DNA of 64,000 nucleotides from Okamejei kenojei. Taxonomy: Eukaryota. Where the stretch lies: positions 42,904,001 to 42,968,000 of the forward strand of contig CM069140.1 of assembly GCA_035221665.1 (NCBI GenBank), in the 5' to 3' direction. Each line of letters starts with the position of its first letter. Within the stretch, counting starts at the first letter, position 1. Under the pieces are notes generated by a model. That model saw nothing but the letters and a program-made list of their open reading frames with translations, made no database searches and was not told where the DNA came from. Shown one piece after another: positions 1 to 64,000 of this stretch. A program made the position numbers and the translations under genes.

Positions 1-305
1 TTAGAGATATAGCGTGGAAACAGGCCCTTCGGCCCACCGAGTCCATGCTGACCAGCCATCCCCATATATTAACACTATCCTACACACACTAGGGACAATA
101 TTTACATTTACAAAGCCAATTTACCTACAAACCTGTATGCCTTTGGAGTGTGGGAGGAAACCGAAGATCATGGAGAAAGCCCACACGGTCACGGGGAGAA
201 CATACAAACTCTACAGGATCGAACCTGACTACGGTAGTCAGGATCGAATCCGGATCTCCGGTACTGCAAGCGCTGTAAGGCAGCAACTCTACAGCGGCGC
301 CATCA
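1..305 (-). mobile_element. tRNA-derived V-SINE (HE1-like) with CR1-type 3' tail
   Basis: Reverse complement shows a tRNA-like head (B-box GATTCGATCC), the V-domain GGTTTCCTCCCACACTCCAAAG and the CR1-like tail GGGCCGAAGGGCCTGTTTCC. Same family as the + strand copy at ~22370. Confidence 0.75.
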
Positions 306-861
306 TGATGCCCTACATTTTAAGGCTTTTTGAATGCAGGGAAGATTTATAAGGATGATGCCAGAACTCTTATGCCATCATCCTTGTAAATCTTCCTTGC
401 ATTCCTCCCCACATAATGGAAATTTTCTATAACGGTGTCCAAAACTACAAACAGTACTTCAAGTGCGGCTTTGCATTTGTCTTGTTCCCAACTTCTATAC
501 TCAATTCCCTGATTGATGAAGGCTAACGTGCAGTGTAACTATCGCATTATAGCAACAAAGTGTTATGATATGGAATTCCAAAGCATTTTCAGTGATCAGG
601 CAAGTATTTTATGGGATTTATTATAGAATTTAACTACTACCTACTGTAATTGTTGTTATTTTTATGAGCAATTTTATCAATTAATCTGTGCCAGAATTTT
701 AAAGCATAAACTGTTGACCATCAAGCATCCATTTTATTTTATCAACCCATTTTATTCTCTTCATATTCCCATAAACTCCCCATCAGATTTGATCACTCAA
801 CTATATTTTAACGTGGCCAATTACCCTAACAACGCACACATCTTTCGGAGGTGGGAGGAAG

Positions 862-1130
862 AATTCATTTAGGAAGGAGATGAGGAGAAACTTCTTGAGA
901 CAGAGGATAGTGAATCTGTGGATTTTTTTGCCACAGAAGGCTGTGGATGTCAAGTCAGTGGATATTTTTAAGGCGGAGATGGATAGATTTTTGATGAGTA
1001 CAGGAGTCAGAGGTTGTGGGGAGAACGCATGAGAATGGGGTTTGGAGGGAGAGATAGATCTGCTATGACTGAATGGAGGAGTAGACATGATGAGCCAAAT
1101 GGCCTAATTCTACTCCTAGCACTTATGACC
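862..1130 (+). mobile_element. CR1 LINE 3' fragment
   Basis: Degenerate FRKEMRRNF..QRIVNLW coding end and the ATGGCCTAATTCTACTCCTA tail. Confidence 0.65.
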
Positions 1131-2651
1131 TTAAACCAGAGAACCCAGCAGAAACCCACACAGTCACAATGAACCTGGGTTGCTGTATATCGCCCCGTAT
1201 ATCTACTATCTATGGCACAGTGCTGTGCTGCACTGTTAAAGTCTTGTTTAACCAATGTTCACAAGTCAAAGGTAATTGTTCATTAGAAACTACCACAATA
1301 TAGTAAGATTAAAACGGAAAAAAACTACTGCAAAATTATTTAAGAATTGGCAACTTTTGAAAAAGGGTGGATTTATATTCCGGTCAATTTTGATAAATCT
1401 TCACCTAAAACATTTTTAAAAATGTCATTTTTTCAAATGCTGACTCCATTGAATTACCATTGGTTCATGATAAACAGTAAATATGCACTTGCTTTTTAAC
1501 ATTTTAGGTGGGACATGAATTGCATTATTTGCACCATAACATTAAACAGAGTTCAATAAAATATATGATTGCTGCATTTATTTGAGTTTTTTACCTTTGC
1601 AACAAAGAACAGATTTTTCTTTAAGTTGAACTGAACAGTTAGAAAATTGCAAAGATAGAAAACAAAATGTATTAGATATAATATAAAAAGAGAGCTATTT
1701 GATTTAATTATGGTCTTATTATTTTATCATAAGTGAATTGCCTGAAAGAGAAGAAGGTGAAGGGGAAGAAACACCAATATTGAGTCACTGGGAGGCACCA
1801 CGGAGGTACAAGAGCATGTTTGACGATTGCTTTCTGCATAAATTCCAATCTTGTCCCCTTTCAGTTTATTACCTTTACATAGCTACATAATTCAAGAAAT
1901 AACCTCAACATATTAATTTTTGTAATGTCTTTATCAAACAAGATATGACTAGAATGTAAATGAAGCTCCTAGTGATAAATACCCAGCAATATTAGGATTT
2001 TTTTTTAAGGTTTAAGATTGGAATGTAGTGAGCTTATGAATCAAGCCTTAAATGCATATCCTGACATGTACATGTACGTATATTAAAACAATTAATTATA
2101 CTTAAACCTCTAAACCATTCCACCTTATTCCAATTCATTGCATTTCTACCAGTAAGACCATAGCACATCTCTGGAAAGAAACAATGACCCAACCTTTTGA
2201 AATATGTTAAAGATCCTCTTCAGTATAAACATGGATGAGAAACATAAGCTACATTGAGGCTGTTGTTTTTCTTATTGATAAAGGGATTTTGTAATATTGT
2301 GGTGAAATGAGATCAGATTAAAGGAATTTCATCAAATAAAATTTAGTTTTGGAACTTTGATATACTATCTTAATAGCTACCTCTGGTTCCATCAGATGCA
2401 CCAAGACAGTGGTACCTCTTGTGCATCTTGTGAAAGAGGATCTCTAGTGTCACTTCCACATGTTTCTATAGATGATTGATAAATTATCACTTGATTACAA
2501 CTTTTCAATAGATGCAGAGATTTTTATTGCATTTAATTATGCCCAGTTTAATCAGAATCTATTTCAATGCATAATTTAAAAAAAACGCCCAATAAACAAC
2601 ATTACTGTCATCTTTGTCGTTTTTAAGATGCATTACCTTCCTATATTTATC

Positions 2652-3080
2652 GAAACATAGAAAATAGGTGCAGGAGTAGGCCATTCAGCCCTTTGAGTCA
2701 GCACCGCAATTCAATATGATCATGGCTGATCATCATTCATCAGTACACCGTTCTTGCTTTCTTCCCATATCCCTAGATTCCATTAGCCCTGAGCTATATC
2801 TAACTCTCTATTGAAAATATTTAGTGAATTGGCCTCCACTGCCTTCTGTGGCAGAGAATTCCACAGATTCGCAACTCTATGGGTGAAAACGATTTTCCTC
2901 ATCTCAGTCCGAAATGGCCTACTCCTTATTCATAAACTGTGACCCCTGGTTCTGGATTCCCCCAACTCGGGAATTTTTTTTCCTGCATCTATTCTGTCCA
3001 ATCCCTTAAGAATTTTATATGTTTTTATAAGATCCACTCTCATCCTTCTAAATTCCAGCGAATATAAGCCTAGGCGATCC
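2652..3080 (-). mobile_element. CR1 LINE 3' fragment
   Basis: GAAACATAGAAAATAGGTGCAGGAGTAGGCCATT tail in reverse. Same subfamily as 17634-18054 (+) and 5275-5450 (-). Confidence 0.75.
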
Positions 3081-3435
3081 ATTCATCAGCATGATGTACC
3101 GATAGAATCAACTTTCTAGAGTTAAGTGTTGTAGTGTTATGTGAAACTACCTTTCTTTATGATATTAATATTCCTTTCAACACAACAGCTTCCCAAAGAA
3201 TGACTGCTTTGATAGATTGAAATTGGAAAACATATGTTTTAATATTGGCGAATACTAATTGAACATAGGATTTAATCATGACTTGTTATAAACAATCTTT
3301 TAGCCTTATATAAATTGACAAATATTTTGCTGAGAGCATTAATTATTTGATGGATATGAATTTGGCAAAAAAGAAAGCAAAGTAGGAATACATTTTATTT
3401 TTCTAATCTACTTTACATCCTTATTTTCCTTCCAG

Positions 3436-3613
3436 AGTTGAACTTTGGCGAGTACCAGGTGAATCACTTGGCATCAGTATTGTTGGTGGTAACACAGTAA
3501 TAAAAAGGCTAAAAAATGGTGAAGAATTAAGAGGAATTTTTATTAAACATGTCTTGGAGGAGAGTCCAGCTGGAAGATCCAATGCTTTGAAGACAGGAGA
3601 CAAAATTATTGAG
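3436..3613 (+). CDS. PATJ: PATJ/INADL internal coding exon, N-terminal part of a PDZ domain
   Basis: Polypyrimidine acceptor ttttccttccAG, donor GAG|GTAAAT. Translates [59 protein letters not shown]. The [24 protein letters not shown] motif is characteristic of PATJ rather than MPDZ. Confidence 0.92.
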
Positions 3614-4091
3614 GTAAATTATTTTGCAAGATATTATGATTGTTTCAATCACTCTGTTTGTTCTTAATGAGCTATAGTAACGTCTGCCATAGTTGATGAT
3701 TGTGGATGACTGTTCCACTGAAGATTTTCTTTAAGGTGCTCAGAGCAGCAAAGATAAACATGCACATTAAAGCATGCAATCAAAGCAGTATGATGTACAG
3801 ATATAGAACTATTTGTACTGTCATTTAAACATTATGCTAAAGTTAAAATGTGCCATAGCATTCAGGGCATTTTTTTAATTTAAGGGCATTCACTTAATGA
3901 TTTTGGAGTAATTTTTTGGGTGGTCTCAGTAAATCACCTTTTTTCATTGAATCTTGTTTTGATAATTCTGTAAGTACAATATTTATTTGACTTAAATAGG
4001 TAGATTTTTGTGAGGATGGGAATTTTTTCTTTAAAATGGACTTACTTTGTTCAGAAAGTCTTCACTTCCCATTATTCCAAAGTTCAATGAT

Positions 4092-4617
4092 TTAGTCAAC
4101 AAAATAGAGAGAGTAGTCAACAAAATAGAGAGAGTACAGAGGAGATTTACTAGAATGTTGCCAGGGTTCCAGCAACTATGTTACAGAGAAAGGTTGAACA
4201 AGTTAGGTCTTTATTCTTTGGAGCGCAGAAGGTTAAGGGGGGACTTGATTGAGGTCTTTAAAATGATGAAAGGGATAGACAGAGTTGACGTGGATACGTT
4301 TTTCCCATTGAGGGTAGGGAAGATTCAAACAAGAGGGCATGACATGAGAATTAAGGGACAGAGGTTTAGGGGTAACGTGAGGGGGAACTTCTTTACTCAG
4401 AGGGTGGTGGCTGTGTGGAATGAGCTTCCAGCAGAAGTGGTGGAGGCAGGATCGATTTTAACATTTAAAAGTAAAGTGGATAGGTATATGGACGTGAAGG
4501 GAATGGAGGGGTATGGTCTGAGTGCAGGTAGATGGGACTAGGGGAAAACAAATGGTCGGCACGGACTGGAAGGGCCGAGAGGGCCTGTTTCCGTGCTGTA
4601 ATTGTTATATGGTAATA
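4092..4617 (+). mobile_element. CR1 (HER1-like) LINE 3' end, young subfamily
   Basis: ORF ...IERVQRRFTRMLPG...SLERRRLRGDLIEVFK...RGH...FFTQRVVAVWNELP; near-identical to 57285-57790; short duplication TAGTCAACAAAATAGAGAGAG at the 5' junction. Confidence 0.9.
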
Positions 4618-5274
4618 TGATTTGGGTTCCACCGATTACTGGGGTAGAAAATTCCAAAGATCCATGATCCTCAATGAATAAATTCCCCTTTATTACTGTC
4701 TTCAATAGATAACCTCTTATTCTTAAACGATGCACCCTAACTCCAGAATCCCCCATTGTATAACTGTAATCCAGTTCTATACATCTTAAACACAGGAAAA
4801 TTCCTCTCCATCTAATTTTGTACGTTTCAATAATTTGTATTGTTTCAATAATTTCAATGGTTTCAATAATTCATTAAAATTTGCATTGCTTTTCCCTTTG
4901 TGCACTAAAGGAGATGACCACAAATTGTTCTACAATACATTCCATCTGCCATGATCGTGCACACTCAGTTAACTTGTCCATATCCCCCTGATGATACTTT
5001 ACCTCCTTTCTACTTGCAACCTCACCTAGCTTGGTATTGTCAGACCAACCATTGAATACCGGGAAGATTAGCATTTGAACCCCGGTGCCAAATTATTGAT
5101 ATAGATAGTGTGTACCTGGGGCCTGAACATAAATCTACCTGGTTTTTTCAGTAGCCACATCCTGCCTATGTGAAAAGCAAAACCAAATTCTAATTTCATG
5201 TCATGTTTTATCGCCAATCTATGTACACTATTCTTATTTGACTAACTTTCTGTGGGTTTTTATGAACCACCGTA

Positions 5275-5450
5275 GAAACATAGAAACGTAGAAAATAGGT
5301 GCAGGAATAGGCCATTCGGCCCTTCAAGCCAGCACTGCCATTCAATATGATCATGGCTGATCATCCAAAATCAGTACCACGTTCTGGCTTTTTCCCCATA
5401 TCCCTTGATTCCCTTAGCCCTAAAAGCTAAATCTAACTCTCTCTTGAAAC
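5275..5450 (-). mobile_element. CR1 LINE 3' tail fragment
   Basis: (GAAACATA)n tail plus GGTGCAGGAATAGGCCATTCGGCCCTTC. Confidence 0.7.
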
Positions 5451-5886
5451 CTTCCAAAAATCCAAACAAACCGCATCCACTAGTTCATCCTTATCTAATT
5501 TTTATACAATGGCATGCAAAAGTTTTCATACCCCTTGAACTTTTCCACATTTTGTCACGTTACAACCACAAACGTAAATGTATTTTATTGGGTATTTTAT
5601 GTGATAGACCAACACAAAGTGGCGCATAATTGTGAAGTGGAATGAAAATGATACATGGTTTTCAAATTTTTTTACAAATAAAAAACTGAAAAGTGTGGCG
5701 TGCAAATGTATTCAGCCCCCTTTACTCTGATACCCCTAAATAAAATCCAGTGCAACCAATTGCCTTCAGAAGTCACCTAATTAGTAAATAGAGTCAACTT
5801 GTGTGTAATCTAATCTCAGTATAAATACAGCTGTTATGTGAAGGCCTCAGAGGTTTGTTAGAGACCATTAGTGAACAAACAGCATC

Positions 5887-7028
5887 ATGAAGCCCAAGGA
5901 ACACACCAGACATGTCAGGGATAATGTAGTGGAGAAGTTTAAAGCAGGGTTAGGTTATAAAAAAATATCCCAAGCTTTGAACATCTCACAGAGCACTGTT
6001 CAATCTATCATCCAAAAATGGAAAGAGTATGGCACAACTGCAAACCTACCAAGACATGGCCGTCCACCTAAACTGACAGGCCAGGCAAGGAGAGCATTGA
6101 TCAGAGAAGCAGCCAAGAGGCCCATAATAACTCTGGAGGAGCTGTAGAGATCCACAGCTCAGGTGGGAGAATCTGTCCACAGGATAACTATTAGTCGTGC
6201 ACTCCACAAATCGGGCCTTTATGGAAGAGTGGCAAGAAGAAAGCCATTGTTGAAACAAAGCCATAAGAAGTCCCGTTTGCAGTTTGCCACAAGCCATGTG
6301 GGGGACACAGCAAACATGTGGAGGAAGGTGCTCTGGTCTGATGAGACCAAAATGGAAGTTTTTGGCCTAAATGCAAAATGCTATGTGTGGCGGAAAACTA
6401 ACACTGCACATCACCCTGAACACATCATCCCCACTGTGAAACATGGTGGTGGCAGCATCGTGCTGTGGGGATGCTTTTCTTCAGCAGGGACAGAGAAGCT
6501 GGTCAGAGTTGATGGGAAGATGGATGGAGCCAAATACAGGGCAATCTTGGAAGAAAACCTGTTAGAGTCTGCAAAAGACTTGAGACTGGGGTGGAGGTTC
6601 ACCTTCCAGCAGGACAACGACCCTAAACATACAGCCAGAGCTACAATGGAATGGTTTAGATCAAAGCATGTTCTTGTTCTCGGGGTATTTAAACCTAAAT
6701 TTTATTTGTCGATTAAGTTATGACATCGGATGGAAGTTGCAAACCAAATCTCGTTGCACTTATGTGTAATGACAATAAAAGATATTATTATTATTATGTG
6801 TTAGAATAGCCCAGTGAAAGTCCAGACCTAAATCCAATTGAGAATCTCTGGCAAGTCTTGAAAATTGCTGTTCACAGACGCTCTCCATCCAATCTGACTG
6901 AGCTTCAGCTATTTTGCAAAGAAGAATGGGCAAAAATTTCAGTCTCTAGATGTACAAAGCTGGTAGAGACATACCCCAAAAGACTTGCAGCTGTAATTGC
7001 AGCGAAAGGTGGTTTTATAAAGTATTGA
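5887..7028 (+). pseudogene. Tc1 DD34E transposase pseudogene
   Basis: In-frame TAG at 6145-6147, a further stop near 6807, and a ~120-bp insertion at 6674-6795. Confidence 0.88.
6674..6795 (+). mobile_element. short non-LTR retroelement 3' end inserted in the Tc1 transposase
   Basis: Interrupts SKH|VLEWPSQ; ends GACAATAAAAGA(TAT)n, like Rex1/Babar tails. Confidence 0.6.
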
Positions 7029-7429
7029 CTCGGGGGCTGAATACTTTTGCACACCACACTTTTCATTTTTTTATTTGTAATAAAATTTGGAAACCATGTA
7101 TAATTTTCCTTCCACTTCACAATTATGCACCACTTTGTGTTGGTCTATCACATAAAATCCCAATAAAATACATTTACGTTTGTGGTTGTAACGTGACAAA
7201 ATGTGGAAAAGTTCAAAGGGTATGGAAACCTTTGCAAGCCACTGTATCATATCACAAAGAACTCCAATAAGCTCATCAAACATGATGTTTCTTTCCTAAA
7301 TTTATTTTAATTCTGTTCAATTCTGGCAAGGTGGCCTGGAAAGAAGACATTCTTCATGATAGATTTCAGCATTTTCCCAATAATTGACATGAGGTTTTGA
7401 ATGACTTTGTTATGTTGCATTGTTAATTT

Positions 7430-8010
7430 CCCCATCTCATCTTCTCATACTGCACAATTTGTCCATACCAATAAAGATATCCATCTAACCTAGTCCCATT
7501 TGCCCAGGCCTAGTCCATATCCCTCTAAACCTTTCCTAAACATGTATTTGTTAAAATGTTTTCTAAAATATTATTATTGTACCTGCCCCAACTGTTTTAT
7601 CTGGAGGCCCGTTCCATATATCCACTTTCTCTGTAAAAAGAAATGTCCGTCAGGTTCATATTACGTTCTCACCTTAAATCTTTGTCCTCAAGTTCTTGAT
7701 TCCCCTACCAATAAAAAAGACTCTTTGCACTCGCCTTATCTATCCCCTCAAGATTATATATACATCTATAAGATGAACACTCAGCGTCTTGTGCTCCAAG
7801 GAAAAAGGTCCTAGTCTGTCCAATCTCCTCCTAAAGCTTAGACTTTAGATTTCTGGGACTTGGCAACATTCTCAGAAATCTTCTCTCAGTCTTTCCAGTT
7901 TAATGTCATCTTTCCTCTTGCAAGGTGACCATAACTGGATGTAATACTGCATGTGTGGCCTCACTGACATCTTTTATAACTGTAACATAATGTCCCAACT
8001 TCTATACTCA
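7430..8010 (-). mobile_element. degenerate CR1 LINE fragment
   Basis: Reverse CR1 motifs (CTGTAACATAATGTCCCAACTTCTATACTCA, CCCTCTAAACCTTTCCTA). Confidence 0.6.
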
Positions 8011-8189
8011 TGTGAGACTTACTGGTGTATAGTTCTGGGTTTTTAGCAGGGACCAATACTTACTTCAACTGTTCTCTGTTTTTTGGGCAGTATGCACAGT
8101 ATCAGATTTAGCTCAGGCAATTTGCAAGTAGATACATTTGTGGACTATTTGTGGACTATTAAAAGGTAAAGGGGAGGTACTTCATGACA

Positions 8190-8680
8190 AACAGTCTTAG
8201 ACCACAGGGAATTGCAGAGAGTTGTAAATGCAGCCCAGTCCATCACACACCAGCCTCCTCACCATCAACTGCATGCACACTTCACACTGCCACAGGAAAG
8301 CAGCCAACATAATCGAAGACGTATTTTATCCCGGTCATTCCCTCTCCCTTCCGGCAGAAGTTACAAAAGCTTGAAAACATGGACCACGGGATGCAGGAAT
8401 AGCTTCTGTTGTTAGACTAGTCAATGGTTCTCCCACAAGCTAGGATGTAGTCCTAACCTTCCAACCTACCTCATTGCGGACCTTGGACTTTTTCCTTGTT
8501 ACTGTCATATTATAACGTTGTAACATTATATTCTACATTCTGGTATTTTTCTCTTTACACTACTTGGTGTACTTGATTATGGCTTGATTGTACTCATGTA
8601 TAGTAGGATTTGACTGGAAAGCCTGCAAACAAAACTTTTCCCTGTTTCTTGGTATACATGATAATAATATACCAGTACAA
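8190..8680 (+). mobile_element. Rex1/Babar-type LINE 3' fragment
   Basis: LQRVVNAAQSIT...LPSGRSYKSL..T..RNSF motif. Confidence 0.6.
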
Positions 8681-8839
8681 ATTTGTTCAGAGAAAAAAAA
8701 GGATCCTCCTTCCCCCAGTCTCCAATCATTACCATTCCATCACACCCCCCCCTGGAGGAAATAGTCATGCTGTGCTTCAACATAACATTCATTAAGGAAG
8801 ATAATTCTAATCTTAACTGAATGTAATTGTATTTTACAG

Positions 8840-8950
8840 GTTTCTGGCATTGACCTGCAAAATGCCACACATGATGAGGCAGTGGATGCCATAAAAAACG
8901 TTGGAAATCCAATTATTTTTGTGGTTCAAAGTTTATTGCCTACTCGACGA
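8840..8950 (+). CDS. PATJ: PATJ/INADL internal coding exon, C-terminal part of the same PDZ domain
   Basis: ttttacAG|GTT...CGA|GTGAGT; 111 bp, phase 0/0; [37 protein letters not shown] continues the previous exon in frame. Confidence 0.92.
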
Positions 8951-9610
8951 GTGAGTAAAAGCTAGAAAAAGTTTAAGGTTACAGCACAATCTTTACTGAC
9001 AGCTTCTACCGCCATGTAGATTTATTTGATTGTCTTTAATGATTAGAGTGTACCTCCTCACTATTGAGTAATGAAAGTTCATCCTATGGAATTCACAAAT
9101 CATGACCAAAGAATTTGAGATAAAGAATAAACATTTGCTCTAGTGGAAATTATCTGAATAAAAATATATAAATTAACTTGAAATATAAACCGAGAACTGA
9201 ACCAGTTTACCAAGGACAACGATTGCAGGCTGCTGGTTCACAGTCGGGTCCAGTTGAAGCATTTATTTTGAAAACTGACAAGGCAATCTTTTCTATTAAT
9301 AGTTGTACAATGATACTTTACCAAACAATTTAACATCCATTTCCAGTCAATGGAAACAAAAATGACTCTTTTGCGTACAACACATTCAGATCCCATGCAA
9401 GCGTGTCCTTCTTTAAATAAAAAATTCAAAGCTACATGCTGTATGAGAATAAAGAATGTAGAAGCTGGGAGACTGTAGCAAAAACAGAAATTGCTGAAAA
9501 CACTGAATAGATCAAATACCATCTGTGGAAAGATGACCAGTGTTAATATTTCAGGTTGAAGACTCTTAGTGTTGAAACGTTACTTCTGTTTCTCTTTCCA
9601 CACTGCTGCC

Positions 9611-9643
9611 CAAAGATCCTATAGCCGAGCTATAGGATCTTTG
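9611..9643. mobile_element. 33-bp TIR-only micro-MITE (hAT- or P-type) with 8-bp TSD
   Basis: CAAAGATCCTATAGC-CGA-GCTATAGGATCTTTG is a perfect 15-bp inverted repeat, flanked by CTGCTGCC on both sides (9603-9610, 9644-9651). Confidence 0.8.
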
Positions 9644-10009
9644 CTGCTGCCTGACTTGCTGTACTGCGGGTGTATGTTTCACCTATACCCTGTAAAATTG
9701 CAGCAAGCCTTTTGCCCCGTCATACTCCATCTCCCCAATAACAGTAACCGACATTCCATTGGCTACCTTCATTACTTGTTTGTGAATTTTAAACCTTTCT
9801 TTCATGTTCTGGGAGATCCAGATCTATCTACAAAGCAACAACTTTCCATTTATACAAACTCCTTTTCTATTTACTTTAGACATACAGCTTGGAAACAGGC
9901 CCTTTAGCCCACTGAGTCCATGCTGACCAGCAATAACCCTGTCCACTGGCACTCTCCTACACATCAGGGACAACTTACAATTTACAGAAGCCAATTAACC
10001 TACAAACCT

Positions 10010-10330
10010 ATATCTCACCCTTTGGCTTTTCATTTCTCTCCATTCCTGAATGATACCCTTGGTCTCCTTTTCACCCCTAGGTTTTGTCACTTACTCCACC
10101 CATCTGTCAATCAAAATCCACCTCACTGAATCCACCTAACACTTGTTGGGCTTTGTCCTCCCTCACCTCACTTTTCCATTTATGGCCTTAATTACTACCA
10201 GTCTGAAGAAGAGTCCCGACCCAAAACATTGTCTGTTTATTTCTTCCACAAATGTTGCCTGACCCACTGAGTTCCTCCAGCACTTTGTGCTTTGCTCAGG
10301 ATTCTAACATCTGCATTTCCTTTTGTCTCC
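10010..10330 (+). mobile_element. Penelope-derived pseudo-LTR repeat with degenerate hammerhead motif
   Basis: GTCTGAAGAAGAGTCCCGACCCAAAAC followed by ...GCCTGACCCACTGAGTTCCTCCAGCAC...CATCTGCA, homologous to 13660-13985. Confidence 0.65.
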
Positions 10331-11407
10331 TTGCCCAAAATGTTTATAATTTACATTACGTTTTAACAGGTACATTGTGGCAGCAATTAATGAACTATTC
10401 ATGATTTCAGCAGCAAAATAATAGTCGCAGGATTTTACTCGAACTATGAAATAGTAATTATTCTTTATTGTGTATATGAGGTTCTCCATTTCTCCCTGAT
10501 TTGTCACCTCTTCAAATTCTGATCAGCTTAAAGCAGTCACTTTTAACAATATTCAAAAATCAATTTGACTTAGCCTGGGGATTTAGTATGTTCATTTGGT
10601 CATTAAATAAAGTATATTTCTGGAGATAATTACATTCTGATCCATGAGATAAAGTGTCAGTAATCCACCACACTTGCACATGTAACATAAATAATTAAGT
10701 TTATTTATTGCCTGTCATTTAGGTATGAGCACAAAATAAAAACCTGCCTTTTAACCTACAGTGGAAGTGCATTGATACCTACTATAGGCACAGAAGTGTT
10801 TCCCCAATTTAAATTTGGATAACTTGAAAAGCACTTCCGTGTTCCATAATTACCTGCTAACAAACTAGCAAATAAAGAGAAGTAATATCCGTATGTTTAA
10901 CGAGGGCCCTAGAGGAGGAGAGAAAGGTGTAAAAGCAAGGGACCCAATTAATTAATCAAATTCTCTCGAAAATATACGAGATAGCAATATTGGAGCAAGA
11001 GAGGATTTAAAACCAAGAAATTGAGTTTTCAAGATGAAGAAAGGGTGAGGCTGATCTTTCACTGGTGCTTCAACTGGGCATTAAACCAATGTTCTAATAC
11101 TAAAAAGCTAATTTCTTCAACTATGCAAAATAAATATTGCTAACAATATGGTGGGTTAACATGAGCATGAGGTCCCTTCTTATCCTAATGCAGACTTGAG
11201 AACTCTTTGAAACTCTAAAAAGTCACTTGTTTTTATTGTATCTTGAACTTGTGCAAGTTTAATTCCTCTTTTACGAGGAATATGGAAACTAAACAATACA
11301 AGTGAATGTCAAAACGATTGGTGCCATTGAACAAAGTTGTGTGATTTCATGCAGTAAAATACAAACTATCATTAAAATATAATTTATTTCAAATTTCTTT
11401 TTAACAG

Positions 11408-11476
11408 CCATATTCTGTATATCAAAGTATACCTGAACAAAAACAAGAACAAAAACAAGAAAAAGAAAAGAAAATA
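11408..11476 (+). CDS. PATJ: PATJ/INADL linker exon
   Basis: tttcttttttaacAG acceptor, GTAAGT donor; 69 bp, phase 0/0; PYSVYQSIPEQKQEQKQEKEKKI keeps the frame between flanking exons. Confidence 0.75.
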
Positions 11477-11899
11477 GTAAGTAACCATGTAAAGAAGTTA
11501 CTAAAATTGATAAATTATATAATTACTAATATGCACCCATTAAAGTTATTTTGTTTAAACATCAAACAAGAATGTTATTTCATATGCAACTTTATTATTA
11601 TTTCATGTGATTTCATGATTATAAAGTGATCTTTCAGAAAGGTCAGAAGTAAAGATGGGGAATGATGAAAAATTCTCAGTGAGGAAGGTAACACATGTCG
11701 AGAGTGAAAAACAAAATTAATATTTCAGAACTGATGAAAGACATTCTCTCCAGATTTTCCTTGATATGCCAAGGCAAATCTTGCTGAACTCTTTATGGAA
11801 TCAGAATTGGTTCCTATGCTTGTGTGTGATGGACCATGAGGTTAGCATTGTTGCAGAATACTGCTGTTACAGAAATATGCTGTTGCTGAGATCCTGAGA

Positions 11900-12243
11900 T
11901 ATTGACTGTAAAAGCTTCTTTAGATATGTAAAAAGGAAAAGATGGTGAAGGCAAATGTAGGTCCCTTACAATCAGGGATGGGTGAATTTATAATGGGAAA
12001 CAAGGAAATGGCAGAACAGTTAAACAAGTACTTTGGTTCTGTCTTCACTGAGAAAGACACAAAGAATCTCGCAGAAATACCAAGGGCCCGAGGATCTAGT
12101 GGGAGTGAGGAACTGAAGGGAATCCACATTAGTCAGGAAATGGTGTTAGGTAAACTTTTAGGACTGAAGGCAGATAAATCCCCAGAGCATGACGGTCTGC
12201 ATCCCAGAGTACTCAAAGAGGTGGCCCTAGAAATCGTGGATGC
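11900..12243 (+). mobile_element. CR1 LINE internal ORF2 fragment
   Basis: NVGPLQ..GEFIMGNKEMAEQLNKYFGSVFT...LKADKSP..DGLHPRVLKEVA. Confidence 0.8.
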
Positions 12244-12570
12244 ATCCCTCCCCACCATCAAAGGGATCTACAGGAAGCATTGCCTTAAGAAGGTAGCTAA
12301 TATCATCAAAGACCAAGTTTCCATCTCATTGTTACCATCGGGAGGAAGGTACAGGAGCTTGGGAAATGTTACCTCTCAGTTCAAGAACAGCTTCTTCCCT
12401 TCAACCATGGATTTTGTAAAGAATTGCATTACTTTGGTTGACGCCATCATGGTCTGTTTACCAAATATAACTGATAATTTATTGTAATTTTATTTGTGCC
12501 AGTAAAGGTGCTGCAAGTAAGAATTTTATTGTTCCGGTCATGGCACAATGATAATTAAACACACTAGACT
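12244..12570 (+). mobile_element. Rex1/Babar LINE 3' fragment
   Basis: SLPTIKGIYRKHCLKKVANIIKD...LLPSGGRYRSL...FKNSFFP. Confidence 0.65.
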
Positions 12571-13036
12571 CTTGAATTTATTTTGTTCCCTGATAATGAA
12601 TAGTCTGTAAATACCTTTGCTACAACAGCAGGTTGAACGCTGGCCAACTATCAATGAGTGACCCACATGTTGACATTCTCCATCATCCATAAAACACAAG
12701 TCAGAAACATGATGGGTTTGGATGAATGCTGCTTAGAACATTCTAAATAAGCAATTGCAAAAGGGCCATAGGAGTCCACTGATGAGGTGATCAAGAGAGC
12801 GCATCTGCATATTTACTTTCCTTGGCCTCTGAGAAGATTCTGCATGTCCATGAGGATTCTCTTGAACTTCCACAGATTTACATGCTAATTAGGAAGGCTG
12901 GCTCCATCCTGGGGTGAATTTGCATTCATGGGAGGTGGTCTTGGAGGAGAGGATGCTCCTCAAACTGCAGAGCATCATGGACATTACAGCTCACCCCGTC
13001 CATGACACACTGGTCAACCGGAGTACCTTCAGCAAC

Positions 13037-13985
13037 AGGGGGGGGGGGGTTACACAAAATGCTGGAGAAACTCAGCGGGTGCAGCAGCATCTAAGGAGCG
13101 AAGGAGATAGGCGACGTTTCGGGTCGAGACCCTTCTTCAGACTGGTCAGGGATCAGGGAAACGAGAGATATAGATGGTGATGTGAGAGATAAAGAACAAT
13201 GAATGAAAGATATGCAAAAAAGTATCGATGATAAAGGGAACAAGCCATTGTAAGCTGTTTGTGGTGTGAAAATAAGAAGCTAGTGCGACTAGGGTGGGGG
13301 AGGGAGATAGAGATAGAGGGAATGCCAGGGCCCGAGGGCCTGGCCGCTGCTCCAGATGCCAGATGATCTATATCGGTGAGACCAAGCGGAGGCTTGGCGA
13401 TCGTTTCGCCGAACAACTCCGCTCGGTCCGCAAAAACCAACCCGACCTCCCGGTCGCTCAGCACTTCAACTCCCCCTCCCATTCCGTATCCGACCTCTCG
13501 GTCCTGGGCCTCCTCCATGGCCAGAGTGAGCAACACCGCAAGTTGGAGGAACAGCACCTCATATTCCGCTTGGGGAGTTTGCATCCTTTGGGCTTGAACA
13601 TTGAATTTTCTCAATTCTGTTAACCCCTGCTGTCTCCTCCCCCTCCCAACTCTCTCTCAGCCCTCGGGCCCTGGCATTCCCTCTATCTCTATCTCCCTCC
13701 CCCACCCTAGTCGCACTAGCTTCTTATTTTCACACCACAAACAGCTTACAATGGCTTGTTCCCTTTATCATCGATACTTTTTTGCATATCTTTCATTCAT
13801 TGTTCTTTATCTCTCACATCACCGTCTATATCTCTCGTTTCCCTGATCCCTGACCAGTCTGAAGAAGGGTCTCGACCCGAAACGTCGCCTATCTCCTTCG
13901 CTCCTTAGATGCTGCTGCACCCGCTGAGTTTCTCCAGCATTTTGTGTAACCCTCGATTCTCCAGCATCTGCAGTTTCTTCGTTAA
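13037..13985 (+). mobile_element. Penelope-like element (GIY-YIG), 5'-truncated, with inverted pseudo-LTR
   Basis: GIY-YIG C-terminus RCSRCQMIYIGETKRRLGDRFAEQLRSV..PVAQHFN..EQHLIFRLGSLHPLGLN (stop 13623); 293-bp inverted repeats 13047-13339 / 13660-13952; 13-bp TSD TACCTTCAGCAAC (13024-13036, 13986-13998). Confidence 0.9.
13859..13886 (+). ncRNA. putative minimal type I hammerhead ribozyme core in the Penelope pseudo-LTR
   Basis: CTGAAGA-a-GGGTC tc GACCC-GAAA-CGTC: conserved core boxes, stem II, and a palindromic ACGT in place of stem III. Inverted copy at 13113-13140; identical copy at ~28233-28260. Confidence 0.7.
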
Positions 13986-14179
13986 TACCTTCAGCAACTG
14001 ACTGGTTCCACCAAGATGCAGCACAGAACGCCACAGGAGATCGCTTTTTTCAAACTGTACAACTCCTCCCCCTTCTGTCATGGGGTAGACTGGCTCCCCC
14101 CATTTAATATGATGTATCTTGTGTTTTATGACTTGACTGAGCAATTTCCTTCCTGGGATGAATATAGTTCTACCGTATT

Positions 14180-14520
14180 GTATCATATTATGATGGGATA
14201 CATCTTAGCCTGGAATGGCAACTGCTCTGCTCTTGACTGCCTGAACCTGCAGATAGTAGTGAATACAGCCCAATCCATCACAGGCTCGTCACTTCCTTCC
14301 ATCCAGTCCTTCACAGTGTATGGCATTAGGAGGGCTGGAATATCATCAAGGATGTCTGCCACCCTGGCCATTCCCTTTTCTCTCTTCTACCTTCAGGGAG
14401 AAGATACCAGAGCTTGAAAGCCCAGACATTTGGACTTAAGAATAGTTTCTTTCCCACAATTCCCCATAAGGAATTTAATTGCACCCTGGTGTATGTGACA
14501 ATGAACTAATCCGAATCTGA
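14180..14520 (+). mobile_element. Rex1/Babar LINE fragment
   Basis: ILAWNGNCSALDCLNLQIVVNTAQSITGSSLPSI. Confidence 0.6.
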
Positions 14521-15149
14521 GTTACTCACCGAGATAACTTCACTCCCAATCACTTGCGAAAGAACCGGAACAGGCCTTTCAGTCCAAGTCCATAATGACC
14601 AGCAACCACCCATTTCTACTAATCCAACATTATTCCCATTGTTTATTCCCCCCACATTCTCACCAACCTCTTCAGATTTGATTACTCACCCACACACTAG
14701 GTTCAATTTTGAGTGGCCATTTAACCTATGCATATCTGTAGGATGTGGAAGGAACTGCAACATCCAAATTACATACATCAAGATTCCACTAACAGGAGAA
14801 AAACCCGCTGCCAGATAAACTTGTGTTTCTCTTCTCTAATTAATGCTACTGGCAAAGGGTAGAGTGTCCACTTCTCAATGGAATATTATTACTGCCTCAG
14901 CAGTTCAGTCAAGAGGCATCCTGAATTATGTGCCTTCCTCCCACAGTAATCCAACACAGATGGGAGTGCTCCCTCTCAATCAAGTCTACACAATGCAAAC
15001 AATTTATTGATAGTCAAATATTTTATTGATATACCTACTTTCAGCAACTGAAGACATTTTGAAAAGGTATTGTGGTCACTATTTGCAGCCAAGAATTTTG
15101 ACCTATTGTGTACATTTGCATGGGAAGTATGTGTTGTACTTATATAGAA

Positions 15150-15500
15150 ATACACCATGGAAGCAAGCTCTTTGGCCCACCAACTCCATGCTGACCATCA
15201 ATCACCCATTTTCCCTAATCCTACTCTAATCTAATCTAACTTTATTCTCTGCATATTGTCATCAATTCCCTCCTGATTCTACCATTCACCTACACACAAG
15301 GGGCAATATAGAGCAGCAATTAACTTATCAACCTGAACATTTATGGTAAGAGGGGAATAACTGCTGCACCTGGAGGAAACTAATGTGCTCACTGGTAGAA
15401 CATGCAAACTCCATACAGATTGCACCCAGAAATCAGGATTGAACTTGGGTCTCTCGCTCTATGCAACAGCAGCTCTAAAAGCTCTACAACTGCGCTGTCC
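15150..15500 (-). mobile_element. degenerate HE1-like V-SINE
   Basis: Same reverse motifs as 1-305 (GGCCCACCAACTCCATGCTGACC; GAACATGCAAACTCCATACAG). Confidence 0.6.
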
Positions 15501-15651
15501 CTCACATTGCTCAAAGCCTAGATTGATTGATGAACTGAATGTAGTTGGTTTCCTTTTGTCAATATTGCATAATGCAACCTGTAGGAAAGAACAGCATATG
15601 CTGGTTTACACCAAAGATAGACACAAAATGCTGGAGTAACTCAGCAGGTAA

Positions 15652-16356
15652 TGGGCCTGTTCCCACTTAGGCGATTTTTCAGCGGACTGCCGGCGACTGT
15701 CAAGATATCCGGTATCAGGAATGGCGACTGTCAGAGTGAAATGCACGCCCACACACACAAAAACACATCGCATCCTTCATTAGCCCGTTATACAGGCGGG
15801 CTCAGGGCAAGCAGGAGAAGCGCTGTCTCAAAAATGCACACGGTGCAAGGCGAAGGTGATACAGACACACACTGCGATGAACAGGAAGATCAGCGCTGTA
15901 ATTAAGACGGCTAAAGCACAATGTACAATCAGTCCTTTAAAAGACGGGGGGGAGACAACTTTTAAGAAGCCAGAGATACACAGCTGTGAAGCTCAGCGGA
16001 CATTTAACATTACCGGTCGGTTATCCTTGGTTCTGAAAACTACTGCTTACCTTTTTCTTCTCCAATGAGCCAATGAAATTCACCGGTCACCACCAGCTAT
16101 AACCTACGAGAACCTTCGACCTCCTGGCAACCCATTAGGACCTACTGTCGACCTACGGCCCTAGAATTCTCGCTACTCTCCATGGCGGCTTCATTCTAGT
16201 CATGTTGAAAAATTCACGGCAACGATAATAAGGCCGCGACTGCTCGCGTCCCTGAAGGCGACTCCCCGGCAACTACCCGCGAACATGTGGCCACCATGTG
16301 ACGACTGCATAGTCTTCTGCAGCCGCCTAAAAAGTCGCCCAAGTGGGACAGGCCCA
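15652..16356. mobile_element. PIF/Harbinger-type non-autonomous DNA transposon
   Basis: TIRs TGGGCCTG(T)TCCCACTTAGGCGA / TCGCCCAAGTGGGACAGGCCCA with 3-bp TAA TSD; splits a Penelope-derived repeat (CTCAGCAGGTAA|GGCAGCGTCTCTGGAG). Confidence 0.82.
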
Positions 16357-16644
16357 TAAGGCAGCGTCTCTGGAGAAAAAGAATAGGTGACGTTTTGGGT
16401 CGAGACCCTTCAGTCTGAGAGTCAGGGGAGTGGGAATCTTGAGGTATGAAAAGGTACAGAGGCCCAGGGCTGTTTATTCATCTTAATTTTGCTTTATAAT
16501 ATCTCAATTCTGTTCAAAATATTTGTAAACATTAGTTGGTTGGTTTGATTATAAATATGGTGGCAGCAATTGCTCTACAGATAAAATATTGTTTCACAGT
16601 AATTTGGCCTTTAAATATCTTGATATATTTTGTTCCTCTTTTAG

Positions 16645-16795
16645 ACTCCGGGCTCTATTAGAGGTGGCCCACCACCACCCATGCGACTGCCCCCACCTTA
16701 CAAAGAGCCTACAAGTGAGAAATTGTCAGTACTGGAGGAGCGAGAAGAATTACCAAATACTGGCAGGATTCCAAAGGAAGAAAATGAGTGTGACC
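16645..16795 (+). CDS. PATJ: PATJ/INADL coding exon with proline-rich PPPMRLPPPY motif
   Basis: ttcctcttttAG acceptor, GTAAGT donor, ends in phase 1; TPGSIRGGPPPPMRLPPPYKEPTSEKLSVLEEREELPNTGRIPKEENECD resembles PATJ APPPMKLPPPYK. Confidence 0.88.
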
Positions 16796-17633
16796 GTAAG
16801 TTCTGAAAGTGACTGCAAGTTCAGTAAGATATGGTTACATCTCTCCCCCACCCAAGTCGCACCAGGTTCCTGTTCTCATCAAGTAAACAGCTAACAATGA
16901 CCTGTTTCCTTTATTGTTGTTACTTTTATGCATATCTTTCATTCATTCTATATCTTCATTTGTTCTATAGTCTGAAGAAGGGTCTTCTACATCACCCTTT
17001 CCTTCTCTCCAGATATGTTGCCTGTCCTTCAGAGATACTACTGCATTTTGTGGCTATCTCTACAAACATTTAGTCATTTCCCCTAATATTTCCAAATTTG
17101 GGTTCCAACATATCCTAGTTTTGTTGAGAGTGTGCTTGTGAAGAATCTTGAAATGTATACTGTTGTTGCATAAATACTTGGTTTTATATGTTGCATTAAA
17201 TAAATCAAAGTAAACCTGAATGCTGTCTGGAGCACATTGCTTTTCAGCATGGAATGCTACCTCATTTGTAGACTTGTGAGTTGAGCATTTGATTCATCAT
17301 TGAACTTCTGGCCCTCTGGTGGAAAATATTGTTGACAAATTCTGTGTTGAATACTTGGTATCATTAAAAGCTTTTTCACATTCAAGTTATCAGTTGAGAA
17401 AATTGAGAAAAGGATAAAATATGCGGCTATATTTTGTAGGGACATCCTAATAAAAATGCATTTAATGATGTCACCTTTGGGCCTAATTATAAATGCTTGA
17501 AAAAATAATGTATGATTAATGAAGGTGAAATTCAATTCAGTGTGAATAGTTCCCTGCTATTTTCAGGTTTTGGAGTGTTTTCAGTTCTGCAAAATTTCTA
17601 GATCATTAAAAAATATGGAAACTGATGATTTAG

Positions 17634-18054
17634 AAGATTGAGGGGGGATCTTATAGAAACTTACAAAATTCTTAAGGGGCTGGACAGGCTAGATGCAGGA
17701 AGATTGTTCCCGATGTTGGGGAAGTCCAGGACAAGGGGTCATAGTTTAAGGATAAGGGGGAAATCTTTTAGGACCGAGATGAGAAAAACATTTTTCACAC
17801 AGAGTGGTGAATCTGTGGAATTCTCTGCCACAGAAGATAGTTGAGGGCAGTTCATGAAGGTAGTTGAGGGCAGTTCATTGGCTATATGTAAGAGGGAGTT
17901 AGATGTGGCCCTTGTGGCTAAAGGGATCAGGGGGTATGGAGAGAAGGCAGGTAAGGGATACTGAGTTGGATGATCATCCATGATCATATTGAATGGCGGT
18001 GCAGGCTCGAAGGGCCGAATGGCCTACTCCTGCACCTATTTTCTATGTTTCTAT
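17634..18054 (+). mobile_element. CR1 LINE 3' end
   Basis: RGDLIETYKILKGLDRLDAGRLFP..RTRGHSLRIRG; tail CCTACTCCTGCACCTATTTTCTATGTTTCTATG. Confidence 0.88.
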
Positions 18055-18549
18055 GATTTTGGGAAACCATCTCTTTAAGAGTAATTTCACTTTAGCTTTT
18101 AACAATGTTCCCTTGAAGGGTTTTGGGATGTTTTGGTTCGATAAAGCTGCTATTTAAATGTGCTTTCCTATATGTTGGTTGAATGATGTCCGATTCTTAT
18201 GGTTTAATCGTGTTTTCCCTCTTTGCTGCTGAAACCATCATACTACTGCTCAGTTTTCTGAACCAAATATAAAAATAGTGCTGATTAAGGGGAGAGAAAT
18301 GTATTGATTATTTTCCATTCAGAAGCTCACCCCTACAAAGTTTTGGATTTATATTCTGAGCAGATTCTTGATACATTTTGAAAAAAAGATACAGAGTGCT
18401 GTAGAGACTCGGAGGGTCAGGCAACATCCCTGGAGAACATGGATAGGTGATATTTCAGGTTCTGACCCTTCTTCCGACTGATTGTAAGGGTTTAGGGTGG
18501 AGGGGCCGGGGAGGAAAGCTAGAAGAGACTTGATACTCATATCCAAACA

Positions 18550-18783
18550 CACAGGTTCCCAACCTTTTTCGTCCCGTTTACCACTGGCAACTTTAATGGC
18601 GCATAACAAGTTATTTCACTTATTTATAAACAACTAATGATGAACAGATACCAGTATACCAGGACCAAACACAGTCAGTCAATGAGAAAATATATGTAAA
18701 AATCCAGAATCAATAAATTTACCCCCTGGGTAGGCAAAGTTTTCTCCCCTGGAGGTAAATTTACCCCAGGTTGGGAACGCTTG
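18550..18783. mobile_element. hAT/Charlie-like MITE
   Basis: Imperfect TIRs CACAGGTTCCCAACC / GGTTGGGAACGCTTG with subterminal TTTACCCC repeats; TSD not evident. Confidence 0.6.
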
Positions 18784-18948
18784 ACACAGAAGATTTCACT
18801 GGTAAACCTTATTGTATGGCATATTATTGCTAACAATCGGGTAACCGTTCTAAGATTATTAATGTTGATTTAAAATCAATAATTAAATAGTATTAACAAA
18901 GAAATTTGGATTTTATGGCTTTAACATTTGCTCTCCAATGGATTTGAT

Positions 18949-19043
18949 TAACCATATAACCATATAACCATATAACCATATAACAATTACAGCACGGAGA
19001 CAGGCCCTCTCGGCCCTTCCAGTCCGTGCCGACCATTTGTTTT
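18949..19043 (-). mobile_element. extremely 5'-truncated CR1 3' tail with (TAACCATA)n microsatellite
   Basis: Reverse of the 4545-4617 tail with four octamer repeats. Confidence 0.75.
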
Positions 19044-19176
19044 GCCGAAAAGGCAAATTAAACGAATAAGAATATTTCTGTATGTATAACAGATGCTTTA
19101 TAATACCGATATATATTTGACAGCCAGCAGGAGCAATTGTAAAAGTTTAAAAACTATATATCTTATTAGTAAAGTT

Positions 19177-20032
19177 TTTTTTGGTTTTTTAAATATTTTT
19201 ATTAGAAGTCATGTACAGTAGTATAAACCAAGAATAACATAATACATTTCATGTACAACTTGTTTTAAAATTTAATAATAGAAAAGTAGCAGAAGCAAGA
19301 AAAAGAAAGAAAGAGAAAGTTGGTGATATTGATAGTTCATGAAAAAGTAGAGAGAGAGCCCATAAAGATGTAAAGCACGAAAAAGAGAGAAAAAACAAAA
19401 ACAAAAATTTAAAATAAAAATAAAAATAGGAAAATAAAACAAATAAAAAATAAAAATAAAATAAAAGGGATAAACCTGCTTTGTATCTTTACACACCCCT
19501 CACCCGGTTCTGAAACAATTAATTTCCAGGGTTATGTCGCACCATATGCTGGTAATAAGTCGATAAAGGGAGACCAGATCTTTAAGAATTGGTCTGATTT
19601 CCCTGCTAGGCCGAATCTCATATCTTCGAGGTGTAACATTTCAGACATGTTTGAAATCCACATTTTAAGTGTTGGTGTGGGTGCATTTTTTCAGAATTTT
19701 AGTATAAGTTTTTTTGCCGTTATTAAGCCATAGTTAAGGAAAATCTTTTGGAATGAAGTCAGCTCAAAGCCGGCTTCCATTGTTCCAAAGATAATCAATT
19801 CTGCGTTGGGGTTCAATTTTATTTTAAATAATTTTGTGAAAATTTCAAAAATGTCATTCCAAAATGTATGGATTTTTATGCAGGTGACAAAGGAGTGTGC
19901 TGTGGTTGCATCTTGAGATAAGCATTTATCACAGATGGGAGAAACATTTGGAAAAATTATATTCAGTTTAGTTTTCGAGTAATATCTATGTAAAATTTTA
20001 AATTGAATTAACGTCTTACATTGAGCGAGCAT
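19177..20032 (-). mobile_element. L1/Tx1-clade LINE, 5'-truncated
   Basis: ORF2 C-terminus QFKILHR..ICDKC..HSFVTC; poly-T (poly-A on minus) at left; 14-bp TSD TTATTAGTAAAGTT (19163-19176, 20033-20046). Confidence 0.85.
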
Positions 20033-20889
20033 TTATTAGTAAAGTTGAAGACCATTTCCGAGCTCCCCTCGATTTGGCTGTTTACTCAAATTTCAATTCT
20101 TTAATGCGATAGTTATGTGTGAATTATTTTTATTCACTAGTTTATTGACCAGTGTTACCTTAGTAATGTAACAGTTGGACTAATTCACACCTGAATAATA
20201 AGAAAAAATATTGTCTTTTGTTATTTGACATTGTAATTATAATGGAATGGATTATTTTGTTCTTAGATCTTAAACTGCAAAAACATATTTAACAAAACAA
20301 ACATTTGAGCATTATCCATGATTGCAAAGTTAGCTTCTCACTGCATGAGCACAAAAAAGTACTTAATATAATTCAATTTCTATCTTTCTATTACTTATGA
20401 TGGTGGTTAAAATATAAAACTAAACAGATTTACTTCTTGATTTAGGTTAATAAGTCATTATGCTTTTTCGGCATTTGGAAATGGAGTTTAAATTGCGTAA
20501 TGTCAGAAGCCACAAATGCATTATTTGTGTCTTCCTGTTGTGATGCAAATTAGGTCATTAAACTGATTTTGAATTTATGTTAGCAAATGTATTGGTTGCC
20601 CTTTCGGTTCTTCCAGCTCACAGAGAAATCAAACTTGCAATATAAGTAGGTTGGCTCCATTTCATTCATCAAAATGCTCATTTTGTTTTTAATCTTCGTA
20701 TGTAGGAGCTAGCAATTAATCTTTCAAGATATTTATTACTTTTAGTTTAAAAAATCTAGGCAACGTGGGTACAAATTGGGAATGGTTCACTATTTGTGGC
20801 CGAGATTATCACCTCCTTATCCATCAACAAATGTTCAGCTGCCTTATTCCATGACACATTAAAACAAACTGCTGGAAGACATTAGTGGG

Positions 20890-21420
20890 TTGAGAGTCAT
20901 AAAGACACACAGCACAGAAACAGGCCCTTCAGCCCAACTCATCTATGCCAACAAAGATGCCCAATCTAAACTAGTCATTTTCGCCCACTTTTGACCCGCA
21001 TGCACCTGGCTCTGGCATCCCAATTCATACATTCACCACCATCTGAGAGAAAATATTGCCCTTCGGGTGCATATTAAATTATTTACCCTCTCAACTTAAC
21101 CCTATATCCTCTGGTTCTTACCTCAGATAAAGGACACTGCATTTACCCCATTAATTCACCTCATGGTTTTATAAACTTCTATAAGATCACCCCTTAGCCT
21201 CCTGTGCTTCAAGGAATAAAGTCCTACCTTTCCAAATCTTTCCCTATAGGTCAAAGCCTTTGAGTCCTTCCAACTACAGCATGACCGAAACTGTACACAA
21301 TACTCCAAATGCAACCTCACCATTGTCTTGTACAACTGTAACATAATGCCCCAATTTTTATACTCAATACTGAATGTACCCCAAACTTTATTACCCTATT
21401 TACCTGTGACTCGTTTTCAG
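20890..21420 (-). mobile_element. degenerate CR1 LINE fragment
   Basis: MLQLYKTMVRLHLEYCVQF...LYSLKHRRLRGDLIEVYK. Confidence 0.75.
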
Positions 21421-22371
21421 AGTTGAGCACCATTGGTGGAGACAAATGGATAGATTATATTTCTGGTTGAGAGCATGCAGAAGGAACTGCTGAGTTGTTC
21501 CAGTAGTTTTTTTTTCCTCCAGATTACACATTTCTAATCTCTTGTGTCTCTGCCTCCTTCAGTTCTGGTCCAGTCAATGAAGCATCAGGGGAAGGTGGGG
21601 ATAATGACTGAAACTGCAAGGGGGTGCACTCAGAAAAGAGTCAGTGGTAGTGTGGGTGCAGTAAGTAGAAAAATGGGGAGGCAGCCAAGGGTTGACTGTA
21701 AAGCATGTACCTTCACTTTGAGGGGGTGGTGTAATGGTTGAATATGTTTGGGGGTTCAGTGAGTGAAGAGGCAGCAGGTGGGGCAATACAGTGAGTGAAA
21801 GAACAGAGAAGAGCAATTGCAATCAGGGAATAAGTGCTGCAGATAAATGTAGTGTTTGAACCTTTTTGAACCTTCAGCAAAAAACAAGCTGCTGGAGGAA
21901 CTCAGCAGGTCAACCATCCAGCATTTGTTTTTGGGGGGAATTGTTAGTGTATGGTGTTTCCTTCTTGAATGTTTGAGAAAGGCCAGTGAAGAGTGAGGAG
22001 ATGATGAGGGATGATGAGATGCTGCCTCACCCGCTGAGTTTCTCCAGCAATTTTTTCTACCTTGGATTTTTCCAGCGTCTGCAGTTCCTTCTTAAACAGA
22101 TGGTGAGGATGATACTGTTTGTATCTTTAAACAGGACTAAAAACAAGTACACTGCTACCCACGTGGCATTGTCCCACAGAGTGCTCAGACTTTCTAGTGT
22201 ACGTAGTTCTCCATTGTGAGTACTTGCAGATATAAAGCGCGCTGAAAGAAATAAAACACCCAGTGCAATACAGTAATATGCCCTTCTGCCCATCAATGTC
22301 TGCACCAACCATGATGTCATTACAAACAATTCTATCTGCTTGAGTTCAGAACTGTGCCACCCGGTTTGAGT

Positions 22372-22650
22372 GGCTCAGTGGTGCAGCGTTAGAGTTGCTG
22401 CCTTACAGCGCCAGAGACCCTGGTTCGATCCTGACTTTGGGTGCTGTCTATATGGAGCTTGTACGTTCTCCCTGTGACTGAGTGGGTTTCCAACAAGTGC
22501 TCTGGTGTCCTCCCACACTCCAAAGATGTACAGGCTTGTAGGTTAATTGACTTCTATAAATTGTAAATTGTCCCTAGTGTGTAGGGTGATCGTTAGTCAG
22601 AGCATACTTGGTGGGTCAAAGGGCTTGCTTCCATGCTGTATGTCGAAAGT
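22372..22650 (+). mobile_element. tRNA-derived V-SINE (HE1-like)
   Basis: A-box TGGTGCAGCGTTAG, B-box GGTTCGATCC, V-domain CTGGTGTCCTCCCACACTCCAAAG, CR1-like tail. Confidence 0.8.
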
Positions 22651-24381
22651 ATAAACTCGTCCTCTGGCTCTACCACAGGAACAAATGACCTATGATTCAG
22701 TGAGGAACGTCAGTCTGTGAAGACTGATGATGGATGGAAGCTTGTTACCACCAACGCCCCTCCCCACTCTCACTGAGAGGGGAAGTGGTGACTTCCATCA
22801 TTTAGTTGGCATTCATTAGGAAGTGATGAGAGAGAATTCTTCATGCTCGCCAGAGTGCAGTCGGTTCCTGCACGTCGCAGTGCTGAGCAACTCCACTACT
22901 CGCCCTAGTACCTCTGTACCAAAATGTGGACAGTTCATTCCTGACACAGTAGTACACAGCAGAAGGGAGGACTGGGGATAGTTACAGGTTCTCTGCAAAA
23001 TGTTGCTGTCAGTATTGTGTCATTACATATTTGATGCTACAATGACCGATTTATAGCACCCTTGTTTCTGGGAACATGTTAACATGTTCTGAGCAGTGTG
23101 AGGTATCCAGTGTATCTGTTTATGTACAGTTAAAGTTATGCTTATGAATGGTGCACAGATGAGTGGATTGTAAATCAGGCCCCACATAAACATTGTGCAC
23201 CATTAGCTTACAGTATGTTTTTTGGGTTGTATTTCAGCATCCTGGCAGACCAAACAGTGCTTTATTTAATATTCACGAATGCTAATGGCCAGATCTGTTT
23301 AAATGATTTTATCAGTAAAGTAGTTTTAATGATGAAAGTAGCAATGTTACAAAATTTTCAGGTTTTAAAAATCGTCTGCAATTTATCCCATCAGATAAAG
23401 CATAAAAATAAGTTTAATTTGACACCTAATTCACTTTCATATCTTCAGTATAAAATAAGTTATGGCCATTTTCATACTCTGAAATTAGCATCTTGTTCTC
23501 TATTGCTTTTCCATTGACTTAACTCAAAAGCTGTGATCGAGGACAGTCAAAAGCCCATAACTTTCTTAAAAATTAAGAGAACTGAATGAAATTTTCAGTT
23601 ATTATAGATTGAAGCATTCTGAAACAAATATGAAATAATCTTACTTGGATGACCTGAAATTAAAGCATATAATTATAATACAGTTATTTATAGTTATTTA
23701 CCTAATTGTAGCTAATTACAAAATTCAATTACTAGATCTAAACATCTATCCATTTCTTAAGAAAAGGTTAGCATTTTTAAATACCCTGTGTCCAAATAAC
23801 ATTCACACAAGAATTCACAATATAACATGATTTTTAAATCTCATTGTCATGAATTTAGAGGCCAAATGGAAGGAATTTAGTGTTTCATTCCCGTAAATTA
23901 ATGGACATTTTAATCATCTTGCGAGTGGAACGCGATTTTGTGGAACTCGATTGATTGGAACGTTTGCGGTGAATTTAAACCCCATGTCGGCAGGAAAAAC
24001 ACTGTCGGTTCGTATATTTACATAATCGCATTTTCGCTGATGAAATTTTGATTAAAGTAATCCTAAGAAGCAATTTTATATGTAAAACTGGACTAAGTGG
24101 TACCCTTTGGGTCCCATGTTCACACGAGAGGGCTGGTCCCCCAACGCAATATTCCACCTCTCCACCAATTCCAATATTGGTGGCCAGTGGGGATGGGGGG
24201 GGACTTTCTGAAGTGCTGGTATGCAGGGACTACAGGGACTACTGGTCCTCAGAGGGCTAGTATGGACACTGTGGGCCAAATGGATCCTTGGGGTGGCAGC
24301 TCAGTCCCTCAAGCCTGATGTGCTGGCAGCTCACTCATGGCTGGTGGGCTGGCAGTTGACTCACGGCTATTCCTTGAAATT

Positions 24382-24733
24382 CCATTTCAAGCAGAGTGCA
24401 AGGTCACCAAATTCAAATCCATTTTCCTACCATTTCAAGCAGGGTGCAAGGCCACCAAATTCAAGTGCAGTTTCATACCATTTCAAGGAGGGTGCAAGGC
24501 CACCAAATTCAAATGCAGTTTAATACCACATCAAGCAGGGTGCAAGGCCACCAAATTCAAGTGCAGTTTCCAACACTTCAAGCAGGGTGCAAGGCCACCA
24601 AATTCAAGTGCAGTTTAATACCATTTCAAGGAAGGTGCAAGGTCACCAAATTCAAATGCAGTTTCATACCATTTCATGCAGGGTGCAACAACACCACATT
24701 CAAATGCAGTTTCATACCATTTCAAGCAGGGTG
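24382..24733. repeat. 48-bp minisatellite, ~7.3 copies
   Basis: Unit CCATTTCAAGCAGGGTGCAAGGCCACCAAATTCAAGTGCAGTTTCATA. Confidence 0.92.
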
Positions 24734-25103
24734 AAACCGTCATAAAGCCACACAAAACACCCTACTCACAGTTCAGTAGACATTCAGTATGTTCAGTTGA
24801 TTCACAGCTCAAACAGAGTTGTGACCTCTCCCTCCCATCATGCAGAGACTGAGCCACACCCATACTTCCAGATTTTATAATCCCTCCCCCTCCCACCGGA
24901 AAAGACGTGATTGACAGGAGAGAGATTCTCAACATTTTTTAAACACTAATAACATTTTTATTTTTCATTGATGCGGAAAAACCCTCTGCAGCTGATGAGC
25001 GGAGAGGGGCTGAGTAAGATGGCCAAGAATCACAGCTGTAAGTGGTAGTGTTTTATCTAAATTCAATATAGTGCAAACAGGAAGTTGTCAAGTTTAGCCA
25101 AAG

Positions 25104-25330
25104 TTTTGCACTGCCCTTTTACTTCAACCCAAAACCCCCCAAACAACCCTTTGCACTGCCTTTTTACTTCAACCCCAAACCCCCCCCCCCCCCCCCAAAC
25201 AACCATTTGCAGTGTCTTTTTACTTCAAACCAAAAACCCCCCAAACAACCATTTGCACTGTCTTTTTACTTCAACCGAAAAAACCCCCAACCATTAGCAC
25301 TGCCTTTTTACCTCAACCCAAAATCCCCCC
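25104..25330. repeat. ~45-bp tandem repeat, ~5 copies
   Basis: Unit TTTGCACTGCCTTTTTACTTCAACCCAAAACCCCCCAAACAACC. Confidence 0.85.
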
Positions 25331-25609
25331 ACCTCTCCCCCTCCCTTCCCACCCTCTCCTCGCCTCCCTTCCCACCCTCTCCTACCCTCCACCCCCTCTC
25401 CCTCTGACTCTTGCCCCTCTCTCTGCCCCCTCTCTCTGTCTCTGCCCCTTCTCGTTCTGCCCTCACTCTCTACCCCCCCCCCCCCGCCCCCAGAAGCGCC
25501 TGCCAGTTGGGGGCTATGCGTCAGTAGATAGGGCCGTTATGGGGTAAAAGGAGCAAATTAATATAATATCAAGGGGTAGTTAGCTTGTGTGTGTGATGCC
25601 GCATGCTGC

Positions 25610-26980
25610 CCCCCCCCCCCGCAATCCCATCCCCTCCACCTCATCCCTCCTCTTCTCTCCCCCCTCCTCTTCTCTCTCCCCTCCACCTTCTCTCTCTCCC
25701 CCTCCTCTCTCTCCCCACCGTCTCTTACCCCTCCTCTCTCTCCCCTCCTCTGTCTCCCCCTCCACTCACGCCTTCTCCTCTCTCCCCCTCCAATCCCTCT
25801 CCCCTCCCCACTCCCCATCTCCCCTGCCCTCTCTCCTCCATCTCTACCACCCTCTACCCCCCTTCCCCTCCACCCCCCTTCCCCTCCACCCCCCTCCACT
25901 CCCCATCCATCCTCCACCTCTTATTCTCCTCCCCCCTTCTCCACCATCCTCTCCTCTTATCTCCCCCTCCTCTTCTCTCCCCCTCCACCTCTCCCCCCTC
26001 CTCCTCTCCCCCTCCTTTTGTCTGCCCCCTCCAATTCTCCCCTCCTCTTCTCCCCTCCAACTCTCCCCCTCCCCTCCCTCCCTCCTCCTCTCCTCCTCCC
26101 CTCTCCCTCCCCCTCTACTCTCTCTCTCTCTCTCTTCCCTCTATCTCTCCCCGCTAATCTCTCTCCCCCCTCCGTCCCTCTCACCCCCTGCCTTTCCCCC
26201 ACTCTCCCTTCTCTCGCTCCCCCTTCTCTCGCTCCCTCTTCTCTCTGTCCCCCCTTCTCTCTCTCTCTCTCCCCCTTCTCTCTCTCTCCCCCTTCTCTCA
26301 TCTCCCCCCTCCTCTCTCCCCCCTCAACTCTCCCCTCCACTCTCTCCCCCTCTCCTCTCATCCCCTCCAATCTATCTCCTCCTCTCCCCCTCCACTCTCT
26401 CCTCCCCCTCCACTCTCTCCCCCCCTCCTCTCTCCCCCCTCCACTCTCTCCCCCCTCCACTCTCTCCCCCCCTCCACTCTCTCTCCCCCCCTCCACTCTC
26501 TCTCCCCCCTCCACTCTCTCTCCCCTCCACTCTCTTCCCCTCCACTCTCCCCCTCTCTCTCTCTCCCCCTCCAATCTCTCTCCACCTCTCTCTCCTCCTC
26601 CTCCCCTCCCCTCTCCCTTCCCCTCTCCTCTCCCTTCCCCTTCCCCTCCCCCACCATTCTCTTCCCCTACATACCCTCCCCTCTCTCCCCCCTTCCCCTA
26701 CCCCTGTCTCCCCCTTCACCCACCTCGTTCTCCTCCCCTCCCCATCCTCACCCCCCTCTCTCCCCCCTCCCCCCCCCCACCCACCTCTGTCCTCCACCCT
26801 CTCTCCTCCACCCTCTCTCCTCCCCCCTCTCTCCACTCCCTCTCTCTTCATCCTATTTCCTCACCCTCTCTCCTCACATTCTCCTCACCCTTCTCTCCTC
26901 ACCCCTCTCCCCATCTTCTCCCTCTCTCCCTCCTCCACTCCCTCCCCTCCTCCTCCCTCCCCCTCTCTCCCCATCCCCAA
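25610..26980. repeat. polypyrimidine/polypurine (C/T-rich) low-complexity tract
   Basis: ~1.4 kb almost entirely C/T on +, with internal CCCTCCACTCTCTC repeats. Confidence 0.95.
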
Positions 26981-27539
26981 ATTCAGTATTCCTAGCCTTT
27001 CAGCCTCAGATTCGTTCTTGGATTATTTCTCCTCTGTGCAAAATATACTGGTTAAAGGGACAATGTGTGGATTGTTTTCGAAGAGAAAAAGAGGCGGGTT
27101 TTCAAAGAGAAAAAGTAGGAGGTTTACTCCTGAGATAAGGCATCTGCTGTGCTATTTCACTGCTTGTATTTCTGGTATTGACAATTTTTTTCCTAGATAC
27201 AATTCCTTTTACAATTCTAGTAAAATGTTGCCTTTTTCCTGTCGCTTTATGAAAATGGGAAACTGATACAAAAAAAATGGATGTACAATTTAGGATCAGA
27301 ACAAAGTTCTTTATTATTCTGGGAAAAAAATGTTAGAAACACTCAACAAGGGAGGTAGCATCTGTGGAGAGAAGCAGTTAATTTCAGATCCAGGACCTTC
27401 ATTCACTTGACTTCCATCTGCAGTATTTTTTGCTTTTCTATTATTGCTCTGTGTTGTTAACAACAATTTACCACAGAAGATGAAAACAGAGAACATCAAT
27501 AGTCAGGAAATCTGTTAGAGCAAGCTTTTACGTGAGTCA

Positions 27540-28175
27540 CGATCATGGAGTCGTAGAGCTATTCAACACTGAAACAGACTCAACCCAACTTATTCCTGTC
27601 AAACCAAGTTGCTTAAGTGAGCTAGTCCCACTTGCCTCGCACCTGGCCCATGGCCTTTCCAACGTTCCTATCCATTGTACTTGTCAATGAGTTTTTCAAA
27701 TGTCATAATTATACCCAACCCTACCACTTTCTGTGGCAGCTCCTTACAAATAAGCAACAACCTTTGTCTGAAAGAGTTGCCTCTCTGATTCCTTTTAAAC
27801 CTTTCCCCTCTTATCTTAAACCCAATGTGGCCTTTTGTTTTAGCCTTACCTACCCTGGGGAAAGACTGACTATGTGTTTTATCTATGCCCCCCATGATTT
27901 TATGGACCACTATAAGGTCGTCGCTCAGCACTTATGCTCCAGGGGAAAAGTCCAGCCTCACCTTATAACAAACTCTCCATAGAGTCATACTGCCCTGTGG
28001 CCCAACTTGCTCATGCCGACCAACATGCCCAACCTGCCTGCATTTGGCCTATATCCCTCCAAAACCTATCCTAACCATATACCTATCAAAACGTTTTTAA
28101 AATGTTGTGATAGTGCTTGCCTCAACTACCTCCTCCGGCAACTTGATCCATATACCCACCACGCTTTTAGTAAAA
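27540..28175 (-). mobile_element. degenerate CR1 3' fragments (two adjacent)
   Basis: DLIVVHKIMGGIDK..KTKGH..KIRGERFK..WKELP-like translation plus a second tail copy at ~27975-28175. Confidence 0.65.
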
Positions 28176-28228
28176 AAAAGTTGCCCATGCAACACCCCGC
28201 TTCTCTGTGTTAAACTCCATCAAACATG

Positions 28229-28330
28229 GAGTCTGAAGAAGGGTCTCGACCCGAAACGTCGCCTATCTCCTTCGCTCCTTAGATGCTGCTGCACCCGCTG
28301 AGTTTCTCCAGCTTTTTGTGTACCCTCCAT
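28229..28330 (+). mobile_element. Penelope pseudo-LTR fragment with hammerhead motif
   Basis: Near-identical to 13856-13952. Confidence 0.8.
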
Positions 28331-28799
28331 CAAACATTCCTCGGCCCACCTGCCCTCCAGTTATTCCAGCGTCAGTAACATCCTTGTAAATGCTACAAGG
28401 ACATAGAGATAGGTTAAGTGATTTGGTAAAGATCTGGCAAAGAAAGGGAATAATGTGGGGAAAATATAAAAGATCATATTGACAGGATTTAAAAAAACCC
28501 ACAATATCCAAATGCTGAGAGCTTGCAGATCTCCAGCATACAGAGCAAACTGGGTGTCCAAGTATGTGATGTGCAAATTGATTTGCAGAATGTGATTTGC
28601 AGTATGGAGATGGAGCAAGTTGAATGAGAATGTAGGAAAGAACTGCAGATGCTGATTATAGATTGAAGGCAGACACAAAATGCTGGAGTAGCAGCGGGGC
28701 AGGCAGCATCTCAGGAGAGAAGGAATGGGTGACATTTCGGGTCGAGACCCTTCTTCGGAGTTACTTTAGCATTTTGTGTCTACCTAGGACAGATGAGAG

Positions 28800-29340
28800 G
28801 TTTTTTGGAGAATTAAATGCAAAGTAGGGAGATTATGTTTCAGCAGTATTAGTGAAATCATTTAGCATTGGTGAGATCACATCTGGAGTAGGTTATTGGT
28901 TACACATAAGGTTGAATGGGGATACATTGGAAGGAATTCAGATAAGTTTTATCACCTGGAATGGGTGTCTGACTTGTGAGTAAAGGTTTGATGGACTAGT
29001 CTTGTGTGCACTGCTGTTTAGAAGAGTGAATTTGGTTGAATGAAATGTACAAGATTCTGGGATCCTTGACAAGTTGGATGTGGAGATGGTGTTTCCTCGT
29101 GTGGGTGGAATTAGAACCAGGATTCTATGTTTAAAATAAAAGGAGGTGGCAATTTAAACCAACTGAGGCATTTTTGTTTCTCACAGTGAGTTGTGAGTCT
29201 TTATAATAATTTCATGAAAGGGTGGTAGGAGAGGCTCTGTTTTAAGCAGAGCTAGATAGATCCTTGATAATTAAGTGATTAAAAGATTATTGCAGGTAGA
29301 TGGGATTGCAGAGTTGAGGTTACGATCACTTTGAATTATC
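28800..29340 (+). mobile_element. old CR1 LINE fragment
   Basis: Degenerate GCATTGGTGAGATCACATCTGGAGTA and AGAACCAGG motifs of CR1 ORF2. Confidence 0.55.
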
Positions 29341-29358
29341 AAGGAGAAGACCTCCTTA

Positions 29359-29576
29359 AGGGCCTGTCCCACTTTCACGACCTAATTCACGACGTCTGCC
29401 GAGTTTGCCCTTGACTCCTACTCACAGCATGGTTGTCACGAGGTCGTAGGTAGGTCGTGATGCTAGTTGTAGGTACTCGTGGTATCAAGTAGGTCGGAGC
29501 GTTTTTCTAGCCTGATGAAAAATGTCCACGCGTAAAAAAAGGTTGTGAATTAGGTCGTGAAAGTGGGACAGGCCCT
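29359..29576. mobile_element. PIF/Harbinger-type MITE (218 bp)
   Basis: ~33-bp TIRs AGGGCCTGTCCCACTTTCACGACCTAATTCAC, 3-bp TTA TSD. Confidence 0.88.
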
Positions 29577-30179
29577 TTAAGGTTGGCAACAGCTAGAACA
29601 TTATGTCTCCAGTTGTTCTGCCACAGCCCTATTTATGCAGGGCAACCCAAGGTAAAACCTATGTCAATATGTCATGTGCTCAGTTTCATTCTCCCCATGA
29701 GTGAATGTCATACAATGTTATGCTGCAAAAATTTTTTTGCTGCAGTCCCCATTTTATTTATTTATTTTCATTCATAATTACTGCAGTAGTATTCCAAGCG
29801 TTGTGTTACTTGCTATATAAATACTTATAATCCACAACTGATCATTCATAGAATCTGTAAACACTGTTTATAGAAAACTGCACACTTTCTTATTACATAA
29901 CTAATCTGAATTTGAATTATTTATAATCTCATTTCTGCATAGGAAAATGTTGAAGATAATGTTGAATAAAAAATATAATGTTCATACAAAATAGATCTTT
30001 TATTAAAGTACATATATGTTGGTTGATGTCATGATAGCATGTTTAAGGTTATTCCTCACCATCCGTGATTAGAATACTGGAAATTAAAGCCACTAATCTT
30101 GATTAGACTACATCAAAAATTAAAGGAAGGTTAGATTTTCCTAAATTAACATGTCAGAATTTTCTTACCTGAAATAACT

Positions 30180-30653
30180 GCTGTCTGAAGTCCTGGTTAT
30201 TATTCAGCAGGAGTGCAGGCCATGAACACGGAATAAAATGCAGCATTATATGACATCATTGTCTGTTTGAGAATACAAATCAATCGAGGCATCCGAAAAG
30301 AGCTGTTAGTGGAACATTGGTAGAACAGACTAGTCCGACAGGCCTCAGAAACACTGCTTGACTGGATTAAGTGTGGATGATCAATGCCGTGCTTTGATGC
30401 TGTTCTGTCCACTGCCTTCTGCTTGTTTCATTAGCTTGGAACACAATTAAATGTGCTGGCATGCCATATCACTTGGTATTAAATTAGGATAATTGATTGT
30501 TGGTGATAAATGAAGAAGACATGACGACTTGCCCTTAAGGAGAAAAATCTCACGAGATTTCTCATGAGTGATTAGAAAGCTGAGGGACAGACTTTCAGAG
30601 CTCAGCGGCAACTGCACAGGGATGCAATTGTCTGACAATTAACAAGAGCAGAT
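30180..30653 (+). promoter_or_regulatory. putative internal promoter / 5'UTR of the short PATJ isoform
   Basis: Repeat-free block immediately upstream of the ATG at 30654; CRE/AP-1-like TGACATCA at 30251-30258. The TSS is unknown. Confidence 0.45.
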
Positions 30654-30675
30654 ATGGTGCAAGGTGGGTTTCCAG
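30654..30675 (+). CDS. PATJ: alternative first coding exon of PATJ (CIPP-type short isoform)
   Basis: ATG GTG CAA GGT GGG TTT CCA G|GTAAGA = MVQGGFP, phase 1 (same as the 16645-16795 donor). Recalled mouse CIPP N-terminus MVHGGFPEKIRQRY; not checked against a database. Confidence 0.8.
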
Positions 30676-31519
30676 GTAAGAATACAGAAATTTATGATTG
30701 TCATGCTAGAAAGATAGCTATTTGAATTGCGAGTGAGAAAAATCTTTCTTATACCATATATCATTTTACTCTCAGGAAATCAACACCTATTTATTCAAGC
30801 GTGGAGCAATTTTCAAATGAATTTAACTACTGAGACTGCAGTGCATTTTAAATATTGGGTAGTTACTATATCAATCGATGGTGAAAAATGTCCTTAAAGA
30901 ATTAACTATTTTGTTGACAGGAAAGGTGAGGATATGAGACCGATTGTAATTACACTCTCATTGTTGTAATTTATTTTTATCAGGGCATCACATACACCAG
31001 AACCAGCCCCTGCCTTTTCCCCCCCAAAAAGGCAGTGTTATTTTAAACTTTATACCTTTACCCTAGATTCTCATTTGAAGCACAGATACTTATATAATCT
31101 CATTGACATTCATGAAACAAAATCTTGTGATTCGAGACTGTCATACAGATGGGCCAATTTAGGTTATTTTTCTGCTAGAACAACTAACAATACCTTAATA
31201 GCATTTGTAGGCAGATCGGAGGTAAATTTGAAGGTGATATTGGGGTAAAGCTACAATGTTTCATTATCTGTTAAAGTGAAAATCCAGCTCTGACTTCAGC
31301 AGTCTAAACCCTTTAGTGTGGAAATATAGCCATGCACAAATTCATTTTTCAGATTATTATTATCTTTGTGCTTATGTTACTATGTTGTAGCATTTTTGTT
31401 TTTTTTTCCCCAAATATATGTGACATGTATTAAATTAATTAGAAACCTCAGTTTAGCAATCTCTTCTTCAATGGCATCATAGATTTACAAAGCAGTGCCT
31501 TGGTACAGCATCGTTCACT

Positions 31520-32328
31520 CAGAAGATGTGATGGTGGTTGGTGGGGGGCGCTGCGAGTCGGCTGCCCTGCCAGCAACGTGTTCGTTATTTCAACTTTTTT
31601 TGTTTTTATTGGTGTGTCTAAATGTTAGTTTAGGTGTCTCTTGGTGTGTGTTGTGTGAGGGGAAGGGGGGAACCGCTTTTGGTCGCCTCCTCGACGTAGA
31701 GGCGACTTTTTCCATGTCGCCTCCCTCGCGGCCTAACAGAGTGGATTGGAGCGGCCTTTCCCGGAGTCGGGCCCAGAGCTTCAATAGTGGGCGCAGCGTG
31801 GACTTTTCCATCCTGGAGCGGGCGAACCCTTGCCGGGGAATACCAGAGAGGAGTGCTCCGATTGCTAGCCTGGTGACTTTGACATCATGGGGCTGCGGTC
31901 TGCGGAGCTTCTAGCCAAGGACATGGCGTGGACTTGCCATCCGGAGTCTGGGATCCCTTACCGGGGATGGCCGGAGAAGAGCTCCGACCACCGGCCTGCG
32001 GCCTGTATAACATCCTGAAGCCGCGGTCTCCAGTAGGAAAGTCAGGCACTCCACAGAGTGTGTTTGACCGTCCTTGGTTTGATCATCCCGAAGTTTGATC
32101 ATCCTGACGAGAGTGCCTGTACATCGGGTCGTCCCTTAGCAGTGACTACGGAGGGTTTATGGCCCCGACCATGGATGAACATAGGAGGAGGACTGACTGA
32201 ACTGGTGGTGGATGTTTGTGTTAAATTCTATTGGGTATGGTGTGTTCTTTTTAAGTGTATCACTGCTGGAAAATTCATTTCACTGCACTTTTTGGTGCAA
32301 GTGACGAATAAAATTGACTTTGACTTTG
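31520..32328 (+). mobile_element. non-coding GC-rich non-autonomous retroelement (LINE-dependent)
   Basis: CpG-rich block in an AT-rich intron ending TTTCACTGCACTTTTTGGTGCAAGTGACGAATAAAA(TTGACT)n, a Rex1/RTE-like 3' tail; no RT motif. Confidence 0.55.
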
Positions 32329-33929
32329 GCAATATTGTGAATATCTAAATACAAAATGGACTTTGAATTAAAGCAAATGGTAGATAAAGTTCATTATTTG
32401 TATTCATATATTGCAATTTGTCAACTTGCATTTGAGTCTGCTGTAAATGTGTTTGTATTGTGCCAACCACAAGTATAAACTGGAAATCTCATCTACAAAT
32501 ATGGTTCATTTATATTCATATGCACAATCATCAGTTTTTGAGTTGGAGAAAATATTAAGAAACTTGGGTAATTTACCATGATATGACCATATCCTTTTAC
32601 CATAATGTTATTACATCCTTGACAGGGGAGGTCTGTTCTTGAAGTTCACCATCACTCTAAAATATTTTGTTGGGTTGTTTTAACATCTATTAAATGAGTG
32701 AATGTCATTGAGTGTATAGTGTTGAGATTCTTGAATGGTGTTGTAGGTGCACCCATGCATGTAAAGTGTTCCATTATCTACCTGAGAAATGCTTGTAGCT
32801 GGTGAGAATGGCTAAGGCATTTGAAGCAGAACAATGAGCCTCTGATCCCCTGATGGTCCAATTGAGTTTTTATTACAAGAGTGATGTTAATGGTGGACCT
32901 TCAGCATTGGCAATGCTTAGTTTCTTGCAGCTTAAATCGCATTGTCTCTTACTACCATATGTTGGCTATGATAGAATGTACTGATTCCCCTTTTTCAGAG
33001 CTGCACATCTTCCTACTCCAGAGCTTTCTCACTGCTACCAAGATTAACAATAGTTAGTGGCCTTTCGGGCTTGTGCAGCTAAGTAAAGATAGAGTGATGA
33101 ATCAGTTGCTTCTAACACATCCAACAGGCAGTGGTGATGAGAAAGACCTTTGGATCTGCACAGAATGTCAGCACATGGAGCAGTCACTGTCTGGCCTTGG
33201 TAATGGTCTGTACTCGCCATGTCTGCCAAGGTGTAGCACTGAACCCCACATCTCAGTGCTGAGTGGCTGAATCACTCACAGCCCACCAAACACCAGCCAC
33301 TTCTAACTGAGTCATGAGTGAATCATGGAAGCACCAGCACAGGGCAGGTTGCTGGCACAGCCGCATGCAGCCCAAGTGGAGATCCTTCTCAAACTATCAC
33401 GGGGTACATATTTGTCAATGTTCAGATTCAAGAACCAACTGGACTATAACAAGCCAATGCCCTGTGAGTACTATGCACTGGATCTATTTTGATATTGTGG
33501 ACAGAACTTTCCGTAGCAGTTTTTACATGAGGTGATATTATTGTAGTTATACTTCAATATTGTACTGATTTGTCGAGTTATGTCAAATTGACTAGAAATT
33601 GATCTCTGATGAGGTCAAGGTTTATCCATTTGGCACTTCTGAGTAAATACTATTGCAAATACTTCAGTCTTAATCACTGACTAGGCTCCATGACTAATTC
33701 TGTAGTTTGGTTTATATGCTTTTATATTTTTGTGTAAAGGGTTAAGGACCAGTTAAGAGTCAAATTGTTTACATGGGTTAGTAGCCATCAGAGTTTAGCA
33801 AAGGATAGTAAGTTGCCTTACCCAAAGCATATTCGCGTATGGTTTGTATGTTATGAGAGATCAAGGGTTTCATGATTGCCCTAACTGAAAATAGCTTTTT
33901 ATTCTTTTTTTTTGTTTGGCATTCAGTTC

Positions 33930-34475
33930 AGATAATTGTGAGGTGGTGCATTTTGGAAAGTCAAACATGGTTAGGACTTTTATAGTGAACAGTTAGGTCA
34001 GGTGGAGTAGTGTGGAACAGAGAGACCAAGGAGTACAGGTACATAGTTCCCTGAAAACATGTGATAGGTTGACTGAGGAATGAAGAAGGTGTTTGTCACA
34101 CTAGCGTTCGCCTATCGCCTATCTGCTTCGCTCCTTAGATGCTGCTGCACCCGCTGAGTTTCTCCAGCCTTTTGTGTACCCTTGATTCTCCAGCATCTGC
34201 AGTTCCTTCTTTAACACTTTGGAGTATAGTGTATAGTTTTGGTCACCCTTCTATAGGAAACTTTGCCATTAATTAGGAAAGAGTGCTGAAAAGATTAATG
34301 AGGATGTTGCCAAATGACTGAGTTATCGCAAAAGGCTGGGTGGATGAGTTTTTATTACTTGGAGGTTTGCTAGAAGGCTGTGGGGGACCTTAAAGATGGG
34401 TATAGGATCATGAGGGTAATAGAAAATGTGAAATCATATCGTGTTTTTTGTCTCGGGGAAGGGGAGTCAATAAGT
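33930..34475 (+). mobile_element. degenerate CR1 fragment interrupted by a Penelope pLTR piece (34105-34217)
   Basis: CEVVHFGKSN..EQRD.GVQVH and LEYSV.FWSP motifs flank a copy of the CTCCTTAGATGCTGCTGCACCCGCTGAG repeat. Confidence 0.65.
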
Positions 34476-34494
34476 AGAGTTAATTCACTCTGGT

Positions 34495-34857
34495 TAATTC
34501 AGACCGTAACGGTCTGGTCGCCTGGTCAGGCCGCCGGTCCGTTACGGCGATTACGTGTGATCCTGTATTCCTGTGCTTTACTGTTTGCATTCACCCTAGC
34601 GCATGAAACGGGGTCGCCCTGTCACTCACTGTTTGTTTTGGTAGAGGAAGGATGTAGATGATATGTGTATACACCTTTAATTGATAGTAACGATGTCCAT
34701 GCTAACCACTCCCCCACCAGTTAGTATAATTGTAACCCACATGCCCCTAGTTCTCTCTCTAGTGATCGTGACAGACCACGTACAGCCAGGGCTATATATA
34801 TAATGTATGCTTAATAAAGTGGTGAAGACTTTAAGGTGTCTGTGTACCTTCTCTACA
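34495..34857 (+). mobile_element. Gypsy LTR retrotransposon 3' remnant (integrase tail, PPT, 3' LTR)
   Basis: RSGRLVRPPVRYGDYV* tail; PPT AGAGGAAGGA; LTR 34653-34857 TGTAGA...TCTACA with TATA and AATAAA. Confidence 0.8.
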
Positions 34858-35679
34858 GACGGGTCCTGACCCAAAACATCACCTGTCCATGATCTCCAGA
34901 GACGCTGCTTGACCCGCCGTGGTACTCGAATACTTTGTGGCTTACTCAACATTCTAGCACCTGCAGTTCCTTGTGTGGCAATAACAACAGGACATAGGTT
35001 GGAGAGGAGAGGGGAGACATGTACAAGGGGACCTGAAGGAGACAGAGGGTTGTGTGTATATTGAATAAGCTTCCAGAGAAAGTGGTTGAGGCAGATACAA
35101 TAATGACATTTCAAAGACATCTGGGGAGGTACATTGATTGGAAAGGTTTAGAAGGAAATTGGACAAACATAGGCAATCTAGCTTGGGTTGATATGGACGA
35201 GTTAGACTTAAGGACCTGTTTCCGAGCTGTATTACTCGATGACTCTGTGACTGGAATGGTGGGATTTGAACTCTAGTATTAATATTCATATCTGTGACAT
35301 AAATAGAATGAGAGCAATGTTTATGCATCTTACAAAAAGACAGATAAAATGACATGTTTTTAATTTGATTGGTGCTGCCTGTCCAGCTGAGTGGCTTAAT
35401 TTAATGCCATATTTCTAGCATCTAGAAAATGTTGCCATATTCAAGATATTTTCATTTCTTGGTATTACTAAAATTGTGAAAGTGAGAAACAAAGGATGAA
35501 ATATGTAAATATAATCCAGTGGTAGTTAGAATTTCAAATAGCCTTCCACTTATGCTCAACAACCTTAACTCTTCGGAAAGATATGTTCTGCGATTCAAGA
35601 GCATGCACAGGAATTTAAAAATGTCTCTTTTGGAGGGCATATTGAACACATACATGTATGCATATTCATAATTATAAAT

Positions 35680-37810
35680 AATTTATTGATCCCCTCAGGG
35701 AAATTCAGATGTCCAGAAGCCCCCAACCAACAAATCCACACATTCAAAACGAACGCAGACAGAAAAATACATAAAATACAATAAAATACAATGTGGACAC
35801 TACCTGAGAGCAATAAATACTTTAAAAAGACCAATAATTAACAATTAAAATTTAAAAAATCCAAAAATGCATCCCCCTACAGCCTAGTGAACCGAATTAT
35901 AAAATCTAATGGCTGCAGGGTTGAAAGATCTCCTGAACCGCTCCGTTCTACAGGGCAGGGAAAGGAGCCGGTTGTTGTTCCGAGTGCTCTGTTGACCCTC
36001 CAGAATTACATGGAGGGGATGCCCGGGGTTTTTCAGGATGACCTGCACCGTACGTCATATACGCCTCTCAAGCACATCCATCCCAGAGTCCACTCTCCCC
36101 TCCAGCACTGAGCTAGCTCGTTTAACCAGTTTGTTCAGTTTCTTGTTGTTTTTTGCACTAATGCTGTTGCCCCGGCAGAGAACAGCGTAGAAAGTGACAC
36201 TTGCAACCACAGTGTTGTAAAACATGTGCAGCATATCATTACGCACATTGAAGGATTTGAGCCTTCTGAGGAAAAAGAGTCTGCTCTGGCCTTTTTTGCA
36301 GAGGGCGTCAGAGTTGACAGACCAGTCCAGTTTATTATCCAGGTGCACTCCAAGGTATTTATATGTCTGCACCACCTCAATATCAGCCCCTGCAGCGTTG
36401 ACCGGCTGAAGGGGGAGCTTGGACCTGCCAAAGTTAACCACCATCTCTTTAGTCTTAGTTGTGTTCAGGATGAGGCAGTTCTCTTTACTCCAGGCACAGA
36501 AGGCACTGGTCGAGTTCCTGTATTCCTCCTCTTGCCCGTTCCGTACACATGCCACAATCGCTGTGTCATCTGAATATTTCTGTACGTGGCATGTGTCAGA
36601 TTTATGTCTGCAGTATACAGGGTGAAGAGGAATGGGGCCAGAACTGTTCCCTGTGGGGCTCCAACATTGCACACTACTGTCCCGGAAACACAGTCCCCCA
36701 GCTTAACAAACTGTGGTCGACCCGTCAGGTAGTTGTATATCCAGGAGATAAAGGTGGAGTCCACCCCCATCTTCTTAAGCTTGTCTTTCAGAATCAGGGG
36801 TTGGATGGTGTTGAACGCACTTGAGAAGTCAAAGAACATAATCCTCACATAGCCACCTGGTTCGTCCAAAAAGGAGTAAATCCGGTGCAGCATGTAGAGG
36901 AGTGCGTCATCCACCCCAATGTTCTCCTGGTATGCAAACTGTAGTGGATCTAGTGCGTGCTCGACTTGTGGTCTCAGGAGACAAATAAGTAGCTGCTCCA
37001 TTGTCTTCATGATATGGGATGTGAGGGCCACCGGTCTGTAGTCGTTGATCTCGGTCGGCCGCCCTGCTTTGGGAACCGGCACGAGACATGTTTTCCACAG
37101 ATCTGGTACCCTCCCTGACGGGAGACTCAGGTTGAAAATGGTCTAGAGAGACTCCGCCAGCTGAGCCGCACAGTCTTTCAGTAGCCTGGGACATACACCA
37201 TCAGGGCCAGCTGCTTTACCAGGGCGCAGCCTCCTCAGCTCAGCTCTCACCTCGTCCGCCGTGAAGAACAGTTGAGGAGATGCTGGCATGGGAGGTGCTG
37301 CAGCTGTGGTGTTGGGGCGGCTGCCTCGTGGAGGTGATGGTGGGGGAGAGGCTGCGCCTGTGGAGGTGGGAGGGGATACCAGGTCAAACCTGTTATAGAA
37401 CAGGTTAAACTCATTGGCCTTATCCACGTCTCATTACGGCAGGTTTCTCTTCTCCTTGAAGCCAGTGATGGTCTTCATTCCTCTCCACACCTCTTTGATG
37501 TTGTTCTGCTGTAGTTTCCTCTCCAGCTTCCTTTTATCATCCCCTTTTGCCTGCTTCATGCTCCTTTTCAGGTGGTGCTGTACCCTCTTGATCTTTTCCC
37601 GGTCACCAACCTTGAAAGCCTCCTTTTTCTCGTTTAGGAGGCTCTTGATGTTGCTTGTAATCCAAGGTTTGTTATTGGGAAAGCAACAAACAGTTCTTAC
37701 TGGCACAACAACATCCCTACAGAAGTTGATGTAGTCCGTTATGCATTCAGCCATCCTGTCGATGTCCATACTGCTGTTGAATTCCAGTGGCTCCATCAGT
37801 ATGTCTCAGT
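35680..37810 (-). mobile_element. Rex1/Babar LINE, 5'-truncated, frameshifted RT
   Basis: NDYRPVALTSHIMK, DPLQFAY, FFDFSSAFNTIQP, GAPQGTVLAPFLF, KYSDD, YKYLGV. Confidence 0.92.
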
Positions 37811-38779
37811 CCCAATGCATGTTTTTGTAGTGTGGTTCATGAGTAGCTAGTTCTATTCATTGCTACATTTTTATTTTATTTACCATGGACTCCATGCCAG
37901 TAAAAGCCAGTGAAAATATTAATTGCAGTATCTCTCTTATTTATTCAGCGGTTGGTCACCAAATTTATATAATTTAAGGATATTTCTTGATTTTCAAATT
38001 CCACAGTTTTGATCAACATTGATTTTTTTTTTTTAATCGGACATGTAATTCTTGACGTGATTCTTTTTTTGTTACCTAACATGAAATCGGGAAGCCCACA
38101 GAGATTTTATGTTGAATATATATTTGAAGTATTAAGATTTTATTTTTTTCTGATGAATTATTAAACCAATTCAGACCTCTGGTGCGGCATGTAACACTTC
38201 CTATATTAAAACTATGCTTTGCTTTTTTTCATGTATGTGATGTTTTTTTAGTTATTCCTAGAATTGCCATATAATGAAGATTCACAGGTTGATAATATGC
38301 ATCTTAGTAAAGATAAGCTGATAAAATGGTGAAACTGTATAATTAAATAACCTCTTCGAGCTGCTTTGCAGTTTGCACAATAGGTTAAAAGCAAGCATGG
38401 GCCAATGATTCAGCAAAATATTTAAGTAAAGATACACATCCACAAGGATTGAAATGGCTGCGCCATTACTTTGATTCTTTGTGAGGTCGAGTTTAATTAA
38501 GTCAGGTAAACGTGATGAACATATCACAAAATCAAGTTCATATCCACCTAAGGAATTTGAATTGTTAATGTTCCATGTGCTTGTTACTTTTGCTCTTCTG
38601 TGTAGTTGATGTCAAAACTTTGGGCGGGAGAGTCATTGAAACTTTACCAGGTTCCGCATTGTATTTTGTAAAATGACTGCAGTCAGCGAGTCAGTGGTAG
38701 AGTGAGTACTTATTTAGGGTATACAGTGTTTTGATGACGATCTTTAAATTGTTTCTAGCCACAGATGAGATTTCGAAGA

Positions 38780-39195
38780 CAGAATGGAACTAGAAATAAT
38801 CAAGAAGATAATAGGCCGGTGACTCTCACATTAGTGGTAGCAAAGCTAATGGAGAGGATTCTTCCAGAAAGGATTTACTCCCATTTGGAAGGGAATGGGG
38901 TAATTAGGTGTTGTCAGCATGGCTTTGTCTGTAGCAGGTCATGTTTTACTAACTTGATTGCATTTTTTGAGCAGGTGACAAACGTGGTTGATGATGATAG
39001 GGAAAGGATGTTGTCTACGTGGATTTTAGTAACGCATTTGATAAAGCCCCTCATGGTGGGCTGATGCAAAAGCTTAAAAGGAATGGGATCCATGGTGACT
39101 TGGTAGTTTGAATTCAGAACCGTCTTACTCATAGAATACATAGGGTAATGGTGAAAGGTTGTTATTCTAGCTGGAAGTATGCGACCAGCAGTATT
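38780..39195 (+). mobile_element. CR1 RT fragment
   Basis: NRPVTLTLVVAKLMERIL..QHGF..RSCFTNLIAFFE. Confidence 0.8.
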
Positions 39196-42100
39196 CATAT
39201 ACACACGTGCACCGGTGGACATGCACATGCACACACTTTGGATGTAAATGTACATGGGTCAGTTAGGAAGTATCAACTGGCAACCAAAACAAAACCTTGC
39301 ATGTCTTTAGTGCACAGAAATATATTTTGCAACATAAATTCTCATAAATCCGTAAAATAACAAGTTATTATGTAATATCAAGCACAATAGTGAATACCTA
39401 TTAATCAATTCACTTTAGATTAGGTTCTATGAAATAATTTCAACTAGAAACTGTAAAAATTGACTAATATTCAAATATTTAAAGGTACCAAGAAGGGAAA
39501 AGCAACATATCGATTAATTGATTATATTGATAGTTGATAAAAAGAACATCTATTTTGAGGAAGAATCATTCAGCAAAAGACATTTAAAGTAATACTTTGT
39601 AAGAGAGTTGAAGAAGGATGAAAAGTCCTTGTGTTGTTTCAGTTGGGGGGAAGTAGCTTATGCTTGTTTACCCAACCTGAGTTGAGGGGACTAAACACTG
39701 TTGGATTTTGGTTAATCGGGTTAACGTAGTTGACAAAGTCTTGGGTGTGGCTCAGATTGAGCTGGGCCAACTCATAAAAACACATTTTCATATGTTCTAT
39801 ATTTTGTATCGAACCTGGCTACCTGATCCAAACCCGACAGGATTCAACCATACATGATGTATTGACTGGGTCAGGTACCTAAAGCACTGCAAATATCTGG
39901 GCTAAGATTGGGTTTTGATTGGCTCTGACCCAGTTTAGATTAGGTTTTATTACCTAAGAATTGTATATAGGGCTTCCATGTGTTTTTTTAAAACCCTAAA
40001 TGATTTATTGTTTACATGGTTACCCCCCCCCCCCCCCTTTTTTAACAGCTTGCATAGTAGATAATAAAGAGACAGTGAGAAGTTTTCATAATTCTAGTGC
40101 ATTATAAAGTATTATGTTCCTGTAACGTTACATAATTTATTTAGAGGTTGATATATTTGCAATAATATATGCAATGTGTGCAAAGTGGTCTGGAAATTTC
40201 ATGTACGACTGTTTGTGAAATTGAAAAGAAATCTGTGGGCTTGTAGCTTTTTGCATTGTCAGTCATTGGATTCTGCTGCTGACAGTAGTTGAAAGTGGAT
40301 GTGGGAAAAACACTGCTTGCTGCAGCACAGTCTCTTGGGTAAGAGCATTTCATGAAAGGCTTGCCTTGCTTCAGCGCCACAGAAATGACTTGTTACCTCA
40401 TTGAGCAGTACTCAGTTGCTGAGCTTTAAGCTTGGAGACATCCAGCATAGAGATTTGAGGCTAAAGAACATGGAAAATGTTGCCAGGTCAGTACGTTTTA
40501 AGAAATCTGTGAATATACACATTTGTACTTTAATCTGCATTGCTCATTGTGAGGTTGAAAAAAAAGGCAATTGCTATATAGGATGATGATATCTGTTAAC
40601 ATTTATTTTACATCTGTTTTTGACTAAATTAATATAATCATATTTTAAGTTTATCTGAATGGTGATAACATTGTTTGAAGTTGATTTTTTAACAGTGTAC
40701 TTGCCACTAGATTTTAATTATTTAATTTTTGTACATTTTAGTACAACTGATTTTTAATTCTATCATGAATCACATTAAACAATACCACTGCTATTAATTA
40801 TATAAACGTCATTATTTTTTATTTGTATCCTGTGCTCACAAAATCTAGAATAGAACACCATCTGCCACTGTGTGGTAGTGTGTAAAATAAGCGAGAGAGA
40901 AATATAAAGGTAATGAAATTTTTACTTGCAGACATGGTAATCACTGTCCTAGCTGAAAGCCTTCTGAAATTAACAATATTTCAATGATTTATTTGGCACT
41001 TAATTAAAAATGTTTTGATGCATTGCTTCTGAACTATTGAATATAAAAACATAAGTCTAATTCCTAGATCTCATTGTCTATAAGTACTATTTCAGGTATA
41101 ATGTTTTTATCGATGGATAGTGTTCTGGTGAATTATCACGGTGATAAAGAATGTAATAGATTACTGAAGGTTATTGAAGGGGTTCAGACAGTTTCAGTTT
41201 CTATGCTTTACTTAGCAATATCCAACTATCGTGGTGAAACATGATAATAATTTGGTTTAGTTTTTGTAGCAACAAAACCAGTAATCTTACTTGTCTGTTG
41301 TGAATCACCAAATCCTTGCATGTTTTAGAATCATATATCTCTTTGATTTGAATAACTTGATAAATCTTAGTTAAGAGATAAAAATAAAAAATGGTACCGT
41401 AACAATATTGCCTTTAAAAAATGTAAACATGCTGCAGTTGTGGGTGAACTGAAGATTAGCAGTATTTCTGTTCCTGCATGAAGCATTGGGAATATTATTC
41501 TTAATTTATTGTAAAATATATTTTTGCTTGGGGTAATAATGTGTGTGTCATACCATTTGTAAATTAGTCACGCATAGTTTAAATATGTTTGTATTTATAT
41601 TTTTTTCCCTTGATTCTGAAGCTGATCAATATACACTTAAATTTACCCAGGCACACTTAGTGTAAAAACATTTTCAAGCTACTTTCGAGCCTCAATATCA
41701 GTCTGACATATTGTGTTCAAATGCTCAAGGTCATTTTAAGCATGAATGTTAAATCTCTTGGTGGCTTTGGAGTCCTGGCACCGGATCTCTTGGGCTTCTT
41801 AGAATTAATACTGTTGCAGTACCATATTCAGCATTGCCTTACAAACAATCAGTCCGAAGCATTAACCCAGGCAATAATGGGATACTGTGGATAGCCACCT
41901 TGAAAGCAAGATCATTATTCTTTGAAGATTTTAATGAGGAAATAAATAAATAACAGAACAGAGAATACCAATGAATATGGTAAATTCATATTTTCAAAAA
42001 CATTTGATAAGGTTATTTAATTAAGTAGCTTCTTGGGTTGTCAATAATATCAGGATGAAGAGGATTAATTGAAGATCAAAGCTGAGAGGAGAAAGCATAT

Positions 42101-42940
42101 TTTCAGTTTCACTGGCTATTTCTGTTTGGATGACAGAACGATGAGTACACTCAGCAGCTATTTACAATCTATACTTGATATATGTAAAAGGACAGAGTGT
42201 AATGTATTCAGGTATATTGATATTACAAAGTTATGTGAGAGAGTGAGTTGTGGACAGAAGATAATTGTCTTAGATTAGAGAGTAAGAAATTGGCAGATGG
42301 GATGTAAGGTTGGAAGATCTGCAGTTATGTCCTTTGGCAGAAAATTGAAATATTTTTTAAATGAGAAAAATTGGTTAGTGTATAGTGCACAAAGTCAAAG
42401 TAAACTTGTAGATAACAACAAGTAACTTGGAAGGCAAATGTTATGTTGTATGGTTGTAAAGCCTTTGAAATATAGGAACGAGAAAATATTAGTGCAGGTA
42501 CACAGTACGTTGATGGAATGATACCTAGAGTATTGTGTGCATTTCCTCTTGTCTTCAACTTAAGAAATTAAAGATGGCTTGGCGATACGTCAGTGTAGAT
42601 GTACCAAATTGATTCCTAGGATGTGTGCATTGAGTTGAGCAAGTAGGATGCATAGTACAATGAGAGGAGGTCTCATCAAACCATATACTGAGCTGGAATT
42701 ACAGATTTGAGACAGAGTTCCGAGTCAATATTTAGAGCATGGAAATTTAGATCTGAGATAAAGAGTAACTCGTTTATTCAGAATTTCAAAAACTTACATG
42801 CCACAGAGATTGATACTAAGTTATTCATTATATCTGGAGCTGAGTATGATAGGTTATTAGACATAAAGCCTTTTACAGGTTATGAGAATTGGCAGGAAGG
42901 TGGATGAAGTAAGTGATTTTATTCAAGGGGAAGCATCCTC

Positions 42941-43432
42941 GAGAGGCTGTATGGCAATTGCTATTCCAGTTTCTTATTTTCTTAAACCCAACCTTATCAG
43001 GTTTTTTATGAATATGTATTATTTTTGGAGATCTGGCTTTCGGCAGCAAGGACAACATTTATTGTTCATTCCCAATTAGCTTTGAGAAAATGGTGGAGAG
43101 CCACCTTCTTGCATTGTAGTCCTTCTGGTAAACGCACTCCCATAGTGTCCAAGATTTGGACCCAATGACAATGAAGGACCATATTTGAGGGGCTGTATGG
43201 CAATTGCTATTCCAGTTCCTTATTTTCTTAAGCCCAACTTTATCAAGTTTTTTAGGAATACGTATTATTTTTGGAGATCTGGCTATCGCCGGCAAGGACA
43301 ACATTTATTGTTCATTCCCAATTATCTTTGAGAAAGTGGTGGAGAGCCACCTTCTTGAAGCATTGTACTCCTTCTGGTAAAGGTACTTCCATATTGTCCA
43401 AGATTTGGACCCAATGACAATGAAGGACCATA
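42941..43432. repeat. tandem duplication, two diverged ~245-bp units
   Basis: 42941-43183 and 43187-43432 both run GAG.GGCTGTATGGCAATTGC...ATGAAGGACCATA. Confidence 0.9.
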
Positions 43433-44013
43433 GATATATGTGTAAAATAGTAAGATTAAACGAGAACTTACCAGTTCGAAGTTTGATCGTTATTTTATGA
43501 GGAGTTACGATGAGGGATTACGTGAAGAACCCGCCTCACGCTGGCAAACGGCATACTTCAAAGCAGCGGCATGAAAAACACAGAACACCAAATAGCCGAA
43601 GTAACATAGTAAGGCTCATAATAGACTTAGAACTACCAGATTGATCATTTATTTTATGAGGGTGGGAGTGGAGGGAACGTAATCCCTCATCGTAACTCCT
43701 CATAAAATAACAATCAAACTTCGAACTGGTAAGTTCTCGTTTAATCTTACTATTTTACTTCGGAGTCACGTGAGTGACTACGTGAAGATTTTAAAGCTTT
43801 CTGTGTTTTTTATGTCGTAGAATTTAATCAGTACGACAGTCCGGCTAAGTAAATACATACATGAGAAACCAGACTAATATTAGTTCTTTCCATAATTAAC
43901 TTTTTAATGGTTTAAAGAACATATAATAACCCTCCTTATATCCGAGGGAATGATTACAAAGATAAGTGACTACATAACTGGTTATAGTAATCAATAGTAT
44001 ACAAAGCAGGTGA

Positions 44014-44985
44014 TTATATTGATCCCAACACCGCGTGGCCAAAGCTTGTCATAGTGTGAACAGGTTTATTGTAGAACTTTGAAAAAGTTTCTTCTTTACT
44101 CCACCCTGCGATTTTTAAAATATGCTCGAGTGGTACGTCCCGCACCTTCGCCGCGGACGTAGCTGCAGCCCTGGTGGAGTGAGATTTGAACACATCAGTG
44201 TCTACTCCTGCTAAAAGCAACACCTGTTTCAACCATTTTGAGATAGTTTGAACTGAAGCTTTTGTGTGTGGCTTTTTATGCGTAATCATTAACATTTTTT
44301 CATTTCCTCGAAGAGTTTCAGTAACTTTAACATATTGATTTAAATGTTTAACCACACACAAAGTAGGATCAATAGCATAAGCTTGAAAGGTTACCTTAGC
44401 TCCAGATCTCCCTGGTCTGCTTTGTTTGATCAGATCGTAAACATAGAACACAATGTTATCTATAGTCACATGCATACAGTCTAAACGCAACATTTGTAAA
44501 GTTTGCACTCTTTGAGCTGAAACCAATGACATTAACATTATTAATTTCAATGTTAATCTTTCCAATGACAATCCTTCAATTGGAGTCCATTGCCTAAGTA
44601 AGGTAAGTACAATGCTCACATCCCAAATCTCTGTGTACCTTGGTTTGGGTGGATTGATGTTAAAGATTCCTTTCATGAATCTAGATATTAATGGATGTGA
44701 TCCAATTGATTTCTGGTCAGACATTAGTCCTAAATAAGATGATAAGGCACTGCGTGCAGTGTTAATGGCACTGTAACTTAAATGTTGCTCAAAATGCAAT
44801 TTGGCAAGGAACTCCAAAACATTTGCAATATTCACAGTATCATAAGAAATATTTGACTGTGTGCAAAATTCTTCCCATTTCTTTATATGTGTCATATATT
44901 GTTTTTGTGTGCTATCTCGCCATGATGTGACTATAACTTCCATAATTTTGTCCGACAATCCCAGCTCCTGTAGTGGTCTGGTCAA
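44014..44985 (-). CDS. DIRS1 tyrosine recombinase (open frame, 323 aa)
   Basis: SAQRVQ (R), IKQSR (K), HSTR (H-x-x-R), AGW, FSKFY (Y); N-terminal SAM-like domain with YSAINTARSALS. Confidence 0.9.
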   Translation of the reverse strand: MTRPLQELGLSDKIMEVIVTSWRDSTQKQYMTHIKKWEEFCTQSNISYDTVNIANVLEFLAKLHFEQHLSYSAINTARSALSSYLGLMSDQKSIGSHPLISRFMKGIFNINPPKPRYTEIWDVSIVLTLLRQWTPIEGLSLERLTLKLIMLMSLVSAQRVQTLQMLRLDCMHVTIDNIVFYVYDLIKQSRPGRSGAKVTFQAYAIDPTLCVVKHLNQYVKVTETLRGNEKMLMITHKKPHTKASVQTISKWLKQVLLLAGVDTDVFKSHSTRAAATSAAKVRDVPLEHILKIAGWSKEETFSKFYNKPVHTMTSFGHAVLGSI

Positions 44986-45029
44986 AACCTGCAGATTAAT
45001 AAATTCATATATGCATATAATGGATAAAT

Positions 45030-46860
45030 TTATTTAGTTACTGGATTAATCAAAATATCACTACAGTTAGGAATTGACATATATGGTTCTTTAATCATAT
45101 TCAGCATTAATGGGAACCAAGGTTGTGTTGGCCAATTTGGAACTACCAACAATCCAGTGGCAGAATCTTGTTCTATTTTCTTCAGACATTTCTGAATCAA
45201 AGCAAATGGTGGAAAAGCATAAAAGAACATATTCCCCAGTTCAATGAAAAAGCATCTACTGCTACTGCATCTGGATCGTGTTCCCAAGACACATATTTAG
45301 GCAATTGATGATTAAGCCTTGATGCAAACAGATCAATTTCTGGTAAACCAAATTGGGTTACAATATTCTTAAATATTGCTGGATTAAGCATCCATTCTGT
45401 GTTATCTTTAAATATCCTTGATCTTTTATCTGCCACCACATTGTCTTTACCTGGAATGTAATTTGCTGAAATCCAAATTTGGCGGTCAATACACCATTGC
45501 CATATTTCATTGACCAGACAATCACATGATACTGATCTAACTCCCCCCATGTGATTAATATATGCAACCGCCGTTTTATTGTCTAACTGTATTAATACAT
45601 GTAGACCCTTTTTTGAACAACAATATGCTTTTAGTCCATAGAAAGCACCCAATAACTCTAAATAGTTAATACCATAAGTTTGAAGAAACATTTCTTCTTG
45701 AACTTTCCATCTACCTCCACAACTGGAGGATGAATCTGTTGCCCCCCATCCGAGAGCACTAGCATCTGTTTGTAAAACCATTTCAGGCTGTTTAATCAGA
45801 ATGTTTTTAGCAGCTTGTGGGACATTTTTAACCCACCATTGTAATTCCAACACAGCTTCTTTTGTTAATTGCATAGGCCTATCAAAGTGGCCTGCCTTCT
45901 CTTTGAGAGCTCTTATTTTGTCCCTTTGAAGATTTTGATAGTGTAATGGACCAAATTCTACTGCAGGAAATGCTGCTACTAGTTTACCAATGGTTTTCGC
46001 TACTTCTCGGATGGAAGGATAAGGTTTGTGAATGAGATTATTACAAGTTACCAAAATATCATCAACTTTTATCTGTTGGTAAAGTTACTAACATAGTCAC
46101 TGAATTAATTACAAACCCCAAAAAGTTAATTGATTGTGCTGGCTGCAGCTGGGACTTAATTGGATGAATCAAGAACCCTAGCTTTTCAAACAAAGCTTTA
46201 GTAACTGAAACTGAGTTCTCACCTGACTCTTGATTATCATTAATGATTAGAATGTCATCGAGATAAGCCATAACGATGTGTTTTTGTGCTCTTAATTGGG
46301 CTAAGACTGGTTTCAACAGTTTCGTAAAGAGCCTGGGAGCTGAACTCAGTCCATTTGGCAAAGCTTTAAACTGCCATAATTGTCCCAGCCAATTAAATTT
46401 TAAGTACCTCCGGAAACTCTGATGTATCTTTTAAATCAATCTTAGCCATATAACAACCTGCTGAAATTAAATATCTTACAGTATTAAATGTTTCCATTTT
46501 AAAATGTTTGTATTCTACAAACTTATTTAGATCTGTAAGGTCCAGAATAATTCTGCAACCACCATCTTTTTTATTTCTCCGAAAAATGTTAGAGACAAAT
46601 TGATGCTCGTGTTCATAAGTTTTTTCAATTACCCCTTTTCCAGATAATTTGTCAATTTCCACATTAATCTCTGCTTTATCAATAGCAGTAAACACGAAAG
46701 CGTAAGCAGGTCTATTCTGTACAGGCGGATTAACCCCTTCTTTAAATGTAATAGTGGCTCCTGAAACTGCTTGTAATATAAATCGATCAGAAGTAATAGT
46801 AAGCCAGTCTTTATAAAACTTTTGTAATCTCCCTCCAACTGGAGATTTATCCGCAGTTTC
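45030..46860 (-). pseudogene. DIRS1 pol (RT, RNase H, adenine-methyltransferase-like), frameshifted
   Basis: PVGGRL, IILDL, IDLKD (following AYY motif lost, frameshift), LPNGLSSAPRLF, YLDD, TDAS..GWG, INYLEL, DNKTAV, DLFAS and YAFPPF, split over four ORFs. Confidence 0.9.
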
Positions 46861-48096
46861 TTTAAGGATAAAACAAGTCTTTAATACCTCTCCATATGAG
46901 CGTGGTGGTCTCCTTCTCCCTGAATATGGGTAAGCATTGGGCTGTGCCGGACGATAATACTTCCTTGACAAATTTCTGCCTCTATTTCCAAAGTCAAAAC
47001 CCCTTCGGGGCGAAAAATATCTTTTTTGTCCAAAGACGAAAGGTTTCACACCGCTAAAATATTTAGCTTCTTCATCCAACTCTTTCAGTTGTTTAGGCAG
47101 ATTTTCTCCAAACAGATACCCAGGAGCTTGAACACCACTTGCTCGACACAGGCTTGCAAATCTAGGGTGAAATATGGGCCGAATCGCCATTTTCCTCATA
47201 CAGTTAATTTCATAGAAAGAATTGCACAATAAGCCCAAAGTATCTTTTTGAATCTTATCCATCTCCAATCTCTCCATTTGTCTCCCATAGGCCGTAACGG
47301 CAGCAGAAATTAGTTTGAGGGTTTTTTGAAATCTCACTTCTTGAGCTCTCATACTTGGAGTCATGGATGTCCATATCAACGGATTAACCGTAGGCACTTC
47401 CAATGAGGCACAATTTCCTGGTGTCTTATATAATTCTGATGTTTCAATCATCACAGAATCTTGAAGTTGGTGAGATACCATATAATTAATACTGGCAGCT
47501 AGGTTTTCTTCCATAGCCTCACCACTTCCTTCAGGTATAGCAAATTCTTTTGCTATCCCAGGCACATTTGGCCTTTTCTTTTTATTTTGTGGTGTGCATT
47601 CAAAATCCAAATCACCACCAGCAGGGTCTGCCTTCTGCAGCCCTAAATCAATTGGGATTTCACCCCATGAGACTTCTTCCAGCCCAAATCCTGGGTCCGG
47701 AGTTTCAAACTCCCAACTTGGCACACAGCCATATTCAGAATAATCAAACCCCTCAGAGCTTTTTTGGGATCCTTCTGGGTTCTGTGACCCTTGTCTCATG
47801 ATTTTTTGGAGAACTTTCTCCATATGCTCCATTTTTAACCACATAGTTTTATTATCTGGAGGACTTTCAGTATCAGAGTCATCAGAAACCACGGGCCTCT
47901 CAGATTTCTTTTTACATTTTTTAGGAGCATTTCCCTCCGTGGTTATTATTGCTGGAGAATCTAGAAACTCGCTATCGGGTATATCAGCGGCCACCGGTAT
48001 CGGAACCGGATCCGCACTAGCTTCTTGTCCCGTATTTTTATTTTCACCCCGGGAAGATCTTTTTACCCGCGAATTTCTCTTTGCCGATTTCTCCAT
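46860..48096 (-). CDS. DIRS1 gag-like ORF1
   Basis: First ATG at 48096; PGNC..L.VP.VNP.IW and LFGENL motifs of DIRS ORF1. Reads through in frame into pol in this copy, so the gag/pol boundary is approximate. Confidence 0.7.
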
Positions 48097-48974
48097 TTTC
48101 TTTATTATCAGTGCTAAATCAGCACGTTTACGCGACTCTGAATTTTTACTTTTACTTTCGCTTGCTGGGCCCACCCAGCGTACGCTAAAAAACATCCCGA
48201 CTTTGCTGCACTTACCTGCGGGGCCGTTCCGACCGCTGCGAGGAGCTGCTCCTTACTGCAGCTCCTCCTTCCGCCGTCAGCGTCGACGTAATGCCGTTTG
48301 CCAGCGTGAGGCGGGTTCTTCACGTAGTCACTCACGTGACTCCGAAGTAAAATCAAAATAGTGCAGAACATGGAGGGGAAACTTTAGGTTATAATACAAA
48401 CACAAAAGGCTGGGAAACCAGCAGCTCAGGCAGCATCTAGGCAAAGAGAGACAATCAATGTTTCAGGCCCGTCACAGCGCTGAATTGTAGACTGTTTATC
48501 TTTCCACAGATGCTGCATACCTACTCAGCATTTTCCATTTTTTTATTTCAGCATTCCAACATCTGCTGTTCTTTTAAAAAAAAAATGTCAACATGAATGG
48601 AGTGGTGTTTTCCATCACCTGCTATGCTTGACCTTGGTGGAAGAGGTTGAACATTTTGGGAATGCTGTCAGGTTATGATTTGATTATTTCAGAGATGGTG
48701 TTTAGATGAATAGTATTAATCACTATAATAGAATTATTACTTTGGATTGCTCTCTCACACAGTGTGTTAAATTGAATAACACTGCTAGTTTAAGTGCTGT
48801 CTCTCAGTCTCCACAGCAAAATTTGCCAGTATGGCAGACATACTTTGGTTTTGAACCTTACCTCTTGGGGGAATTGCAATCAAACTTCTCAATGTTTTTG
48901 CTTGGTGGGAACACCAAAATGTAATGGTCCGTCTGTTGAATATTTTGACTACGAATCAAAAATAAAAGAGCTAA

Positions 48975-49208
48975 TGTAGCGGGAACTCACAGGAGTCAAG
49001 CCAAAAACCAAGCGGACACAAGTTGTGTGCACGAGACGTGTTTTATTCTGTACGATACAACTCTCTACTTCTCACTGGTCACGGGCGTTGCCCGGCCTTA
49101 AATACCCACTTGGGTAAAACCCCGTGACTAGCGCCTCCCACACCGAGAGGCCACCCTCCAGAGCCGAGGGTTCGTTGTGCCCGTAGCTTACCACCAGGTG
49201 CCGCCACA
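48975..49208 (-). mobile_element. solo LTR
   Basis: TGT...ACA termini, 4-bp flanks CTAA/CTAT, AATAAA and TATTTAA on the minus strand, CpG-rich. Confidence 0.7.
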
Positions 49209-49793
49209 CTATATCCTATTTAATTGAATTCTTTGAAGACAGACTTGCCAGTTCATCTAATTACTGATTACATTTTATGGGGAAATAGAAATAGATGGCG
49301 ATCATCTGACCCTCAACCTGTGTTTTACTCTTCATTTTGATCATAAATTGACTTCATCCTCTTGCTTTGGCTTCAAATTTCATAATACAATTAAACCACT
49401 GATTTTCCCCCAACTGATGGTAACTCCTTTAATCTGGACAAAATTATGAGAGCGCGCTTTAAATTTACTGGGTGGACATAGACGGAATTGCATGTGGCAT
49501 GTGCTCATTTGGGACATAAGCACCTGTCTCAAAAGAGTTAATTGTTTACATCTGCAGTTGTTGGCGGTGATCTCTTGGTTTTGTGTGATTCTCAGCTTAT
49601 TTTGATTACATTTAACCCTAGCTATGGGTTTGAAGCAAGATCCAAATGACTGATGAGCTTAAGTACAAGTCCATATCAATACAAGACAAGGGAGAACTGT
49701 TGAAGCAACTCGACCGTGGTGTTTCCGTGCGGAAACTGTGATGTGAATGTTTTAGGTTTGTAAACTGTTTACGATATAAGAAAGCAAAGAGAC

Positions 49794-52270
49794 TGTTCTC
49801 ACACTGGTTAGGGTATAAGCATCTTTAATGTTCAGCTCATCATCACATAAGCAGTACATCATCAAACATTCAGTCTACTGCAGCTACTGAAGACAGTATA
49901 AAGCATGCATTAGGCGGAGTTATAATTACTAAGCATTCTGATTGGCTAACATGCAATAGCCAATCTACATCTCTTCTTGTAGAAATTAAAAAGCAACTAA
50001 GGCACTTTAAACGGTAAGCTGAGGGAATAATAGTAGGGTTAAACAAAATCGGCATATCTAATGGGTGGCCTACTAACTCGCCCGGTCCTCATGCGGAAGG
50101 CGGCCTCATTACCCATTTCTTCCGAAAAGATGGGGGCTGGGGTAGGTAATACCGTGGGCCTGTGGGGCGAGACCGCCGTGGGGGAACCGACGCGGGGAGC
50201 CCGGGGTACCGGTAACAACAGGAGACGCAGGGGCAGACCGCCGTGGGGAGTGGGCAGACTTGGCCGCAGCAAGTGGTGGAACAGCTGCAACAGGCGTTGG
50301 TGTGAGCACAAGCGGTGGGGCATCAGGACCCGGGGGCGCCAGAAGAAAAGGGTAATTAGGCCCCCTTCCGCACGAAGACTGGGCGGGTTAGCAGGCCACC
50401 CATTAGATATGGTGATTTTATTTAAACCCACTATTATTCCCTCAGCTTACCATTTAAAGTGCCTTAGTTGCTTTTTCTTGGTGGTTACGACCATGGTGGA
50501 GACCCAGTCAGAGGATTCGCTGACCTCGGCAATGGCTCCATTGGAGACCATGCATTTAAGTTTGGCGTGTATTTTCTCCCGCAGGCCATGGGGCCGCGGT
50601 GGGGCGCGAACTATTGGTGTTACAGCATGATCTACAGTGATCTTGCATATCGTAGGCAGCTTGCCAAGTTTGTCGGCAAACAGGTCTTTGTACTGGGATA
50701 GCATCTGCTGTGTTGGTTCCTCTGTCAGGCAGAGTTTGTGGACAGCACTCCCGAAATAAACCAGCCCCAGGTCAAGGCATGCATTGATGCCAAGCAGGGT
50801 TTCAGAGTTAGGTTGGACAATGTAAAACATCAGGTTTTTATTTAGCTCGTTGACGATGCATTTTAAATCAGCTTTATCCAATTCCCCGCCGTAGGCATGT
50901 AGGGTGGAGGAGTCCTTTTTCATTAGTTCAGTGGTCCTTATCTTGTTGAACTCCCTGAGTGACATTACGTTCACCTTTGCACCAGTGTCGACCATGGCGG
51001 TCATAGCCTTGTTGTTTATTACCATGGTCACCGCAGGATCCAGTAGCTTGCCAGAGGAGTGCAGGAGGGACAGCACGGCTGAGTAGTTGTCTGTGTTATC
51101 GGAATCATATTCGTGGGAAACATTGTCTTCCTCTTGGGATAAGAGTCAGGCAGCTCTTGTTGAAGCAGGTGCAGATTTGTCCTTGAAGCAGTGTTCCCAC
51201 GAGATCGACAACATGTGGTAAAATGATTAAGCTTCTTGCAGTTGCAACAAACTTTCCCATGGGCGACACAAAACTGGCGCCCCCTAGAGTGGAAATAATT
51301 GCAGTTGGGGCACCTTGTGGCAGGCATATTGGGATCATTGCGAGACGCGTTTAAGAATTTCTGCGGAGAGTAGTTAGCTAGATTTACGTTATATTGCTGT
51401 TGAGGGCTGGCAGGGTCAAAATCTGCTAGTGGAGCCACGGTCTCTGCCATTCGACACGAATGAGTGGCTTGTTCTAAAGTCAGTTCAGCATTCCGAAGCA
51501 GTTCAGCTCTTAGCTTGCGGTCGCTCATTCCTCCCACAATTTTATCGCGTACAAGCTCGTTAGTCAACTCACCGAAGTGGCACCATGTAGCCATGTGTTG
51601 TAAATCGCTGATAAATCACTCGACAGGTTCATCGATCTGCTGCTGTCGGGCGAAGAATCATGTTCTCTCGAGGATGCGGTTCGAGGGCAGTTTGCATAGT
51701 TCTCTAAACTTTCCCAGTAGGACCGTAGGATCGATAGTTTCAGCTGGCACCAGGACCTGACCATTCGCATCAAGGTGTGCTGGGGCGAATTCAAAGTTAT
51801 CTGCACGAATCATTGCTTCCGGACCCGCTAGATTGAGTAGTAGCGATGCCTTCAGATTGTCGTGATCGTTCCAGTGAACAATGCGGATATAGTGAGCATA
51901 GCCACGCTCAAACATTCGCCAACGCTCGGCTATGTCAGAATCAAACACAAGGGGACTTGGCTTTCAGCAGGAGTTGGCCATGTCGTCAAAATCAATCACA
52001 AATAAAAACTGATAAAAGAAAATAAATCGCAATTAACAGACGAGGGTTGGACCCAGTTTTCTGTCACCATGTAAGCACCTCACTCTCAAACTGGTTAGGG
52101 TATAAGCATCTTTAATGTTCAGCTCATCATCACATAAGCAGTACATCATACATTCAGTCTACTGCAGCTACTGAATACAGTAGGCAAGTTCTTACACTAT
52201 AAAGCATGCAATGGGCAGAGTTATAAATACTAAGCATTCTGATTGGCTAACATGCAATAGCCAATCTACA
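49794..52270 (-). mobile_element. non-autonomous Gypsy LTR retrotransposon (gag + protease only)
   Basis: LTRs 52070-52270 and 49794-49969 (TGT..ACA); PBS TGGTGACAGAA (tRNA-Leu-like); PPT AAGAAGAGA; gag with CCHC-like knuckles; protease VDTGA; RT, RH and IN cores absent; short (A)GAC target duplication. Confidence 0.9.
50447..51981 (-). pseudogene. Gypsy gag-protease pseudogene
   Basis: ATG 51981, early stop and frameshifts; FGELTNELVRDKIVGG, CCNCKKLNHFTTCC, AMVDTGAKVNVM; RT start SDWVSTMVV then truncated. Confidence 0.85.
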
Positions 52271-52939
52271 GACAAAATAATGAAATTCGTTGCAGGCAGT
52301 GAGTCGAAGAAGCAAATGAGCATTCGAAAAATCATGAAAGATGGTAAGAGTGCTGAGCACGATCAAGTGATGATGGAATGTTTTTGACAATGTTCTTAGT
52401 GATGGAGTGGACTTGTCGGGTAGCATGTTAATAGACAGACTAAGTTATTCCATAAAGAACTTAAATTACAACATGAGTGTGACTATAGTGAAGGATGGCT
52501 TTAAAGGTTTAAGATACGTCATGGAATTTGGTCCATCTGTTGTTCCAGCAAAATGGATTATCCGGCAAGACTCTGGAACCAAGGGTGCGAGAAAATCGGT
52601 GGCGTACCTGTAATCCTAACAAAAATCTGATCAAAGCCAGGTTTGAAATGTTTAATTAAACGAGCTACAATGGCTTTTTTTGGGAAAGGTGTTCCAGATT
52701 TTCTCACCCCCAATTGACCTAGTCCCTATTTTAACATAATGATCTCTTGCTCAGAAATAATGAGGTGAAATTCTTTATGATTTGTTTCATGCAAGATATT
52801 GTATAATCATGTCGAAGTATCCTATTTATTTTTCTTTCATGTGCTCCTCAAGATTATCCTTGAGTTGATTTTGTTGATTTCAACCACTCCCTGTGGTAGC
52901 GAGTTTCATATTCTTAAATATATATCTGGTTAAATAATC

Positions 52940-54168
52940 TTTTTTTTTTGTAAAATATTTTTATTAGAAGTAATTACATATTAAGAAATAATATAAGATC
53001 AAAGACAAAGAAAAAAATATTATCGTCACATAATTCTTAATATTTTAAACTTTTACAGTCACTCTTATCTATACTTCAATATATATATTTTTTATTTTAT
53101 AACAGTAGGAAATAGGTAATAAAGAGAAAAAGAGATAAAAAGAGATAACTTAATGAGTGGAGTATTAAACAAGATATTCTTCATTGGAGATATATTCATG
53201 ATCTATTGTATATAATTCTTCATCTATTCATTCATTCAGGCTTCAGTCATGGACTCGAACCGGACCATCTTAACCCTTTAAATATTCAATAAATGGAGAC
53301 CATATTCCTCTGAATTGATCCAACCTGTCCATCAGGACAAGTCTTAGTCGTTCCAGATGAAGTGTCTCCGACATTTCTGTAATCCATATTTTAATTGTAG
53401 GGGAAATGGGACCTTTCCAAAATCTTAGTATAAATTTTTTACCAATTATTAAACTATAACCAATAAAAATTATTTGTTGTGTTGTTAATATCTGATTCGT
53501 TTCTAGTATTCCCAATATGATTAATTTTGAATCTGGAATTAAATTAGCATTAACTACAATTGAGATTATTTTAAACATTTCCATCCAAAAATTAGTAATT
53601 TTTATACATTTTGTAAATAAATGCGTTAAATTAGCTTCTAATTGTTGACATTTATCGCATATCGCGGAAACATTTGAGAAAATTCTATTTAATTTAGATT
53701 TTGAGAGATGTAATCTATGTATAACTTTAAATTGTATCAAGGAGTGTCTGGCATTTAATGAACAGTGATGTATATGTTGTAAACTTTCATTCCATACTTC
53801 TCTACTAATTACTTGACCTAATTCGTTTTCCCATGCTTGTCTATATTTATCCGTATTTGGTAGATCATTTTCCAGAAGATATTATAGATATATGATATTA
53901 ATTTTTCTGTATTCGGATGTTTATTTAGACATTCATCTAAAATTTCTGTCTTTCTATTCCTAAAATCTATTGTATTTGATTTAACATAATCTCTAATTTG
54001 TAGATATCTAAAATATTCTTTGGAATGTAATCCATAATTTTGTTGTAATTCCTGAAATGAGAAAAATAAACTTTCCCTGTAGAGATCGCCAATCTTATTT
54101 ATTCCATAGTTCTTCCATTTTAAAAAACCTTTATCCATCAATGAAGGTTTAAAAGAAATATTGTTTAC
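52940..54168 (-). mobile_element. L1/Tx1-clade LINE, 5'-truncated
   Basis: IQFKVIHRLHLSK..ICDKC..HLFTKC..WSPF; poly-T at left; TSD TATCTGGTTAAATA (52923-52936, 54169-54182). Confidence 0.85.
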
Positions 54169-54231
54169 TATCTGGTTAAATATCTGAGTTTCCCATTGGA
54201 TTTCCCAGTGATTGTTGTATGCATAACCCTC

Positions 54232-54530
54232 GCGGCAGCATGGTGATGCATCTGTTGCCTCACTGCTCCAACAGGTCATGTTCAATCCTGATCATTGACA
54301 TTGTCTGTGGGAAATTTGCAGGTTCCCCTTGTGACAACATGGGTTACCACCCACATCACAAGGATGTGCAAGTTAGTAGATTAAGTGGCTGTTGAAATTG
54401 GCTCTAATGCAAATGAGTGGTAGAATCTGGAGGGAACTGATGTGGATGGAGGGGGAAATAAAATTGTGTTAGTGTAAGTAGGTACCTGATTGCTAGTATG
54501 GACTCAGTGGGTTGAAAGCTGAGTTCGATG
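54232..54530 (+). mobile_element. degenerate HE1-like V-SINE
   Basis: GGCAGCATGGTG..GTTGCCTCACTGCTCCA..GTTCAATCCTGA head and CCCACATC.CAAG V-domain. Confidence 0.6.
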
Positions 54531-55204
54531 ACTGCAGTTTTAGATTTTTCCCATCACTGGAAGCACTTATGGCCACTCGATCAATACTTTATATTACCTT
54601 GATATCCACTATCAGTCCACTTCTCGATGTTACTTTAAAATTGTTGCCCATCATCATTTGATAAGTATATACTGTCAGTTTTGATATAATTCCCATAAAT
54701 CTTTTTTTACACCTATCCAAAAGCCTATTTTTTAGAATCAGAATAGCAAAGCTGTGCTGAGGTTTTCGACTGTTTCAGTAGCATTTGATACCTGACTAAT
54801 TTCACTGCTGAAATTGATCTGTGCTTGGAATGCATTTGTATTGCCAGCAATCTCCATCATTAACCTTTGGTGGTTGGTGTACCTTGGGGTTCCTTGCTCT
54901 ATAACATTAATGTATACTTCCTTCTTTAATATATACTAACCTGCATTTCTTTATTTTGAAATGCGTTTGCTAATTACATATCTCCATTTGGTAGTCATCT
55001 TATTTTTTTATGACTTAAGAATTTTAGATATTTGTCAGTAGTTTGTCAATATATGTCCAGTTGTGCTCAAAGGAACTGATGCAATTATCTTGCTCTAAAT
55101 TGTAACTGGAGCAATTAATGCTTTGCTGTATATTTCAAATATAGAGAGATGACTGCCACAAACTTTGGGTAACTATTACTTCATCTACAAATGTTGTTTT
55201 AGAG

Positions 55205-55520
55205 TAATGCAGCGATACAACATGGAAATGGGTCTTTCAGCTCACTGAGTCTATGCTGACCATCAACCACTCATTTACACGAGTCCCATGCCAAAACCAC
55301 ATTCTCATCAACTCCCCCATATTCTACCCACACCTATACATTAGGAGCAAGTTACTGAGGCCAATTAACCTCCAACCCACACATATTTGGGATGTGGGAG
55401 GAAATTTAAGCACCCCGAGGAAACCCATGTAGTCACAAGGAGAAAGTGCAAACTCCACAAAGACAAAAGACAAAGTCAGAATTGAACCTCAGGCATCAAT
55501 ACTGTGAGGTAGCAGCTCTA
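55205..55520 (-). mobile_element. degenerate HE1-like V-SINE
   Basis: GGGATGTGGGAGGAAA..GCACCCCGAGGAAACCCATG..TGCAAACTCCACA in reverse. Confidence 0.65.
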
Positions 55521-55840
55521 CTAGTCCAAATATGTGTGGGTTTGAGGTACTCAGAAGCATTTGCTGATTTACACAAAGTTTGGCATAGGGGGCTGCTAGT
55601 CTTTGTTTACGAGTATATTATGCAGATTTTGGATTTTCCATAAGATTCCATTGCAATACAAACCCCCCTGTTAATGCCATATTCTCAATTCATGGTATGA
55701 ATTCCACTATCCACCACAATTTCCGGTTGTGCAGATTGTCTGAGCTGCGCATGGAAATCAGCAATAAGTACTAACAACTTAACACAGGTAGCACATTCTG
55801 CCTATTGGCATCTTATAAATTCACACATTCCTCCTGGATA

Positions 55841-57216
55841 CAGTGCATTCAGAAAGTATTCAGACACCTTCACTTTTTCCACATTTTGTTGCTTTACAGC
55901 ATTTGAAAATTGATTAAATTATTTTATTATCATCAATCTACACACAATACCCCAGAATGAAGAAGCGAAAAAAGGTAAGGCACACACCTGTCCATATAAG
56001 GTCCCACAGTTGACAGTGCATGTCAGAGCAAAAACCAAGCCAAGAAGACGAAGAAATTGTCCGTAGACTTCCAAGGCAAGATTGCGTCGAGACACAGATC
56101 TGGGGAAGGGTATAAAACAATTTCTGCACCATTGCAGGTCCCGAAGAGCACAGTTGCCTCTGTCATTCTTAAATGGAAGAACTTTGGAACCACCAGGACT
56201 CTTCATAGAGCTGGCCGCAATCGGGGGAGAAAGGCCTTGGTCAGGGAGGTGACCAACACCCCCCCGATGGTCACTCTGACAGCTCCAGAGTTCCCCTGTG
56301 AAGATGGGAGAACCTTCCAGAAGGACAACTATATCTGCAGCACTCCACCAATTAGGCCTTTCTGGTAGAGTGGCTGGACGGAAGCCAATACTCAGTAAAA
56401 GGCACTTGACAGCCCACTTGGAGTTTGCCAAAAGGCATGAGAAACAAGACTCTCTGGTCTGATAAAACCAAGTTTAACTCTTTGGCCTGAATGCGAAACA
56501 TCACGTCTGGAGTAAACTGCTCATCACCTGGCCAATACCATACCTACGGTGAGCAGCATCATGCTGTGGAGATGTTTTTCAGCGGCAGGAGCTGGAAGAC
56601 TAGTCAGGATTGAGGGAAAGATGAATGGAGCAAAGTACAGAGAGAACCTTGATGAAAACCTGCTCCAGAGCATTCTGGACCTCAGACTGGGGCAGAGGTC
56701 CATCTTCCACAGGACAACGACCCTAAGCACACAGCCACGACAATGCAGGAGTGGCTTCATGACAAGTCTGTAAATGTTCTTTAGTGGCCCAGCCAGTGCC
56801 CGGACTTGAACCCGATCAAACATCTATGGAGGGACCTGAAAATAGCTGTGCATCGAAGCTCCCCATCCAACCTGACAGAGCTTGAGAGGATCTGCAGAGA
56901 TGAATGGGAGAAATTACCCAAATACAGGTGTGCCAAGCTTGTAGTGAATTACCCAAGAAGACTGTAATCATTGCCAAAGGTGCCTCAACTAAGTACTGAG
57001 TAAATGGTCTGAATACTTATGTAAATGTGATATTTCAGTTATTTATTTTTAATTACTTTGCAAACATTTCTAACCACTTGTTTTTGCTTGTTTTGTTATG
57101 GGATATTGTATGTAGATTGATGATTAAAAAGAAAAGAATGTAATCCATTTTTGAATAAGGCTGTAACATAAAATGTGGAAAAAGTGAAGGGGTCTGAATA
57201 CTTTCTGAATGCATTG
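55841..57216 (+). mobile_element. Tc1 DNA transposon (second IR-DR family), internally deleted
   Basis: TA flanks; TIRs CAGTGCATTCAGAAAGTATTCAGAC; degenerate transposase [43 protein letters not shown]. Confidence 0.9.
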
Positions 57217-57284
57217 TAGGAACTGTACTTTCCAATTAAGTGAAGCACTATTCTTGACATTGTAGTTTGAATACCTGATTTCAA

Positions 57285-58807
57285 ATCATATAACCATATA
57301 ACAATTACAGCACGAAAACAGGCCCTCTCGGCCATTCCAGTCTGTGCCGACCATTTGTTTTCCCCTAGTCCCATCTACCTGCACTCAGACCATACCCCTC
57401 CATTCCCTTCCCGTCCATATACCTATTCACTTTACTTTTAAATGTTAAAATCAATCCTGCCTCCACCACTTCTGCTGGAAGCTCATTCCACACAGCCACC
57501 ACCCTCTGAGTAAAGAAATTCCCCCTCACGTTACCCCTAAACTTCTGTCCCTTAATTCTCATGTCATGCCCTCTTGTTTGAATCCTCCCTACCCTCAATG
57601 GGAAAAGCTTATCCACGTCAACTCTGTCTATCCCTTTCATCATTTTAAAGACCTTAATCAAGTCCCCCCTTAACCTTCTGCGCTCCAAAGAATAAAGACC
57701 TAACTTGTTCAACCTTTCTCTGTAAGATAGTTGCTGGAACCCAGGCAACATTCTAGTAAATCTCCTCTGTACTATTTTGTTGACATCCTTCCTATAATTA
57801 GGTGACCAAAATTGTACACCATACTCCAGAATTGGTCTTACCAATGCCTTGTACAATTTTAACATTACCTCCCTACTCCTATATTCAATGCTCTGAATTA
57901 TAAAAGGCCAGCACACCAAAGGCTTTCTTTACCACCCTTTCTACATGTGATTCCACCTTCAGGGAACTATGCACAGTTATTCCTAGATCTCTCTGTTCCA
58001 CAGCATTCATCAATTCCCTACCATTTACCATGTATGTCCTATTTTGATTTGTCCTGCCAAGATGTAGCACTTCACACTTATCAGCATTAAACTCTATCTG
58101 CCATCTGTCAGCCCACTTTTCCAAATGGCCCAAATCTCTCTGTAGACTTTGAAAATCTACTTCATTATCCACAACACCGCCTATCTTAGTATCATCTGCA
58201 TACTTACTTATCCAATTTTCCACCCCATCATCCAGATCATTGATGTACATGACAAACAACAGTGGATCCAACACAGATCCCTGAGGCACCCCACTGGTCA
58301 CCGGCTTCCAACCTGACAAACAGCCATCCACCATTACTCTCTGACATCTCCCATTCAGCCACTGTTGAATCCATCTTGCTACTCTGCCATTAACACCCAA
58401 AGATTGAACCTTCTTAACCAACCTTTCATGGGGAACCTTGTCAAAGGCCTTATTGAAATCCATATAGACAACATCCACTGCTTTACCCTCATCAATTTCC
58501 CTAGTAACCGCTTCAAAAAATTCAAGGTTTGTCAAACATGACCTTCCAGGCACAAATCCATGTTGACTGTTCCTGATCAGACCCTGTTTATCCAGATGCT
58601 TATATATATTATCTCTAAGTATCCTTTCCATTAATTTGCCCACCACTGATGTCAAACTAACAGGTCTATAATTGCTAGGTTTATTCTTTGAACCCTTGTT
58701 AAACAATGGAACAACATGCGCAGTACGCCAATCCTCCGGCACTATTCCTGTTTCTAATGACATTTGAAATATTTCTGTCATAGCTCCTGCTATTCCTACA
58801 CTAACTA
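57285..58807 (-). mobile_element. CR1 (HER1-like) LINE, RT and 3' end
   Basis: NYRPVSLTSVVGK, QHGF, VYMDFNKAFDKVPH, GVPQGSVL, YADD; one frameshift at ~57900; ends abruptly at ~58807. Confidence 0.93.
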
Positions 58808-59099
58808 ACAAACCATCCTTTGTCAGTTTAAATAATGATGCCTTTCCTAATTTTGTCAATGTGACGTCATTAGATACCAATTCGAGATGGTATCCATGAT
58901 TTTTTTTTTTTTCCTTTTCCATTTCCTAATCTATTTATATTGAAGATAATCATAGCCCATCATTGTTAAGAGCTTTTCAAACTCAAATATTGGCCACAAG
59001 TTTGAGGTTGCCAAAGAAGAGCAGGTACTTACCATTCATCATAAAGTAAATGCCCAACAAGCTTTCAACAACTGGAAGTGGTAATTTTTTTATCCAAAT

Positions 59100-62000
59100 G
59101 CCCTTATGGAAACCCGACACGACCCACCACACCTAGGTAGACACCGAGACAGTACACCCCACCTCCCAGAATAATACAGGACAGCCACGCATACCCCCAG
59201 CACCATCCTACTATAGGCGCGTCATACGGTGGCCCGCGCCCACCACGCAGGAACACACCCCAAACCTATCCCCAGATCAAATCCCCCACCGTCAATACTC
59301 CCCCACCCCCTAATTCTCAGCCGCCCATAACAACCCGCGGATACCCCATCCCCCAGCCCCCCATCCCACAACCCCATACCACAACCAACCACCCACCCAC
59401 GGCATCCGGCGCTCCAAAAAACCCAAAAAAAAACCTATCAGGCCCCCCATCACCCACTTACCTCCCAATTTCGCCGCCTCACGTAAAACTTCATCATTCA
59501 ATTCCCGTCCTCCCCCCCTGCCCATAGCCCACCAACCTTTCTCCTCCCCCCTTTGTATCTCACCCGTTCATCATCCCCCCCCCCTCCCCCATCACCCTTC
59601 CTCCCTACCCCCACCCTCCCCATTCCCCAAAATCACCCGCACAACCAAACCCCATCTACACCCCCCCACAGTCCCTCCCTCCATTAACATAAAAAATCGC
59701 TCCAAAACCAGTTAAATTCGAACCCTTCAGGCTATATATACATTTCAGGTGGCCAACCATAATCCCTAGGTCCACAGGACCACAGTCCAATCGTCAGCTT
59801 TGCCCCACCTGATACCTGCTCCACAAGCCAAAATTGCTTTCCCCAAGCACCCCAGTTTTACCCCACCTTTATCCCGCAACTACCTAAACCCCTTCCTCCC
59901 ATTCCCCACCACAAATAACCCATCCCCCCTACACATATTTAGCTTTCCCGCTGTGCATCCTTCATCTCCCACCCCCCCCTCCTCCCTACCAATCCCAATT
60001 CCAACGTATTATCCCATTTCGCCCACTTCCAATTTCACTATTACCCATTTCCACTTCCTCAATCTTCCACTCCACCTATAATATCCCTTCCATTACTAAC
60101 CTCGGCCTTGCCCTCCTACCCCGATCCTCCCCCATAGTAATTACCATACCCCACGTTCAATTCTAGGTTAGTCTCACCCATCCCTCCAACAATGATTCCA
60201 CCCTTCCCGTCCATCTTATACACCGCCTCCTCCTCTCCTCCCACGCCGCCCCGGTTAAAATTCTCCTCTGTTCCCTCCATTTATTCTCCCCCTCCGCCAT
60301 CCCATGGCCCCTGCGACCCATACGCCCCATCCCCCATCTGCCACCAACTAATTACTTACCCTTCCCATCCCAATATTGGACATTTCCTAGCACCTAATAC
60401 AACCCCCCAGCTGTGGCTCCCCGACTCCGCCCATCCATACTAAAAAAACCCTCCCCGCCCACCACCTCCATCCTAAATCACCATCCGGGCATCCCTCAAG
60501 CCGACTCAAACGCCATGGCCCCACCACCGAAACGACCGCCCCCTCAACGTTCCTAAAGGTTCGTTCCCATACCACCAAGCCCCATCATTCTCTTAGTCCC
60601 AATTCCTCTCTAATATCAAAACTCCAAAACACACCAAACCTGTTCCTGTCTACGTCCCCAATCCCCCCCCACCCCCCCATAAACACCCATACAAAATCGC
60701 ACCCCATAACCTTTTCTTCATCCCGCCCCCCCCACACTCGCTCACTCCACCACTCCACCCCTGCCAATCCCACCTCCTAAAACACCCAGAGGTGCAGCCC
60801 CTGAAACAAGTCTTCCGATGGCCATCCTCCCCCTGCCTATAATCCCTGGGGGGACCTATCCACGACTATATCTCGCTCGTACCCTCCCGCCATGTGAAAT
60901 CCACCACCAAGGAACCCCCTGCCCTGTACCGTTTATTCTTTCAGCGCCGACATCGTGCTACCCCTCGTTTCTATGTTCCCATCTCCCTGCTTCCCTGCAT
61001 CTTCCCTCATATTCATTATTTATGCTCACCGACCCAATCCCCGATTCTGCCGCATCTGGTCCCCTTCAATATTAATCCTTACGCGTCCACTATTCCAACC
61101 CCTAACCGTCCACCTTCCATACCCCATAAAATAGCTTCGCGCGGATTATTAGCTTCCCCTCCGACCCCTCCAGCCGCTCCTTAACACAGACCCAACCCCT
61201 GTGGAAACTCAACACCCATTGCACCTCCTTGAAACGCGGGCCCATCTCCCACTGCCGACCCAAGTCCAGGCCCCCCTCCCGCCCACTTGAGGACCCCAAC
61301 ACAAGGCTTCCAATCACAACAATCTCATCACACACATCTCAACCAGCCCATAAAATAGAGGCCCCATGGGGTACGGGCCGGGGGGGCCTCAGGAATGTGT
61401 ACTCATTGAAAAGTGCTGTCCACAACCACCCGCCCCAGAAACAGTCCTACACTGACCATAACCGACTAACAACATCCCACACCTCCCACCATATACTAGT
61501 TGTATTGCCCGCCCCCACTCGAATCACCCCGTGCTGCAAGTAACACCATCAAGGGCAGGAATGAGGATAAGCACACCACCGCCGCTCCATGCCCTTCCAA
61601 CCATACACCCTCGAACCCAATTCACCTGATCAATCCCACCCCCATCCACGTACCTGTCCCAAATACCCAACCAAATCTACACGGGGCTCTCTGAAAACCG
61701 CACCGCCCCCTGCCCTACATCCCAATCTTACCCTGGCAACCCACATTATGCCACCATCTCACGAACCCCTCTTACAACAGCCACCCACCACACAGCCCAC
61801 CCTCCAATAACCTCACCCCAGCCCAATAAGACACCCCCACGACCATGACCTATACCAATACGACCATGCCACACACAACCACTTCCACAACCTAGACCAT
61901 ACCCCGCGCCCCACAGCACATATTCCCCCCAATCCCCCAAGGCTTTACCCAAAAACCCACACACCCCGAAGCGACCCGCAACCCCCGACATCGACACGGA

Positions 62001-64000
62001 CCTGAACCATCAAGCCCCACGCTGCCGCAGCTCCCCCTCATTATTCACACCACATGTACCATATCCCCACCACTAAAAATGCCACCACACACCCTTGTCC
62101 AGCGCCTACCTCAACCCACGCCCCACGCCTTGCCCCACTGACTCCCTCCACACCAGCAATCAATAACATCCAACACCGCCTCTCCAGGCTACGGGCCCCA
62201 CCCACAACCAAAACCCCAAAACCAGAAACCATCGCCACCACACCACTTTCCCCCCTGCCCTGCCTCCAGACTACGCACCCCAATTAGGCCGTTGAACCCC
62301 ACTCATAGTCCCGCATTAAAAGATACTACAATTTCCCACCAGACCGACCACCCCCTGAAGGCCCGAATCATTCCACACCCCCACCTTGTACCCAGCCAGA
62401 GAATTGCCGGCCGGTCCGGGGCCTCCAGTACCCGACTTCCATGCCCCCTAATATCGCGCATACTGGAACCTAACTGGATCCAAAACCTACGCCTGTTACC
62501 CGACAAGTTCCTGATAATGGTCCAACCAAGGCGCCAATACCACACCTTTAACTAAATTACATGCTCTCTGGCAATATCCTTAGCCCCTTTGCTCAATTGA
62601 CCCACATCCATTGTAAGTCCTGGTATAGCCTTCACACTGTCAACTATACCACTAACTTTAGTGGCCATCGTGCAGACATATGAAAGATGGAGAATCTAAA
62701 GTTCAAACCATCGAGTAGTAAACCCCCAACATTATACTAAGATTATCTCAGCCCTACCTTAACACCAGATGCAAACGTTACTCCGCAGTGGCCAAGACAC
62801 ACCCGAGATAATAAACCCTATGTGATACGCCATCCATGTATCCACACCACAAACTCCCCACCATCAAGAAACTCATCATACCATTACCCCCCAACACTCC
62901 CAAACCCAGCCCATCATCCCAACACACATAACACCACCAACGAAATGCTAATCCTAACATCTCAACCAACCTCCTGTATTAAACCATCTCATTAGCCTCC
63001 CCCTTGAGACTATAGACATACCGCCCTCCTCGTTGTCTTGGGGTTGAACCCCCCCAGGCCCAGAACCAAACGAACAAAGAACCACCACCTTTCAACCAAT
63101 GTGAATAAACTCCCCAATTTTCTAAAACCAACAAGCCCCCATCGCACACATCCAGGAACTTGGGGGTCAGGGGGGGGGCATCCCTCACATCCATACCCCG
63201 AAACCAGCCCATCATCCCCTGCCCCCTCACTCCAATATGCTCTCACAGTCCTCACCCTACGTCAACGGCACAAATAAAAGCCCTACTCTAACACACCCCC
63301 TTCCAAAAAAAAAACCACCACTGCCACCCCCCCAGGCCCCACGCCCCGCCCTATTCATCCCCACAAACTCACTCACCAATCCCAACGACCCACACCCTCC
63401 TGCCCATAAACAATATCACGGAATTAAAATCCGTTCCCACCAACGCCAGCACACATCATATACCCCCAAAATCGTCCCTTCAGATTACCGACTTACCCTT
63501 ACCCCCAAACCAAACAAACCCTCATCATCCCACGCCCAATACTCCTACCTGCCTGACCGCCTTTCCCCTCTTCCCTGGCCCATCAACCACCCCTCAGATT
63601 TACCATCATGACCACACTGGCCATCACGGAGACCCAACGCCATCCCGCAGCCCCCACCAACACAAGGACCCGTCCCTCGATTCATGCCCGCCCCACCCCC
63701 CACCCAAAACCACCCCCACCCCTCCCAAAAACCTCACCCACACTCCCCCAGTTACCACATTTACACCCCACTCCAAATCAATTATTCCTCCCACACGCAC
63801 GACAAGAAGGCCACAGTGATGCATCTCTAATTTTTGGGTACCCTGGCCCTCCCAACAACACAGCCCCTCATGCCTCCAAACTCATACTAACCCTCCCCAA
63901 TCTGATTCAATACCCCCATTACATCCACGTTACAGCCTCTTACATAAACCACCAACCGCAAAACACTAAAACCTAAAAAACACAACCCCCGCATCAGCCT
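59100..64000. other. C/A-rich, G-poor featureless sequence, probably low-quality assembly
   Basis: Strong C-over-G skew, irregular C runs, no periodicity, and none of the repeat families that fill the rest of the window. Confidence 0.6.

Follow-up and report, generated by a model that had tools for sequence, protein, structure and literature searches.

Our results indicate that a 22-nt coding exon within a large intron of PATJ (INADL) in the skate Okamejei kenojei is very probably the orthologue of the start exon of CIPP-type short PATJ isoforms. It lies at positions 30654-30675 of the window, the whole 64,000-nucleotide stretch of DNA that was analysed (GCA_035221665.1, contig CM069140.1, positions 42,904,001 to 42,968,000, forward strand). 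We consider it likely that the exon opens a short PATJ whose transcript begins at an internal promoter and joins an acceptor shared with the long form, that this start exon is of jawed-vertebrate age, and that the short product would act as a channel scaffold.

The host gene and the candidate start exon

The assignment of the host gene to PATJ, made at first pass, holds against MPDZ on four kinds of evidence. The exon at 3436-3613 finds its best PDB match in InaD-like protein (1.7e-25, vs 8e-22 for MPDZ) and, in the protein collection, its matches are to PATJ. The plus strand of the window carries five PATJ exons flanked by canonical splice sites; pooled, they are identical at 182 of 192 positions to PATJ of Amblyraja and at 179 of 192 to that of Rhinoraja, with values of about 82% in other rays, 75-84% in sharks and 62-68% in chimaera and bony vertebrates. 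On the tree, chondrichthyan PATJ proteins stand apart from MPDZ. The exons and the intron that follows them are as follows.

1734-1805, plus strand: PATJ long-form exon (23 of 23 identical to Amblyraja)
3436-3613, plus strand: PATJ long-form exon, first half of the PDZ domain before the junction (protein matches)
8840-8950, plus strand: PATJ long-form exon, second half of the PDZ domain begun in 3436-3613 (protein matches)
11408-11476, plus strand: 69-nt PATJ exon, left out of some annotated shark and skate isoforms (protein matches)
16645-16795, plus strand: PATJ long-form exon directly upstream of the host intron, proline-rich linker, phase 1, donor GTAAGT (protein matches)
16796-64000, plus strand: host intron, longer than 47 kb, open at the right end of the window (exon search)

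Annotated isoforms of Rhinoraja (X5), Carcharodon and Scyliorhinus torazame skip the 69-nt exon. The exon at 16645-16795 ends after an Asp codon and one further base, C, before its donor (C/GTAAGT), and in skate long forms the next PATJ exon starts at a KIR motif after Asp-Gln. This downstream exon is absent from the window, where the best tblastn matches were a paralogous PDZ exon (E=0.04) and noise; the KIRQ-type acceptor exon, expected at first pass as the splice partner, thus lies outside. Nor did the plus strand of the window show a terminal exon resembling the end of the Rhincodon model.

When the window sequence is read and translated on the plus strand, the ATG at 30654-30656 opens the heptapeptide MVQGGFP, whose codons run to 30674. 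A single G at 30675 follows, and then GTAAGA, so that the exon ends CAG/GTAAGA in phase 1; CAGGTAAG is present just twice on the plus strand of the window. The features around the start are these.

30633-30635, plus strand: in-frame stop TGA, seven codons before the ATG (sequence)
30648-30657, plus strand: strong start-codon context gcagatATGg, G at -3 and +4 (sequence, Kozak rule)
30654-30675, plus strand: coding part of the putative alternative start exon, seven codons from the ATG (MVQGGFP) and the first base of the junction codon (translation, homology, null models)
30676-30681, plus strand: candidate splice donor GTAAGA, near-consensus (sequence)

The exon sits in the PATJ intron that runs from 16796 onward, and the exon upstream of this intron likewise ends in phase 1. 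The first-pass annotation had proposed an MVQGGFP exon end with a CAG/GTAAGA donor, in the expected intron and in phase 1, and each of these points is borne out by the sequence and by the phases of both donors; no feature was found to mark the left boundary that it had set at 30180. Given the in-frame TGA, the reading frame of the start exon begins after 30635. Under the Kozak rule, G at both -3 and +4 makes a strong start context. At the junction, skate long forms have a Gln codon that begins with C. In the short form G would stand in place of this C, so the split codon (G and the last two bases of the Gln codon) would be read as Glu, as in every amniote short form.

Short PATJ proteins in other vertebrates and the age of the exon

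Short forms were sought among proteins of fewer than 1096 aa by comparison with the Amblyraja tail. The best 120 of 375 and the best 120 of 765 matches gave 137 distinct short matches, from which 11 were set aside (8 unnamed, 3 labelled human), leaving 126 to be counted; all counts were taken over cluster representatives. Among the matches listed, 34 of these 126 named proteins begin with MVQGGFPE, and they come from 26 genera that include placental mammals, the marsupial Sarcophilus and the birds Melopsittacus and Ficedula. Another five, all from rodents (Rattus rattus, Arvicanthis, Peromyscus, Jaculus), begin with MVHGGFPE, and one (Cebus) differs from the MV[QH]GGFPE start by a single substitution. 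A start of the form Mx[PQ]E was found in 12 of the 126 (11 teleosts and the aardvark), and other starts in 74, among them fragments of MPDZ, partial models, and bird and reptile models that start inconsistently at the junction. Wherever the heptapeptide occurs, it stands at residue 1. The CIPP-type N-terminus given at first pass is real, with His in the rodent short forms and Gln in those of most other mammals, a marsupial and two birds.

We infer that the rodent MVHGGFPE forms are CIPP, since the Rattus rattus short form (619 aa) has four PDZ domains, the number with which CIPP is described in the available part of a review (PMC8555555). CIPP is also equated with a PATJ product in the accessible text of PMC7335742, and PMC11014856, in the portion available, merely cites the CIPP paper. 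Many of the amniote short models were probably projected from mouse or human annotation and not independently observed.

No chondrichthyan short form with the MVQGGFP start appeared among the best 120 of 375 and the best 120 of 765 matches. PATJ long-form models exist for 16 chondrichthyan genera, and the sole short chondrichthyan PATJ match among those listed is a gene-model fragment of Chiloscyllium with a different start. This absence is weak evidence, because amphibians and gar show an equal gap and many bird models garble the start exon; among the matches listed, no amphibian, gar or bowfin short form begins with MVQGGFP. A search against representatives at 50% identity had no short protein that scored above the bird short form, itself the representative of its cluster, so that this search carries no weight here. 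A coding exon of 22 nt is easy to miss in annotation, and the skate exon is probably unannotated. No report of a short PATJ form in cartilaginous fish was found in the literature, which was covered mainly through non-subscription papers.

The exon is common to skate and amniotes, and therefore a start exon of this kind would have existed in the jawed-vertebrate ancestor. The first-pass annotation had dated an internal promoter to that ancestor. The date stands for the coding start exon, on the strength of the intron, the phase and the identity of all seven residues between skate and amniotes, and does not extend to the promoter. Skates and amniotes diverged more than 400 million years ago. Comparison of Amblyraja with the budgerigar short form gives an identity of 85-92% in five PDZ domains and of 40-51% in the four long linkers. 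An identity of 7/7 places the heptapeptide at the level of the PDZ cores and above that of the linkers, which points to purifying selection and implies, on this sequence comparison, that selection acted on the heptapeptide through most of the time since the skate-amniote split.

Teleosts add a second kind of start. Among the matches listed, 11 teleost proteins begin with M[LV]PE at the PATJ junction and diverge from the teleost long forms just before it. They group with PATJ and not with MPDZ at an SH-aLRT value of 100 (8 of the 11 placed), on a quick version of the tree, computed without bootstrap and without one MPDZ row that offered no anchor. Short PATJ models of teleosts are often mislabelled 'multiple PDZ domain protein-like', and short variants of percomorphs begin with four residues. 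From the teleost short forms, a short form at the junction can already be deduced for the bony-vertebrate ancestor; the skate exon, as predicted here, adds the chondrichthyan branch and shows the seven-residue start to be the old version. It is plausible that the teleost M[LV]P exon is homologous to the MVQGGFP exon; teleosts would have cut down the heptapeptide start or replaced it with M[LV]P. At the level of DNA the analysis is based on one species, Okamejei kenojei, and the other vertebrates were compared as proteins.

None of the MPDZ short models among the matches examined has an MVQGGFP start, so the exon cannot be dated before the PATJ/MPDZ duplication. In several short MPDZ models (bats, a snake, a turtle), the start lies at a common position, one PDZ domain before the PATJ junction; it may be an internal methionine or else an alternative start of its own.

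The predicted short product and its possible role

Amblyraja PATJ, used as a proxy, has an L27 domain (9-66) and seven PDZ domains before the junction and six PDZ domains after it; if the exon is the start, the short product lacks L27 and the N-terminal PDZ domains. With the 3' part spliced as in the long forms of Amblyraja and Rhinoraja, the skate product would be about 727 aa long and carry six PDZ domains. The description as CIPP-type given at first pass is apt for an L27-less protein with a C-terminal PDZ array, and probably does not extend to a strict four-PDZ CIPP.

Six PDZ domains follow the junction in 15 of 15 chondrichthyan long forms. The second of these tail domains scores 132-166 bits against the Amblyraja copy in all 15 and 86-108 bits in MPDZ, and in none of 18 PATJ proteins from bony vertebrates does the score exceed 33 bits. 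By profile count, five tail domains are present in 17 of these 18, and bowfin has six, without a match at the position of the second domain. From its position, this domain would correspond to PDZ9 of MUPP1. Chondrichthyan PATJ has 12-13 PDZ domains, like MPDZ, and the available text of PMC3162930 gives 13 for MUPP1 and 10 for PATJ. On domain comparison, the domain kept by cartilaginous fish is one that was lost or decayed in bony vertebrates, so that the 10-domain textbook PATJ is a derived form, and the six-PDZ tail layout is probably ancestral. Residues 1423-1502 and 966-1038 of Amblyraja PATJ, encoded outside the window, bear on PDZ retention.

Several known systems resemble the skate exon in part. 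Mouse CIPP and the rodent MVHGGFPE forms share with it the gene, the intron position, the phase, the lack of L27 and the C-terminal PDZ array; the start of the rodent MVHGGFPE forms is identical at six of seven residues, with His for the skate Gln. CIPP has four PDZ domains whereas six are predicted for the skate form, and CIPP has been cloned and tested whereas the skate form is predicted from genomic sequence. The amniote MVQGGFPE models have the same start peptide (7/7), junction residue and order of C-terminal domains, although the short forms of bird and peccary have five PDZ domains and are without the second chondrichthyan tail domain. The teleost M[LV]PE models, of which that of Megalops has five PDZ domains, also start at the PATJ junction, but with only three residues before it instead of seven. 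MPDZ/MUPP1 shares the 13-PDZ layout and the six-domain tail of chondrichthyan PATJ, and differs in its short models as described above. Finally, dystrophin Dp71, Dp116 and G-utrophin have, like skate PATJ, a short coding first exon in a large intron that yields an N-terminally truncated scaffold; dystrophin is unrelated to PATJ and is a precedent for the logic only. Internal-promoter isoforms of dystrophin are described in the available part of PMC1790709 as conserved across gnathostomes, with the Dp71 N-terminal peptide followed down to cartilaginous fish.

In the mechanism that we propose, an internal promoter in the large host intron would start a short transcript whose first exon provides the ATG-initiated seven codons. 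Splicing from 30675 would use the phase-1 acceptor of the long form, the match in phase being observed and the splice itself predicted. The product would drop L27 and the first seven PDZ domains and keep the C-terminal PDZ array. L27 links PATJ to the PALS1/Crumbs polarity complex, and without it the short form should stay out of that complex. By analogy with CIPP, it could work as a free scaffold at the membrane, gathering channels, receptors and phospholipase C beta by binding their C-terminal tails. For mouse CIPP, the available text of PMC8555555 gives Kir4.1, ASIC3 and NMDA receptor subunits, among them GluN2C, as partners, with expression in brain and kidney. The PDZ8-9 tandem of human INADL binds PLC beta 4 (PMC6300352, available part); the PLC-beta-binding tandem of the rat short form is 83-84% identical to that of four chondrichthyans, and the PATJ-type linker is present.

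A bolder reading, which we regard as rather doubtful, holds that PATJ has had two products since the origin of jawed vertebrates, and that the skate retains the ancestral short one: an unannotated six-PDZ scaffold for channels and phospholipase, devoid of L27 but with the PDZ domain that disappeared in bony vertebrates and with a heptapeptide that has a function of its own, at work in neurons, kidney or electrosensory cells of cartilaginous fish. On this reading the heptapeptide may be a targeting, processing or turnover signal. It is invariant in the skate and in the MVQGGFPE forms, yet teleosts manage without four of its residues. For the bird short form, AlphaFold leaves residues 1-5 unstructured, with a pLDDT below 50, and starts a helix at residue 8; no structural role for the heptapeptide is apparent in that model.

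This isoform has been described in mouse and appears in annotations across amniotes, and ancient internal-promoter isoforms are known from dystrophin, so there is no new mechanism here. CIPP has so far been regarded as a mouse peculiarity of PATJ, a polarity gene; the identity of the skate exon would mean that selection has kept the short scaffold for more than 400 million years. PATJ knockouts, disease variants and antibodies would then have to be interpreted with two products in mind, and an isoform-specific handle would be available in the conserved peptide, through a junction primer, an antibody or an exon-specific deletion. The exon also flags an isoform that chondrichthyan annotations have seemingly missed, and the tail of the predicted product shows the presumed ancestral six-PDZ layout.

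The upstream region and competing explanations

The sequence before the ATG contains the following features.

30180-30653, plus strand: region presumed at first pass to be promoter and 5' UTR, an extent left unsupported by the CpG, motif and repeat scans
30432-30434, plus strand: acceptor-like TAG with a pyrimidine tract of 0.82, which would give a 241-nt internal exon (sequence scan)
30622-30642, plus strand: upstream ORF of six codons whose end lies 11 nt before the main ATG, opened by the nearest of 12 upstream ATGs (sequence)

No CpG island was detected in 30180-30653, where the observed/expected ratio is 0.35-0.44 vs 0.40 for the window and the CpG profile is flat. No TATA element was found inside this region or within 800 nt of the ATG, a TATA-like match occurring only at 29814. 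The eukaryotic motif scan gave scattered matches, with two CRE-like sites at 30024 and 30251, which were not counted as evidence. The 474 nt contain 12 ATGs against about 8 expected from the ATG density of the intron, so that upstream ATGs are not depleted; the upstream ORF at 30622-30642, with its putative function, would be relevant only if the transcript begins upstream of it. The folding of the 5' region does not stand out from that of shuffles (z -0.70), and no Rfam family was found in the window. Two tandem near-palindromic 8-mers, which also form a short imperfect hairpin, occupy 30549-30568, about 90 nt upstream of the ATG. The exon lies in a 2-kb stretch (29583-31592) free of internal repeat matches, the third longest in the window; as evidence this is weak, since the repeat test was internal only and left 62% of the window uncovered. 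The start site is probably much nearer to the ATG than 30180, and the alternative is a spliced leader exon.

On that alternative, the exon would be the first coding exon but not the first exon, with a non-coding leader spliced in, for example at the TAG at 30432-30434, and with the promoter elsewhere in the intron. The lack of promoter features beside the ATG is in keeping with this, and the acceptor-like site is as strong as the five real acceptors of the window (0.53-0.88). However, the host intron holds 74 such sites in 47 kb (1.6 per kb), so that one within 500 nt is expected by chance, and use of this one would leave six upstream ATGs in the leader. We give a spliced leader a small chance of being correct.

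It is improbable that the skate has stopped using an ancestral exon, or that the exon is conserved non-coding DNA in which the peptide match is a by-product. Genomes of cartilaginous fish evolve slowly and retain old non-coding elements, so that an exon silenced not long ago might have kept its intact appearance, and no chondrichthyan short model is present among the matches listed. Against this, the ATG, the six further codons, the phase, the donor and the start context are all intact; moreover, an exon of 22 nt is readily overlooked, and several bird and reptile models show unrelated starts at the junction. The jawed-vertebrate age would hold even if the skate exon had been recently silenced.

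A cassette microexon of 24 nt, in frame with the long form, can also be drawn, since the CAG at 30649-30651 would act as its acceptor and yield an exon running from phase 1 to phase 1 without a stop. This candidate was rejected as very improbable: the pyrimidine fraction upstream of the CAG is 0.35, vs 0.53-0.88 at the five real acceptors, and the peptide is internal in none of 244 named proteins.

A chance match is the reading that the length of the intron and the mere 22 coding bases of the exon would favour, and it can be set aside as practically negligible. The comparison is a fair one because the target peptide was set beforehand by the known isoform. Of the 836 plus-strand ATGs in 16796-64000, the runner-up reaches an identity of 4/7 to MV[QH]GGFP, and the best among 1042 minus-strand ATGs is also 4/7. 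The analytic expectation is 8e-6 for the peptide and 8e-8 for the peptide with a donor. Of 200 third-order Markov introns none reached 6/7; the best value, 5/7, was found in 15, and 5/7 with a donor in one. The back-translated degenerate pattern has a single match in the 64 kb even when three mismatches are allowed, and none in 100 shuffles.

Apart from PATJ, the window carries repeats and regions of unusual composition. A long C-rich, strongly skewed stretch without an internal repeat match occupies 58700-64000, and a 1.4-kb low-complexity tract of C and T only (25560-27000) lies about 3.6 kb upstream of the start exon. A CpG-rich patch at 31501-32000 (GC 0.58, observed/expected 0.79), 0.8 kb downstream of the exon, holds a 106-codon open frame on the minus strand and is probably a repeat. 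A tandem array of a 48-bp unit (7.4 copies, 88% matches) is found at 24382-24733. Fragments of LINE reverse transcriptase lie at 4035-4541, 36055-37805, 53270-54291 and 57365-58925, together with a remnant of a Tc1-type transposase at 5875-7028. On the minus strand, 50447-51963 holds what is left of an LTR retrotransposon, with gag-like and aspartyl-protease-like parts, and a near-complete retrotransposon at 44014-48252 combines a gag-like ORF with a reverse transcriptase and a tyrosine recombinase, a combination that suggests a DIRS-like element.

Follow-up and report, generated by a model that had tools for sequence, protein, structure and literature searches.

The question raised by this locus is how a Ty3/Gypsy retrotransposon came to carry an inverted copy of its own 3' end where most of its pol gene should lie, and whether the long hairpin predicted for its RNA serves the element, its host or neither. 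In the window (the whole 64-kb stretch of DNA analyzed), a single copy of the element occupies the minus strand from 52270 to 49794 (2477 nt, ~2.5 kb), and it is a decayed derivative of a Ty3/Gypsy LTR element that still has its LTRs, PPT and PBS-like site and is bounded by a target-site duplication. The 5' LTR (52070–52270, minus strand, 201 nt) has TG...CA ends and aligns with a 3' LTR of 176 nt (49794–49969, minus strand) that is without 17 and 11 nt of its partner and has 3 nt more elsewhere; the pair differs by 6 substitutions over 173 positions and by the three indels of 17, 3 and 11 nt. The PBS-like site (52052–52069, minus strand), read from the sequence, starts with TGG directly behind the 5' LTR, and nine purines (49970–49978, minus strand) abut the 3' LTR as the PPT. 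An earlier note on this DNA had the LTRs, PBS and PPT as retained, and so we find them, the PBS being this PBS-like TGG site and the PPT the nine purines. The 64-kb window contains no tRNA gene with which the PBS-like site could be compared. The PBS region (52053–52068) is also complementary at 88% over 16 nt to the gag knuckle region (51262–51277), which may be chance.

The flanks belong to another transposon. On the left, a decayed start of a pogo/Tigger-like transposase with a CENP-B_N-like HTH (49634–49793, plus strand) is recognized by Atlas features that match CENP-B_N clusters at 0.93, and on the right, translations and frame continuity mark a further decayed transposase relic (52271–52627, plus strand), which we take to be the other part of the same host element on the strength of that continuity and of a presumed likeness to pogo/Tigger transposases. 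Pfam and PDB scans of these short pieces gave no significant match. The trinucleotide GAC at 49791–49793 recurs at 52271–52273 as a target-site duplication of 3 nt (4 nt counting the terminal LTR base 52270), and since this duplication is present and its codon is the point from which a host reading frame continues on the far side of the element, we conclude that the element arrived in one clean insertion.

Its coding capacity has not survived. The gag relic (51142–51981, minus strand), delimited by tblastn of the protein record P0002, the open reading frame list and Atlas features, shares 81% identity with P0002 over 281 aa, and residues 1–280 of P0002 have Atlas features matching Gag/zf-CCHC clusters at 0.96. 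It has two Cys/His knuckles, one canonical and one with atypical spacing, and is interrupted by three in-frame stops (51964–51966, 51658–51660 and 51616–51618). A frameshift near 51140 separates gag from the downstream frame (50477–51139, minus strand), which Pfam and relatives identify as an aspartic protease (about 50783–51028) followed by the start of RT; P0002 has gag and protease in one frame. The protease frame matches Pfam gag-asp_proteas at E=6.6e-6, just below its cut-off, and is 76% identical over 80 aa to the Amblyraja radiata record P0001, relative to which it shows a 4-codon in-frame gap; this likeness suggests that the host is probably a cartilaginous fish. Because gag has three stops and a frameshift, no intact gag-protease remains, and the designation of the locus as a "gag-protease-only element" does not hold for a coding unit. 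As a side observation, P0001 is a gene model named "helicase SKI2W-like" whose residues 1–80 are 80 aa of this Gypsy family's protease, probably through a mis-joined annotation or an exonized retrotransposon piece.

The relatives of the protease frame, of which a search at E<=0.001 returned 2094 library proteins (at least 150 of them, the matches listed, were used), define what the element has lost. P0001, P0002 and P0003 (76–84% identity) show that the family itself is dispersed, but they do not extend as far as the junction described below. Full-length relatives are ~1300 aa long with the Gypsy domain order, and in all three of those scanned (P0009, P0031 and P0059) the part matching the protease is followed by RT, RNase H and integrase in that order. 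The two knuckles in gag fit Mag-like elements and also Micropia/Mdg3; according to the accessible part of one source, two CCHC arrays are usual in Mag elements and common to Micropia/Mdg3 too (PMC2577118), and the Mag clade is a lead only, since the feature is shared.

At the RT motif WVSTMVVTTKK, the relatives and the element part company. Among the matches listed, 94 of the 119 relatives with this motif continue into the RT core, and the closest one that spans the junction, P0006, continues TTKKNKEELRFCINP, whereas in the element the motif runs directly into an inverted arm. Beyond it follow, in order, 135 nt that are the reverse complement of the 3'UTR and pol tail, 219 nt of Pro/Ala-rich sequence in sense orientation, and then the native tail with its stop, the 3'UTR and the PPT; the earlier note was thus right that the element's integrase tail and 3'UTR stand, inverted, in the place of pol. 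The missing part of pol amounts to about 718 aa (range 598–797 across 17 single-ORF relatives), or ~2.2 kb. The relatives' proteins, from which alone the parental codons can be read, point to a putative 5-A microhomology at the RT-side junction, between the parent's K-K-N codons and the first five bases of the inverted arm; it would concern that junction only, as the second junction has none demonstrable from the present sequence.

The resulting fold-back is long and simple. The inverted copy of pol tail and 3'UTR (50342–50476, plus strand) would form the 5' arm of the hairpin in element-sense RNA, and the native pol C-terminal tail and 3'UTR (49988–50122, minus strand, stop at 50039–50041) its 3' arm. 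In the latter, the encoded end of pol, ..TGRVSRPPIRY.DF., is similar to that of full-length relatives, and on this similarity we identify this arm as the native copy. Each arm is 135 nt long; the two differ at 14 of 135 positions (9 transitions, 5 transversions) without indels and are 90% complementary across a 219-nt spacer. In the element-sense (minus-strand) RNA 6 of the 14 differences are G-U pairs, against 3 of 14 in the antisense (plus-strand) RNA, and the 5 transversions disrupt pairing on both strands. Direct comparison of the arms thereby bears out the geometry first noted by eye, down to the 14 mismatches and the six sense G-U pairs, and the GC-rich loop put at ~220 nt proves to be 219 nt with 68% GC (50123–50341, minus strand). 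From its position and the relatives' tails, this loop is likely a Pro/Ala/Ser/Thr-rich integrase-tail linker in sense orientation. A structured loop is ruled out, the loop alone being no more stable than expected by chance (z=-0.13, with 91 of 200 shuffles as stable). A short imperfect palindrome (50112–50134) lies across the inner end of the native arm, exactly at the start of the inverted copy, and could be an RT pause or a fold-back aid.

Folding of the element-sense RNA, a check which the earlier note had proposed and which we ran, predicts one long stem (MFE -297.2 kcal/mol, z=-20.4, none of 100 shuffles as stable). Fold-back inversions are known in long-read libraries according to the accessible part of one source (PMC13722937). 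An assembly or library fold-back artefact is scarcely credible here: the 14 differences between the arms are all substitutions, biased to transitions, the arms enclose a 219-nt unique loop, and a second junction leads into RT, and these arm differences, loop and RT junction together are not a read-error pattern.

Long inverted repeats are not rare in the window, since two others, of 82 nt and 293 nt with short spacers, are present in the same 64 kb, both at other transposons. The longer, at 13047–13952, has arms of 293 nt that match perfectly (100%) and flank a core of 320 nt. The frame of this core (13276–13623, plus strand) has a YIGET..R.L..R motif reminiscent of GIY-YIG; Pfam and PDB scans gave no significant match. 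The whole is likely a Penelope-like fragment, very young and bounded by inverted terminal repeats. The other belongs to a DIRS1-like tyrosine-recombinase retrotransposon (43442–48345, minus strand) with frames of 619, 122, 295 and 339 aa and matches to RVT_1 (E=2e-15) and Phage_integrase (E=2e-7), in which an internal segment (43677–43790) is complementary to both ends, 82 nt of it at 99% to the left end; this element looks young. Elsewhere in the window, a 492-nt dispersed repeat occurs at 4133–4624 and 57282–57773 in opposite orientations and 97% alike, the second copy adjoining an RVT_1 frame (57885–58925), and the two are likely young LINE ends. LINE relics lie at 36055–37142 (RVT_1 and an ALKBH8_N-type match) and 53270–54291 (a weak zf-RVT match), a 48-nt tandem array at 24335–24784 and a long C/T-rich low-complexity tract at 25300–27000, and the terminal 5 kb (59000–64000) are strongly C-skewed.

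If the hairpin worked as RNA, the differences between its arms might be expected to carry a mark of it. The proportion of G-U pairs gives none: any transition in a perfect duplex yields a G-U pair on exactly one strand, so that the 9 transitions divide 6 against 3 as chance would have it (binomial p=0.25), and we reject the G-U bias as a mark of selection. A folding preference for the sense strand is likewise rejected on energy, the two strands being equally stable (sense -287.7, about -288, versus antisense -291.2, about -291 kcal/mol). Nor are the G-U pairs a product of A-to-I editing on the present evidence, for editing could fit at most 6 of the 14 differences, and the two arm changes that can be polarized are both of C-to-T type, not A-to-G. 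Another candidate, an inverted arm derived from a different active subfamily under coding constraint, is not supported, as the tail frame differs at 4 of its 18 synonymous sites and at 7 of its 63 nonsynonymous ones (p=0.25; dN/dS about 0.5) and the inverted arm contains a stop in that frame. The tail motif T-R-S-G-R, seen in 12 of 26 long relatives (with T in 11 and R in 9 of these 12), is informative here: in translation each arm retains one residue of the motif that the other lacks, from which we conclude that both arms have drifted.

Some features of the stem could be read the other way. The longest uninterrupted helix is 50 bp in the sense RNA versus 24 bp in the antisense, the outer 47 bp of the stem contain only 1 difference, and the arms are free of indels where the LTRs have three, all of which we counted against an origin by template switching followed by drift. 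They are within chance given 14 events, yet they are no evidence against function either. There is no sign that the hairpin has been kept for a function, and the functional role suggested for it, in packaging or as a source of small RNAs, finds no support in a G-U share of 6/9 (p=0.25), in strands that fold equally or in a synonymous bias that is not significant.

This bears on two readings in which the hairpin is useful. In one, the copy would belong to a non-autonomous family mobilized in trans by its full-length parent, the hairpin being selected for the element through packaging, dimerization or RNA stability. The retention of both LTRs, the PBS-like site, the PPT and the target duplication is what such a family would show, as are the indel-free stem with its 50-bp uninterrupted sense helix and an interior that, by two weak clocks described below, appears older than the LTRs. 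We nonetheless regard this reading as very unlikely, given a broken gag and G-U and energy biases that do not exceed chance; a long duplex beside the PPT is moreover expected to hinder reverse transcription and to attract dsRNA sensors. The junction peptide was found in 0 of 151 stored relatives among the matches listed, in a set of clustered protein predictions that cannot count genomic copies, and none of 122 candidates, likewise clustered protein predictions, matched at E<=0.1 the 135-aa ORF that spans the second junction; because of the nature of these sets, both negatives weigh little against the family.

In the other reading the host would have retained the locus as a "killer," its hairpin RNA giving rise to small RNAs that silence the parent family, by analogy with Mu killer and MuDR in maize. 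Once transcribed, a stem of 135 bp that is 90% paired and corresponds to the 3' end of the parent would offer a Dicer-type enzyme a substrate. The differences between the arms have a neutral look, however, Rfam has no match at E<=1 in 49700–52350, and endo-siRNA silencing in vertebrate tissues is limited, and we give this possibility an equally slender chance. Hardly better placed, and improbable in our estimation, is the combination of the two, a dispersed non-autonomous Gypsy family of cartilaginous fish carrying a 135-bp hairpin against its own autonomous parent as a mobile "killer" or defective-interfering element. If it were true, the element would spread by means of its parent's machinery and at the same time supply small RNAs directed against that parent, and a multi-copy family or a small-RNA source of this kind would be a self-propagating silencer made from an LTR element in a vertebrate.

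The comparison of the arms with the LTRs dates the inverted copy relative to the insertion. The arms differ at 10.4% of positions (14/135) versus 3.5% (6/173) for the LTRs, a ratio of 3.0 (95% CI 1.1–9.5, p=0.019); without CpG sites the figures are 9/121 versus 5/171 (ratio 2.5, CI 0.8–9.7, p=0.096), and with indels counted as events 13/135 versus 9/176 (p=0.18), so that the ratio spans 1.9–3.0 across counting rules. The AT-rich UTR part of the arms (3/51) is not different from the LTRs (p=0.43). The three gag stops point the same way as the raw arm divergence: in a simple model of neutral change, with rates assumed for transitions and CpG sites, the LTR clock predicts 0.65–1.15 stops (P(>=3)=0.03–0.11), whereas the arm clock, which the stops fit, predicts 1.7–2.9. 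The LTR clock is itself shaky, because 4 of the 6 LTR substitutions cluster within 17 nt, just before the 17-nt indel, which suggests a conversion patch or two template RNAs and not even decay. This comparison, proposed in the earlier note, leans weakly to that note's side (raw ratio 3.0, CI 1.1–9.5; 2.5, CI 0.8–9.7, once CpG sites are left out). As arms and stops both exceed the LTR clock, the interior may be older than the insertion, in which case the deleted form would have been re-copied in trans at least once, or the inverted piece would have come from a co-packaged sibling RNA; arms at least as diverged as the LTRs fit an origin at or before insertion.

These dates weigh on the most serious alternative to an error of reverse transcription, namely that a full-length element inserted, that its pol was broken later, and that the repair, through microhomology-mediated joining or a template switch in replication, brought in an inverted insertion templated near the breakpoint or in another copy. 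Such DNA repair is marked by a deletion together with microhomology and a short templated insertion in inverted orientation, and the observed geometry fits it equally well. With a local template, however, repair predicts arms younger than the LTRs, and they are more diverged by the factor of 1.9–3.0; an ectopic, diverged template would rescue the model. Repair also leaves unexplained why the inverted copy ends just before the PPT, which reverse transcription does not. We consider a post-insertion rearrangement unlikely, while granting it appreciably more weight than either use of the hairpin.

We therefore favor, with reasonable if incomplete confidence, a double template switch during reverse transcription, an event of the "deletion with insertion" type, as the source of a defective copy that has likely drifted without function since. 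Read in the order of the nascent minus strand, the element consists of LTR, PPT, UTR, tail, loop, a backward copy of UTR and tail, RT, protease and gag, the expected product of fold-back copying by RT. Further support comes from the position of the source of the inverted copy, which lies 219 nt inside the retained tail, and from the base of the arms, which is separated by 18 nt from the 3' LTR and by 9 nt from the PPT.

The steps may have been as follows. Minus-strand synthesis would have copied the 3' LTR, the PPT, the 3'UTR and about 350 nt of integrase tail. The growing end would next have come off the RNA and found a new template in single-stranded minus-strand cDNA, either its own or that of a co-packaged sibling, along which 135 nt were copied back toward the PPT. 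At 9–14 nt before the PPT, synthesis would have stalled against a template made double-stranded by the RNase-H-resistant primer and plus-strand DNA; the T-run end would then have paired with an A-run (T5/A5) in the RT coding RNA, skipping ~2.2 kb, with normal completion to the PBS. Parent-encoded integrase would finally have put the product into the pogo/Tigger relic. The hairpin would on this account be a by-product, and read-through RNA, if there is any, would fold. Within the template-switch reading, an origin in the very event that produced this insertion is slightly the better supposition, and an older copy, later re-copied in trans, comes close behind it; the roughly threefold divergence of the arms relative to the LTRs and the three stops were counted against the former and fit a re-copied deleted form. 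If the template-switch reading holds, the once-identical inner arms can be used for dating in addition to the LTRs, and the point just before the PPT at which the inverted copy ends shows how far fold-back synthesis came before plus-strand priming blocked it.

Several known systems resemble parts of this element. The plant TR-GAG elements, as the accessible part of their description has it, are multi-copy, up to 4 kb long and equipped with LTRs, PBS, PPT and a gag ORF, and by definition without similarity to protease, RT, RNase H or integrase (PMC4350172). Our element is likewise shorter than 4 kb (2477 nt), keeps its LTRs, PBS-like site and PPT, retains part of gag and has lost most of pol. 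It differs from TR-GAG in that protease and the RT start are present and gag is not open, with its three stops and frameshift, and the internal inverted duplication is its own feature. Template switching is also described in a sugar beet survey devoted to non-autonomous LTR elements (PMC13570524, accessible part), and term counts in its main text give no "hairpin," "antisense" or "inversion" (PMC13570524). More generally, the literature that we searched, largely at title and abstract level, in main texts and outside most subscription journals and the repeat databases, describes no LTR family with an internal hairpin in place of pol.

Mag-like single-ORF gag-pol elements resemble this family, in which P0002 has gag and protease in one frame; the two Cys/His knuckles, one of them atypically spaced, would fit as well. 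Unlike such elements, this copy has no RT core, RNase H or integrase core. Hairpins derived from transposable elements can silence homologous elements, as the accessible part of one source states with reference to Slotkin 2003 and 2005 (PMC11624286). The likeness to Mu killer of maize lies in a deleted transposon derivative with an inverted duplication, able to form a long hairpin homologous to the autonomous parent; as far as the accessible sources describe it, Mu killer derives from a DNA transposon and has demonstrated transcription, small RNAs and silencing, whereas the present hairpin is a prediction from DNA sequence.

Retroviruses provide the nearest parallel to the proposed origin. A 1990 study by Pathak and Temin is said to be a source on retroviral deletions with insertions. 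Intramolecular template switches give such "deletions with insertions" (PMC3187697, accessible part), and among individually sequenced HIV-1 proviruses, the accessible part of another report has one with an inversion and a large deletion, and 26 of 88 with asymmetric LTRs, mostly through 3'-LTR deletions (PMC9278108). These retroviral products are fresh somatic proviruses, whereas we deal with an old, decayed germline Ty3/Gypsy copy for which reverse transcription is the proposed source; what it shares with them is an internal deletion, inverted self-derived sequence, intact ends and asymmetric LTRs, the 3' LTR being here without 17 and 11 nt. On this reading the element is a fossil of a reverse-transcription error, a useful detail for students of transposable elements rather than a new system.
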